From positions 1-40,129 of the forward strand of contig JAUYMX010000301.1 in NCBI GenBank assembly GCA_030699345.1: a stretch of DNA of 40,129 bases. Reading direction: 5' to 3'. Made by a program: the position numbers and the translations under genes. The notes under the pieces were generated by a model that was given only the letters and a program-made list of their open reading frames with translations, searched no databases and had not been told where the DNA came from. Below are positions 1 through 40,129 of this stretch, piece by piece. Each line of letters starts with the position of its first letter. Within the stretch, counting starts at the first letter, position 1. The DNA comes from Methylococcaceae bacterium (GTDB lineage: Bacteria; Pseudomonadota; Gammaproteobacteria; Methylococcales; Methylomonadaceae).

Positions 1-336
1 ATTTCGTTTTATCGGGATGATTTTTCTCAAGTCGGCGTGCATCCTAATGTTAAGCCCAGTGCTTTGCCTGCCCATATCGAAGGCCGCGACGTTATTTTGG
101 TGGACGATGTTTTTTATACCGGCAGAACTATCCGTGCTGCATTGAATGAGATTTTTGATTACGGACGCCCCGATCAAGTCGTACTGGCGGTATTAATCGA
201 ACGTGACGGCAGACAAATTCCGCTTTGCCCGGATTGTGTAGGCGAGCGCATTAGCTTAAGTCCAGGACAACGCATTAAACTTACCGGCCCTGAACCACTG
301 GGTATACATGTTCAATCTATCGATGCCGCCGCATAA
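1..336 (+). CDS. pyrR: PyrR, pyrimidine operon regulator / uracil phosphoribosyltransferase (C-terminal part; 5' end lies outside the window)
   Basis: Frame 1 is open from base 1 (ISFYRDDFSQVGV...). It has the PRPP-binding loop VILVDDVFYTGRTIRAAL. It sits 3 nt upstream of pyrB. Confidence 0.85.
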   Translation: MSFYRDDFSQVGVHPNVKPSALPAHIEGRDVILVDDVFYTGRTIRAALNEIFDYGRPDQVVLAVLIERDGRQIPLCPDCVGERISLSPGQRIKLTGPEPLGIHVQSIDAAA

Positions 337-339
337 ATT

Positions 340-1331
340 ATGTCTAGCAATCTGCAATTAAATTCGGAAGGCAAACTTAAGCATTTTTTAACTTTGGAAG
401 GCCTAAGCAAAGAATTATTAACTGAAATTCTCGATACCGCCGAATCGTTTGCGGGCATGTCGGATAGCCAGGTTAAAAAAGTACCGCTGCTGCGCGGAAA
501 AACCATCGTCAACTTGTTTTTTGAAAACAGCACCCGTACTCGCACGACGTTTGAACTGGCCGCGACACGGTTATCTGCCGACGTGCTCAGTATGAACATT
601 GCTACCTCGGCGACGTCTAAAGGCGAGAGCCTGCTCGATACCATCCGCAACCTGGAAGCAATGTTTGTCGATATGTTTGTGGTGCGCCATGCAATCAGCG
701 GCGCCGCACACTTTATTGCCCAGCATACCGCGCCGCATATTAGCGTAATCAATGCCGGTGACGGCCAGCATGCGCATCCCACGCAAGCGATGCTGGATAT
801 GTTTACCATTCGCCAGATCAAGCAGGATTTTTCCACTCTGCGGGTGGCCATTATTGGCGATATTTTGCATTCAAGGGTTGCCCGTTCGCAGATTCAGGCA
901 CTCAACACTTTGGGTGCTGCCGAAGTCCGTGTTATAGCCCCGAAAACCTTGTTGCCGGCCCACGTGGAAAGCCTAGGCGTGACCGTGTCGCATAACTTAA
1001 CCGAAGGCCTAAAGGACATCGATGTCATCATCATGCTGCGCTTACAAAAAGAGCGAATGACCTCAGCGCTGCTGCCCAGTGAAAGTGAGTATTTCAAATG
1101 CTTCGGCCTGACGGAAGACAAGCTCAAAATTGCCAAACCCGATGCCATTGTTATGCATCCAGGCCCTATCAACAGAGGGGTGGAAATCGATTCCAAAGTT
1201 GCCGACGGTCCGCAATCAGTCATTCTCAAGCAAGTTAGTAACGGTATTGCTGTGCGTATGGCGATTATGGCAATGGCCATGCAAACATCAGCGGCTGCTC
1301 CCGGCAGGTCGGCAATAGTAGGGAGTAATTG

Positions 1332-1332
<1 letters not shown>
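340..1332 (+). CDS. pyrB: Aspartate carbamoyltransferase catalytic subunit
   Basis: 330 aa with the ATCase signatures [17 protein letters not shown] and [12 protein letters not shown]. The stop overlaps the next start (TGATG). Confidence 0.95.
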
Positions 1333-3550
<2,218 letters not shown>

Positions 3551-3671
3551 GTATAAATACCTACTACAATCGCCTGAGTTCATCGGCTATTGTGATGGGG
3601 TTAGCATTTTTGCTGCACTTATTCGTTCCCGCTGCTGGATTAAAAAAAAATTAACGAATTAGGGAGCTTAA

Positions 3672-5150
3672 ATGGTCTTGTTTACCAAACCGCAAATAGT
3701 TGTTTTACCTCTTGCAATGCTAATGACCTTGTCTGGTTGTTCTGTAATGCGTAGTTACGATGATGAACTTTCTCAAACATTAAACTTGGTCGGTCAAGGC
3801 CACATTGATCAAGCCATAACACAGCTCGAATCCAATAATACCGGGGCGGATAAAGACCTGCTGTATTACATGGAAAAAAGTGAATTGTTACGTCTCAATA
3901 AGCAATATAAAGACAGTATTAGCACGTCGCTACTAGCCGATCATTTGGTCGACGAATGGGAAAATGAAGCCAAGATTCGTCTTGGTGCGGTGGCAGAAAC
4001 AGCAGGGGCCGTGTTATTAAATGACAAAACGCGTCGATATGATGGTCATGATTACGAAAAAGTAATGCTGTCCACCCGGCTTGCTTTAAGTCACATTCTT
4101 AGCGGTGATTGGGATTCGGCCAGAACCGAGATTAAGAAAACCCACGAACGCGAAGCAATTATTGCCGAAGTCAGGGCTAAAGAAACTGAAGCAGTAGAAA
4201 AAGAAAGTAAAGAAAAAGGCATTACAACCACCTTCAAAGATCTAAATGGTTACCCGGTTGAGACCTTAAACGCCCCGGAAGTAACGGCGTTAAAAAACGG
4301 TTATCAAAGTGCGTTTAGTCATTATTTGGCCGGTTTTGTTTATGAAACCCTCAACGAGCCGGGCTTGGCCGCGCCAGGTTATCGGCAAGCCGCCGAATTG
4401 CAGCCCAATTTAAAAATTCTCGAAGATGGCTTAGCGGGCTTGGAAACTCGGCCGAGCTTGTTAAAACAAGGCGAAACCGATGTGCTTTTTGTGGTCGAAT
4501 CCGGCAGCGCGCCGGCACTCAAATCGATCATGATCCCCGTGCCTGTCATCGTGAGTAACCTGGGGGTGATTCCTATTTCTTTCCCGATACTTCGCACTGA
4601 CCCAACTCACACAACTGCACCCAATATGGTAACGATTGATGGCAGCAATAACTTGCCGCTGGCTACCATTACCAGTTTGGATACCATGTCTAAAAGAGCG
4701 CTAAAAGATGACATGCCAGGCATTATTGTTAGAGGCATTGTGCGCGCGGCAATCAAAACCACCTCACAAAAAGTCTTAATGGATCAGGGCGGTGCAGCAG
4801 CCATAGCCGGTATTGCGTTAAACGTAGCTAACGTTGTAACCGAATCTGCCGATGAGCGTACCTGGCGCACGTTACCCGCGAATATCAGCGCCGCCAGAGC
4901 AATCATTCCATCGGGTTCGCATGAAATAGTGCTGCCGGGGACATCAACTAAGCAAACCATCGATATTAAAGGTTCTCATGCCTTAGTGGTTGCTAGGCAA
5001 GTCGGTAATCAACTTTATTGGTCGCAACCAATTTATGGCAATAAATTGCCGGGCTATGCGCAAGTCAGTATCAACAAATCGCCAGACGTTGCCGATCAGA
5101 TAGTGAAGAAAAAAGCCGGTAAAAAGAAAAAATCCAGTAAGAAGAAGTAA
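3672..5150 (+). CDS. Large lipoprotein of unknown function with a lysine-rich C-terminal tail
   Basis: AGGGAG RBS 8 nt upstream. Signal peptide plus lipobox (MTLSGC). The 492-aa protein ends in KKKAGKKKKSSKKK. First gene of a tightly spaced four-gene exported-protein cluster. Confidence 0.6.
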   Translation: MVLFTKPQIVVLPLAMLMTLSGCSVMRSYDDELSQTLNLVGQGHIDQAITQLESNNTGADKDLLYYMEKSELLRLNKQYKDSISTSLLADHLVDEWENEAKIRLGAVAETAGAVLLNDKTRRYDGHDYEKVMLSTRLALSHILSGDWDSARTEIKKTHEREAIIAEVRAKETEAVEKESKEKGITTTFKDLNGYPVETLNAPEVTALKNGYQSAFSHYLAGFVYETLNEPGLAAPGYRQAAELQPNLKILEDGLAGLETRPSLLKQGETDVLFVVESGSAPALKSIMIPVPVIVSNLGVIPISFPILRTDPTHTTAPNMVTIDGSNNLPLATITSLDTMSKRALKDDMPGIIVRGIVRAAIKTTSQKVLMDQGGAAAIAGIALNVANVVTESADERTWRTLPANISAARAIIPSGSHEIVLPGTSTKQTIDIKGSHALVVARQVGNQLYWSQPIYGNKLPGYAQVSINKSPDVADQIVKKKAGKKKKSSKKK

Positions 5151-5187
5151 CTCGTAATCAACCAAAAACCTTAATAAGGATAAATTG

Positions 5188-5595
5188 ATGAAGACCTTTA
5201 ACAAAGCGTTACTCACAGGGATGCTAACCAGTGCCTGTCTATTAACCGCGTGTACCAACCATGCACCGCCGCCACAACCGGGCAGTATCAATTCCAAACT
5301 CGAACAACTGGGGGAAATGTCTTATCTCCAGGTGAGCGATTTAAAAGCAGTCAAAAGAAATCATCTGTTATTCGTTCAAGCTGAAATCACCAATACAGAT
5401 GATGATAATCAGCAACTTTTCTATCGCTTTAAATGGGTCGATGCCAGCGGTTTTGCTTTAGGTGAGGAAGCTTGGAAGCCTTTAGTGCTATACGCTTATC
5501 AAAAACAAACGCTGTCAGCTGTTGCACCATCACCGCAAGCAACCGATTTTAAGTTGGAGGTAAACAGTACCGACAACACCGGTGATCGTCCTTAA
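5188..5595 (+). CDS. ycfL: YcfL-like (DUF1425) small lipoprotein
   Basis: Lipobox LLTAC and AAGGA RBS. The core FYRFKWVDASGFAL resembles E. coli YcfL (YRFYWYDARGLEM). It lies immediately upstream of an LpoB-like gene, as in E. coli. The ATG at 5188 is preferred over the TTG at 5185. Confidence 0.6.
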   Translation: MKTFNKALLTGMLTSACLLTACTNHAPPPQPGSINSKLEQLGEMSYLQVSDLKAVKRNHLLFVQAEITNTDDDNQQLFYRFKWVDASGFALGEEAWKPLVLYAYQKQTLSAVAPSPQATDFKLEVNSTDNTGDRP

Positions 5596-5624
5596 CCACA
5601 AATTCAATTTACCGAGACTAACCA

Positions 5625-6245
5625 ATGAATCAATCCAAACATCTGCATGTAAATCTGGCTATTACCCTGGCGCTGTCGGTTGCGCTTACCGGTTGTGCCA
5701 CCAAGTCGCCTAACTTAAGTTCCGGCAACGTTGAATACGGTGACAGTAAAACCGTTGAGACTTTAACCAATGAATTTGGCTCAACTGATTTGCAATCAAT
5801 CGCCGAATCAATGTCCAGTTCGTTATTACAATCGCCCGTGCTGGCGGCAAAATCCCGCCCTTTAGTCACCGTGGCTGAAGTAAAAAACAGAACCAGCGAA
5901 TACATTGATACCAAGTCTATTACCGATTCTATTCGTACCAGAATACTCAAAAGCGGCTTGGTACGTTTTGCGGTGGACACCAGCGGGATGCAAACACAAG
6001 TTGATGAGATAACTCGTCAAAACCAAGGCAATCTATACAAAAAAAGCAAATCCAAAAAAATAGGCCAAATGGAAGGTGCGGATTTTCGTATTGAAGGCAC
6101 CATCACCTCCATTGTTAAACGTGCTGATGATGTTAAAGACGTGTATTACAAATTCAGCTTACAGCTAATTGACAACGAATCTGGCGTGATGGAATGGGCA
6201 GACGAGAAAGAAATTAGAAAAACATCCAATAAGTCATTGTATTAA
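5625..6245 (+). CDS. lpoB: LpoB-like (COG3417) outer-membrane lipoprotein, putative PBP activator family
   Basis: Lipobox LTGC. The C-terminal domain pattern (VAEVKNRTSEYIDTKSITDSIRTRILKSG ... FRIEGTITSI ... FSLQLIDNESGVMEW) follows the LpoB fold family. Synteny with the ycfL-like gene supports the call. Confidence 0.55.
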   Translation: MNQSKHLHVNLAITLALSVALTGCATKSPNLSSGNVEYGDSKTVETLTNEFGSTDLQSIAESMSSSLLQSPVLAAKSRPLVTVAEVKNRTSEYIDTKSITDSIRTRILKSGLVRFAVDTSGMQTQVDEITRQNQGNLYKKSKSKKIGQMEGADFRIEGTITSIVKRADDVKDVYYKFSLQLIDNESGVMEWADEKEIRKTSNKSLY

Positions 6246-6256
6246 CGGTGAAAATA

Positions 6257-7063
6257 ATGAAATCGTTAAGTTTTTTATGGGTGTTGCCGCTGTTAATGAT
6301 TGGTAACGCTGAGGCCGCTAAAATTGCCGTTACCGACCTGACCTATTCGGAAAGAGTCAGCGGTTATTTTCATGTCGTTGACTATCACAACAAGTCTTCT
6401 GCCCGTGCTAGTCAGAGCGATCGTGAAAATAACTATTCAAGCTCCAGTCGCTATTCCGAGAGTGGACGTTCTCAAACCGATTACACCGAAGTTGAAAGTA
6501 GTTATAGCTATATAGAATATGGCGAGTTACGCAAGTTTGTGGGTGATATTAAAGGCGAAATCCTTAAAACCAGCGGTTTTCAACTAACTCAAGCCAAACC
6601 ATATACCAGCAAAGGCAGTGAAAAAATCTTCGATATTATTGCCCGTATCAAAAAAGGCTACTATTCCAACGCCGACTACGTACTTTTTGGCACCGTCACC
6701 GAGCTTGAATTTAGAGATGAATTGAACCCAATTATCGGCACAAATACCTCGTCAAACACCTTTAGTCTAATGTTGGTTGCTGAGTTTAGCCTGATCAACA
6801 CGCGCACTTTTGAAGTAAAAGCTGCATTTAGTGCAACTGGCGAAGGTGAAGATGCGCGGATGGCTTCAGCAGGTAGTCGGGTAGTTCCTAGCCGAGGAAA
6901 AGTCATTTCAGCCGTGTCGAAAAGCTTAGGCGAAGATGTGGCTCGGCAAATGAATGAACAGCTGGGCAATTACACTGATAGTGGCGAACGTGCTGAACGC
7001 GGTGCGCCCGCGCCACCAGCAGGCTTGCCTAACGAAGGGCCGGTGACTCGCTTTACTCCGTAA
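6257..7063 (+). CDS. Secreted protein of unknown function (weak LpoB/CsgG-like core)
   Basis: Signal peptide MKSLSFLWVLPLLMIGNAEA-AK. Contains a Ser/Tyr-rich low-complexity stretch. The motif ADYVLFGTVTELEF resembles the CsgG/LpoB-type fold. It starts 12 nt after the preceding stop. Confidence 0.45.
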   Translation: MKSLSFLWVLPLLMIGNAEAAKIAVTDLTYSERVSGYFHVVDYHNKSSARASQSDRENNYSSSSRYSESGRSQTDYTEVESSYSYIEYGELRKFVGDIKGEILKTSGFQLTQAKPYTSKGSEKIFDIIARIKKGYYSNADYVLFGTVTELEFRDELNPIIGTNTSSNTFSLMLVAEFSLINTRTFEVKAAFSATGEGEDARMASAGSRVVPSRGKVISAVSKSLGEDVARQMNEQLGNYTDSGERAERGAPAPPAGLPNEGPVTRFTP

Positions 7064-7083
7064 CACCAACGCTACAACCAAAA

Positions 7084-7124
7084 ACGCCAAACCCAGTACA
7101 TCGGGTTTGGCGTTTTTGTTTTTA
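7084..7124. terminator. Rho-independent terminator between convergent genes
   Basis: Perfect 10-bp stem CGCCAAACCC / GGGTTTGGCG with an 8-nt loop, followed by TTTTTGTTTTT and preceded by AAAAA, so it could work in both directions. Confidence 0.8.
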
Positions 7125-7165
7125 AAATTGTAGGTGGATTGTGCAATAGCAGTAGTAACGGCAAA

Positions 7166-7645
7166 TTAATCTGCGCAATTAAATTCCCCGACCAAACAAT
7201 ACTTCTTACTTAAATACTGACGCAGCCACCCGTTGGTATCGTCTTGTCGGTCATCCAGCGCTTCGGGTATTTGCTGTAAGCGTTGGCGAACAGCATGGTG
7301 CGGCATTAACAACAACTCTATATCAACCATCGCCACGAATTTGTCTGGGTTTGTGCTCTTGCCGTTAAAAATTTTAAACAGCTGATGTTTCTTTAAACCA
7401 AGATGAATATTGAGCTCTTCCCGGAACTCAAGAAACAGCGGCAGCAAGTCACTGCCGGTATATGATTCATCATGCAGTTTATCTAGTCGGCTCAATAAAT
7501 GGCAGATCGCAAACCGGTACAGTTCCGACTCGCGAACGAACAGCCGAACCGCAGTTGAACGCACCGCGAACCGGTCTGCATTATTTAACCGCATAGAAAC
7601 GATATGTTTCTTGTCGTTTTTTAAATTGTCATCATCTTCGATCAA
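7166..7645 (-). CDS. Hypothetical protein, possibly with an N-terminal ribbon-helix-helix-like DNA-binding region
   Basis: The only convincing minus-strand ORF (159 aa). It converges on the terminator at 7084-7124. The segment IVSMRLNNADRFAVRSTAVRLFVRESELYRFAI has a beta-alpha-alpha pattern like CopG/RHH proteins. The function is a guess. Confidence 0.4.
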   Translation of the reverse strand: MIEDDDNLKNDKKHIVSMRLNNADRFAVRSTAVRLFVRESELYRFAICHLLSRLDKLHDESYTGSDLLPLFLEFREELNIHLGLKKHQLFKIFNGKSTNPDKFVAMVDIELLLMPHHAVRQRLQQIPEALDDRQDDTNGWLRQYLSKKYCLVGEFNCAD

Positions 7646-7981
7646 GGCTTAATTCCTGGCGCACTTGAGTAGTGCAAAAAATCAGGTTATTTAACCCGGT
7701 AATTAGGTCTATCAAGAATAAAGCATCAATGTTACAGCTATATAACAGCCACTTGATCAGGTGAAATTATCTGTAGATTGAGTTTTAACCGTTAGTTACT
7801 TGAGCGTAGAGATGATCAATAAAGCAGTCATGCTTTTGTCGCATAGTCATCGCATGATGAAGTTTGAGGAGTTATACCAATCCCAATAAATTCATATTTT
7901 ATTGTTTCTTAGATTGTTGAAGGCTAGCTCAACGTTAAGGATTAACCATTCGCCTGTCCTTAGATCACCCTTGTGGTGAAG

Positions 7982-8244
7982 CCTGTCGAAGGGTGAATTG
8001 TTAATCCGTTCATGGTTCGACAAGCTCTCAAGAAACAGCTTTTTTATGCTTATAAAATCAACTATTTACAAGCGGGCAATAAAATTAAAAATCGCCTCAA
8101 ACAGCGTCTGTTTCTTGGCAACACCATGCCGCCGAAAGGGGGCTTGCTTTGCTCACCACGAACGGAACTCCTTGATTTTTAAGACACCGTTCGCATTTAT
8201 GCCCTGTGGATGCTGAGTTTATCGACGTGCAGGGTTTTTCGAGG
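7982..8244 (-). mobile_element. MITE-like element, copy B (same family as 20504-20609, opposite orientation), carrying a nested insertion
   Basis: The stretches CCGTTCATGGTTCGACAAGCTC, ACCACGAACGGAACT, AAGACACCGTTCGCA and CTGAGTTTATCGAcGTGCAGGGTTTTTCGAGG are collinear with the reverse complement of 20504-20609. The left end has diverged, so that boundary is approximate. Confidence 0.55.
8025..8165 (+). repeat. 141-bp direct repeat, copy 1
   Basis: Near-identical to 8323-8463, differing by a few substitutions and single-base indels. It contains an internal 10-bp inverted repeat (CAAGAAACAG ... CTGTTTCTTG) around an AT-rich core. Confidence 0.85.
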
Positions 8245-8274
8245 TGCCCTATTTTGACGACTAGGCAAGACCTG

Positions 8275-8319
8275 GTAGGTGCGGATTTATCCGCATAGTG
8301 CGAATGAATTCGCACCTAC
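8275..8319. repeat. REP-like palindrome pair (GTAGGTGCGGAT...ATCCGCA / TGCGAAT...ATTCGCACCTAC)
   Basis: Two small hairpins enclosed by a GTAGGTGC / GCACCTAC outer inverted repeat. The same family recurs at 21440, 24600 and 37144. Confidence 0.8.
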
Positions 8320-8322
8320 AGC

Positions 8323-8463
8323 CTCTCAAGAAACAGTTTTTTTATGCTTATAAAATCAACTATTTACAAGCGGGCAATAAAATTAAAAATCGCCTCAATC
8401 AGCGTCTGTTTCTTGGTAACGCCATGCCGCCGAAAAGGGGCTTACTTTGCTCACCACGAACGG
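8323..8463 (+). repeat. 141-bp direct repeat, copy 2
   Basis: Offset 298 bp from copy 1 and reads the same from CTCTCAAGAAACAG to GCTCACCACGAACGG. Confidence 0.85.
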
Positions 8464-8861
8464 CTTAACTTAATAGGATTTAATTAAAAACTTATTGGGA
8501 TTGGTATTATTACGTCAATGCAACGCACGCGCCTAAAAGGGGAGGGTCGAATTCACAAATCTTTGCCGCTAAGACTTTATTGTAAATAGTCCGGAATTTC
8601 TCCTGTCATGAAGTAGTTGAGCTATCCGCGATATGATTTTTATGATTGAAAGATGACCGTTACGTCAGCCTATGCCGGTGTTCGAAAAAACTTGACCACT
8701 GCTGGCTTAGTTTTTAATTTCTCTGCTCGCCGGTGTGAGTACTCAGCAGTTAGGTACGAAATTAAAGCATTCGATTTGCCGCTTAAATGCCGCTCTTTCA
8801 GGGAGGACGGAGACCAAACCAGCCCAACCCAGCCCAAACCAAATTTATGGATAGTCGATTT

Positions 8862-11800
8862 ATGAGAATCGTTCCACGTAAAAATGTTTTTAGCGTTTTA
8901 TTGACCTTAGTATTTTTACTAATCCTTACGGGTTGCAAGGAAGAGACGAAAACAGCTGCGCCGCCTGCGGTTTACCTGTTAAACCACCAGCATTGGACCC
9001 CAGCGCTGGTCCTGAATTTTACGGATGCACTGGCGCCGCCGGATGACAACAGACAAGCTTTGTTAGACGCAACGCCGCAACTTGAACCCGCCATAGAAGG
9101 CGAATGGCACTGGCAAGATCCTTCCCGACTGGTGTTTTTGCCTGCCAATAAAACCTTACAACCCGATACCACGCTAAAAATATCGCTGGATAAAGTAAAG
9201 CTCTATCCCGGCTACCGCCTCAGTCAGAAAAACCTGACGTTCCACACCCCGCCAATGCAAATCACACGGCAAGAGTGTCGATGGCAAGACAGTGACGATG
9301 CGCCCTTGCGCCGCGCGTTGGAATTGTTGGTGGAATTTAACTACCCGCTGGTTAATCCCTCTTTTACCGCGGCGTTAGACAATGGTACTGAGATTGGCAT
9401 TAATACTAATCAAGGCACGCTGATTACCGCCAGCACCGATTTTTTAGTACGCCCCAGCCAAGATTCGAAAATAATCGCCAAACTCCATTCGGGCAGCGTC
9501 CAGTTACAAACGCGTGATCAGAGTGTTATCAATGCCAAGCTGGCAACAGGTGCCGACTGTGAGCTGGCGATGGTGCGCGGCGATTGGGATAAGCCGGAAG
9601 CCAACACCCAGCCTACCGTAAACGGCATTGAAATCAGCATGGATGATGGCAAGCTCAACGTTCGTCTCACTGGCGAAGCGTTAACCGAATCAGCAAAAAA
9701 AACTGGTGCCGGTCAGGTAGTCACCAATGGCGCCAAAATTAGCCCTGAGCTCGAAGGCAGTTGGAAGGTGGGCGAGTCAGCGGAAGGCCCGGATTTGATT
9801 TTTACACCGAAATCCCCAGATGCATTTAAACCCGGCTCGCCTTATGAAGTCACGGTCGCCGCGAGCGTTTTCCCGACATTGATTTTCAACAAACCAGACT
9901 ATAGCGCCAGCCTCACAACCCTGGATATGTCGGCTGCTATCAACTCCATTCAGCTCTACAGCGACCCGGTTGATCCCAAAATAAAACGCGCTACAGCCAC
10001 GTTAATTTTCAGTTATCCGCCATCAAGAGACAGTCTTGCAGCTAAAACATCGGCATGGTCGCGGTTGCTGCCTGCCAAATCCTTTCAAGATGCGGTGGCT
10101 TATGAAATAAGCTACGACGACAAAAACCCCCGCTTGGCTTATCTCAAAACCGTACCGTTAAAAATTGCCGACAAACCCAGCGAAATCAAGATTGCACTCG
10201 ACAATGGAATTACCGCCGCCTCAGGAGGCAAACCGGCCCAAGGAAGTTCGCGCACCCTTGCTATTCCCGGTGCGCTTGACTATCTGCAGGTCACCGAACT
10301 CGACGTAAATAGCGTTATTAAAGAAGACGACAGCATAGAACGCCTGATTATGCTGCAAACCAATGTGGCGCTTAAGGAGCCTGCCGGTTTGGAAAAAGCC
10401 GTCGAGGTTTATTTACTGCCGGATTGTCAGATTAAAAATCCCGCCAGACCGGCGCTATGCGCGCAAAAAGATGTTACCGAATGGCAAAGCGCCAATCAGG
10501 TAGATGCTGAGGTAATCAAACTATCGACAGCCGTGCCTGTTAAATGGCGAGATTCCGGCAGCGAAGATAAAACAATTCAGCACCTGACGTTTGCCGCGCC
10601 CGAAAATCAACAATTGTTTATCAAGGTCAACAAAGGCATTGCAAGCATCGACGGTTTTTATTTGAGCAAAGACGCCCGCTATCTTAAGGAGCTGGGTGCC
10701 AACAAACGCGAACTGAAAATACTCCACGAAGGTGCGCTGCTGAGTTTAAGCGGTAACAAAAAACTCGGCGTGACTGCACGCGGCATCGATAACATTCATG
10801 TCGAATTACAACGCGTGTTGCCGCATAACATGCAGCACATTGTGCAATTTACGTCCGGCAGTTTTCAAAACCCAAGATTCAAGTTGCCTATCGAACATTT
10901 CGCCGAAAAATTCGAATACGACGAAACCTTGCCGCCCGGCAAAACCATGGAGCGCAATTACCTGACGGTAGATTTCGGTAAATTTACCCGCGACAAAGGC
11001 TTTCCGCCACGCGGGCTATTTATCCTCTCGGTAGCGGAGAAAAAACCGGATACGTGTAAAGACAAAGATACAGCAGACACGACTGCCAGTGCAGATACCC
11101 AAACTTCTGACGAGCATGCAGATGAAACCGCTTGTGTCGATAACAGCGACGACAGCGAAACATCCGGCGTTACCCAGGATAAACGCTTGGTACTGCTCAC
11201 CGACATGGGCTTGGTCGTCAAAACCAGCACCAATGGTCAACAAGATATATTTGTGATGTCTTTCCGTACCGGCTTACCGGTTAGCGATGTGCAAATTTCC
11301 CTGCTGGGTAAAAACGGCGTGGCGCTTTTTTCTGGCAAAACTGACCGCCAAGGCAAAATCAGCTTCCCGACCACCGAAGGCCTGACGGCGGAAAAAACGC
11401 CTACCGTTTATTTGGCGGAAAAAGACGGCGACCTGTCTTTTCTGCCCTATAACCGCGACAACCGGCAATTGGATATTTCCCGTTTTGACATAGACGGGCT
11501 GCGAGACAATGCCGACAGCCTGCAAGCTTATTTGTTTTCCGACCGCGGCATTTACCGGCCCGGCGACTTAGTGCATGTCGGCGTCATCCTGCGTAAACGC
11601 GACTGGTCGGCATTACCCTCCGGCTTACCGTTAAAAGCCATCATTACCGATCCTGAAAACCAGGAAGTCTGGAGCCGCACCTTGGCTTTTGGTGCCGAAG
11701 GTTTTGAAGAAATAAACTGGCTCAGCCCTGACGGCGGCAAAACCGGCAGCTACCGGATTGAGCTGATTATTAACGACAAAAATAAAAAGTCGTTAGGCAG

Positions 11801-14800
11801 CACCAGTGTCCGCGTAGAAGAATTCCAACCTGATCGACTGCAAGTTAAAACCGATATTCCGACAGCGCCCGCCAAAGGCTGGTTGGTGCCTGAGGCGGCC
11901 AAAGCCCGCGTGACGGTCCGTAATCTGTTCGGCACCCCAGCCGAAGGTAACATTGCCAAACTGGAACTGACCGCACGCCCTTGGGCAGGCATTGTGCCGG
12001 GCTATGCCGACTACCGTTTTCGGCCGACCGTGGTAGAAAACATTCCCGATATTCCTCAAACGCTGGGCGAGTTAACGACCAATGCGCAGGGCGAAGCTAT
12101 TTTCGATTTGCCGTTAGCGGCGATTACCGAACCGGTCTATGAAATTGCCTTAGCTGGCGAAGGCTTTGAAAAAGGCGCGGGCCGTTCAGTGGTGGCGATG
12201 GCGTCGACGCTGGTTTCCAGACAAGCTTATCTGCTGGGTTACCGTGCCGACGGTGCGTTGGATTACGTACCCAAAGACACGAAACGTACTCTGGAATTGC
12301 TGGCCTTGGGGGCCGATTTTCAACCGCGCAAAGCGGAAACCTTGTCAGCGGAAATCTATGAAAATCGCTATGTCTCGACCTTGGTAAAACGTGACGACGG
12401 GCTGTATCAATATCAATCGGTGCAAGGCCAGGAGCTGCGCAAAACCCAAGCCGTGTCATTAAATAACGGCGTGACTGGCTTTGTATTACCTAGCGAAGCC
12501 CCCGGCCAGTTCTTTGTAATCTTCAAGAACGCGCAGGGCGAAGAATTAAATCGTGTCGATTACACGGTCGCAGGCGAAGGTAATGTCTCGCGCAACATCG
12601 AACACAATGCCGAGCTTAATTTGACCCTGAACAAAAAGGAGTTCCAACCCGGAGAAACTATAGAACTGCAGATTGTCGCGCCCTACGTCGGTGCGGGATT
12701 GATCACCGTTGAACAGGATGGCGTATTGACTAATCAATGGTTTAAAACCACCACCACCGCATCCAGCCACCGTATTACCTTGCCCAAAAACATCAGCGGC
12801 AATGCCTATCTTTCCGTGGCTTTTGTGCGCTCGTTGGATTCCAAAGAAATCTACATGAGTCCGCTCAGTTATGGCGTGATGCCGTTCAGTATCTCCAAGC
12901 AGCGCTTTACGCAGGAGATTAGCCTGAATGTTCCTGAGACAGTAAAGCCGGGCACACCTCTTGATGTCCGTTACAGCGTTAAAGAGCCGACCAAACTGGT
13001 GTTGTACGCGGTTGATGAAGGCATATTGCAGTTTGCCCATTACAAAAATCCGACACCGCTGGATTATTTTTTCCGCAAACGCGCCTTACAAGTCAACACC
13101 CACCAGATTCTTGATTTGATACTGCCGGACTTTGCTTTAGTGCAAAACCTGTCGGCACCCGGCGGCGATGAAAACGCGGCAATGCTGGGCAAATATAAAA
13201 ATCCGTTTGCCCGCAAGCACAAAGCGCCGATGGCATTCTGGTCCGGCATTATCGACGCGCAACCCGGCGAACATAACTTGTCGATACCCGTGCCGGATTA
13301 TTTTAACGGCAGCATTCGCGTCATCGCCGTGGCTGTTAATGCCGGGAAACTGGCGGTGCCGGTGACTAAAACCGTTGCCAGCCAGGATTATGTGATTCAA
13401 CCCCAACAGCCCTGGGTTGCCGCGCCGGGCGATGAGTTTGATATGGGCGTATTGGTCGCCAACAATAGCGGCGAAGCCGGTAGCCAGTCCTTGCAGGTTA
13501 GCGTTGTCGCTGGCGATTCGCTGGAATTGCTCTCGCCTAATCCGCAGCCCCTGGCGTTGGCGCAAGGGCAGGACGGCACCGTGCGTTTTCATGCCCGCGT
13601 TAAAGATAAACTCGGGCCAATCAACGTGCGTTATCAAGTTACAGGTGGCGGAAAAAGTGCTGATTACAGCGAGGAAATGAGCATACGGCCATCGCAACCT
13701 TTGCTCACCACGCTGCAAGGCGGCGTATTAACCATTGAGGAACAACGCAAAGGTAAAACCCGCAGCCTGGATTTAAAACGCGAGCTTTACGACGAACAGC
13801 GCAATGCCGAACTGGCGGTGTCAATCACACCGGCGGCTTATTTGCGCGGTATTGTTGATTTTTTGAAAAACTATCCATACGGCTGTACCGAACAGATCAC
13901 CAGTCAGGCATTCCCGGCTGCCGTGCTGGGGGCTAATCCTGAGTTGGGTTTATCAACGGCGGATGTCGACAAGCTGTTGGATCGAAGCATACACACCCTG
14001 CAAACCCGCCAAAAACATGACGGTAGTTTTGGCTATTGGAGCGTTGCGGACGAGGGCGAACCGTTCTATTCCATGTACGCCACCCATTTGTTGCTGGAGG
14101 CCGGGGAACGCGGTTACAAAGTACAAGAGGCCATGTTGACGCGGGCCCTGCATTTTGCCGATGAATATTCGCAAAGTCAGCAAACGCAGCAGTACCAGCA
14201 TGACGCCCAAGCCTATGCGTTTTATTTGCTGGCCCGCAACGGCCAGAATGTCGCCGAGCGCTTACGTGCGTTTGAAGCCGAATTGCAATCCCAAAGTCAG
14301 GCGAGTGGCAACCCGATCAGTAGCCGAACCCGGTTTTTTATCGGCGCTGCTTACAAGCTGCATCATCTGGATCAGGATGCCGATCGCCACTTTGGCGAGT
14401 TTCAGCGCCAGTGGCAAGCCACTGGCCAACTGCCCAAAGATATTCAAAATAATCCGGAAGATCTAAGCCTGTATCTTTATTTGGTGGGTAAACACCTGCC
14501 GGAATTGATTGATAGTAAAGACCCGAAATTCGGTCATTATCTCCTCGAATTGGCTCAGGATTTGGTTAAACAACGCATGAATTCTTACCGCGGCTCCATG
14601 GCCTTGCTGGGCTTGGGGAGTCTGTGGTCGCGCTTTGATCATGGACAGGATCAGAACCAGCAACAAGCCTTCACCGTACTGGCCGGTACACCGCTGGCGC
14701 AACTGGAACTGCAAGGTAAATCCGTCAAAAGTACATTGCTGTCGCCAACCACAAGGCCGCTGGAAATACGCGGCGAAGGCACCTGGAATTTGTATTATCA

Positions 14801-15269
14801 ACTCAGTGAACGCGGTTACGATCGTTCCGCGCCAACAGCCGCCATTGCCGAAAAACTGACCATCAACCGTCAGTTGCTCAACGAAAAAGGCGAAAAAGTC
14901 GAACAAATCGGCTTGCAGGATAAATTGCACATTCGTGTGGCCTTGCATCCGGACCATGCCATGCAAGACATTGCCGTCGTCATGCTGATTCCCGGCGGTT
15001 TTGAAATAGACCTCAGCGAGCAAGGCTTGGCGCAGCGTAAATCGCTGCCAATCGACAAAAAACCATTATGGCAACCTGATTACATCGACGTGCAAGAAGA
15101 CCGCTTGGTGTTGTTCGGTGCGCTGGACGGCGGTGAAAAATATTTCGAATTCCGCTTAAAACCGCTGAATTCGGGAACGTACAAAGTGCCGCCGGTGTTC
15201 GCAGAAGGCATGTATGACACTGAAATTCTGTACCGGGGGCTGGCGGATGTTATTAAGGTGAAGGAGTGA
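8862..15269 (+). CDS. Bacterial alpha-2-macroglobulin family lipoprotein (YfhM/ECAM type) with an intact thioester motif
   Basis: Giant ORF. Signal peptide plus lipobox (LLILTGC) follows the ATG at 8862; the ATG at 8847 or the ORF-track start at 8787 are alternatives. Thioester motif YPYGCTEQITSQ has CTEQ at 13884-13895. pbpC lies downstream, as in enterobacterial yfhM-pbpC. Confidence 0.85.
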   Translation: MRIVPRKNVFSVLLTLVFLLILTGCKEETKTAAPPAVYLLNHQHWTPALVLNFTDALAPPDDNRQALLDATPQLEPAIEGEWHWQDPSRLVFLPANKTLQPDTTLKISLDKVKLYPGYRLSQKNLTFHTPPMQITRQECRWQDSDDAPLRRALELLVEFNYPLVNPSFTAALDNGTEIGINTNQGTLITASTDFLVRPSQDSKIIAKLHSGSVQLQTRDQSVINAKLATGADCELAMVRGDWDKPEANTQPTVNGIEISMDDGKLNVRLTGEALTESAKKTGAGQVVTNGAKISPELEGSWKVGESAEGPDLIFTPKSPDAFKPGSPYEVTVAASVFPTLIFNKPDYSASLTTLDMSAAINSIQLYSDPVDPKIKRATATLIFSYPPSRDSLAAKTSAWSRLLPAKSFQDAVAYEISYDDKNPRLAYLKTVPLKIADKPSEIKIALDNGITAASGGKPAQGSSRTLAIPGALDYLQVTELDVNSVIKEDDSIERLIMLQTNVALKEPAGLEKAVEVYLLPDCQIKNPARPALCAQKDVTEWQSANQVDAEVIKLSTAVPVKWRDSGSEDKTIQHLTFAAPENQQLFIKVNKGIASIDGFYLSKDARYLKELGANKRELKILHEGALLSLSGNKKLGVTARGIDNIHVELQRVLPHNMQHIVQFTSGSFQNPRFKLPIEHFAEKFEYDETLPPGKTMERNYLTVDFGKFTRDKGFPPRGLFILSVAEKKPDTCKDKDTADTTASADTQTSDEHADETACVDNSDDSETSGVTQDKRLVLLTDMGLVVKTSTNGQQDIFVMSFRTGLPVSDVQISLLGKNGVALFSGKTDRQGKISFPTTEGLTAEKTPTVYLAEKDGDLSFLPYNRDNRQLDISRFDIDGLRDNADSLQAYLFSDRGIYRPGDLVHVGVILRKRDWSALPSGLPLKAIITDPENQEVWSRTLAFGAEGFEEINWLSPDGGKTGSYRIELIINDKNKKSLGSTSVRVEEFQPDRLQVKTDIPTAPAKGWLVPEAAKARVTVRNLFGTPAEGNIAKLELTARPWAGIVPGYADYRFRPTVVENIPDIPQTLGELTTNAQGEAIFDLPLAAITEPVYEIALAGEGFEKGAGRSVVAMASTLVSRQAYLLGYRADGALDYVPKDTKRTLELLALGADFQPRKAETLSAEIYENRYVSTLVKRDDGLYQYQSVQGQELRKTQAVSLNNGVTGFVLPSEAPGQFFVIFKNAQGEELNRVDYTVAGEGNVSRNIEHNAELNLTLNKKEFQPGETIELQIVAPYVGAGLITVEQDGVLTNQWFKTTTTASSHRITLPKNISGNAYLSVAFVRSLDSKEIYMSPLSYGVMPFSISKQRFTQEISLNVPETVKPGTPLDVRYSVKEPTKLVLYAVDEGILQFAHYKNPTPLDYFFRKRALQVNTHQILDLILPDFALVQNLSAPGGDENAAMLGKYKNPFARKHKAPMAFWSGIIDAQPGEHNLSIPVPDYFNGSIRVIAVAVNAGKLAVPVTKTVASQDYVIQPQQPWVAAPGDEFDMGVLVANNSGEAGSQSLQVSVVAGDSLELLSPNPQPLALAQGQDGTVRFHARVKDKLGPINVRYQVTGGGKSADYSEEMSIRPSQPLLTTLQGGVLTIEEQRKGKTRSLDLKRELYDEQRNAELAVSITPAAYLRGIVDFLKNYPYGCTEQITSQAFPAAVLGANPELGLSTADVDKLLDRSIHTLQTRQKHDGSFGYWSVADEGEPFYSMYATHLLLEAGERGYKVQEAMLTRALHFADEYSQSQQTQQYQHDAQAYAFYLLARNGQNVAERLRAFEAELQSQSQASGNPISSRTRFFIGAAYKLHHLDQDADRHFGEFQRQWQATGQLPKDIQNNPEDLSLYLYLVGKHLPELIDSKDPKFGHYLLELAQDLVKQRMNSYRGSMALLGLGSLWSRFDHGQDQNQQQAFTVLAGTPLAQLELQGKSVKSTLLSPTTRPLEIRGEGTWNLYYQLSERGYDRSAPTAAIAEKLTINRQLLNEKGEKVEQIGLQDKLHIRVALHPDHAMQDIAVVMLIPGGFEIDLSEQGLAQRKSLPIDKKPLWQPDYIDVQEDRLVLFGALDGGEKYFEFRLKPLNSGTYKVPPVFAEGMYDTEILYRGLADVIKVKE

Positions 15270-15277
15270 TAACCGGC

Positions 15278-15613
15278 ATGGCTGGTTTGAAAATGACTAC
15301 GATGACGGTTAAAGAAATGCGCGCCGCTCGTGAGCGCGGCGAATCGAAAACCGATCTGGAGTTCTTGCACCACAACCAATTGGCCGGTTTAGAACCCGAA
15401 GATGACGAGGACGCCCCCGACGCCAGTGTTGTCATGCGGGAAGCAATCGCCAAACGCCGGGCTGGACGCCCAGCGGGCAGCGGAAATAAGGAGGAGGTTG
15501 CCATCCGTTTTGATAAGGACGTATTGGAAGCGTTTCGATCCACTGGTCGCGGCTGGCAAACACGGATGAACGACGCACTCAAAACGTGGCTAAAAGAACA
15601 TGCTGCGAGGTAA
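15278..15613 (+). CDS. BrnA-like (DUF4415) type II antitoxin family protein, with no cognate toxin gene
   Basis: The C-terminus RRAGRPAGSGNKEEVAIRFDKDVLEAFRSTGRGWQTRMNDALKTWLKEH matches the BrnA/DUF4415 pattern (GRP...V.iRlD.DVle.F...G.GwQTRiN.aLr). The start is uncertain: GTG at 15266 overlaps the macroglobulin stop, and ATG is at 15278. Confidence 0.6.
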   Translation: MAGLKMTTMTVKEMRAARERGESKTDLEFLHHNQLAGLEPEDDEDAPDASVVMREAIAKRRAGRPAGSGNKEEVAIRFDKDVLEAFRSTGRGWQTRMNDALKTWLKEHAAR

Positions 15614-15698
15614 GTCCGGCAAATGATTCGAGTAAATTGCAGGTTGGTTAATCTTGAGTCTCTGCTGAGTTTCGCGATGCTCTACCCAGCCTACGAGC

Positions 15699-15872
15699 TA
15701 TGCCATCGCTACTGGAAGAGCCGACCGAGATATAAGTCCGGATTTAAAAGGTGCAATGCCACCAGCCACATCCGGTAACTTTGCAGCCGTAACCGAGCCA
15801 CAAGAAGCCGCTAAATTATTACGTGCTATAGATGCTGAAGGCAGTCTTAAATTTAAGAGCAGTAAGCAATAG
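15699..15872 (+). pseudogene. Remnant of a P4-type tyrosine integrase (about 55 internal codons only)
   Basis: Translation YAIATGRADRDISPDLKGAMPPATSGNFAAVTEPQEAAKLLRAIDAEGS matches the conserved YAiaTGRAeRDp..dLrGAL...aaitep.e...LLraid block of P4-like integrases. There is no N-terminal domain and no catalytic domain. A stop lies upstream at 15666 and the frame ends at TAG 15870. Confidence 0.6.
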
Positions 15873-15893
15873 GTAGTTGTTCATTTTTTATAT

Positions 15894-15931
15894 ATGTACA
15901 TTATTTGTGAACTGACTAAAATAATGTACAT
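15894..15931. promoter_or_regulatory. Perfect 12-bp inverted repeat, candidate operator upstream of the wHTH gene
   Basis: ATGTACATTATT (15894-15905) and AATAATGTACAT (15920-15931), separated by 14 nt and ending 26 nt before the start at 15957. Confidence 0.4.
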
Positions 15932-15956
15932 GCAAAAGTGTTCAAGAGATATATAG

Positions 15957-17000
15957 GTGAAAGAACAAGACATATTAGGTGGTGCGATAAGTGCATTAAC
16001 ACTAGCTACAGGCATCGTGATAGGGGTAGAGCGCCATGAGTATAGGCAAGAAAACTTAATTTTTGATGCAACAGGCAGCTTATATGTTGATGGTGAGCAA
16101 ATACCACTTGTTATTGAAGTTAAGTTTAGGCCGACACCTACGATACTTATGCTGTCAAAGCTAAAGGATATTCCGGGGCGATTACTTATAGTTGCTGATT
16201 ATGTAAATCCAAAATTGGCAGAACAACTAAAGGAACAGGATATTTGGTTTTTGGATACTGTAGGTAACGCATATATAAACCAAAAGCCCGTGTTTGTATT
16301 CATTAGAGGAAATAAGCCGACAGAAAAGCCAGTTATACGTACTCTAGGCCGTGCATTTCAACCCACAGGACTGAAGATTATTTACACCTTTCTGTGCAAT
16401 CCAGAGCTAGTTAATGCGCCCTATCGTGAAATTGCTCGAACAGCAGGTGTTGCATTGGGCACGGTAGGCTGGGTAATGACAGACCTTAATGAACTAGGAC
16501 ACCTTGTCGATATGGGCAATCGAGGTCGCCGCTTAAAAGATAAACAGAAATTGTTAGAGCGCTGGATTATTGCCTACTCAGAAAAGTTACGTCCCAAGTT
16601 GCAAACAGGAAGGTACAAAGCGCCAAACCCAGCCTGGTGGCAGACAGCCGATTTGCATAATTTACAAGCTTACTGGGGAGGTGAAGTAGCCGCCGATAAG
16701 TTAACACATTATTTAAAACCGGAAATCATCACTTTATATGTGATGGAAAAATGGGCGGCCAAGCTAAAAATCACCAATCAATTAAGAAAAGATCCAGACG
16801 GCGACGTGGAAATACTCAATGCTTTTTGGGACGTTGAGAGTGAAAAAAATAGAAAAGATATTGTTAACCCAATATTGATATACGCCGACTTGATGGCAAC
16901 CGGCGACCCCAGAAACATTGAAACAGCTCAAATTATTTATGAACAAAAACTTGCTCAACATTTCCGGGAAGATCAGCGAGCCGATAATCAAAGTTTATGA
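15957..17000 (+). CDS. wHTH-containing protein, putative regulator/antitoxin partner of the downstream nucleotidyltransferase (AbiEi-like arrangement)
   Basis: 347-aa ORF in an AT-rich segment with a GTG start. The central segment YREIARTAGVALGTVGWVMTDLNELGHL looks like a winged helix-turn-helix. It is immediately followed by, and probably overlaps, an NTase-fold gene. The functional label is inference. Confidence 0.4.
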   Translation: MKEQDILGGAISALTLATGIVIGVERHEYRQENLIFDATGSLYVDGEQIPLVIEVKFRPTPTILMLSKLKDIPGRLLIVADYVNPKLAEQLKEQDIWFLDTVGNAYINQKPVFVFIRGNKPTEKPVIRTLGRAFQPTGLKIIYTFLCNPELVNAPYREIARTAGVALGTVGWVMTDLNELGHLVDMGNRGRRLKDKQKLLERWIIAYSEKLRPKLQTGRYKAPNPAWWQTADLHNLQAYWGGEVAADKLTHYLKPEIITLYVMEKWAAKLKITNQLRKDPDGDVEILNAFWDVESEKNRKDIVNPILIYADLMATGDPRNIETAQIIYEQKLAQHFREDQRADNQSL

Positions 17001-17811
17001 ATTGATTAAAGAAGTAGCCAACCAAAACAACGTGAAATTTTTTGTTATTGGTGCGACAGCCTGAGACATGGTGTTTGAATACGGCTACGGCATACCAGCA
17101 TCCAGGGCGACAGGAGATATTGATTTAGCAGTTCAAGTTGCAACATGGACTGAGTTTCAAAGCCTAAAAAACGCATTAATAGCAACAGGACAATTTGTAA
17201 TCGATAAAATGATGCAACGTGTTGTGTACTACCAAAACGATATACCAATAGACATTGTCCCATTCGGAGCTATTGAAAATGAAAGCAATATTAGCTGGCC
17301 GCCGGATGGTAGCTTAAAAATGAATGTTGCAGGATTTAATGATGCTTTTTACTTCACCCAAACCGTCAGGTTACGCGAAAACCCCAAATTAGAAATTCAA
17401 GTTGTCACTCCCGCCGCACTGGTGATTTTAAAGCTAATGGCATGGCAGGATCGGTCATCAGAACATAACAAAGATGCCATTGATTTAGCTTTTATTTTAC
17501 GCTGGTATCTGGACACAGGGCATACCGAAAGATTAACAGAGCAACATAACGATTTATTAGATGATGATTTTGATTTCGAGCTGACAGGCGCAAGACTTTT
17601 AGGCCGCGATATTGCTGGTATCGTTTCAGTGCAAACCAAACAAAAATTGCATGAAATTTTAAGCATAGAAACTGGCGAACAAAAACAATATCGGCTGATT
17701 GAGGCGATGACAAACCGACAAAATGGACAGACGTTTGAAAAAAACTTGGCACTGCTACAGCACTTATATTTAGGCTTTAACGAAACAAAAGATAACAAAC
17801 TTCAGAATTAG
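16939..17811 (+). pseudogene. Nucleotidyltransferase-fold protein (AbiEii/MNT-like) interrupted by an in-frame TGA at 17062-17064
   Basis: The track ORF 17068-17811 starts with MVFEYGYGIPASRATGDIDLAV (NTase G..D.D motif). The same frame upstream reads MNKNLLNISGKISEPIIKVYELIKEVANQNNVKFFVIGATA-TGA-D-MVFEY. The N-terminal helix and the first strand of the fold therefore lie before a stop codon. Confidence 0.55.
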
Positions 17812-17842
17812 CAAAAATAATTAGGATCGTATGATGGGTAGA

Positions 17843-17870
17843 ACGCAGTGAAACCCATCTTGGGCGCTTA
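17843..17870. repeat. REP-like hairpin remnant
   Basis: GATGGGTAGAACGCAGTGAAACCCATC forms a 7-bp stem (GATGGGT/ACCCATC). It resembles the GGTGGATAAGCGCAGCGCATCCACC family and lies between the NTase gene and pbpC. Confidence 0.4.
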
Positions 17871-17891
17871 AAGCAAGGCAAGCCAAAATAC

Positions 17892-20198
17892 ATGAGATTT
17901 ACCGCTAACGCGTTGAAACTGTCACCAATCAAGCCAGCACTGTTAGCCGCTGTGTTACTGCTATTGATCTGGCTGGGTTTGGGTCTTACCCCTCAACCCC
18001 TGCTGGTTAACCGCGCCAACGGCTCTTATGCCGTTACCGACAACAACGGCCATTTGTTGCGGTTGAGCCTGACGTCTGATGAAAAATACCGGCTATGGAC
18101 GCCGCTGGTCGAGCTCCCGCAAACCTTACAAAATGCCACCTTGCATTACGAAGATCGCTGGTTTTATCAACATCCTGGCATCAATCCGGTAGCTTTGTGC
18201 CGAGCGGTTTTGAGCAGTCTGGTTCCCCATAATCGCTGGATGGGCGCATCGACATTAACTATGCAATTGGCCCGCCAGCGTTGGCGGCTGAAGACGGATA
18301 CCGTTACCGGCAAGCTGAAACAGATGGCTTATGCCTTGTGGCTGGAACGGCATTTCAGCAAAACCGAACTGTTGCAGGCCTATTTAAACCTTGCACCTTA
18401 CGGCGCCAACATTGAAGGCGCGGGCGCTGCCGCCTGGGTTTATTTTCACAAACCGGTGTCGGCGCTTAGCCAGGATGAAGCCCGCGCGCTGGCATTGATT
18501 CCACAAAATCCCAGTGCGCGGGCGCCGATGACTCCGGCGGCGTTGCAACGGCTGCGTCAGGCTTGGCGAACTGCCTACGGCGATGATCCGGGATTCGACA
18601 GACTTTGGTTTAGGTTGCGTAAAGATCTGCCGTTTCGAGCGCCGCATTTTTCCGAACGACTGCATGCGCTTCATCCAGACGCGGCAACGCTGCCTTCGAC
18701 GCTGGATACTACCGTTCAGGAATTAAGCGAAGAATTGCTGGCCGGATTTTTACGCCAGCATCATCTGCAAGGCGTTGTTAATGCCAGTGTGATGGTGGTG
18801 CATGCGCCGAGCATGTCTGTGTTGGGTTATGTGGGGTCTGCGGATTATTTCAATCGGGATATTCAAGGCTATGTTAACGGCTTGAAAGCCCCGCGTTCGC
18901 CCGGTTCCACGCTTAAACCTTTTATTTATGCGCAGGCCATTGCGCAAGGGTTGATTACGCCGGATACCCGCGTTAAGGATACGCCGTTGCGGATGGGCGA
19001 TTACCAGCCGGAGAATTTCGAACGCAATTTCTACGGGCCGTTGTCGGCGACCGATGCGTTGGTACGCAGTCGTAATATTCCGGCGATCAGTTTGTTGGCG
19101 CAACTGCAAAAACCGACTTTTCACCAGTTTTTACTACAACCGGGCATACCTATTCCTAAGCAAGCGGCCAATTACGGACTGAGCTTGGCGATAGGCAGTG
19201 CCGAGATTTCGATGGAAGATTTACTCAGGCTGTATGGCTTGCTGGCTAATAATGGCGAGTTGAAAGCGTTGCGCTGGTTAAACCAAACCGACCCATCACC
19301 GCAAGCGAATAAGCCGCTATTACTGCCGGAAGCGGCGTTTTTAGTGAGGGAAATGCTGGAAACCAATCCACGCCCGCAACGCAGTTTTGGCGGGCGTAGT
19401 TTCGGTCAACAGCAAGCGGTCGCCTGGAAAACCGGTACGTCTTCGGGCCTGAAGGATGCCTGGGCCATCGGCATCATGGGTGATCTAATGGTTGGCGTTT
19501 GGGCGGGTAATTTCGACGGCAGCCCCAATCGTCATTTAGTTGGTCGGGAATTGGTCGGCCCCTTGTTGTTTGGCGTTCTCGATGCCATCGCTATGGAACG
19601 TCCGATGGCCGACTCTGATGCAAAATCGCCCACCGGCCTAAAGCGTATAGAAATCTGCCCGTTATCCGGTCAGCCTGTTTCGCCCTGGTGTCCGCGTGGC
19701 AAAACCGGCTGGATTATTCCGGGCGTATCACCGATTAAAACCTGTACCCTCCACCGCCGGATCAGGATTAATCCGGCCAACGGTTTACGCCTGTGTCCGG
19801 ACGATCAACGCCAAGGCGAAACGCGGGTGGCAGAATTTTGGGACAGCGATGAATTAGAGTCTTTTCGCCAAGCCGGAGTGCGGCGCGACAATCCACCCGC
19901 CTTCGAGCGTTCATGTGACGATGCAACCGAAAGCAATGCCGCCGCCAATCCGCCCAAGATTGTCTCGCCGCAGGCGGGAGTGAGTTATCCGGTCAGGGCG
20001 GGGCAGCAAAACACCATAGAATTTAGCGCCATCTCTGCGGGCGGACGACATCGTTTATTTTGGTTTGTAGACGATGATTTTATCGGCGAAGGCACTACGG
20101 TATTTTGGCCCGGTAAACCCGGCCAGTTTGCAGTCGCGGTTATTGACGATCAGGGGCAGTCGGCCAGTGCCGCTTTTAAGGTGGTGCCGACCGATTAA
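17892..20198 (+). CDS. pbpC: Penicillin-binding protein 1C (bifunctional glycosyltransferase/transpeptidase)
   Basis: GT51 motifs EDRWFYQHPGINP and GASTLTMQLAR. Transpeptidase motifs SPGSTLKP (SxxK), SRN and KTGTS. It has a C-terminal extension of the PBP1C type, an N-terminal membrane anchor, and a macroglobulin gene upstream. Confidence 0.9.
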   Translation: MRFTANALKLSPIKPALLAAVLLLLIWLGLGLTPQPLLVNRANGSYAVTDNNGHLLRLSLTSDEKYRLWTPLVELPQTLQNATLHYEDRWFYQHPGINPVALCRAVLSSLVPHNRWMGASTLTMQLARQRWRLKTDTVTGKLKQMAYALWLERHFSKTELLQAYLNLAPYGANIEGAGAAAWVYFHKPVSALSQDEARALALIPQNPSARAPMTPAALQRLRQAWRTAYGDDPGFDRLWFRLRKDLPFRAPHFSERLHALHPDAATLPSTLDTTVQELSEELLAGFLRQHHLQGVVNASVMVVHAPSMSVLGYVGSADYFNRDIQGYVNGLKAPRSPGSTLKPFIYAQAIAQGLITPDTRVKDTPLRMGDYQPENFERNFYGPLSATDALVRSRNIPAISLLAQLQKPTFHQFLLQPGIPIPKQAANYGLSLAIGSAEISMEDLLRLYGLLANNGELKALRWLNQTDPSPQANKPLLLPEAAFLVREMLETNPRPQRSFGGRSFGQQQAVAWKTGTSSGLKDAWAIGIMGDLMVGVWAGNFDGSPNRHLVGRELVGPLLFGVLDAIAMERPMADSDAKSPTGLKRIEICPLSGQPVSPWCPRGKTGWIIPGVSPIKTCTLHRRIRINPANGLRLCPDDQRQGETRVAEFWDSDELESFRQAGVRRDNPPAFERSCDDATESNAAANPPKIVSPQAGVSYPVRAGQQNTIEFSAISAGGRHRLFWFVDDDFIGEGTTVFWPGKPGQFAVAVIDDQGQSASAAFKVVPTD

Positions 20199-20254
20199 TG
20201 GGTTGTGTTGATTACGGATTCCAACCCCCCTACCGTTAACTTCAAATCACCCCG

Positions 20255-20297
20255 ATGTAATACATGTCTTAAAACATTAACTTGCCTGTCACTGAAA
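20255..20297 (+). promoter_or_regulatory. Conserved leader box (copy 1) about 125 nt upstream of riboswitch-like copy 1
   Basis: ATGTAATACATGTCTTAAAACATTAACTTGCCTGTCACTGAAA is closely similar to 21597-21639. It may be a promoter or operator, but the function is unproven. Confidence 0.3.
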
Positions 20298-20420
20298 TGT
20301 CTCAATCAACCAGTAATCTACAGGCATTCAAAAAACCAAGCGGTTGATTGCTTTGGTCTTTAGTAAAAATGGTTCGGGGGGCGCGTTTTACCCCTGTGTT
20401 GTTATTTCAAAATCAGAACA

Positions 20421-20634
20421 GTGGCAAAAGCCAAACCTATCGTGAGGTAGGGACGGAAAACTTCGGGTCTTTATCGATGAAAAAGATCGATTAAAAAGGA
20501 GAGCCTCGAAAACCCTGCACTTCGATAAACTCAGTGCGAACGGTGTCTTATAAATAAGTTCCGTTCGTGGTGAGCTTGTCGAACCATGAACGGAGTGGGT
20601 TTTTCGAGGTTTCCAAAGATAGCCGGGTTGCCAC
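20421..20634 (+). ncRNA. GEMM-I (c-di-GMP-I)-like riboswitch aptamer, copy 1, interrupted by a 106-bp MITE
   Basis: The 5' half is GUGGCAAAAGCCAAACC-UAUC-GUGA-GGUA-GGGACGGAAAACUUCGGGUCUUU. The 3' half, AAAGAUAGCCGGGUUGCCAC, resumes only after the MITE. GUGGCAA (20421-27) pairs perfectly with UUGCCAC (20628-34). The aptamer ends 23 nt before the ATG at 20658. Confidence 0.55.
20504..20609 (+). mobile_element. MITE-like element, copy A, with terminal inverted repeats CCTCGAAAACCC / GGGTTTTTCGAGG
   Basis: 106 bp with 12-13-bp terminal inverted repeats and an internal palindrome CCGTTCGTGGTGAGCTTGTCGAACCATGAACGG. A collinear copy in the opposite orientation lies at about 7982-8244. Confidence 0.65.
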
Positions 20635-20657
20635 CTTATTAACGTAAGGACTTATTA

Positions 20658-21251
20658 ATGCAAGGAAATAACTGTATCAAATGTGGCTTGGTCTTGATGT
20701 TGCTATCAGTCGTCAATACTGGCAACGCTTCAAGTAAGGCATTTAACGAATCATCGTTTTTAATTGTTAATGAAAGCGTTGCTATTGATAGGTTTCAGTC
20801 CGGCTTTAATGCCGCAAATCAATTAAAGGCATCGTTAAGCTCGACAACCGGAAGCAGTATTTCAGCTGTGACGGGCAGTAAAAATGCATGGGCGATCCAA
20901 ACGAATTTATGGCTGCTTAACGCTAATAAACCGGCTGGTAATCCGCAAGCACTCATTGAACCCTTTGCCAATAGCGCCTTAGCTTTTAACACAGGATCGA
21001 CTTGGGATGCGATGGGTGAAAAGCAATGGCTGGCAGATTGGAGCGTTAGCGTCAGCAACATTATTAATACCTTAAGTGTTAGTGCGGTTACGGTGTCGGT
21101 TATTTCAATGCTTGGTTCATCAGAGATTCTCGCGGCTGTAGCTACTATCTCAGCTGTTCCGTTATCAACTTTAGTTTGGGTATTTCTTACCGGTTTAATG
21201 ATCTTGCTCGCCACTCGCCGCAAACATGCGGTGTTAGGGATAGTGGCGTAA
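20658..21251 (+). CDS. Secreted protein with a PEP-CTERM-class C-terminal sorting signal (degenerate VPL variant)
   Basis: N-terminal signal peptide. The C-terminus ISAVPLSTLVWVFLTGLMILLATRRKHAV has a short motif, a hydrophobic helix and a basic cluster, which is the architecture of exosortase substrates. Confidence 0.6.
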   Translation: MQGNNCIKCGLVLMLLSVVNTGNASSKAFNESSFLIVNESVAIDRFQSGFNAANQLKASLSSTTGSSISAVTGSKNAWAIQTNLWLLNANKPAGNPQALIEPFANSALAFNTGSTWDAMGEKQWLADWSVSVSNIINTLSVSAVTVSVISMLGSSEILAAVATISAVPLSTLVWVFLTGLMILLATRRKHAVLGIVA

Positions 21252-21309
21252 TAACTGATTGGATTGTCTTGATGTATTCGAAATTGCTAACGAACTTCTT
21301 CAGGCAATG

Positions 21310-21386
21310 GTAGGGGCGGGCCTTGCCTGCGAACAATAAAATCTAAATTGCCGTATTGGATAATCGCGGGCAAGGCCCGCTCCTAC
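21310..21386. repeat. REP-like long palindrome (GTAGGGGCGGGCCTTGCC ... GGCAAGGCCCGCTCCTAC)
   Basis: Arms of about 20 bp in inverted orientation flank an AT-rich spacer of about 35 bp. Confidence 0.7.
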
Positions 21387-21439
21387 TGGGTTTTCAATAA
21401 GCATGAGTAGACCGCCAAGGATGAAATGACGGTTAGGAT

Positions 21440-21484
21440 GTAGGTGCGGATTTATCCGCACTGGGCGAATAAATTCGCCCCTAC
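21440..21484. repeat. REP-like palindrome pair (GTAGGTGCGGATTTATCCGCAC / GGGCGAATAAATTCGCCCCTAC)
   Basis: Same family and organisation as 8275-8319. Confidence 0.8.
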
Positions 21485-21596
21485 ATTATCGCCTTATTCG
21501 ACAGCACGCTTAGGCAGCTCGGCCTGCAACAGCGCAGGTTTGGGCTGGAATTATTAGGGCGAGCAGCGTCCGTCGTTGGTTAATGAAGATGCTGAT

Positions 21597-21639
21597 TATG
21601 TAATACATGTCATCAAACTGTAACCAAGCTGTCACCGAA
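21597..21639 (+). promoter_or_regulatory. Conserved leader box (copy 2) upstream of riboswitch-like copy 2
   Basis: ATGTAATACATGTCATCAAACTGTAACCAAGCTGTCACCGAAA parallels 20255-20297. A second shared box AAAAATGGT.CGGGGG.CG follows in both leaders (about 20364-20383 and 21783-21806). Confidence 0.3.
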
Positions 21640-21855
21640 ACAACACAACAACTCTGGAATAATTCGCACCAAGTTGAGGGCGGCTGAATAGGGTTATGAC
21701 TTAACGAATTGGATGTAACTAGGGAACAAGGATGGCACGAATAGGGAGTGGGCTTTGGAAGATAGTAGGGAGTAAGTCGGGGTAAAAAAAATGGTAGCGG
21801 GGGCGTAGGCGGCAGTGTTTATCTGTTAGATGGTGTCGGGCAGAATTATAAGTGT

Positions 21856-21937
21856 GTAAAAGCCAAACCTGTTGTGAGGCGGGGACGGAAAGTTACAGGT
21901 CTTGATAGATAACACTCAAGACGGCTGGGCCATCACC
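21856..21937 (+). ncRNA. GEMM-I (c-di-GMP-I)-like riboswitch aptamer, copy 2
   Basis: GUAAAAGCCAAACC-UGUU-GUGA-GGCG-GGGACGGAAAGUUACAGGUCUUGA-UAGAUAACAC-UCAAGACGGCUGGGCCAUCACC. It has a GNRA-capped first hairpin, an ACGGAAA junction and a 7-bp second stem with a GG bulge. It ends 47 nt before the ATG at 21985. Confidence 0.6.
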
Positions 21938-21984
21938 TTGTGTAAATAATACTTTTTATTTTTTAAACATAAGGCATTAAATCA

Positions 21985-22770
21985 ATGAAACAATTTTCTA
22001 AATCTTTATTAGCAGTTGCTTTGTTAGCGGCTACAACTGGCGCGGCTAACGCAAGTATTAATACTAGCAGCGCCACAGCCGCAGAAGCCTATCTGTCTGT
22101 CTATGATTCGAGTCAAAAATTAACTTTTACCCTGGATTTGGGGTTGGCTATGGGCGATCTGACTGACAATATCAGCAACGCTGACTTTAGCAGAACATAC
22201 GATTTATCTAGTAATGCAATGTGGAATTCTTTTTCCAGTAATTTGAACACAGCAACAACCGTTTATGGTGTTGTTGTTGGTTTTGGTACTAAGGTGTTGG
22301 CAACTGGTCCCGCTGTCAGTGTGCCCAAATTCAGTACGGTTGCAACTGCTTCAGGAGCTGCAACTGCTATCAAAAATCATGCATCTGCAATTAACAGCGG
22401 CGCAGGGGTTGATAATCCTGGCGTAGCTAATATCGTAGCCAACCAGTTGAGTTCATTAGTTGCCGATGGCGATACTGCAAATACTGGGCAACATAATCAA
22501 AATAACCCATTTAGCACTCTTTTTGGAACTAAAAGTGATGCTGCTGCCAATCTTATTTATGGCAAGGACTATCAAGATCTGGGCATAAATAATTTTTGGT
22601 TATACAACTCAAATGCAGGCACTCAAGCATTTGCAACTCAATGGAATTTGGTAGGCAGCGAACTAAGTTTAAAAGTAGCAGCAGTGCCATTGCCTGCTGC
22701 GGTTTGGATGTTTGGCGCCGGTTTGATGGGCGTATTAGGTCTTACTCGTCGTAAAAACGCTGCTGTTTAA
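21985..22770 (+). CDS. VPLPA-CTERM (PEP-CTERM class) sorting-domain protein
   Basis: Signal peptide MKQFSKSLLAVALLAATTGAANA. The C-terminus VAAVPLPAAVWMFGAGLMGVLGLTRRKNAAV is a textbook VPLPA-CTERM signal. Confidence 0.8.
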   Translation: MKQFSKSLLAVALLAATTGAANASINTSSATAAEAYLSVYDSSQKLTFTLDLGLAMGDLTDNISNADFSRTYDLSSNAMWNSFSSNLNTATTVYGVVVGFGTKVLATGPAVSVPKFSTVATASGAATAIKNHASAINSGAGVDNPGVANIVANQLSSLVADGDTANTGQHNQNNPFSTLFGTKSDAAANLIYGKDYQDLGINNFWLYNSNAGTQAFATQWNLVGSELSLKVAAVPLPAAVWMFGAGLMGVLGLTRRKNAAV

Positions 22771-22846
22771 GCGTTGAACTTAGGAGGGGTGTTTTAGCAT
22801 TCCCATTCCCTCCGCTTTATTTAACTGATTCCAAGTGAGAAATCCA

Positions 22847-24493
22847 ATGAAAAAATTAGTTTTAGGCGCAGCCATCGCTGCGGCGTTAACAGCCACGGCT
22901 GCTCAAGCGGCAATTTCCGTTGATGCCAATGGCGTGCCAGTTATTAACCCAGCTGATACCAACATTTTGTATTTATCTGGTGCTTCTGCCGCAGAAAAAT
23001 TCATCGAAAAAGTAATCACCGATACGTCAGTGCCTGCGGTTGATAAAATTTGCGACACTTCTAAAAAGATGTATAAGTTTCAAGATCCCGGTGCGATATC
23101 GCAATATGCCTATTTGTGCGAAAGAGCCACGACTAACCCTGCCGTACCTAGCAATAAAGCCAATATTCTGATCTATAAACGCAGTGCCGGTGGTTCTGCG
23201 TTTGGTGTTAGCCCAATTGTGGCTGAAGCTAATGGTAATACAGCGGCTGCAACGATTGAATTTTTGAAAATCAGCTCTGCATGTACAGTGACTACTCCTG
23301 CTCTCGCGGGTGCATTAACTAAAATTAGCTGCGCTTACGATCCTGCCGATGCAACTAAACATGTAGTGCATATTCCTGATTTCGGTATCTCTGACGTCGA
23401 TCCTGGTCAGTTCAGCGGTAACAATGCACCGATTGATTCGTCAACCGGCTCTCCTTATGAGAATGTAACGATTGATGATGTCGCGAAATTGACGGTAAAA
23501 AGTGCTTCTGCGCTGACCTTTGGCGTGCCTGTCACCAAAAACTTGTATTTTGCGTTGCAAGCGGCACAAAAATCCACAGGCGCAGTGCCTGCTACTTGTG
23601 TAGTGGGTGATGAAACTGAAGCCTGTATGCCTAGCTTGAGTTCTGCGCAAGTGGCTTCTATTCATGCTGGTGCCATTGTTAATTGGAACCAATTAAAAGT
23701 CGGTACGGTTGGTTTGTATGACTGGGTGAATACCCCTGCAAACGGCGCTAGCGCTTATGCACCAGGTGCGCCTTATTTGCATACTTGCCGTCGTGAAAAC
23801 GGTTCCGGTACGCAAGCCCAATCCAATATTAAGTTCTTAGCTGATCCTTGTACTGCAGCCGCCGCCGGAACTCAGCCAGCAGGTGATGTTGGTGCCCTGG
23901 GATTGGGTGAAGGTGAGGGCTATCCAATGATTCACGAAAACAACAGTTCAGGTAACGTGGATCTTTGTTTGAATGAATTGCAAGATGGTACTAACGCTCC
24001 AAATGCTTTTGAAAATACTTACGGTGTCCGTTGGGCAGTCGGTATTCAGTCATTGGAAAAATCAACAGCAGCAGCTACTAAATACCGCTTTGTTAAATTG
24101 GACGGTGTCGCACCTACTTTGGCTAATGTGGTTAAAGGTAAATACCGCGATTGGGCAGAAAACACTTTCCAATACGGCAACACGCATGTCTTTTCTAGTA
24201 ACAGCACTGAAAACACAGCCTTGAAAGCCTTGACTAATGCGATTATTAAATCATCTGGCGCACCAGAAGTAATGGCCGCGTTGAACAATGGCTTTTCTCA
24301 TACTTTTACAACTGCTAAAGGCGCTTATTTGGCAGTACCTACCAACTATGATCCACAACCAAATGGTGCTTTCTTGTCTACAAGACCGGTGAATCCATTC
24401 AGCCATGCAACGTCTGCTGTATCGGTTGATAACTGTCGCGTACCTTCCATTTATAACAATGGTGCAATCGGTTCAGGTGACACTGGCTTGTAA
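22847..24493 (+). CDS. Secreted protein with a PstS-like (type 2 periplasmic binding fold) region
   Basis: Signal peptide MKKLVLGAAIAAALTATAAQA (the ATG at 22847 is preferred over the GTG at 22835). Segments LYLSGASAAEKFIEKV, GISDVDPGQF and RRENGSGTQAQ resemble the PstS/PBP_like_2 pattern (G.Sa...l...., R...SGT). There is no C-terminal sorting signal. The assignment is weak. Confidence 0.35.
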   Translation: MKKLVLGAAIAAALTATAAQAAISVDANGVPVINPADTNILYLSGASAAEKFIEKVITDTSVPAVDKICDTSKKMYKFQDPGAISQYAYLCERATTNPAVPSNKANILIYKRSAGGSAFGVSPIVAEANGNTAAATIEFLKISSACTVTTPALAGALTKISCAYDPADATKHVVHIPDFGISDVDPGQFSGNNAPIDSSTGSPYENVTIDDVAKLTVKSASALTFGVPVTKNLYFALQAAQKSTGAVPATCVVGDETEACMPSLSSAQVASIHAGAIVNWNQLKVGTVGLYDWVNTPANGASAYAPGAPYLHTCRRENGSGTQAQSNIKFLADPCTAAAAGTQPAGDVGALGLGEGEGYPMIHENNSSGNVDLCLNELQDGTNAPNAFENTYGVRWAVGIQSLEKSTAAATKYRFVKLDGVAPTLANVVKGKYRDWAENTFQYGNTHVFSSNSTENTALKALTNAIIKSSGAPEVMAALNNGFSHTFTTAKGAYLAVPTNYDPQPNGAFLSTRPVNPFSHATSAVSVDNCRVPSIYNNGAIGSGDTGL

Positions 24494-24547
24494 GTTTAGC
24501 TAAGCCGGGGCAATCCCGGTTTGAGTCAAGGATGACTCAAAATGAAT

Positions 24548-24579
24548 AAAACCAGCCGTTTTAGGACGGCTGGTTTTCT
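24548..24579 (+). terminator. Rho-independent terminator after the PstS-like gene
   Basis: AAAACCAGCCGT-TTTAGG-ACGGCTGGTTTTCT: an 8-bp GC-rich stem extended by A/T pairs, followed by a T-run. Confidence 0.8.
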
Positions 24580-24599
24580 GCGTTGGAGCTAAGCAAGAT

Positions 24600-24704
24600 G
24601 TAGGTGCGAATTTATTCGCACTAAGCAAGGACGTAGGGTGGATAAGCGCAGCGCATCCACCGATAGACTACGACTTGTGGATGCGCTGCGCTTATCCACC
24701 CTAC
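24600..24704. repeat. BIME-like REP cluster
   Basis: GTAGGTGCGAATTTATTCGCAC comes first. It is followed by GTAGGGTGGATAAGCGCAGCGCATCCACC and its inverted copy GGTGGATGCGCTGCGCTTATCCACCCTAC, forming arms of about 29 bp. Confidence 0.85.
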
Positions 24705-24861
24705 AACTGGTCTCTGTGCTCAGGCCGGTAATTGTTAATGCAACCGGCAATAAATAAGCGAACGTAACCCCGTTGTCACAATAGCTTAACGTAAGCTCAA
24801 TAAAATGACGGACTAGCGGTTTTCAAAGGGAAAACCGGCACACACAGACAAAATAGATGTC

Positions 24862-26526
24862 ATGCAGTTAAAAAGAATTAAGACGGGCCTGCCTTTAATT
24901 TGGCTGGTCTGCTGTGCTTTTACAGTGGTGGGTAATGCGTTCGCCGAACAGGCTGCGCAGTCTGCCCCAGCTAATGTAGAAGCTGCACAAGATGCTTCGG
25001 CTGAACAGCAAGCTGCGCCCGAGCAACCGGCTACTTTCGATTTGTTGGAATTACGAGTCAAGGGCAATAACCTGATCGACAAAAAACAGTTGGAGCGGAC
25101 TATTTATCCATTTTTGGGGCTAAAGAAAAGCGTCGACAATGTTGAGGCTGCGCGTGCGACATTAGAAGAGCTCTATAAGACACAAGGCTATCAAACCGTT
25201 TCCGTGGATATTCCTGAACAGGATGTTAAAAACGGCATCGTTTATTTACAGGTAGTCGAAGGCAAAATTTCTAAATTACGAGTGAAAGATGCCCGTTATT
25301 TCTCGCTGGGCAAAATCAAGGCGGCCGTGCCGGAGTTGGCGGAAGGTAATGTGCCTAACTTCCCGAAAATGCAGAAACAATTGGCAGAACTGGGCATTGA
25401 GAGCCCAGATCGGCAAATTCAGCCGGTATTGCGGGCAGGGGACACGCCAGGAACGCTGGAAGTTGATTTAAAGGTCAAAGACGAATTGCCATTGCATGGC
25501 AAGGTTGAACTCAACGGCCGTAATACCTCGACGACCAGTCGTTTGCGTTTGGTGTCGTCATTACGTTACGAAAATCTCTGGCAGGCCATGCACAGTGCTT
25601 CGTTGATGTACCAGGTTTCACCGGAAAACAGCGCTGAAGTTGATGTTTGGGCGGGGACTTATGCCTTGCCGTTGTTTAGTAGCGATGCACGACTGGCATT
25701 TTATGGGGTGAGTTCATCGTCAAGTGCCCAGATTGCCAGTGCCGGGGCATTGTCGGTGATTGGTATCGGTAATATTTATGGACTTAGATTAGTGAAGCCG
25801 TTGACGCCGATAAATGACTATTTTCACAGCGCTACCTTGGGTGTCGATTACAAAGACTTTCAAGAAGACGTCAACCTGATCGGTGCCGACAATATCAAAA
25901 CCCCCATCAGCTATTTACCGTTCATGGCTCAGTACAGCGGCAGTTTACGGACTAAAGAGTCAGAAACGACATTCGATGTAGGCGCACATTTTTCGTTCCG
26001 TGGACTGCTGAACGATCAAAAGCAATTCGAAGATAAACGCTTTCTGGCCAAAGCCAATTATTTGTACCTGACCGGCGATCTTAGGTTTCAGCATGAATTG
26101 CCGTTTGGCATGGAAGCGGTCAGCCGTGTTGCCGGGCAGGTTTCTGATACGCCGCTAATCAGTAATGAACAATTTTCGATGGGTGGCGCTGAAAGTGTGC
26201 GTGGGTATTTTGAAACACAGTCATTAGCTGATGATGCCTTGTTCGGTTCTTTAGAGCTGCATTCGCCGCATTTAGGTGCCGCTGATTGGGATTATCTTAA
26301 TAATTTGAAATTGTTAACGTTTGTGGACGTGGCTAAAGGCTGGGTTAAAAACCCGCTGCCGGGTAATTCTTCAGGCGATTTTATTAGTAGCGCGGGGATA
26401 GGGATGAACTTTCAGATGTGGAAACATCTGAGTGGTGTATTGAATGTCGGGTTTCCTTTTAACGCATTAGGCCCGGTAAAAAGCGGCGATCCCCGACTGC
26501 ATTTTAATATTGCTACTGATTTTTAA
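24862..26526 (+). CDS. TpsB outer-membrane transporter (ShlB/FhaC/HecB family) of a two-partner secretion system
   Basis: 554 aa with a signal peptide. The POTRA-like region is FDLLELRVKGNNLIDKKQLERTIYPFLG...YKTQGYQTVSVDIPEQDVKNGIVYLQVVEGKISKLRV. The C-terminal beta-barrel region ends in F. A TpsA gene follows. Confidence 0.8.
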   Translation: MQLKRIKTGLPLIWLVCCAFTVVGNAFAEQAAQSAPANVEAAQDASAEQQAAPEQPATFDLLELRVKGNNLIDKKQLERTIYPFLGLKKSVDNVEAARATLEELYKTQGYQTVSVDIPEQDVKNGIVYLQVVEGKISKLRVKDARYFSLGKIKAAVPELAEGNVPNFPKMQKQLAELGIESPDRQIQPVLRAGDTPGTLEVDLKVKDELPLHGKVELNGRNTSTTSRLRLVSSLRYENLWQAMHSASLMYQVSPENSAEVDVWAGTYALPLFSSDARLAFYGVSSSSSAQIASAGALSVIGIGNIYGLRLVKPLTPINDYFHSATLGVDYKDFQEDVNLIGADNIKTPISYLPFMAQYSGSLRTKESETTFDVGAHFSFRGLLNDQKQFEDKRFLAKANYLYLTGDLRFQHELPFGMEAVSRVAGQVSDTPLISNEQFSMGGAESVRGYFETQSLADDALFGSLELHSPHLGAADWDYLNNLKLLTFVDVAKGWVKNPLPGNSSGDFISSAGIGMNFQMWKHLSGVLNVGFPFNALGPVKSGDPRLHFNIATDF

Positions 26527-26589
26527 GTTTGAAAGGCCCGCTTCTACGGGCTGGATAAAGATTTTTGGTAACTATTCAGTTTCTTGATT

Positions 26590-26912
26590 GAGCTGTCATG
26601 CGTAAATGCGGTGGATGCGCGTTGCTTATCCACCCTACACAATAGACGCATGGCTTTAGTCAGGTTAAAGACTGAATTGAGCCGTCATGCGTAGGCTGGA
26701 TAAGCGCTAGCGCATCCGGCAAATGCGGTGGATGTGCGTTGCTTATCCACCCTACACAATAAACGCATGGCTTCAGTCAGGTTAAAGACTGAATCGAGCC
26801 GTCATGTGTAGGCTGGATAAGCGCTAGCACATCCGGCAAATGCGGTGGATGCGCGTTGCTTATCCACCCTACACAATAAACGCATGGCTTCAGTCAGGTT
26901 AAAGACTGAATA
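26590..26912 (+). repeat. Tandem array of REP-pair units (one 89-bp unit plus two 117-bp units)
   Basis: The unit is GAGCCGTCATGCGTAGGCTGGATAAGCGCTAGCGCATCCGGCAAATGCGGTGGATGCGCGTTGCTTATCCACCCTACACAATAAACGCATGGCTTCAGTCAGGTTAAAGACTGAAT. Units start at 26590 (lacking one REP arm), 26679 and 26796. Confidence 0.9.
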
Positions 26913-26933
26913 GTTACAGATTTTTATTGTGTT

Positions 26934-27004
26934 AATGCTAAACCCGTTGCGAGGCGGGGACAGAAAACCGCGGATCTTGCTGAGCAAGACGGCCGGGTTG
27001 CAAC
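26934..27004 (+). ncRNA. GEMM-I (c-di-GMP-I)-like riboswitch aptamer, copy 3
   Basis: AAUGCUAAACC-CGUU-GCGA-GGCG-GGGACAGAAAACCGCGGAUCUUGC-UGA-GCAAGACGGCCGGGUUGCAAC. The 3' GACGGCCGGGUUGC resembles the conserved 3' box of GEMM-I as I recall it. It ends 40 nt before the tpsA ATG at 27045. Confidence 0.6.
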
Positions 27005-27044
27005 TAACTAAAGCGTGTTAATTATTTTTGGTAAAGGTAACCCC

Positions 27045-30000
27045 ATGTCTCAGAAAACGCAGCCAACTCAACATAAGCCCGTAGAAAATCAGTTCAGGTT
27101 AAAACCCTCGGTTGCATGTATAAAACTGGTAATCACCGGTGGTTTGTTTGCAAGTGCAGTGGCACCGGTTTATGCCGAATTACCGGTTCCTGTGCCGGGA
27201 CAAGGTTGGGTCAGCTCCGGTAGCGCCAGCAGCCAAGTGTTGGGCAACACCCTGCGTATTGATCAGACCACCGATAAAGCCATTCTTAACTGGCAAAGCT
27301 TTAACGTCGGCAAGGAAAATACTGTGCAGTTTGTGCAGCCCGGTAGCTCGTCAGTCGCACTAAACCGCATTAATCAGGAAAACCCCAGTCGAATTCTTGG
27401 TCAAATTAAAGCCAACGGCCAAGTGTATCTGTACAACAAAAATGGCTTTGTGTTCGGTAAGGATTCGGTGGTCAACACCAACAGTCTACTTGCCAGTACC
27501 CTGAATATCACTGATGACGTATTTAATCGCGGCATTACCCGCGTATTCGATGAAAACGGTAGTGCGGCGCTAGCCATTGAGCCAATGCAGGCAGGCGATG
27601 CGCTGGATCCAAAAAACGCTCAAATCCTGATTGAAGCCGGTGCCAAAATTTCCACCGATAAAAACGGCCGCATCATTATTGTTGCGCCGACTATCGAGAA
27701 CAAAGGCTCGTTGTCTTCTGATACGCAAGGCCAGATTATCTTGGCGGCCAGTCAGGACAAGGTTTATTTACAGGCGGCCGACAAAAATGACCCGTTCGCA
27801 GGCTTGGTTGTGGAAGTCGATACCGGCGGTAAGGTGACCAATGCCGGTGATATTCTGGCGCGGCAAGGTAACGTCACCATGGCCGGTTTTGCTGTCAACC
27901 AGCAAGGCCGTGTCAGAGCAACGACCTCGGTGAGTGTCAATGGCTCGATTCGCTTGTTGGCGCAAGAGCAACATGGCACGCAAGGCAATAAGTTGGTGGC
28001 GACCAAAACTGATCGCGATACCGATCTAAACGACGGTTTGGGCACCAAAGCCACCACTACTTTAGCAACCGGCAGCGTTACCGAAATCGTTGCGGATGTT
28101 GACGGCGGCAGCGCCATTGACGAGCAGGCCCAGCCTGACTCTTATTTGCAGGTGACGGGCAATACCGTACATGTGCAAGCCGGTGCCACCATTAAAGTGC
28201 CGGGCGGCAAAGTAAATATCACCGCGACTGATAATTTGGCTGATGCCAAACAAGGCACCAAAGGCCGAATTCTTGTTGATAAGGGCGCAGTAATTGATGT
28301 GTCCGGCTATAAAAATGTGGCGGCGGCGATGGAGCGTAATGTCGGCGAGATTTCTGCCCAAAGTTATGATTTACGTGATTCCCCGTTACAAAGAACCGGT
28401 GTTTTGAAAGGCGAAACCCTCAAGGTGGATTTGCGTAAGGGCTCAGATATTGTTGATACCAGCGGCGCAGAAGCCCGTATTTCACGTGGCATTAATGAAC
28501 GCTTGGGCGACGGCGGCGAGATTAATCTAACTGCCAGCGGCGATTTGATTATCAACGACGGCGCCAAAATTGATATTTCCGGCGGTTCTGTGGCTTATCA
28601 GGACGGCTACATCAATACCACCAAGCTGCTGACTAGCTATGGACGCATTGTTGATATTAGCGATGCCGATCCCAATGAGCATTATGTGTCTATTTTTGGT
28701 CAGGTTAATGAGAGCCACAAGAAATGGGGCGTCGAAAGAATCTGGAATATGTTGGGTAATGGTGCGGGTCAGTTTCAGCGCGGTTACGTTGCAGGTAAAA
28801 ATGCCGGTATCTTGAATATTAAAGCGCCCAAGGTGGCTTGGAATGGCACGCTAATAGCAGGCAGCAGTGCCGGTCAATTTCAACGCGAGCTGGCGAACAC
28901 GCCTTTCGGAGGCCGCCTTGATGTTGATATGGCGGTTTTCCAGTCAGTGCAAAATGTTAAGTTTCAGAACGCGGGCCAGCAGACGCAACTTGCCCTGGAT
29001 GACCTGTTTCCCGAGCGTGATGCTCAGCAGCCCGCCGACCTGATCTTGTCTGCAGCATTGTTAGGCAATTCCGGAGTCGAAGCGGTATCGGTAAAAACGT
29101 TTGGCGACGCGACGTTGGTTGAAGGCGCCAACATTACCATGCAACCTCGCGGCAGTTTAGCGGTGGAAGCAGGCAATATTGATGTTAACGGCAGTTTTAA
29201 AGCCGCCAGCGGCAGTATCAACTTAAAAGCGGCGACTAATTCGTTATCTGCAAACGCGGGTTTGCTGAACATTAACTCCGGAGCCGTGTTGGATGTCTCG
29301 GGTCGGTGGGTTAACGACATAAAACAAGGGCTGTCTGCATTATTGACCGACCCACTGGCGATTGCAGGTGGATCGGTCAAGGCTGAAGCCGAGGGTGATT
29401 TAAAGGTCAAGGCGGGGTCAGTCATTCGTGCCGATGGCGGTGCCTGGCTGCCGTTGAGTAGTAAATTGCAAGCCGGTACAGGCGGTGACATCACGCTGGC
29501 GGCTAAAGGTGACGGTACTTTTGCATCGACCTTGACGCTAGCTGGAGAAGTCTCAGCTTATGGTTTGGAACAGAACGGCAGTTTAACGCTGGAAAGCGGC
29601 AAAATTATTGTCGGTACGCCCACCGCCGATGATGTCACTGATCAGGCGTTGGTTCTGGGTGTGTCTAATGGCAATTTCGACTTCTCTCAAAAGCTAGCGT
29701 TTAACCAGATTAATTTAGTGGCCGATTTTGACGATTTAACGGTCAAATCTAACGTTAATTTGAATTTGCGGGCGAAAAATCTCCAACTTAAACCTGGCTA
29801 TTTAACAAAAGCTACCGGCAGTTCATTACGCGACTTTACAACGGTTGTTGAATTGCCGGAGCATTTACGCCAACCGCTGCAAATCAATATGGAAGGCAAT
29901 TCCGGGGTAAAGATTGAAACCGGCAGCGCTATACGTACCGATAAGGGCTCTACGATCAGCTTGTTGAGTCAAGCCGGCAGTATTTTCGTTGGTGGTTTGT

Positions 30001-33000
30001 TGGAGGCAGCCGCCGGTCAAATCAAACTGGCGATTAAACCTTCATCTGGTTTGGAATACGATCCTAAGCAAACCATCTGGGTCGGTGGGAACGCCCAATT
30101 ATTAGCGCAAGGCACTACACGGTTGAATCCGGCGGATGCTTTCGGGCATCGTACCGGTGCGGTATTGAATGGTGGTGAAATCAGTTTTGATGCTCAGCGT
30201 GGTGCAGTGGTGCTGGAGCAAGGCTCGCTGCTTGATGTATCAGGCACGAGTGCAACGCTGCATATATTGCAACCGGCAAAGAATGCGGCTGCCGATTACG
30301 TGACGCAAACCATTGCTTCCGACGCCGGTAAAATTAAGCTGACAGCGGCTGAAGGCATTGTCATGGATGGCACGTTGCGTGGTGCGGCGGGCTCGAGCAA
30401 AGCTCATGGCGGCAAGCTGGAAGTCACGCTGGATCAAGCCAAACGCAATCCGCCGGATGATCCGCAAGTCCCTTTTCCTAACAATCCTTTGATAATCAAT
30501 GTGACTCAAGTGGCACGACGTTCATTGGAAGAAGACGTTAACCCCGGTGATGACTTTCCGCTTGCTCTGAATGGACAGGCAACCTTAAACGCCGACAGTA
30601 TTCGTGCCGGCGGTTTTGCCGATCTGAGCCTTAGTACAAAAGATCAGGTGGTGTTTATTGGCGACGTCAATTTAACGACGGCTGAGCGTATCAGCATTGA
30701 TACAAAACTTATCAGTGCTAGTGGTGATAATGGCGGTGACGCCGGTAACATCAATCTCAACACCAACTTCCTGCAGATGGGATCGTCCTTGAATCGGACG
30801 CTTGCCGATTCTGCACAGACCGGCAATGGCCAATTCACCGCCAATGCCAAATGGCTGCAATTAAAAGGCGCGACCCAGTGGGACGGTTTTAAACGCATTG
30901 CGTTGAATAGTGAGCATGATATTCGCACCGTCGGTTTGCGTAACGCTGATGAGCAGCGCGATTTTGCCGGTGGCTTAGTGACGGCGGCTGATCTGGCATT
31001 AAACGCCAGCCAGATTTATCCATCAACATTAACTGATTTCACTTTCGCGGTTAAAAACAACTCCGACGGTAAAATCGATATTACCGGTCGCAACACCGAT
31101 ACCTCGCCATTATCGGCAGGCGGCACATTGACATTTGAAGCGGCGGTTATCAATCAAAAAGGAGTGCTAAAAGCGCCGCTGGGCACGATTAACCTTAAAG
31201 CAAGCAAGAGCTTAACGCTTGAGGACGGCAGCCTGACTTCCGTGTCAGCGAAAGGCCAAACAATTCCATTTGGCGTAACCCAGGGCGGCCTGGATTGGTT
31301 ATATCCGTTGGACACCTTGAGAAACCTGGTGTTCGATGCTGCGCCGGAAAAACGCATGGTGTTATCGGCACCTGAGATTGTCGCCAAACAAGGCAGTGTG
31401 GTTGACATCTCCGGTGGTGGCGATTTGGTTTCATATGAATTTGAGGCTGGCGCAGGTGGTTCTTTTGATTACTTACAACCCGGCAGTGCGTCTTATCAAG
31501 GCGGCTTTGCTGTGTTACCGACCTTGGGTTCACAGCTGGCCCCGTATGACCATTATGAAAGTCAGGGGTTTGCCTACGCGCCCGGTAGTACGGTTTATTT
31601 AAGCGGTAGTCCGGGATTACCTGCCGGTGAGTATGCAATATTACCGGCCCGATATGCGTTGTTGCCGGGGGCATTTTTAATCACGCCGCAAGCCAATACT
31701 CAAGATTTGGCGGTGGCTCAGTACACTGTTGATGGCTTGCCTATCGTACCTGGATACCAAAAGCTTGCGGGTAATGATATTCGTGATGCGCGCACCAGTG
31801 GCTACCGAATTGAAAGCCGGGCGGATGTGCTTCAGCACTCAAAATACAACATAAATACCGCTAATCAATTTTACCAAGCACGCGCCCAGAAGAACGAAAC
31901 AGCGACGCCAGTGTTGCCGATGGATGGCGGGCAAATTTCTTTGATCGCGCAAACAAAACTGATTATGGATGGGCAGTTTATGGTTGATGCCTTAACCGGC
32001 GGCCGCGGCGCTAAAATGGATATTGCCGCCAACCGAATTTCTGTGGTTAATCAATTGAGTGAGACCCCAACTGACGGAATACTAGAAATTTTGGTCGGGG
32101 ATTTAAGCGATTTACATGTCGACAGTTTGTTGCTCGGTGGCGCGCGCAGTCGCAACACAACCAACAGTGCTGAAACCGATATTGATGTGTCCGCTCAAGA
32201 GGTGGTGTTTACAACTAATACCCACTTGCAGGGCCCTGAAATCATACTGGCAGCAACCGGCTTGGTCGAAGTTCAGGCAGGCGCGAGCTTGGATGCCAAT
32301 CAACAAGCCCGAAGCGGCGATAGTGTCTTGAATGTCAAAGGTGATGGTGCCTTGCTGCGGCTGTCTGGTGATAAACAAGTGGTGTTAAATCGTACCGAAA
32401 CGTCCGGCGCTTCCGGCGAATTGAAGCTTGCCGCTGGTTCGACAGTAAAAGCATCAGAGTCAATGTTGCTGGATGCTAGTTATTCGACTGAGATTTTAGG
32501 TGATATTCAAATGCAGGGCGGCTCGTTAAATCTGGGCGCTAATACCATCAACATTGGTGAAGTCGACAATGTAGGCGGCAATGCGCTGAATCTGTCCAAC
32601 CTAAAATTAGCGAATTTGGCTGTCGACGAACTGGTACTGACCGGTCGGGACAGCATTGGTATTTACGGCAATGTCGGCCAGGTCAATGCGGACGGCTCAT
32701 TGATTACCGATATTAATGGCCAGTCGCAAGCTATTAAATTCGATCGCCTGGTCATTAATACGGCAGGATTTACCGGTCACGGCACTGAGTCTGATAGCGC
32801 CAAGCTCCAGGCTGGTAGTTTGACTGTGCAAAACACCGCGGCGGCAACCAATCAGCAAGTTGTTGACGGGCAAGGACAGTTGGAGTTGCAGGCCGATAGC
32901 TTCAAGGTAGGCAGCGGCAACTTCGCGATTCAAGGTTTCAACGGCGTTAACATTAACGCAGCTAAAGAATTCCGGGCTGCCGGTAAGGGCAGTGTCGATG

Positions 33001-36000
33001 TTGCCGCCAATTTAAATGTAACGACAGCGGCGTTGACGGCTGACGGTGGCAGCAATATCAAACTGAATGCGGCAGGTTATCAGGCTCAGTTTAATAGCTT
33101 GAACAGCACGGCTGCGGTTGTAAGTAGTTTCGGTGGTGTGATTGACGTGATTGCCGATGCGATTGGTTTTAATACCAAGGCGGTTTTACCGTCCGGCAGT
33201 TTTGGTTTGCATGCCTTGACCGGCGACGTTACCTTGGGCCAACTGGCTAATGTTGATCTGGCTGGACGAGCCGTGCAATTTGCCGACCAATTCGACTACA
33301 CGCCAGGCGGACATTTTAAAGCGGAGTCAGATCACGGCAAGGTATTAATGGCCGCAGGTTCCATGGTCGATGTTGATAGTGGCGGCGGTAAAGCTGCTGG
33401 CGGTAGCGTTACTTTAAAAGCGCCTGAGCAATCAGTGGTGTTGTCAGGGCAATTACAGGCTGCAGGCGGCAGCGCGACTTTAGATGTGGGTGGGTTTGAT
33501 GCAACGGCGAACTTTGATGGTTTGATGGCGGCGCTAAATAATGCCGGTATTAACCAAGCGATTTATTTCCGTACCCGTAATGCCGACATCGTACAAAGCG
33601 CAGCTGGCAATATCGTTGCCAAAAACGTAACGTTAGTGAGCGATACCGGTGCGATGACCTTGGCTGGCGCAATACATGCCGACGCGGCTGAACAGGGCGG
33701 CAATATTAAACTTTACGCAGGCGATGGCATTACTTTGGCGGCTGGTGCTGATTTGACAGCCTTAGGCACGGCCGTTGGCGCGAAAGGCGGCCAGGTGTTG
33801 TTGTCGTCGGTTGATGGCGATAACGATGGCATTAGCGGTATTGATCTACAGAGCGGTTCGCGTATTGATGTTTCAGGTAACGGCGGTGCGGACGGTGAGG
33901 TGACACTGCGTGCTTTACGCACCGGCACTGGCGTTAACATTCAGCCGGTCGCCGGTACGGTTAGTGGTTTTAGCAAGTTTTATGCAGAGGGTGTTAAACA
34001 ATACAGCAATGCTGATCTGGGTGATGACGGTGAGATTAATAGCGGCGACATCGATTTTATTAAAGCCGAAACCGCTGCATTTATGACAGCCACGAATATG
34101 CAAAATGTCGCGGCAATGGCGCCAGGCTTGCGTTTGACCGCCGGTGTTGAAATCAATTACAGCGGTGATTTAACTCTGAAAGATAAGTGGGATTTTGCCG
34201 ACTGGCGTTATGACGATGTCGCAGATAGCAATGTTTGGGATGATTTGCCAGGCCGTCTGGTGATTAAAACCAGCGGTGACTTTAACGTTAATAAGTCATT
34301 GAGCGATGGCTTTAAAAACCAAAGCTTTACATTTCCTGGATCCACCGCCGGTACAACACAAACGATCAATATTGTCGATAAGCTGCAAGGCGGTGAATCG
34401 TGGTCTTACAACGTGGTGGCGGGTGCAGATGCCAACAGTGCCGACATTAATGCGGCTGGTCAGACTGGCAATTTGGTTATTGGCGCCAATGCCGTTATTC
34501 GTACCGGCAGCGGCGACATGCAAGTGAACGCCGGCGGCGATATTACCTTTACCGATAATACCTCTTCAATTTACAACGCCGGACAGCCGACTGAGACATC
34601 GCCTTACGGTAGCCTGAAAGATCGTTTCGTCGGCTTGCAGTTTTATAGCGAATATCCGGTAGCCGGTGGTGATTTGTCATTGGTAGCAGGCGGTAATATC
34701 AATGGCGCAGTGGCGGCTAATAACGATCTAAACGATTGGTTATTACGTATCGGTACCTGGACTGACTCAGTCGATCATAGCGGGCAAAGACCGACAGCAT
34801 GGGGTGTGGCACTGGGCTATATCACTGGCGCATCAAGTAATCCCGCTAAATCAACCAAACCGTTCTTTCAACAGAATGTCGGATCCTTCGGTGGCGGTAA
34901 TGTCACGGTATCGTCTGGTGGTAATGTCAATAATCTTGACGTGCTGATGCCGACTACCGGCAAGCAGGTCGGCACGGCTGATAACAGCACGGCCAATAGC
35001 TTCAATTTTTTAACTAACCAAGTTGAAGTCAATGGCGGCGGCACTATGCACATTAGCGCTGGCGGCGATATTGCCGGAGGTACTTATTATTTAGGCAAAG
35101 GCACCGGCACGATGACGGCGGGTGGACAAGTGACTGGCGGTAGCAGTTTTGAAAAAGGCCCTGATTTATTGATCGGCGATACTCAGTTTTCTATTAATGC
35201 CGGAAGCGGCGTTAGTTTGACAGGGGTATCTGACCCGATGATCCTGCACAAAGCGGATGTCAATTTTTTCAGTTACAGCGCCGCTAGTGCGTTGAATGTG
35301 GCGTCGTTGTCAGGTGATGTGCTGTTAGGCGCAGATGGCAGTATTTTTCCGAGAAGTAATCCCAACAGTAATCAACAAACACTGGCGCGCATTTATCCTG
35401 CATCGCTACATGCCAGCGCCTTTGGCGGCAATATTGAGCTGACGGATGAGATCATCCTGTTTCCATCCGCAGATGCTGAGTTGAGCTTGTTTGCCGAGCA
35501 GGACATTACTGCTGAAGTGGGGATTAGGCTGGGTATGTCGGATGGGGATCGTTCTTTATTGCCTAGCGCGGTAATTCCGGTGACGCGTAGCAATATGTCG
35601 GCAGTCATAGGCAGAATCGATCCGTTTGGTGGTGATCCGAAGCTGTTGCATGCCACCGTGCCGGTGCATAAAAATGATACTCAACCGGCGCGACTGGTTA
35701 CCCGTCAGGGCGATATAGAAAACATCGGTTTTAATCTAGCGAAAAAGGCGATAGTTAAGGCTGGGAAAGATATAACCAATTTATCGCTGGCTATCCAGCA
35801 CGTAAATGCGGGCGATGTAACGTTAATCGAAGCGGGCCGAGATCTACGTGATACCAGCGATCGCGATCCAGCGACCGGTGCATTGTTGAATAACTCCGCC
35901 AAGATTGAAATCAGCGGCCCTGGCGAAGTGCTGGTTAAAACCGGTCGCAATGTTGATTTGGGGGCATCTGAGGGTATTTCGACAGTGGGCAACGTGGTTA

Positions 36001-37106
36001 ATACCAGTTTGCCGGAGCAAGGCGCAAATTTAACTATTTTGGCCGGTGCCAACGGAGAGCTTAACTATGCGGGCTTTATCGATGCTTATTTGCAAAACAA
36101 CGATCAATACAGCCAGGGTTACCAACAGGCTACATTGTTGATAAGCGATTTTATGCGGCAAACCTTAAATGACAATTCGTTGAGTGATGCCGCCGCAATG
36201 GAAGCATTTGCCCAGCTGAAGAGCGAAGATTTCGTGGCGATTCAGCCGCAGCTTAACGCTATTGTTCAGCCCGTGCTTTTCAACGAGATCAGGGAGAATG
36301 GTAAGGCATCGGCAAAGGCGGGCTCGTTAGATTTTAAACGCGGATTTGCGGCAATAGAGACGTTGTTTCCCGGTAGTGATTGGAAGGGTGATCTCAGTTT
36401 GTTTTTTAGCAAAATCCAAACCATAGATGGCGGCGATATTAATCTGATAGTGCCCGGCGGACAGGTTAATGCCGGGTTGGCGGCCTCTTTCTCCGGCGCT
36501 AAATCCGCATCTGAATTGGGGATTGTCGCGCAACGTTCAGGCGATATAAACGCACTGGTACGTGACGATTTTCTCATCAACCAATCACGGGTATTTGCGT
36601 TGGACGGCGGCAATATTTTAATGCTGTCTACTGAAGGCAATATCGATGCCGGTCGTGGTGCCAAATCAGCGATTGCGGCGCCGCCGCCGGTGATTAGTTT
36701 TGATGAGAACGGCAACCTGAAAATTGAATTTCCGCCGGTGGTGTCTGGTAGTGGTATTCGTACTGCGGCCAGTTCAGAAGGAGTTAAACCGGGGGGCGTT
36801 TCTTTGTTTGCGCCGCATGGTGTGATTGATGCGGGTGAGGCCGGGATTGATTCAGGTGGCTTTGCTGACATTATTGGAACCTTAGCGAATGCGAGCAATT
36901 TTAAAAGTGATGGCCCTGTGTCCGGCGTTGCGCCACCACCGGCCAGTGTTGCGGCCGGTATGACAGGCACCAGTAATACGACCGCGGGTGTCAGTCAGGG
37001 GGCGGAAAGCTCGGTTAACAGTGATGTGGGTAAAGATGCCGGTGATGCGTTAGCAAAAGCAATATTGGGACTGTTGAGTGTAGACGTGCTTGGTTTTGGT
37101 GAATAG
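27045..37106 (+). CDS. TpsA exoprotein, filamentous-haemagglutinin-like giant adhesin (3,353 aa from the ATG at 27045)
   Basis: N-terminal TPS secretion domain (ILNWQSFNVGKENTVQFVQPGSSSVALNRI...ILGQIKANGQVYLYNKNGFVFG). Several thousand residues of Gly/Asn/Ala-rich beta-helix-type repeats follow. A TpsB gene lies upstream. The GTG at 27015 in the ORF track would start only 11 nt after the aptamer 3' end, so the ATG at 27045 is preferred. Confidence 0.85.
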   Translation: MSQKTQPTQHKPVENQFRLKPSVACIKLVITGGLFASAVAPVYAELPVPVPGQGWVSSGSASSQVLGNTLRIDQTTDKAILNWQSFNVGKENTVQFVQPGSSSVALNRINQENPSRILGQIKANGQVYLYNKNGFVFGKDSVVNTNSLLASTLNITDDVFNRGITRVFDENGSAALAIEPMQAGDALDPKNAQILIEAGAKISTDKNGRIIIVAPTIENKGSLSSDTQGQIILAASQDKVYLQAADKNDPFAGLVVEVDTGGKVTNAGDILARQGNVTMAGFAVNQQGRVRATTSVSVNGSIRLLAQEQHGTQGNKLVATKTDRDTDLNDGLGTKATTTLATGSVTEIVADVDGGSAIDEQAQPDSYLQVTGNTVHVQAGATIKVPGGKVNITATDNLADAKQGTKGRILVDKGAVIDVSGYKNVAAAMERNVGEISAQSYDLRDSPLQRTGVLKGETLKVDLRKGSDIVDTSGAEARISRGINERLGDGGEINLTASGDLIINDGAKIDISGGSVAYQDGYINTTKLLTSYGRIVDISDADPNEHYVSIFGQVNESHKKWGVERIWNMLGNGAGQFQRGYVAGKNAGILNIKAPKVAWNGTLIAGSSAGQFQRELANTPFGGRLDVDMAVFQSVQNVKFQNAGQQTQLALDDLFPERDAQQPADLILSAALLGNSGVEAVSVKTFGDATLVEGANITMQPRGSLAVEAGNIDVNGSFKAASGSINLKAATNSLSANAGLLNINSGAVLDVSGRWVNDIKQGLSALLTDPLAIAGGSVKAEAEGDLKVKAGSVIRADGGAWLPLSSKLQAGTGGDITLAAKGDGTFASTLTLAGEVSAYGLEQNGSLTLESGKIIVGTPTADDVTDQALVLGVSNGNFDFSQKLAFNQINLVADFDDLTVKSNVNLNLRAKNLQLKPGYLTKATGSSLRDFTTVVELPEHLRQPLQINMEGNSGVKIETGSAIRTDKGSTISLLSQAGSIFVGGLLEAAAGQIKLAIKPSSGLEYDPKQTIWVGGNAQLLAQGTTRLNPADAFGHRTGAVLNGGEISFDAQRGAVVLEQGSLLDVSGTSATLHILQPAKNAAADYVTQTIASDAGKIKLTAAEGIVMDGTLRGAAGSSKAHGGKLEVTLDQAKRNPPDDPQVPFPNNPLIINVTQVARRSLEEDVNPGDDFPLALNGQATLNADSIRAGGFADLSLSTKDQVVFIGDVNLTTAERISIDTKLISASGDNGGDAGNINLNTNFLQMGSSLNRTLADSAQTGNGQFTANAKWLQLKGATQWDGFKRIALNSEHDIRTVGLRNADEQRDFAGGLVTAADLALNASQIYPSTLTDFTFAVKNNSDGKIDITGRNTDTSPLSAGGTLTFEAAVINQKGVLKAPLGTINLKASKSLTLEDGSLTSVSAKGQTIPFGVTQGGLDWLYPLDTLRNLVFDAAPEKRMVLSAPEIVAKQGSVVDISGGGDLVSYEFEAGAGGSFDYLQPGSASYQGGFAVLPTLGSQLAPYDHYESQGFAYAPGSTVYLSGSPGLPAGEYAILPARYALLPGAFLITPQANTQDLAVAQYTVDGLPIVPGYQKLAGNDIRDARTSGYRIESRADVLQHSKYNINTANQFYQARAQKNETATPVLPMDGGQISLIAQTKLIMDGQFMVDALTGGRGAKMDIAANRISVVNQLSETPTDGILEILVGDLSDLHVDSLLLGGARSRNTTNSAETDIDVSAQEVVFTTNTHLQGPEIILAATGLVEVQAGASLDANQQARSGDSVLNVKGDGALLRLSGDKQVVLNRTETSGASGELKLAAGSTVKASESMLLDASYSTEILGDIQMQGGSLNLGANTINIGEVDNVGGNALNLSNLKLANLAVDELVLTGRDSIGIYGNVGQVNADGSLITDINGQSQAIKFDRLVINTAGFTGHGTESDSAKLQAGSLTVQNTAAATNQQVVDGQGQLELQADSFKVGSGNFAIQGFNGVNINAAKEFRAAGKGSVDVAANLNVTTAALTADGGSNIKLNAAGYQAQFNSLNSTAAVVSSFGGVIDVIADAIGFNTKAVLPSGSFGLHALTGDVTLGQLANVDLAGRAVQFADQFDYTPGGHFKAESDHGKVLMAAGSMVDVDSGGGKAAGGSVTLKAPEQSVVLSGQLQAAGGSATLDVGGFDATANFDGLMAALNNAGINQAIYFRTRNADIVQSAAGNIVAKNVTLVSDTGAMTLAGAIHADAAEQGGNIKLYAGDGITLAAGADLTALGTAVGAKGGQVLLSSVDGDNDGISGIDLQSGSRIDVSGNGGADGEVTLRALRTGTGVNIQPVAGTVSGFSKFYAEGVKQYSNADLGDDGEINSGDIDFIKAETAAFMTATNMQNVAAMAPGLRLTAGVEINYSGDLTLKDKWDFADWRYDDVADSNVWDDLPGRLVIKTSGDFNVNKSLSDGFKNQSFTFPGSTAGTTQTINIVDKLQGGESWSYNVVAGADANSADINAAGQTGNLVIGANAVIRTGSGDMQVNAGGDITFTDNTSSIYNAGQPTETSPYGSLKDRFVGLQFYSEYPVAGGDLSLVAGGNINGAVAANNDLNDWLLRIGTWTDSVDHSGQRPTAWGVALGYITGASSNPAKSTKPFFQQNVGSFGGGNVTVSSGGNVNNLDVLMPTTGKQVGTADNSTANSFNFLTNQVEVNGGGTMHISAGGDIAGGTYYLGKGTGTMTAGGQVTGGSSFEKGPDLLIGDTQFSINAGSGVSLTGVSDPMILHKADVNFFSYSAASALNVASLSGDVLLGADGSIFPRSNPNSNQQTLARIYPASLHASAFGGNIELTDEIILFPSADAELSLFAEQDITAEVGIRLGMSDGDRSLLPSAVIPVTRSNMSAVIGRIDPFGGDPKLLHATVPVHKNDTQPARLVTRQGDIENIGFNLAKKAIVKAGKDITNLSLAIQHVNAGDVTLIEAGRDLRDTSDRDPATGALLNNSAKIEISGPGEVLVKTGRNVDLGASEGISTVGNVVNTSLPEQGANLTILAGANGELNYAGFIDAYLQNNDQYSQGYQQATLLISDFMRQTLNDNSLSDAAAMEAFAQLKSEDFVAIQPQLNAIVQPVLFNEIRENGKASAKAGSLDFKRGFAAIETLFPGSDWKGDLSLFFSKIQTIDGGDINLIVPGGQVNAGLAASFSGAKSASELGIVAQRSGDINALVRDDFLINQSRVFALDGGNILMLSTEGNIDAGRGAKSAIAAPPPVISFDENGNLKIEFPPVVSGSGIRTAASSEGVKPGGVSLFAPHGVIDAGEAGIDSGGFADIIGTLANASNFKSDGPVSGVAPPPASVAAGMTGTSNTTAGVSQGAESSVNSDVGKDAGDALAKAILGLLSVDVLGFGE

Positions 37107-37143
37107 GCGTAAAAGTCCTAATGGGTGAGAAATTGGATTCAAG

Positions 37144-37210
37144 GTAGGGGCGAATTTGTTCGCCTGGTAGCTTCAAGGTAATCTGGCCGGGCGAATGAAT
37201 TCGCCCCTAC
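37144..37210. repeat. REP-like palindrome pair (GTAGGGGCGAATTTGTTCGCC ... GGGCGAATGAATTCGCCCCTAC)
   Basis: Two inverted REPs of the GCGAAT/ATTCGC family separated by about 25 nt, immediately after the tpsA stop. Confidence 0.8.
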
Positions 37211-37255
37211 CTCAGAAAAATTCATCAAAGCCAAACAAGGCTATGCGTTTATCGT

Positions 37256-37360
37256 GTAGGGTGGATAAGCAACGCGCATCCACCGTATCCACTGCATTTG
37301 CCGGATGCGCTACCGCTTATCCAGCCTACGCATGACCGCTCAATCAAGGGACTGAATAGG
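37256..37360 (-). repeat. Inverted copy of the 117-bp REP-pair unit found at 26590-26912
   Basis: GTAGGGTGGATAAGCAACGCGCATCCACC...GCATTTGCCGGATGCGCTACCGCTTATCCAGCCTACGCATGACCGCTCAATCAAGGGACTGAATAGG is the reverse complement of the array unit. The match includes its 5' flank AACTATTCAGTTTCTTGATTGAGC at 26571, apart from a short insertion. Confidence 0.85.
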
Positions 37361-37476
37361 CACAAAATTTTAACGATTTCTTAAAGCGTATTTTCAGTAA
37401 AAAATCCTCTAATTGTCATATTCATGTAACGAACTGTTGTGATAATGCAGCTATAAATTTATTTTTGAGAGCAAGC

Positions 37477-39258
37477 ATGAGACGATTTGGTTTTTTATTG
37501 GTCGCGTTGTTAATGATGCCCGCACTTGCGCAAGCTTGGTGGAATGACGACTGGGGGTATCGTAAGAAAATAAGCATCGATACCCAAAAATTGCAGCAAG
37601 ATGGCGTGAAGATTCCTGGTGAATCGCTGGCATTGGTGCGTTTGCATACCGGTAACTTTGGCTTTTTTGCTGATCTTGGCGAGGGCGGTAAAGCCTTGCG
37701 CTTTATGTCTGGCGATGACCTGACGCCACTGAAGTTTTATATCGAGAAAATCGACGCAGTAAATGAAATGGTCTTGGTCTGGGTCAAATTACCCGCAGAC
37801 TTTGCTAAAGCTGATGAGTCGGCCATTTGGATGTACTACGGCAACCCCAAGGCGGTTGATGCCCAGGATGCTGCCGGTATTTTTGATGTGGCACAGTCTG
37901 TTGCTTATCACTTCGAGGCTGGCCCGGTTAAAGACAGTACCGCTTATGCAATTCAGCCCGCGGCAGCAACCAGTACCGTGCTGGAAGGCGGCGCTGTGGG
38001 TGATGCCGCCGCGTTCGATGGTAAACAGTCGGTTCGAATTGCTGCAGTTCCCTCATTACAAATGACCACTGATCCGGGTTGGACAGTGTCAGCTTGGGTA
38101 AAAATCGATCAAGCGCAAATAGAAGGTGTGCTGTTTCAGCGTGACAAGCTAAGTTTATCTGTTAGAGGTCAGTCGCCGGTTTTGCAGGTGGCAGGTAAGG
38201 AATTTGTCAGCCCTACCGGCCTTAATTTAGCCGCGTGGCAGTTGGTGGCGGTGACGGCAACTCCCAGTGGTTTTACGCTTTATGTAGATGGCAAGGCGGT
38301 GGGTAGTCTGCCGGCCAGTCTTTCAGTATTGGATGGCGATATTAGTGTAGGCGCCGCGCTTGATGGCTCACGTGGATTAGTTGGCGCGATCGATGATTTC
38401 GGCATCAATAAAACGGCACTGGATCAGAATGCGCTGCATTTTGCCGCACTGATGCAAGGACAGGCTTCAGCAGCGTTGATTTACGGTGAAGATTTGACGC
38501 CAGATAGCGAAGAAGGCGGCGAATCCCTGATTATGGGCTCGTTAAAAAACGTCACTACCGATGGCTGGGTCATTATCGGTATTTTGGGGGTGATGTTTGT
38601 GGTCAGTTGGTTGGTGATGATTATTAAAGCCATCGTTCTGCAACGAGTGCATAGCGAGAACAAAAAATTCGAACAAGCCTATAGCCAATTGACGTCTCAA
38701 GACATTGATAAGCTAAACAAAGAAGACGATGAAGATGATCAGGACTTTGATGAGTCACCTTTATTGTTATCGTTTACCAGCAAGCATGGCGCTTTTGCCG
38801 GATCGACCATTTACCGCATTTACCATACCGGTGTCGAAGAAATGAATCGGCGCTTGAAAAAAGGCGAAGGTTCAAGCGATCAAGTGTTATCAGCCCAAGC
38901 CATGAATGCGGTAAGAGCAACGATGGATGCGGTGTTAATCAGGGAATTACAAAAACTTAATTCACAAATGGTGCTGTTGACTATCGCTATCTCTGGCGGC
39001 CCGTTTCTTGGGCTGTTGGGTACCGTTATCGGGGTAATGATTACGTTTGCTGCGATTGCGGTCAGCGGTGAGGTTAATGTTAATGCGATTGCACCGGGTA
39101 TTGCTGGCGCGTTGACGGCAACGGTTGCAGGTTTGATTGTCGCGATTCCTTGTCTGTTTGGTTACAACTATTTAGGTGGTCGTATCAAGGAAATTACCGC
39201 TGATATGCATGTATTTGTCGATGAGTTTGTTGCCAAATTGACTGAGCAACATACCTGA
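37477..39258 (+). CDS. exbB: Fusion protein: DUF2341-like plus concanavalin/LamG-like periplasmic domain joined to a MotA/TolQ/ExbB proton-channel domain
   Basis: Signal peptide MRRFGFLLVALLMMPALAQA followed by WWNDDWGYRKKISID (DUF2341-type start). A lectin-like region of about 330 aa follows. The three-TM ExbB module carries GGPFLGLLGTVIGVMITF and IAPGIAGALTATVAGLIVAIPCLFGYNYL. exbD and tonB follow. The ATG at 37477 is preferred over the TTG at 37465. Confidence 0.75.
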   Translation: MRRFGFLLVALLMMPALAQAWWNDDWGYRKKISIDTQKLQQDGVKIPGESLALVRLHTGNFGFFADLGEGGKALRFMSGDDLTPLKFYIEKIDAVNEMVLVWVKLPADFAKADESAIWMYYGNPKAVDAQDAAGIFDVAQSVAYHFEAGPVKDSTAYAIQPAAATSTVLEGGAVGDAAAFDGKQSVRIAAVPSLQMTTDPGWTVSAWVKIDQAQIEGVLFQRDKLSLSVRGQSPVLQVAGKEFVSPTGLNLAAWQLVAVTATPSGFTLYVDGKAVGSLPASLSVLDGDISVGAALDGSRGLVGAIDDFGINKTALDQNALHFAALMQGQASAALIYGEDLTPDSEEGGESLIMGSLKNVTTDGWVIIGILGVMFVVSWLVMIIKAIVLQRVHSENKKFEQAYSQLTSQDIDKLNKEDDEDDQDFDESPLLLSFTSKHGAFAGSTIYRIYHTGVEEMNRRLKKGEGSSDQVLSAQAMNAVRATMDAVLIRELQKLNSQMVLLTIAISGGPFLGLLGTVIGVMITFAAIAVSGEVNVNAIAPGIAGALTATVAGLIVAIPCLFGYNYLGGRIKEITADMHVFVDEFVAKLTEQHT

Positions 39259-39271
39259 GCAACAGCCTAAA

Positions 39272-39324
39272 GGTACGCGGTGCGTCCCTACAAATCATAA
39301 ATCGTAGGGTACGCACCGCGTACC
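39272..39324. repeat. REP-like 20-bp-stem palindrome between exbB-fusion and exbD
   Basis: GGTACGCGGTGCGTCCCTAC - AAATCATAAATC - GTAGGGTACGCACCGCGTACC, with one bulged T. Confidence 0.8.
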
Positions 39325-39346
39325 ATTGAACCAACGAGAATATCCA

Positions 39347-39751
39347 ATGAAATTACAAGAAGAAAATGCGGCCTACGACGAAATCAACGTCACGCCGATG
39401 CTGGATTTGGCTTACGTATTGTTGATTGTGTTTATTTTGATGACCACCGCGGCAGTGCAGGGCGTGCAAGTCAATCTACCCAAAGCCAGCAACACGCCCA
39501 GTTTGGCGAAACCGCAAACTAAAGCCATTACGGTAACCGCCGACGGCACCATTTTTCTGGATACTTTCCCTGTGACGATGGAACAGTTGGAATCGACTTT
39601 ACTGCAATACAAGGCGGTTAATCCTGAACTGCCGGTGGTGGTAAAGGGCGATTCAACGGTTCAGTATCAAAACGTCATCGATATTTTGGCGCTGTTGGGG
39701 AAGCTGGAAATTACTCAAGTCGGCTTAGTGACGCAGAGTCTTGTTAAGTAA
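39347..39751 (+). CDS. exbD: ExbD/TolR family biopolymer transport protein
   Basis: EINVTPMLDLAYVLLIVFILMTT is the canonical ExbD N-terminal TM segment, and the periplasmic domain ends in VVVKGDSTVQYQNVIDILALL. The ATG at 39347 is preferred because the TTG at 39326 directly abuts the REP hairpin. Confidence 0.85.
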   Translation: MKLQEENAAYDEINVTPMLDLAYVLLIVFILMTTAAVQGVQVNLPKASNTPSLAKPQTKAITVTADGTIFLDTFPVTMEQLESTLLQYKAVNPELPVVVKGDSTVQYQNVIDILALLGKLEITQVGLVTQSLVK

Positions 39752-39756
39752 TTCAC

Positions 39757-40129
39757 ATGACCAAAAAAAAACATTTCCGGGTTTATGTGCCGCGGATTAT
39801 CGGTGGATTACTGGCTGTAATTGCAATTTATTACGTGGTCAAGGTCATCATTAGTTTTAGCGAAGATAAACCGGTCAAACAAGAGAAAAAAATCCAGCCG
39901 ATTACCTTGTTTAAGCCACCACCCCCGCCTCCGCCGCCACCGAAAGTGGAAAAGCCACCGGAGCCGGAAATAAAAGAAAAGATTGAACAACCGGAGCCCG
40001 ATCCGGAACCTTTGCCGGATACTCCGGATGAAGCACCAGCGCGGGATTTGGGATTGGATGCGGAAGGTACTGCCGGTTCTGATGGTTTCGGATTGGCGGC
40101 TCGCAAAGGTGGTAATGGCTTGTTTGGTG
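39757..40129 (+). CDS. tonB: TonB-family energy transducer (N-terminal part; runs off the 3' end of the window)
   Basis: Not in the ORF track because no stop is reached. ATG at 39757 gives MTKKKHFRVYVPRIIGGLLAVIAIYYVV (TM anchor) followed by the proline-rich spacer KPPPPPPPPPKVEKPPEPEIKEKIEQPEPDPEPLPD. It lies directly after exbD. Confidence 0.75.
   Translation, partial: MTKKKHFRVYVPRIIGGLLAVIAIYYVVKVIISFSEDKPVKQEKKIQPITLFKPPPPPPPPPKVEKPPEPEIKEKIEQPEPDPEPLPDTPDEAPARDLGLDAEGTAGSDGFGLAARKGGNGLFG

Follow-up and report, generated by a model that had tools for sequence, protein, structure and literature searches.

Three riboswitch aptamers of the c-di-GMP-I (GEMM-I) class ahead of surface-protein genes in a Methylococcaceae bacterium

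The window that we have analysed, a stretch of 40,129 nucleotides, contains three GEMM-I (RF01051) aptamers. Each is found in the 5' leader of its own surface-protein unit, and it is quite probable that they act there as translational ON switches. They are new members of a known riboswitch class, and the presence of riboswitches before surface genes in this Methylomonadaceae methanotroph is an ordinary arrangement. The features of the locus are the following:

20421..20636, + strand: aptamer 1, c-di-GMP-I class (RF01051 partial match, RF03167 alignment, R1 89.5 bits)
20495..20614, + strand: MITE-like insertion of 120 nt (absent from the otherwise identical L123 leader)
20634..20660, + strand: putative platform 1 (sequence; computed Shine-Dalgarno, SD, accessibility)
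20658..21251, + strand: secreted protein, 197 aa, C-terminal AVPL-hydrophobic-RRK tail (read from sequence)
21852..21937, + strand: aptamer 2, c-di-GMP-I class with U92 (RF01051 47.2 bits)
21936..21987, + strand: putative platform 2 (minimum-energy folds; conservation)
21985..22770, + strand: PepA-like protein, 261 aa, VPLPA-CTERM sorting signal (TIGR03370, E 7e-5)
22847..24493, + strand: secreted protein, 548 aa (called as a 548-aa gene in L001)
24548..24577, no strand: bidirectional terminator-like hairpin (12-pair stem, then UUUUCUGCGUU on the + strand)
24862..26526, + strand: TpsB, ShlB/FhaC-type transporter (PF08479 and PF03865)
26927..27005, + strand: aptamer 3, c-di-GMP-I class (RF01051 53.8 bits)
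26994..27047, + strand: putative platform 3 (minimum-energy fold; duplex energy)
27045..37106, + strand: TpsA, 3,353-aa filamentous-haemagglutinin-like exoprotein (PF05860 TPS domain and PF12545)

All three aptamers reach the RF01051 gathering score (35) in cmscan at the gathering threshold, with E 6e-8 for aptamer 3 and E 3e-6 for aptamer 2. The match on aptamer 1 (20420-20498, 35.2 bits, E 2e-3) is a forced local solution. The clan model RF03167, run with laxer filters, covers 20421-20636 (50 bits, E 5e-9) and leaves 144 nt unaligned in the P3 loop. No further copies were found in the 40-kb window. Across 112 related aptamers, which come from more than 100 genomes, pairing is found in 95.7% of cells, as against 31–49% when the partners are slid by 1–3 columns; changes on both sides are found in 16 of 20 pairs, and none of 500 shuffles reached the observed values. 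The first-pass annotation had seen a GEMM-I-type structured RNA at these three sites and proposed an RF01051 search. The significant matches, the full-length covariance-model alignments and the covariation bear it out, and paired positions are conserved in orthologous leaders through compensatory changes. The stems it described also form when checked pair by pair: CCUAUC/GGUAGG, CCUGUU/GGCGGG and CCCGUU/GGCGGG in hairpin 1 (capped by GUGA, GUGA and GCGA), UCUUU/AAAGA, UCUUGA/UCAAGA and UCUUGC/GCAAGA in hairpin 2, and the outer pairs CGG/CCG, CAG/CUG and CGG/CCG. Except for one A.C in copy 3, all pairs are standard.

The start codons given in that annotation (20658, 21985 and 27045) and its gene identities stand, with one qualification: the PEP-CTERM class of the 197-aa protein is read from its VPL-hydrophobic-RRK tail, which resembles VPLPA/PEP-CTERM, and HMM searches gave no match for this protein. 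A near-identical orthologue lies behind an insert-free aptamer in L123. The PepA-like protein matches NF033554 (floc_PepA) over its full length but weakly (24.5 bits, cut-off 80), PF07589 is below its cut-off, and the M. lacus orthologue is 37% identical. The 548-aa protein, with no match in Pfam or PDB searches, has a syntenic M. lacus orthologue (43% identical); its gene is probably co-transcribed with the PepA-like gene, and the strong hairpin at 24548..24577 probably ends the leader-2 unit ahead of tpsB. TpsB is part of the locus, set apart from the copy-2 unit by this hairpin. The closest relatives of TpsA are found in Methylobacter, Methylovulum, Methylomonas and Methylocucumis, and no aptamer is present ahead of three close TpsA relatives. 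M. lacus (NZ_CP169217) has the same order: aptamer, pepA-like gene, a gene for 539 aa, tpsB, aptamer and tpsA. Neither an exosortase gene within the window nor sigma-70-like promoters upstream of aptamers 1, 2 or 3 were found. The suggestion of a surface-remodelling module makes sense, but it has precedent: associations of riboswitches with PEP-CTERM genes (PMC12530212) and with fhaC (PMC1950547) have already been published.

Aptamer 1 was described in the first-pass annotation as about 75 nt long. Its actual length is 216 nt, because of the 120 nt insertion, and its split motif agrees with the RF03167 span and the unaligned P3-loop stretch. The insertion lies in the distal 3' strand of P3, at the P3 tip, with AAAG on either side and imperfect terminal inverted repeats (GGAGAGCCUCGAAAACCC / GGGUUUUUCGAGGUUUCC). 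The empty site is found in a metagenomic leader (L123:1653-1758), where the insertion is exactly missing, the leader is otherwise identical and the flanks show no other mutation. Judging from this comparison, the insertion is recent. It belongs to a repeat family, with relatives in the window at 8151-8255 (- strand), 8005-8047 and 8449-8478, and also in L123. By itself it folds at -53.6 kcal/mol. We propose that it would fold on itself and leave the aptamer core intact, and we infer that aptamer 1 is still active. A rather unlikely alternative is decay to a pseudo-riboswitch: the insertion would have disabled aptamer 1, and expression of the 197-aa gene would now be constitutive or absent. In favour of decay, the distal P3 of aptamer 1 is the longest of 110 aptamers (142 nt, median 6), and the P3 strands are about 150 nt of transcription apart; the resulting delay in transcribing the 3' strand could put co-transcriptional folding at risk. 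Nevertheless, the insertion lies in the sole length-variable part, which reaches 42–87 nt in other natural members, thanks to the duplicated AAAG the P3 3' strand is complete again, and the insertion forms its own hairpin while the minimum-energy fold of leader 1 retains the aptamer. The unmutated flanks also argue against decay, but they would fit a very recent event too.

Judging from the modelled folds of the leaders, the most probable role of the platforms is that of translational ON switches. In leader 1, the hairpin CCUUA/UAAGG (20634-20638 with 20645-20649) sequesters the SD UAAGGA, and its first C is the final base of the P1 3' strand (P1 is GU(G)G/CAC, 20421-20424 with 20632-20634). 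The probability that the SD is unpaired rises from 0.27 to 0.50, only with P1 enforced. The SD-hiding hairpin of leader 2 is CCUUGUGU (21936-21943) / ACAUAAGG (21967-21974). P1 (GUG/CAC, 21854-21856 with 21934-21936) has here an extension, 21847-21852 with 21937-21942, which is a rival to the hairpin; the SD is unpaired with probability 0.06 in the free leader, 0.41 with aptamer and P1 enforced. This hairpin is conserved: both it and the extended P1 are kept, with compensatory changes, in L128, L124 and L138. SD hairpins directly 3' of P1 show compensatory changes in four leader types, and the extended P1 covaries. No SD hairpin was found in the U92 leaders of M. lacus and L131, and hence some members of the U92 clade have no such platform. 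In leader 3, the aptamer 3' strand GGGUUGC (26994-27000) may alternatively pair with GUAACCC (27037-27043), which sits between the SD AAAGG and the ATG. This strand is the best duplex partner of the SD region (-15.2 kcal/mol), and SD-to-AUG accessibility changes only slightly, from 0.41 to 0.53. The pairing is not conserved in either of the other tpsA leaders found (L202 and M. lacus). Copy 2 is the only one with comparative support for an ON-switch platform, and the computed thermodynamic effects are modest in general.

In leaders 1 and 2 the ligand would stabilise P1. The 5' arm (CCUU...) of the hairpin that masks the SD AAGG has bases in common with P1, so P1 formation would free the ribosome site. 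In leader 3 the ligand would keep GGGUUGC within P3; without it, this strand would pair with the SD-AUG spacer. Under such a competition model, expression is predicted to rise with the ligand (PMC1950547). High c-di-GMP would thus raise the sorting-signal proteins and the TpsA adhesin. The opposite direction is quite unlikely: ligand-stabilised P1 would stack coaxially on the SD hairpin, or the aptamer would block 30S loading, and c-di-GMP would lower expression. The overlap of P1 and SD hairpin in leaders 1 and 2 is one base only, the two being directly adjacent, the computed accessibility changes are small, and c-di-GMP-I OFF switches occur in other species, all of which speak for an OFF switch. 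On the other hand, the extended P1 of leader 2 takes in the entire anti-SD arm, the two covary, and the related leader L133 has a terminator built on the aptamer 3' strand, which implies ON logic. Furthermore, the products are of adhesin or matrix type, which c-di-GMP usually induces, and Vc1, which precedes the gbpA adhesin gene, acts as an ON switch (PMC4744006).

Key positions, numbered as in PMC3764141, point to the ligand. They are G20=20430, C44=20454, A47=20457, G83=20622 and C92=20631 in aptamer 1; G20=21862, A47=21889, G83=21924 and U92=21933 in aptamer 2; and G20=26937, A47=26964, G83=26992 and C92=27001 in aptamer 3. Among 110 aptamers, position 20 is G in 108, position 47 is A in all and position 92 is C in 103. 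Since all three copies have G20 and A47, they are neither of the cGAMP type, whose signature is A20, nor of the GGC variant (G47). Aptamers 1 and 3, with the canonical ligand contacts G20/A47/C92, should bind c-di-GMP, as predicted from these bases. The earlier opinion that the ligand cannot be read from the sequence holds only in part: G20 excludes the cGAMP signature and A47 the GGC variant, and only copy 2 departs from the canonical set, with U92 at this ligand-contacting position. The unusual boxes noticed in the same annotation are real, but they are not the sign of a new class: they reflect a common flipped P2-closing pair, C21-G46 instead of G21-C46, present in all three window aptamers (aptamer 3 has C-G and U-A closing pairs). 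The corresponding CC..GG box is found at no fewer than 120 loci in at least 120 genomes, and GYRA loops in 92 of the 110 aptamers. The three aptamers are of a receptor-less GYRA-tetraloop subtype with C21-G46, which is natural and widespread. To our knowledge, no member of this subtype has been assayed. The absence of the tetraloop receptor is consistent with PMC1950547.

The closest PepA-like orthologues have eight leaders, from four lineages, and U92 is present in every one: window copy 2, L122, L123, L128, L124, L131, L138 and M. lacus L097. The two J3-1 bases adjoining it vary among these leaders. Five of them were scanned with Rfam; all five reach the gathering score of RF01051, and so does L019, an unrelated leader with U92. 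Among the U92 leaders of the PepA-like orthologues, invariance is in any case seen in 23 of 34 unpaired columns, and the sequences offer four independent lineages only in support of U92 invariance. Aptamer 2 most probably still binds c-di-GMP, with lower affinity, by way of a G.U wobble. It is very unlikely that aptamer 2 and its U92 orthologues sense an A-containing dinucleotide, be it 3'3'-cGAMP in an orientation mirroring that of GEMM-Ib or another one, with G20 recognising guanine and U92 pairing adenine in Watson-Crick fashion. The wobble with the normal ligand is a simpler reading, the paralogous leaders 1 and 3 of the same locus have C92, the U92 evidence comes from four lineages, and we know of no cGAMP synthase in Methylococcales. 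A changed ligand is favoured by the fixation of U92 beside two variable bases and by the precedent of hidden specificity variants within the class (PMC5473149). Also in its favour, the Vc2 double mutant G20A/C92U acquires c-di-AMP binding, so position 92 sets base specificity (PMC9049102, PMC7288161); C92U mutants of Vc2, on the other hand, retain c-di-GMP binding, at a higher Kd (PMC9049102, summarising Smith 2010).

Finally, there is practically no chance that these repeats work at the DNA level, as protein-binding palindromes or elements of the REP type. REP-like palindromes are plentiful in the window, but the three copies are strand-specific with G.U pairs (-86.9 kcal/mol for the + strand, -69.1 for the - strand), their position and orientation upstream of genes are fixed, and we have in practice rejected this idea, given the RF01051 matches and the massive covariation.

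The window aptamers resemble the Vibrio cholerae GEMM-I riboswitches Vc2 (tfoY) and Vc1 (gbpA) in having a two-hairpin aptamer with a 2+6-bp P2, a GAC internal loop, a GNRA loop and an AAA linker, in the bulged G83 and C44 that make the interhelical pair, in G20 and A47 (all copies) and C92 (copies 1 and 3), and in their 5'-UTR site before surface or adhesion genes; ON logic, as in Vc1, is probable. They differ in the C21-G46 pair (copy 3 also has U22-A45), a GYRA loop without the 11-nt tetraloop receptor, U92 in copy 2, the P3 insertion in copy 1 and platforms that are apparently translational instead of terminator-based. GEMM-Ib (c-AMP-GMP) shares the overall fold and clan. It is common in Deltaproteobacteria, where the C21-G46 subtype is also abundant, but it is defined by A20, unlike the window copies and 108 of the 110 relatives. 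The c-di-GMP-I-GGC model (RF03167) has a similar short receptor-less P3 and a modelled P1. It scores the window RNAs about equally to RF01051. Its gathering score of 59 is exceeded by some relatives, but not by the window copies (48–53 bits); its consensus has G at the A47 equivalent (GACGCGAA), whereas all of the RNAs analysed carry A (GACGGAAA or GACAGAAA). Methylophaga nitratireducenticrescens GP59 has several c-di-GMP-I riboswitches within about 18 kb, each before a PEP-CTERM/VPLPA-CTERM gene (PMC12530212). By description, this is a similar clustering in a methylotrophic gammaproteobacterium, although of another genus and with no TPS adhesin, U92 variant or insertion described. The single C92U change of engineered Vc2 has its natural counterpart in copy 2 and the orthologues of this copy. 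The structures of C92U and G20A/C92U (PDB 3MUM, 3MUR, 3MUT and 3MUV) are attributed to Smith et al. 2010 in PMC9049102 and PMC7288161. In contrast to these mutants, U92 in copy 2 is natural and conserved in a gene-specific clade, in a C21-G46/GYRA background.

Scanning the whole window against Rfam gives three matches at the gathering threshold, all of them to RF01051 (c-di-GMP-I):

Matches to RF01051 in the window (gathering score, 35 bits)
26927-27005, + strand: aptamer 3, 53.8 bits
21852-21937, + strand: aptamer 2, 47.2 bits
20420-20498, + strand: aptamer 1, partial match, 35.2 bits

The three motifs which the first-pass annotation had likened to the GEMM-I riboswitch are significant, all at or above the gathering score. 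The score of copy 1 is borderline because the model cannot bridge a 120-nt insert: its alignment is a forced local solution which ends early. When laxer filters are used, this copy is aligned end to end under RF03167 (20421-20636, with 144 nt of the second-hairpin loop left unaligned), as the split motif that had been described. An orthologue of copy 1 without the insert, found in the metagenomic contig L123, reaches 63.8 bits with this clan model. A search of the window with R1, a model derived from these three aptamers, found no fourth copy. Sub-threshold Rfam matches in the window to mir-3165, mir-7961, naRNA4 and NrrF were discarded as noise or REP elements.

All copies have a P2 stem of 2+6 bp, a 3-nt GAC internal loop, a GNRA loop (GUGA in copies 1 and 2, GCGA in copy 3), a linker reading AAA and a second hairpin that carries an AG/GG bulge, the description given for this class (PMC1950547). 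All the stems previously quoted do form, with a single non-standard pair (A.C, in copy 3). The minimum-energy structure of leader 1 retains the aptamer in the + strand, whose fold energy is -86.9 kcal/mol, versus -69.1 for the - strand. Judging from their sequences, the three elements are members of the c-di-GMP-I riboswitch class: The family originally assigned to them is right.

To collect relatives, the genomes of 185,579 species were scanned for the junction boxes (AAGCCAAACC, 10-16 nt, GGGACGGAAA), with all stems left free. At least 120 loci matched; among the matches listed are Thermodesulfobacteriota, Campylobacterota, Nitrospirota, Nitrosospira, Methylococcales and others. Of the 99 loci searched with R1, nearly all yield a full-length aptamer. 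The conservation of paired positions that had been predicted is found in an alignment of 112 aptamers, with compensatory changes: 16 of the 20 pairs vary on both sides. Standard pairs fill 95.7% of the pair cells in this alignment, which was fitted to the model, and 31-49% when the partners are slid by 1-3 columns; none of 500 shuffles reached the observed values. Separate Rfam scans of the relatives agree with the assignment. Covariation in P1 is uninformative, since this stem is an invariant GUG/CAC in one clade (those with U92, discussed below) and has no fixed register elsewhere.

We have placed the numbering of the Vc2 riboswitch on the Rfam columns using its published map (PMC3764141), and a constant offset of 9 fits. 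The first-pass annotation had considered the boxes to be different from those of GEMM-I. Their sequence does differ, but GCCAAACC...ACGGAAA merely has the closing pair of P2 flipped, from G21-C46 to C21-G46. In copy 3 the next pair is changed as well, from C22-G45 to U22-A45. The C21-G46 form is a common natural subtype, given the number of loci in the box scan. It lacks a tetraloop receptor, and 92 of 110 aptamers have GYRA tetraloops. No P3 receptor of the CUAAG/UAUG type is found in the window copies; we consider this a trait of the subtype and not a disqualifier, since it is expected for members with GYRA loops, whose lack of a receptor was already noted for GEMM in 2007 (PMC1950547).

In the Vc2 map (PMC3764141), G20 lies in J1-2, C44 in the P2 internal loop, A47-A49 in J2-3, G83 in the P3 bulge and C92 in J3-1, while G14-C93 tops P1. 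All three copies have G20 (20430, 21862 and 26937) and A47, the latter also present in 110 of 110 relatives. Copies 1 and 3 have C92 (20631 and 27001), so their contact set is G20/A47/C92, and that of copy 2 is G20/A47/U92. The bases for the C44-G83 interhelical pair are present in all copies, and position 83 is a G in 107 of 110 relatives. The signature of GEMM-Ib, the c-AMP-GMP riboswitch defined by A20, is missing in the three copies.

They are not GGC variants either, because all of them have A47. The consensus of RF03167 (c-di-GMP-I-GGC variant) differs from that of RF01051 precisely at the base equivalent to A47 (GACGCGAA versus GACGCAAA). A G at this position is what we take the name "GGC" to mean, a reading that we infer from the two consensus lines. 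Where the RF03167 model has GACGCGAA, RNAs of the window type read GACGGAAA or GACAGAAA. The window copies score 53, 50 and 47.8 bits with RF03167, all below its gathering score of 59. This score is nevertheless passed by relatives with A47: the tpsA leader of Methylomicrobium lacus (L097:1221-1298, 71.9 bits), the L123 orthologue (L123:1658-1753, 63.8 bits) and a Methylomonas aptamer (L021:6403-6486, 60.2 bits). Automated annotation would mislabel such aptamers, which do not have the defining G of the variant. This is a practical annotation trap: Canonical A47 aptamers of the C21-G46 subtype can pass the "GGC variant" gathering score.

The genes found after the leaders are the following:

Genes of the three leaders and tpsB
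20658-21251: secreted protein of 197 aa, leader 1; its tail, AVPLSTLVWVFLTGLMILLATRRK, resembles a VPLPA/PEP-CTERM signal, with no HMM match
21985-22770: VPLPA-CTERM protein of 261 aa, leader 2 (TIGR03370, E 7e-5), with a weak full-length match to the model of flocculation protein PepA
22847-24493: secreted protein of 548 aa, next downstream, probably in the leader-2 unit
24862-26526: tpsB
27045-37106: TpsA, 3,353 aa, leader 3

The 548-aa protein has no match in Pfam, NCBIfam or PDB. Its orthologue in M. lacus (43% identity) occupies the same place between the PepA-like gene and tpsB, and it is possible that this protein serves either the sorting-signal protein or the TPS system as a dedicated partner. 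Its gene is followed by a strong terminator-like hairpin (24548-24577, perfect 12 bp) which is bidirectional. Since this hairpin and REP-like palindromes intervene, tpsB cannot be safely included in the leader-2 unit. Immediately 3' of the PepA-like gene there is a weaker GGAGGG/CCCUCC hairpin and then a U-rich stretch (22776-22815), possibly a partial terminator; these often occur after abundant structural subunits.

The window contains no exosortase gene. Upstream of the three loci there are housekeeping genes and the genes for alpha-2-macroglobulin (8787-15269) and PBP1C (17892-20198), normally adjacent partners, here split by an AbiEi/AbiEii type IV toxin-antitoxin pair (15957-17811). REP-like palindromes (such as GTAGGGGCGGGCCTTGCC...) are found at 21300-21500, 24600-24705, 26690-26900 and 37259-37326; the sub-threshold naRNA4 (RF02564) matches fall on them, and two direct REP-like copies of about 117 nt precede aptamer 3. 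Right after tpsA (37465-39751) come a proton-channel protein of the ExbB/TolQ type, which has DUF2341 at its N-terminus and also a laminin-G domain, and then ExbD. Such an energiser pair beside a TPS adhesin is unusual.

The insert in aptamer 1 can be delimited exactly. The leader 1 orthologue in L123 has identical flanks and lacks exactly 120 nt (20495-20614). AAAG is found on both flanks of the insert, whose termini are imperfect inverted repeats and which folds on itself (-53.6 kcal/mol). Sequence matches to this element are also found upstream of the alpha-2-macroglobulin gene, and L123 holds further ones:

Other copies of the 120-nt element in the window
8151-8255, - strand: diverged copy
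8005-8047 and 8449-8478: fragments

With an empty site, terminal inverted repeats, flanking AAAG and multiple copies, the insert has the sequence features of a small MITE-like element, located in the length-variable tip of P3. The distal P3 of copy 1 (142 nt) is the longest of 110, with a median of 6 and the next ones at 87, 46 and 42, and the core of the aptamer is unaltered. The exact presence or absence of this element is a natural experiment on the insertion tolerance of a riboswitch. Also within 7950-8480, a stretch of about 130 nt is directly repeated (at about 8040-8150 and 8330-8460).

As for the expression platforms, control by termination was ruled out for the window leaders, because no terminator-like site was found 3' of any of the three aptamers. 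Upstream of the leaders, a scan for sigma-70 promoters gave no site, and its total number of sites was lower than in shuffles. In leaders 1 and 2, the 3' strand of P1 (CAC) abuts the 5' arm (CCUU...) of a hairpin; the Shine-Dalgarno (SD) sequence, ...AAGG, is in the 3' arm. In leader 2, the SD is 94% paired in the free ensemble and its probability of being unpaired is 0.41 when the aptamer and P1 are enforced; enforcing the aptamer without P1 changes nothing. In leader 1 this probability likewise goes from 0.27 to 0.50. The hairpin is kept in orthologues with compensatory changes, as seen in per-sequence folds (a MAFFT alignment of whole leaders misaligned the arms):

Arms of the SD hairpin
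window and L123: CCUUGUGU/ACAUAAGG
L138: CCUUAUGU/ACAUAAGG
L128: CCUAGAUGGU/AUCAUUUAGG
L124: CCUUG/CAAGG

It is missing in the M. lacus and L131 leaders. An extended P1, which would span the whole anti-SD arm, also covaries: UAUAAG(U)GUG with CAC-CUUGUG in the window, ACUAG(U)GUG with CAC-CUAG in L128. A distant relative (L133) has a classic terminator instead, and the 3' strand of its aptamer forms the left arm. The SD hairpins, the P1-dependent accessibility, the extended P1 and the L133 terminator all point to probable ON switches; in leaders 1 and 2, formation of P1 would free the SD. This would agree with the competition model (PMC1950547), and Vc1/gbpA is a precedent (PMC4744006). In leader 3, an alternative pairing of 26994-27000 with 27037-27043 has only a small computed effect, and neither L202 nor M. 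lacus conserves it.

Copy 2 has a U at position 92 (21933), with P1 (G21856-C21934 onward) in its normal register. Of 110 aptamers, 103 have C at this position and 5 have U. The leaders of the closest PepA-like orthologues, which were fetched through the protein and not the RNA (L122, L123, L128, L124, L131 and L138), together with that of M. lacus (L097), which joined the set from the box scan, all have (A/G)-U-CAC with a 5' GUG. C92 is found in more distant relatives and at other VPLPA genes. Aptamers of this clade are 55-72% identical between four lineages, their stems change in a compensatory way and the two bases preceding position 92 vary. Selection on U92 is plausible, not proven, because 23 of the 34 unpaired columns in the clade are invariant anyway. 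A U92 aptamer is also found in a deltaproteobacterium, an Olavius symbiont (L019:5564-5668, RF01051 42.3 bits). The protein encoded after it (more than 747 aa) is unrelated, so U92 arose more than once.

Secondary sources report that c-di-GMP binding persists in Vc2 engineered with C92U, at a higher Kd (PMC9049102), and that the G20A/C92U double mutant acquires the ability to bind c-di-AMP (PMC9049102, PMC7288161). By analogy, copy 2 would most simply be a weaker c-di-GMP sensor; a change of ligand is a minority alternative. It is possible, if somewhat doubtful, that G20/A47/U92 aptamers at methanotroph PepA-like VPLPA-CTERM genes are a naturally selected, re-tuned GEMM-I subclass. If so, they might be low-affinity c-di-GMP sensors for a floc or matrix protein: The PepA-like protein would be turned on only at higher c-di-GMP than TpsA and the 197-aa protein, both under C92 control, a staged response in one locus. 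Less likely, they would sense an A-containing cyclic dinucleotide, in mirror orientation to GEMM-Ib. With one of them in the conserved U92 clade, the three paralogous aptamers of this locus are well suited for testing whether single-base tuning of a ligand contact gives different c-di-GMP thresholds.

An identical stretch is present in MAG GCA_030694625.1, and the whole arrangement is syntenic in M. lacus (aptamer, pepA-like gene, about 540 aa, tpsB, aptamer, tpsA). The nearest TpsA relatives are found in Methylobacter, Methylovulum, Methylomonas and Methylocucumis, which together with the MAG match makes the organism a methanotroph of the Methylomonadaceae. Three close ones, on other contigs of this family (L203, L204 and L205), have no aptamer before tpsA, even with a 416-nt intergenic region in L204, so the tpsA riboswitch has been gained or lost on short evolutionary scales. 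PEP-CTERM-like tails, detected by regex after crude ORF calling, are found in 14 of 79 complete downstream ORFs from several phyla. Aptamers of the C21-G46 subtype also occur in tandem: as a triplet in Desulfosudis oleivorans (L094, 7238-7521) and as pairs in L058, L078 and L092, both aptamers of the last preceding proteins with PEP-CTERM tails.

In summary, this locus would be a clean example, in a methane oxidiser, of direct c-di-GMP action on mRNA leaders, here those of a two-partner-secretion adhesin and of sorting-signal proteins of the exosortase type. Matrix proteins of flocs and biofilms would thus be tied to second-messenger signalling in a group important for methane cycling. Of some interest are the conserved sub-lineage with U92, the mobile-element insertion in P3, which is precisely datable, and the RF03167 cross-hit. 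The c-di-GMP-I class has been characterised since 2007-2009, and what is known of it is unchanged by these findings: Both the riboswitch class and this kind of gene context were already known. In fact, fhaC (TpsB) was among the original GEMM-associated gene families (PMC1950547), and Methylophaga has clusters of c-di-GMP riboswitches before PEP-CTERM/VPLPA-CTERM genes (PMC12530212).

Follow-up and report, generated by a model that had tools for sequence, protein, structure and literature searches.

A MITE inserted in the second helix of a c-di-GMP-I-class riboswitch aptamer in the leader of a methanotroph gene

In the leader of a 197-aa exported-protein gene of a Methylovulum-like methanotroph lies a riboswitch whose poorly conserved distal P2 has taken up a 116-bp MITE, a non-autonomous transposable element. 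The folding models make it somewhat probable that this insertion is tolerated, leaving an interrupted aptamer that is still able to work.

The interrupted aptamer

A cmscan search of the window (the whole stretch of DNA that was analysed, 40,129 nt) with default filters gave for this leader only a marginal match to RF01051 at 20420-20498 (35.2 bits, gathering score 35), in which the 3' half was mis-aligned. With permissive filters RF03167 was found to span 20421-20636 at 50.0 bits (E 4e-11), the P2 loop taking up a single insertion of 144 nt. Since this model aligns both 20421-20472 and 20615-20636 with a single insertion, pairing of the two parts by chance is ruled out, and the joining of the halves as one aptamer, together with the formation of 10 out of 10 Rfam P2 pairs across the insertion, argues against a coincidental aptamer likeness of 20615-20636. 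The parts of the aptamer are as follows.

20421-20636 (+): whole split c-di-GMP-I-clan riboswitch aptamer, insertion included (cmscan, RF03167)
20421-20427 (+): P1 5' strand GUGGCAA, pairing with 20628-20634 in the RNAfold MFE; RF03167 P1 columns
20430-20457 (+): first hairpin and junction (cmscan alignments; pair probability 0.98-0.99)
20459-20472 (+): P2 5' strand AACUUCGGGUCUUU, pairing with 20615-20629 across the insertion; cmscan P2 columns
20473-20498 (+): native distal P2, 13-nt tandem units ATCGATGAAAAAG and ATCGATTAAAAAG (allele alignment, MFE)
20615-20636 (+): 3' part of the aptamer, P2 3' strand AAAGAUAGCCGGGUU and P1 3' strand GCCAC, same in all alleles

The filled aptamers as they stand score 50.0 bits (window) and 48.4 bits (the filled allele L014) against a gathering score of 59 for RF03167, a shortfall due to the insertion penalty. 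When the element is excised, giving the sequence of the empty allele L003, the score rises to 63.8 bits, which is above the gathering score and places the aptamer in the clan, and the empty-site orthologues reach 63.8-68 bits with RF03167 as the best-scoring model. By model alignment 20421-20636 is a c-di-GMP-I-class (GEMM-I clan) riboswitch aptamer in a 5' leader. Two more copies of this class were identified within the window by cmscan, at 21852-21937 and 26927-27005.

The two halves lie where the initial annotation had placed them, with GGGUCUUU at 20465-20472, AAAGAUAGCCGGGUUGCCAC at 20615-20634, GUGGCAA at 20421-27 and UUGCCAC at 20628-34. The perfect 7-bp closing helix that it described is drawn by RNAfold; the Rfam register gives U20628-U20629 to P2 and leaves a shorter, imperfect P1 (20421 and 20423-24 with 20632-33 and 20636, one pair being non-standard). 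Inspection by eye suggests a possible helix of GUGGC (20421-25) with GCCAC (20630-34). The first hairpin consists of the stem 20436-41/20446-51 with a GUGA (GYRA) tetraloop at 20442-45 and the pairs C20431-C20432/G20455-G20456. In the Vc2 numbering we take G20430 to be equivalent to G20, A20457 to A47 and C20631/20632 in GUUGCC to C92, and under this presumed map all three ligand-contact positions are present by model-consensus alignment. P2 forms across the insertion in the MFE as two helices, 20462-66/20623-27 and 20467-72/20615-20. The arrangement of two hairpins, AAA and a GNRA loop (Weinberg 2007) was found, with the AAA linker at 20457-59, the GUGA loop and P2 at 20459-72/20615-29.

Between the halves an AUCGAU hairpin had been noted, and it is indeed present at 20473-20491. 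It is, however, native riboswitch sequence, arising from a polymorphic 13-nt tandem duplication (two copies of ATCGATKAAAAAG) whose two units pair as 20473-78/20486-91 and which among relatives is present as one or two units.

As in the c-di-GMP-I riboswitch (GEMM; RF01051, CL00126; Vc2 of Vibrio cholerae), two adjacent hairpins are joined by AAA, the first hairpin carries a GNRA-type tetraloop, the junction sequences GCCAAAC, GGGACGG-AAA and AGCCGGGUUGCC are conserved and the aptamer is located directly upstream of an exported/surface protein gene. Unlike in that riboswitch, P2 in the window holds a 116-nt mobile element with a predicted three-way junction at its end, and the aptamer is 216 nt long instead of the usual about 80-100 nt and marginal against Rfam thresholds. 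RF03167, the c-di-GMP-I-GGC variant, gives the best score for both empty and split copies, and its model likewise has P1 and a variable P2 loop, but the model G after the GC pair (GACGC-G-AA) is A20457 here, as in the canonical GACGC-A-AA. Membership of the GGC variant was rejected despite the best score, the model G being aligned to A20457 in a blank match column. If "GGC" denotes that G, as the name suggests, its hallmark is absent here and the binding sites would be of the canonical type.

The inserted element, its family and the empty sites

Comparison with orthologous leaders and with other copies of the element gave the following borders and internal parts.

20499-20614 (+): MITE, 116 bp, its RNA one long imperfect hairpin; missing from orthologous leaders, ends fitting the family consensus
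20499-20515 (+): left terminal inverted repeat GAGAGCCTCGAAAACCC (family consensus GRGAACCTCGAAAAACCC, 18 bp)
20597-20614 (+): right terminal inverted repeat GGGTTTTTCGAGGTTTCC
20495-20498 (+): target-site duplication AAAG, left copy; empty alleles read TTAAAAAG followed directly by ATAGCC, with a single AAAG
20615-20618 (+): target-site duplication AAAG, right copy, pairing with C20469 and U20470-72 (upper P2)
20517-20543 (+): "module B-like" internal segment GCACTTCGATAAACTCAGTGCGAACGG, paired in the RNA fold to the 5' portion of module A
20561-20593 (+): "module A" CCGTTCGTGGTGAGCTTGTCGAACCATGAACGG, a 33-nt hairpin core (genome scan)
8005-8249 (-): second, degenerate MITE copy, with its left inverted repeat at 8232-8249 and carrying the 17-nt segment

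Exactly this segment is missing, with one AAAG kept, in the orthologous leaders L003-L012, L017, L018 and L169-L173, so that the empty site expected in related strains is seen, and in-silico removal of 20499-20618 yields 96 nt that match the L003 aptamer exactly, L003 being from a related Methylovulum-like contig. The intact aptamer in close relatives is about 83-97 nt, and L017, the orthologue farthest removed (its leader is 76% identical), is also empty. The empty alleles were found on many independent contigs, and assembly artefacts are therefore unlikely. The same comparison, together with the family consensus, corrects the 106-bp element first proposed at 20504-20609 to 116 bp at 20499-20614 plus the 4-bp AAAG.

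A pattern search over the window and the collected loci revealed 36 matches with 26 distinct flank pairs, 116-211 bp long, from which about 17-20 distinct insertion sites are estimated. At 13 further sites the element is flanked by perfect, A/T-rich 4-bp duplications (among them TAAT, TTTG, TATT, AAGA, GTAT, TACT, AATT, AACT, ATAT, AGAA, TAAA and TTTT). The family thus shows terminal inverted repeats (17/18 bp in the element at 20499-20614), a duplication of fixed length, occurrence at many unrelated loci, no transposase capacity and a filled/empty polymorphism, and by these features 20499-20614 is a non-autonomous transposable element. When searching roughly 1 Mb of loci for a parent IS with the same inverted repeats, no likely repeat pair 0.7-3 kb apart was found; inverted-repeat pairs at 1.2-2.8 kb were two separate MITEs or a MITE struck by another insertion. 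A second copy within the window, initially placed at about 7982-8244, is real, but it lies on the minus strand and retains the left inverted repeat only. It is without the right inverted repeat, and a nested element of ~127 nt (~8028-8154) breaks its module A at GCTC.

That the ~120-140-nt segment is ancestral and was deleted elsewhere, or that the aptamer likeness of 20615-20636 is coincidental, has in our judgement a negligible probability. Nothing was found in favour of this. Deletion from one AAAG to the other could in principle mimic an empty site, but the segment has the ends of a family that recurs, with its inverted repeats and 4-bp duplications, at ~17-20 unrelated sites, and L017 and other lineages are empty. 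The finding is the opposite of an ancestral, conserved segment without other copies, and the proposal that a MITE divides the second hairpin of a riboswitch aptamer is borne out by the empty orthologues, the excision to L003 and the multiple copies with duplications elsewhere.

Filled alleles were identified in five NCBI MAGs and two SRA assemblies, all with intact ORFs. They are of three kinds, with a 116-nt insert, with a 133-nt insert, and with a 116-nt insert next to a single 13-nt unit, and are spread over three or more sequence backgrounds with a flank divergence of up to about 5%. L013 and L014 have a 17-nt indel in the module B-like segment and L168 has four substitutions inside a 7-nt stretch of the same segment, and between the filled lineages these are the only changes in the MITE, none being scattered. 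In the window and L014, pbpC is 100% identical and the leader 99.8%. Because of this near-identity and the few, clustered differences, the filled segment is regarded as young and probably spread by recombination; the spread of the filled allele looks recent and recombination-driven. The locus is a recombination mosaic and the filled alleles are near-identical round the insertion, for which reasons conservation was rejected as a test of function.

Module A was found by genome scan in genomes of many phyla, with a pattern degenerate at two positions, and between module variants triplets covary, which together suggests constraint on the module hairpin. Literature searches for the internal modules, by translated peptide and by DNA string, returned nothing relevant, only primer coincidences. 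BLAST of the canonical A-B module pair against plasmids matched 28 records, with an annotated feature in none of the 28, and Rfam at permissive thresholds gave for the MITE and the canonical A-B doublet chance-level miRNA/snoRNA matches and a weak match to RF02901 (31 bits, gathering score 97). The constraint on module A, and the presence of the filled allele in three backgrounds, apparently moved by recombination, would fit a co-opted element that has added a function, for example as a stabilising or processing hairpin, an antisense partner of RNA from other copies or a site for a factor recognising modules A/B, the gene then being regulated in a way qualitatively unlike its empty-site relatives. 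We consider such co-option very improbable: the copy in the aptamer shows no sign of selection, module B is the very part in which the three filled alleles diverge and the other copies sit at unrelated intergenic sites.

Predicted folding and the fate of the switch

Folding of the filled 216-nt RNA with RNAfold gave an MFE of -84.3 kcal/mol in which P1 and P2 form, as do the first and the native distal hairpins, and the MITE stands as a separate arm, and the 233-nt variant of L013/L014 showed the same behaviour. The pair probability of the long-range P2 was 0.76 for the excised RNA and 0.64-0.68 for the filled ones, compared with 0.009 when the insert was replaced by 100 dinucleotide-shuffled sequences (0.027 with the duplication kept), and enforcing the aptamer within the leader cost +3.83 kcal/mol excised and +3.96 filled (about +0.1 extra). 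The initial annotation had offered both inactivation of the aptamer and tolerance of the element; an aptamer fold is predicted with and without it, which favours tolerance in thermodynamic terms, under a model that takes no account of ligand binding, of tertiary docking or of the kinetics of folding during transcription. For both alleles with a single unit, the filled L168 and the empty L005, the MFE is a non-aptamer alternative, which is therefore attributed to the one-unit allele and not to the MITE.

In the tolerated state, the duplicated AAAG would rebuild the 3' strand of upper P2 beside the conserved AUAGCCGGGUU and the MITE RNA would pair with itself, inverted repeat with inverted repeat and module B with module A, so P2 would end in a three-way junction and not in a hairpin loop. 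The ligand-binding junction, made up of P1, the first hairpin and lower P2, could still form, and the interrupted RNA would then still bind c-di-GMP and control the gene. In the RF03167 model the insertion site is the P2 terminal loop, and natural alleles range there from 17 to 31 nt. For GEMM RNAs with a GYRA tetraloop, a P2 receptor is described as "almost never present" and the length of P2 as variable (PMC1950547). As judged from the sequences, the insertion site is a permissive one.

The MITE RNA alone folds at -52 kcal/mol (z -7.3) into a nearly continuous duplex of ~45 bp, a plausible RNase III substrate. By analogy with the Correia elements, such a cut would sever the aptamer. A simple scan of the element detected no sigma-70 promoter or simple terminator consensus inside it. 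The motif GGGUUUUU lies in the 3' side of the element stem, and behind the long stem come GGG and then UUUUU, at which a degree of termination might occur, beyond what a simple scan detects. In folds of the growing transcript, the P2 5' strand briefly pairs with the left end of the MITE, GGAGAGCCUCGAA, before the right inverted repeat exists, a possible kinetic trap, and in the predicted fold the new three-way junction starts just 3 bp above the conserved GUC/GAU pairs.

These features bear on the reading, which we think possible but less probable than not by a clear step, that the riboswitch is disabled or uncoupled by the element. With 120 nucleotides more to transcribe, the 3' strands of P2 and P1 would come late, or the RNA could misfold, P2 could be altered in its geometry, or an RNase III site or a weak terminator could arise, leaving the gene constitutive, silenced or under the small Shine-Dalgarno hairpin only, with aptamer halves that have not yet decayed. 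The transient pairing of the P2 5' strand, the long stable hairpin with GGGUUUUU in its 3' side, the score of the filled aptamer below the Rfam threshold and the recent insertion indicated by pbpC, the leader and the lack of scattered substitutions are all consistent with such a loss. Against it, the equilibrium fold and the aptamer cost are essentially unaltered by the element, which carries no detected terminator or promoter consensus, the insertion falls within a region of naturally variable length (PMC1950547), and the filled allele occurs in several backgrounds and assemblies with the ORF always intact.

The mode of control also matters for this choice. The parts downstream of the aptamer are as follows.

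20634-20660 (+): putative expression platform (MFEs with and without the aptamer enforced)
20658-21251 (+): downstream ORF, 197 aa, with a signal-peptide-like N-terminus and a C-terminal tail of VPLS, a hydrophobic stretch and RRK

The platform hairpin CCUUAU/GUAAGG (20634-39/20644-49) covers part of the Shine-Dalgarno sequence AAGGA (20646-50), with the ATG at 20658, and C20634 is a partner either in P1 or in this hairpin, whose stem is conserved and loop variable among orthologues. Any control is probably translational, via a small Shine-Dalgarno hairpin abutting P1, in which case slow folding would count less and the disabling of the switch would be less expected. The Shine-Dalgarno sequence was unpaired at 0.41 with the aptamer enforced and 0.32 with it prevented, in filled and excised leaders alike, a difference too small for the ON/OFF logic to be read from it.

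The downstream gene had been called a PEP-CTERM gene, a designation that the HMM searches did not confirm: the sorting-domain models (PF07589, TIGR02595-type) gave no match in Pfam/NCBIfam and the 197-aa ORF had no HMM match at E<=1 in either collection. A neighbouring 261-aa protein has sub-threshold PEP-CTERM/VPLPA-CTERM matches. By eye, the VPLS-hydrophobic-RRK tail of the 197-aa protein resembles a PEP-CTERM motif.

Comparison with known elements and significance

The family resembles Correia/CREE of Neisseria, ERIC/IRU of enterobacteria and RUP/BOX of pneumococcus in being small, with inverted repeats, a short duplication and many copies, in forming a strong RNA hairpin once transcribed and in its intergenic or untranslated sites (PMC10969869, PMC3184786). 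It differs from them in its inverted repeats, its 4-bp duplication and internal hairpin modules that are common across phyla, and in that the copy at 20499-20614 lies inside a riboswitch aptamer. In the MITE reviews PMC10969869 and PMC3184786, riboswitches appear only as structures that MITEs might form, and in the literature searched no earlier report was found of a riboswitch aptamer that holds a MITE. The present case shares with Clostridioides difficile a mobile or self-folding RNA element physically tied to a c-di-GMP aptamer. In that organism a c-di-GMP-II riboswitch adjoins a group I intron, forming an allosteric ribozyme in which the two cooperate. Unlike that pair, which stands side by side, the element here is a DNA transposon relic within the aptamer.

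It is very unlikely that the split aptamer works as a c-di-GMP sensor to which the MITE arm, beyond being carried along, adds a new property. If this were true, the property might be, for example, RNase III processing that depends on the ligand, a more stable mRNA or the recognition of modules A/B, and the leader would be a natural case of modular riboswitch evolution by transposition, with a self-pairing transposon and a helix rebuilt by target duplication.

The filled and empty leaders represent a natural, population-level allele pair of one riboswitch in which the sole difference is a self-folding 116-nt insertion in a peripheral helix. Since standard Rfam scans miss or mis-align split aptamers, as in the match of 35.2 bits with the wrong 3' half, riboswitch censuses in repeat-rich genomes may undercount. 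The pair raises the questions of how much additional structure is tolerated in P2 of a c-di-GMP-I aptamer, whether a transposon can, through its target-site duplication, enter an RNA helix in a structurally "seamless" way and whether the control of methanotroph surface proteins by second messengers is rewired by MITEs, and because the alleles differ by one insertion and the excised sequence is the wild allele, all three are directly testable.

Interruption of the riboswitch 1 aptamer

The Rfam scan revealed three aptamers of the c-di-GMP-I clan, referred to as riboswitches 1, 2 and 3.

Aptamers found by the Rfam scan
20420–20498, + strand, c-di-GMP-I-clan aptamer (riboswitch 1), 35.2 bits
21852–21937, + strand, c-di-GMP-I-clan aptamer (riboswitch 2), 47.2 bits
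26927–27005, + strand, c-di-GMP-I-clan aptamer (riboswitch 3), 53.8 bits

The first match only just reaches threshold, with a 3' half poorly aligned, to AU-rich sequence. Using cmscan with permissive filters, RF03167 spanned 20421–20636 at 50.0 bits (E 4e-11) with one insertion, of 144 nt, located in the P2 loop. This joins both halves and places the true 3' half at 20615–20634, as the initial annotation had proposed; the strings it quoted were all found in place. In this alignment 10 out of 10 P2 pairs form across the insertion, namely A20459-U20629, A20460-U20628, C20461-G20627, U20462-G20626, C20464-G20625, G20465-C20624, G20466-C20623, G20467-U20620, U20468-A20619 and C20469-G20618, and the helix is lengthened by three more U-A pairs (20470–72 with 20615–17). 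The aptamer is a member of the c-di-GMP-I clan, with RF03167 as its best-scoring model. It was not classified as a GGC variant since A20457, an A also found in the canonical consensus, stands where RF03167 has a G after the GC pair, the G which we infer the name to denote.

The annotation had also placed a MITE in the second helix, with a second copy in the window. Both exist, the former with wider bounds than the suggested 20504–20609 and the latter on the minus strand, interrupted and without its right repeat.

Element copies and nested elements
20499–20614, MITE of 116 bp, flanked by AAAG at 20495–98 and 20615–18
8232–8249, - strand, left repeat of the second MITE copy
~8028–8154, small element starting TCAAGAAACAGCTTTTTT..., at GCTC in the hairpin module of the second copy
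~8326–8452, 95%-identical second copy of the small element, 298 nt downstream of the first

Alleles with and without the element

Contigs were fetched for 14 homologues of the 197-aa protein encoded downstream, two of which are named in the sources (Methylovulum sp. and Methylococcaceae bacterium). The order pbpC-leader-ORF is kept in most loci, with type II secretion genes in place of pbpC in L013, L017 and L171, and there are two length classes of the intergenic region.

Alleles of the leader
Empty (L003–L012, L017, L018, L169–L173): ...GGGTCTTT-(17 to 31 nt)-TAGCCGGGTTGCCACC, AAAG once
Filled (window, L001, L013, L014, L168; MITE in brackets): ...TTAAAAAG[GAGAGCCTCGAAAACCC...GGGTTTTTCGAGGTTTCC]AAAGATAGCC

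Genes upstream in the window (Pfam labels taken from orthologous loci)
8787–20198, upstream genes, including one alpha-2-macroglobulin-like of 2160 aa
15957–17811, AbiEi/AbiEii toxin-antitoxin pair
17892–20198, pbpC

Two further contigs (L015, L016) start within the MITE and a third (L002) in the aptamer 3' half directly past it, so assemblies evidently break at this repeat. Removing 20499–20618 from the window leaves 96 nt identical to the aptamer of L003, and the empty alleles score 63.8–68 bits against RF03167 (gathering score 59). The empty site that the initial annotation had suggested looking for in related strains is thus present, as orthologous leaders lacking the segment and carrying a single AAAG; together with the identity between the excised window and L003 this contradicts the view of the segment as an ancestral, conserved part of the leader. 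The distal P2 loop is made up of a 13-nt unit, ATCGATKAAAAAG (window 20473–20498 and orthologues), present once in L005, L168 and L171, twice in L003, L009 and the window, and as a diverged counterpart in L017. The AUCGAU hairpin is found only in two-unit alleles, unit number varying among empty and filled alleles alike, and is native sequence arising from tandem duplication of the unit.

Identity between the window and L014 is 100% for pbpC, 99.8% for the leader and only 83% for the 197-aa ORF. In L013 the leader is the same and follows another upstream gene. L168 differs from the window by ~5% in pbpC, ~4% in the leader and one 13-nt unit fewer, with the MITE at the same site; the window is equally close to L003 (empty) and L168 (filled). 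These same-site copies differ only in the internal module B (20517–20543 in the window), which holds 17 nt extra (TACCCACAGGGCATAAA) in L013 and L014 and just four substitutions, inside a 7-nt stretch, in L168 (AAGCTCACCACG, in the window AAACTCAGTGCG). Both module B states recur in MITE copies at other sites, an indication that copies have undergone gene conversion with one another. The alleles are most simply read as the product of a single insertion of fairly recent date that homologous recombination spread within a mosaic locus, the 17-nt indel and a conversion-like patch being acquired later. Compared with L003–L014, the region 17892–24493 is a recombination mosaic, in which the 261-aa PEP-CTERM-like ORF (21985–22770) is only ~66% identical to every relative and its neighbours 82–95%; the picture is one of surface-protein cassettes, seemingly hypervariable, that follow conserved riboswitch leaders. 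The comparison shows that the filled allele is not rapidly purged and that its ORFs are still intact, and has no power to detect post-insertion selection on the aptamer.

The MITE family and its modules

A metagenome scan with a left-end pattern gave 30 loci, which pooled with the window and NCBI MAG loci amount to 36 pattern matches and 26 distinct flank pairs, an estimated 17–20 distinct insertion sites. The consensus ends are GRGAACCTCGAAAAACCC and GGGTTTTTCGAGGTTCCC, and perfect 4-bp A/T-rich duplications occur at 13 further sites (TAAT, TTTG, TATT, AAGA, GTAT, TACT, AATT, AACT, ATAT, AGAA, TAAA, TTTT and others). Copies range from 116 to 211 bp, as some contain the 17-nt segment or a ~50-nt nested insert. 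No parent insertion sequence was found in the retrieved loci. In Pantoea and Acidovorax loci (L061, L087) the TCAAGAAACAGCTTTTTT start again lies at this GCTC, there in module B, suggesting that this small element nests site-specifically within these modules.

The 33-nt core CCGTTCGTGGTGAGCTTGTCGAACCATGAACGG (module A, 20561–20593) translates as PFVVSLSNHER. When species-representative genomes were scanned with a pattern degenerate at two positions it was found in at least 119 DNA stretches from many phyla, the matches listed including Methylococcaceae, Gallionella, Rhodocyclaceae, Dehalococcoidia/Chloroflexota chromosomes, Geobacter, Nitrospirota, Fibrobacteres, Pantoea and Acidovorax. Among the matches listed the core usually lies within about 0–60 nt of an inverted partner, CCCTTCGACAAGCTCAGGGCGAACGG (PFDKLRANG), with which triplets covary (TGG/CCA, CCC/GGG, GCA/TGC), and at some loci the same repeat-B-A-repeat build has other terminal repeats. 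Neither core nor modules matched an Rfam family above chance or an annotated feature in the plasmid matches, and no paper or annotation on the core was found in the literature searched.

Distinct from the MITE are several families of short, GTAG-initiated palindromic repeats, REP-like and intergenic (8272–8320, 21437–21485, 24597–24705, 37141–37212). Three tandem 117-nt repeats (26604–26954; 100/95/69% identity) with REP-like GTGGATGCGC...TCCACC palindromes lie directly upstream of riboswitch 3, the last overlapping its first ~28 nt. Riboswitch 3 precedes a 3363-aa TPS/filamentous-haemagglutinin-like gene, past which inverted copies of the repeats are found (37237–37367).

Predicted folding and possible control of the downstream gene

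The MITE is situated just distal to the conserved P2 stem, in a region RF03167 treats as a terminal loop. The first hairpin has a GUGA (GYRA) tetraloop; with such a loop the P2 tetraloop receptor is almost never present, and P2 stems vary in length (Weinberg et al. 2007, PMC1950547). The duplicated AAAG adjoins AUAGCC and thereby regenerates the 3' strand AAAGAU of upper P2. Predicted probability of long-range P2 pairing was 0.76 in the excised and 0.64–0.68 in the filled leader, compared with 0.009 for 100 shuffled inserts (0.027 with the duplication retained), and enforcing the aptamer (leader up to +30 of the ORF) costs +3.83 kcal/mol in the excised and +3.96 kcal/mol in the filled leader. 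Isolated MITE RNA folds at -52 kcal/mol (z -7.3), with repeat predicted to pair with repeat and module B with module A. The MFE structure of the 216-nt filled aptamer (-84.3 kcal/mol) comprises P1 (20421–27/20628–34), junction pairs 20431–32/20455–56, the first hairpin, P2 and the native distal hairpin, with a third arm formed by the MITE. The 233-nt form of L013/L014 behaves identically. L005 (empty) and L168 (filled), which both have a single 13-nt unit, fold to the same alternative MFE structure; this is therefore not due to the MITE.

On these predictions the likeliest reading, by a modest margin, is that the c-di-GMP riboswitch can still fold and probably still functions, the MITE being tolerated as a self-contained arm. 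A less probable but serious alternative is that kinetic effects, cleavage by RNase III or some degree of termination have inactivated or uncoupled the riboswitch. In folds of the growing transcript the P2 5' strand does pair briefly with the left end of the MITE, a pairing resolved once the right repeat is made, and a scan of the MITE showed neither a σ70 promoter nor a simple terminator consensus.

The end of the aptamer lies 22 nt ahead of the ATG (20658). A small hairpin (20634–39/20644–49), whose stem is kept and loop variable among orthologues, is predicted to overlap part of the Shine-Dalgarno sequence AAGGA, and C20634 is able to join either this hairpin or P1, suggesting control at the translational level. 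Predicted Shine-Dalgarno accessibility shifts little between aptamer prevented and aptamer enforced (0.32 versus 0.41), equally in filled and excised leaders. If the start of the coding region is added, the RNAfold structure has the conserved junction AAGCCA (20428–20433) pairing with UGGCUU (~20685–20690, codons ~10–11), displacing P1, again equally in both; this pairing may belong to the expression platform or be due to chance. The downstream gene had been taken for PEP-CTERM, but neither HMM library recognised the 197-aa protein as such; sub-threshold PEP-CTERM/VPLPA matches were found for the 261-aa protein of the next gene, which follows riboswitch 2. A 43-nt box, ATGTAATACATGTCTTAAAACATTAAC...CTGTCACTGAAA with palindrome ATGTAATACAT, is located ~125–255 nt upstream of riboswitches 1 and 2 (20255–20297 and 21598–21640) and shows hardly any variation, L017, the most divergent of the orthologues, included. 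The box may serve as a promoter or as a site for a regulator; no σ70 consensus was detected.

The riboswitch split by a MITE, as initially read, is right in substance. Riboswitch and MITE are each of known kind, and a MITE inside a riboswitch aptamer was not found in the literature searched. The mosaic hairpin family of modules A and B may deserve a study of its own. The split riboswitch is a neat natural experiment and not a new mechanism.
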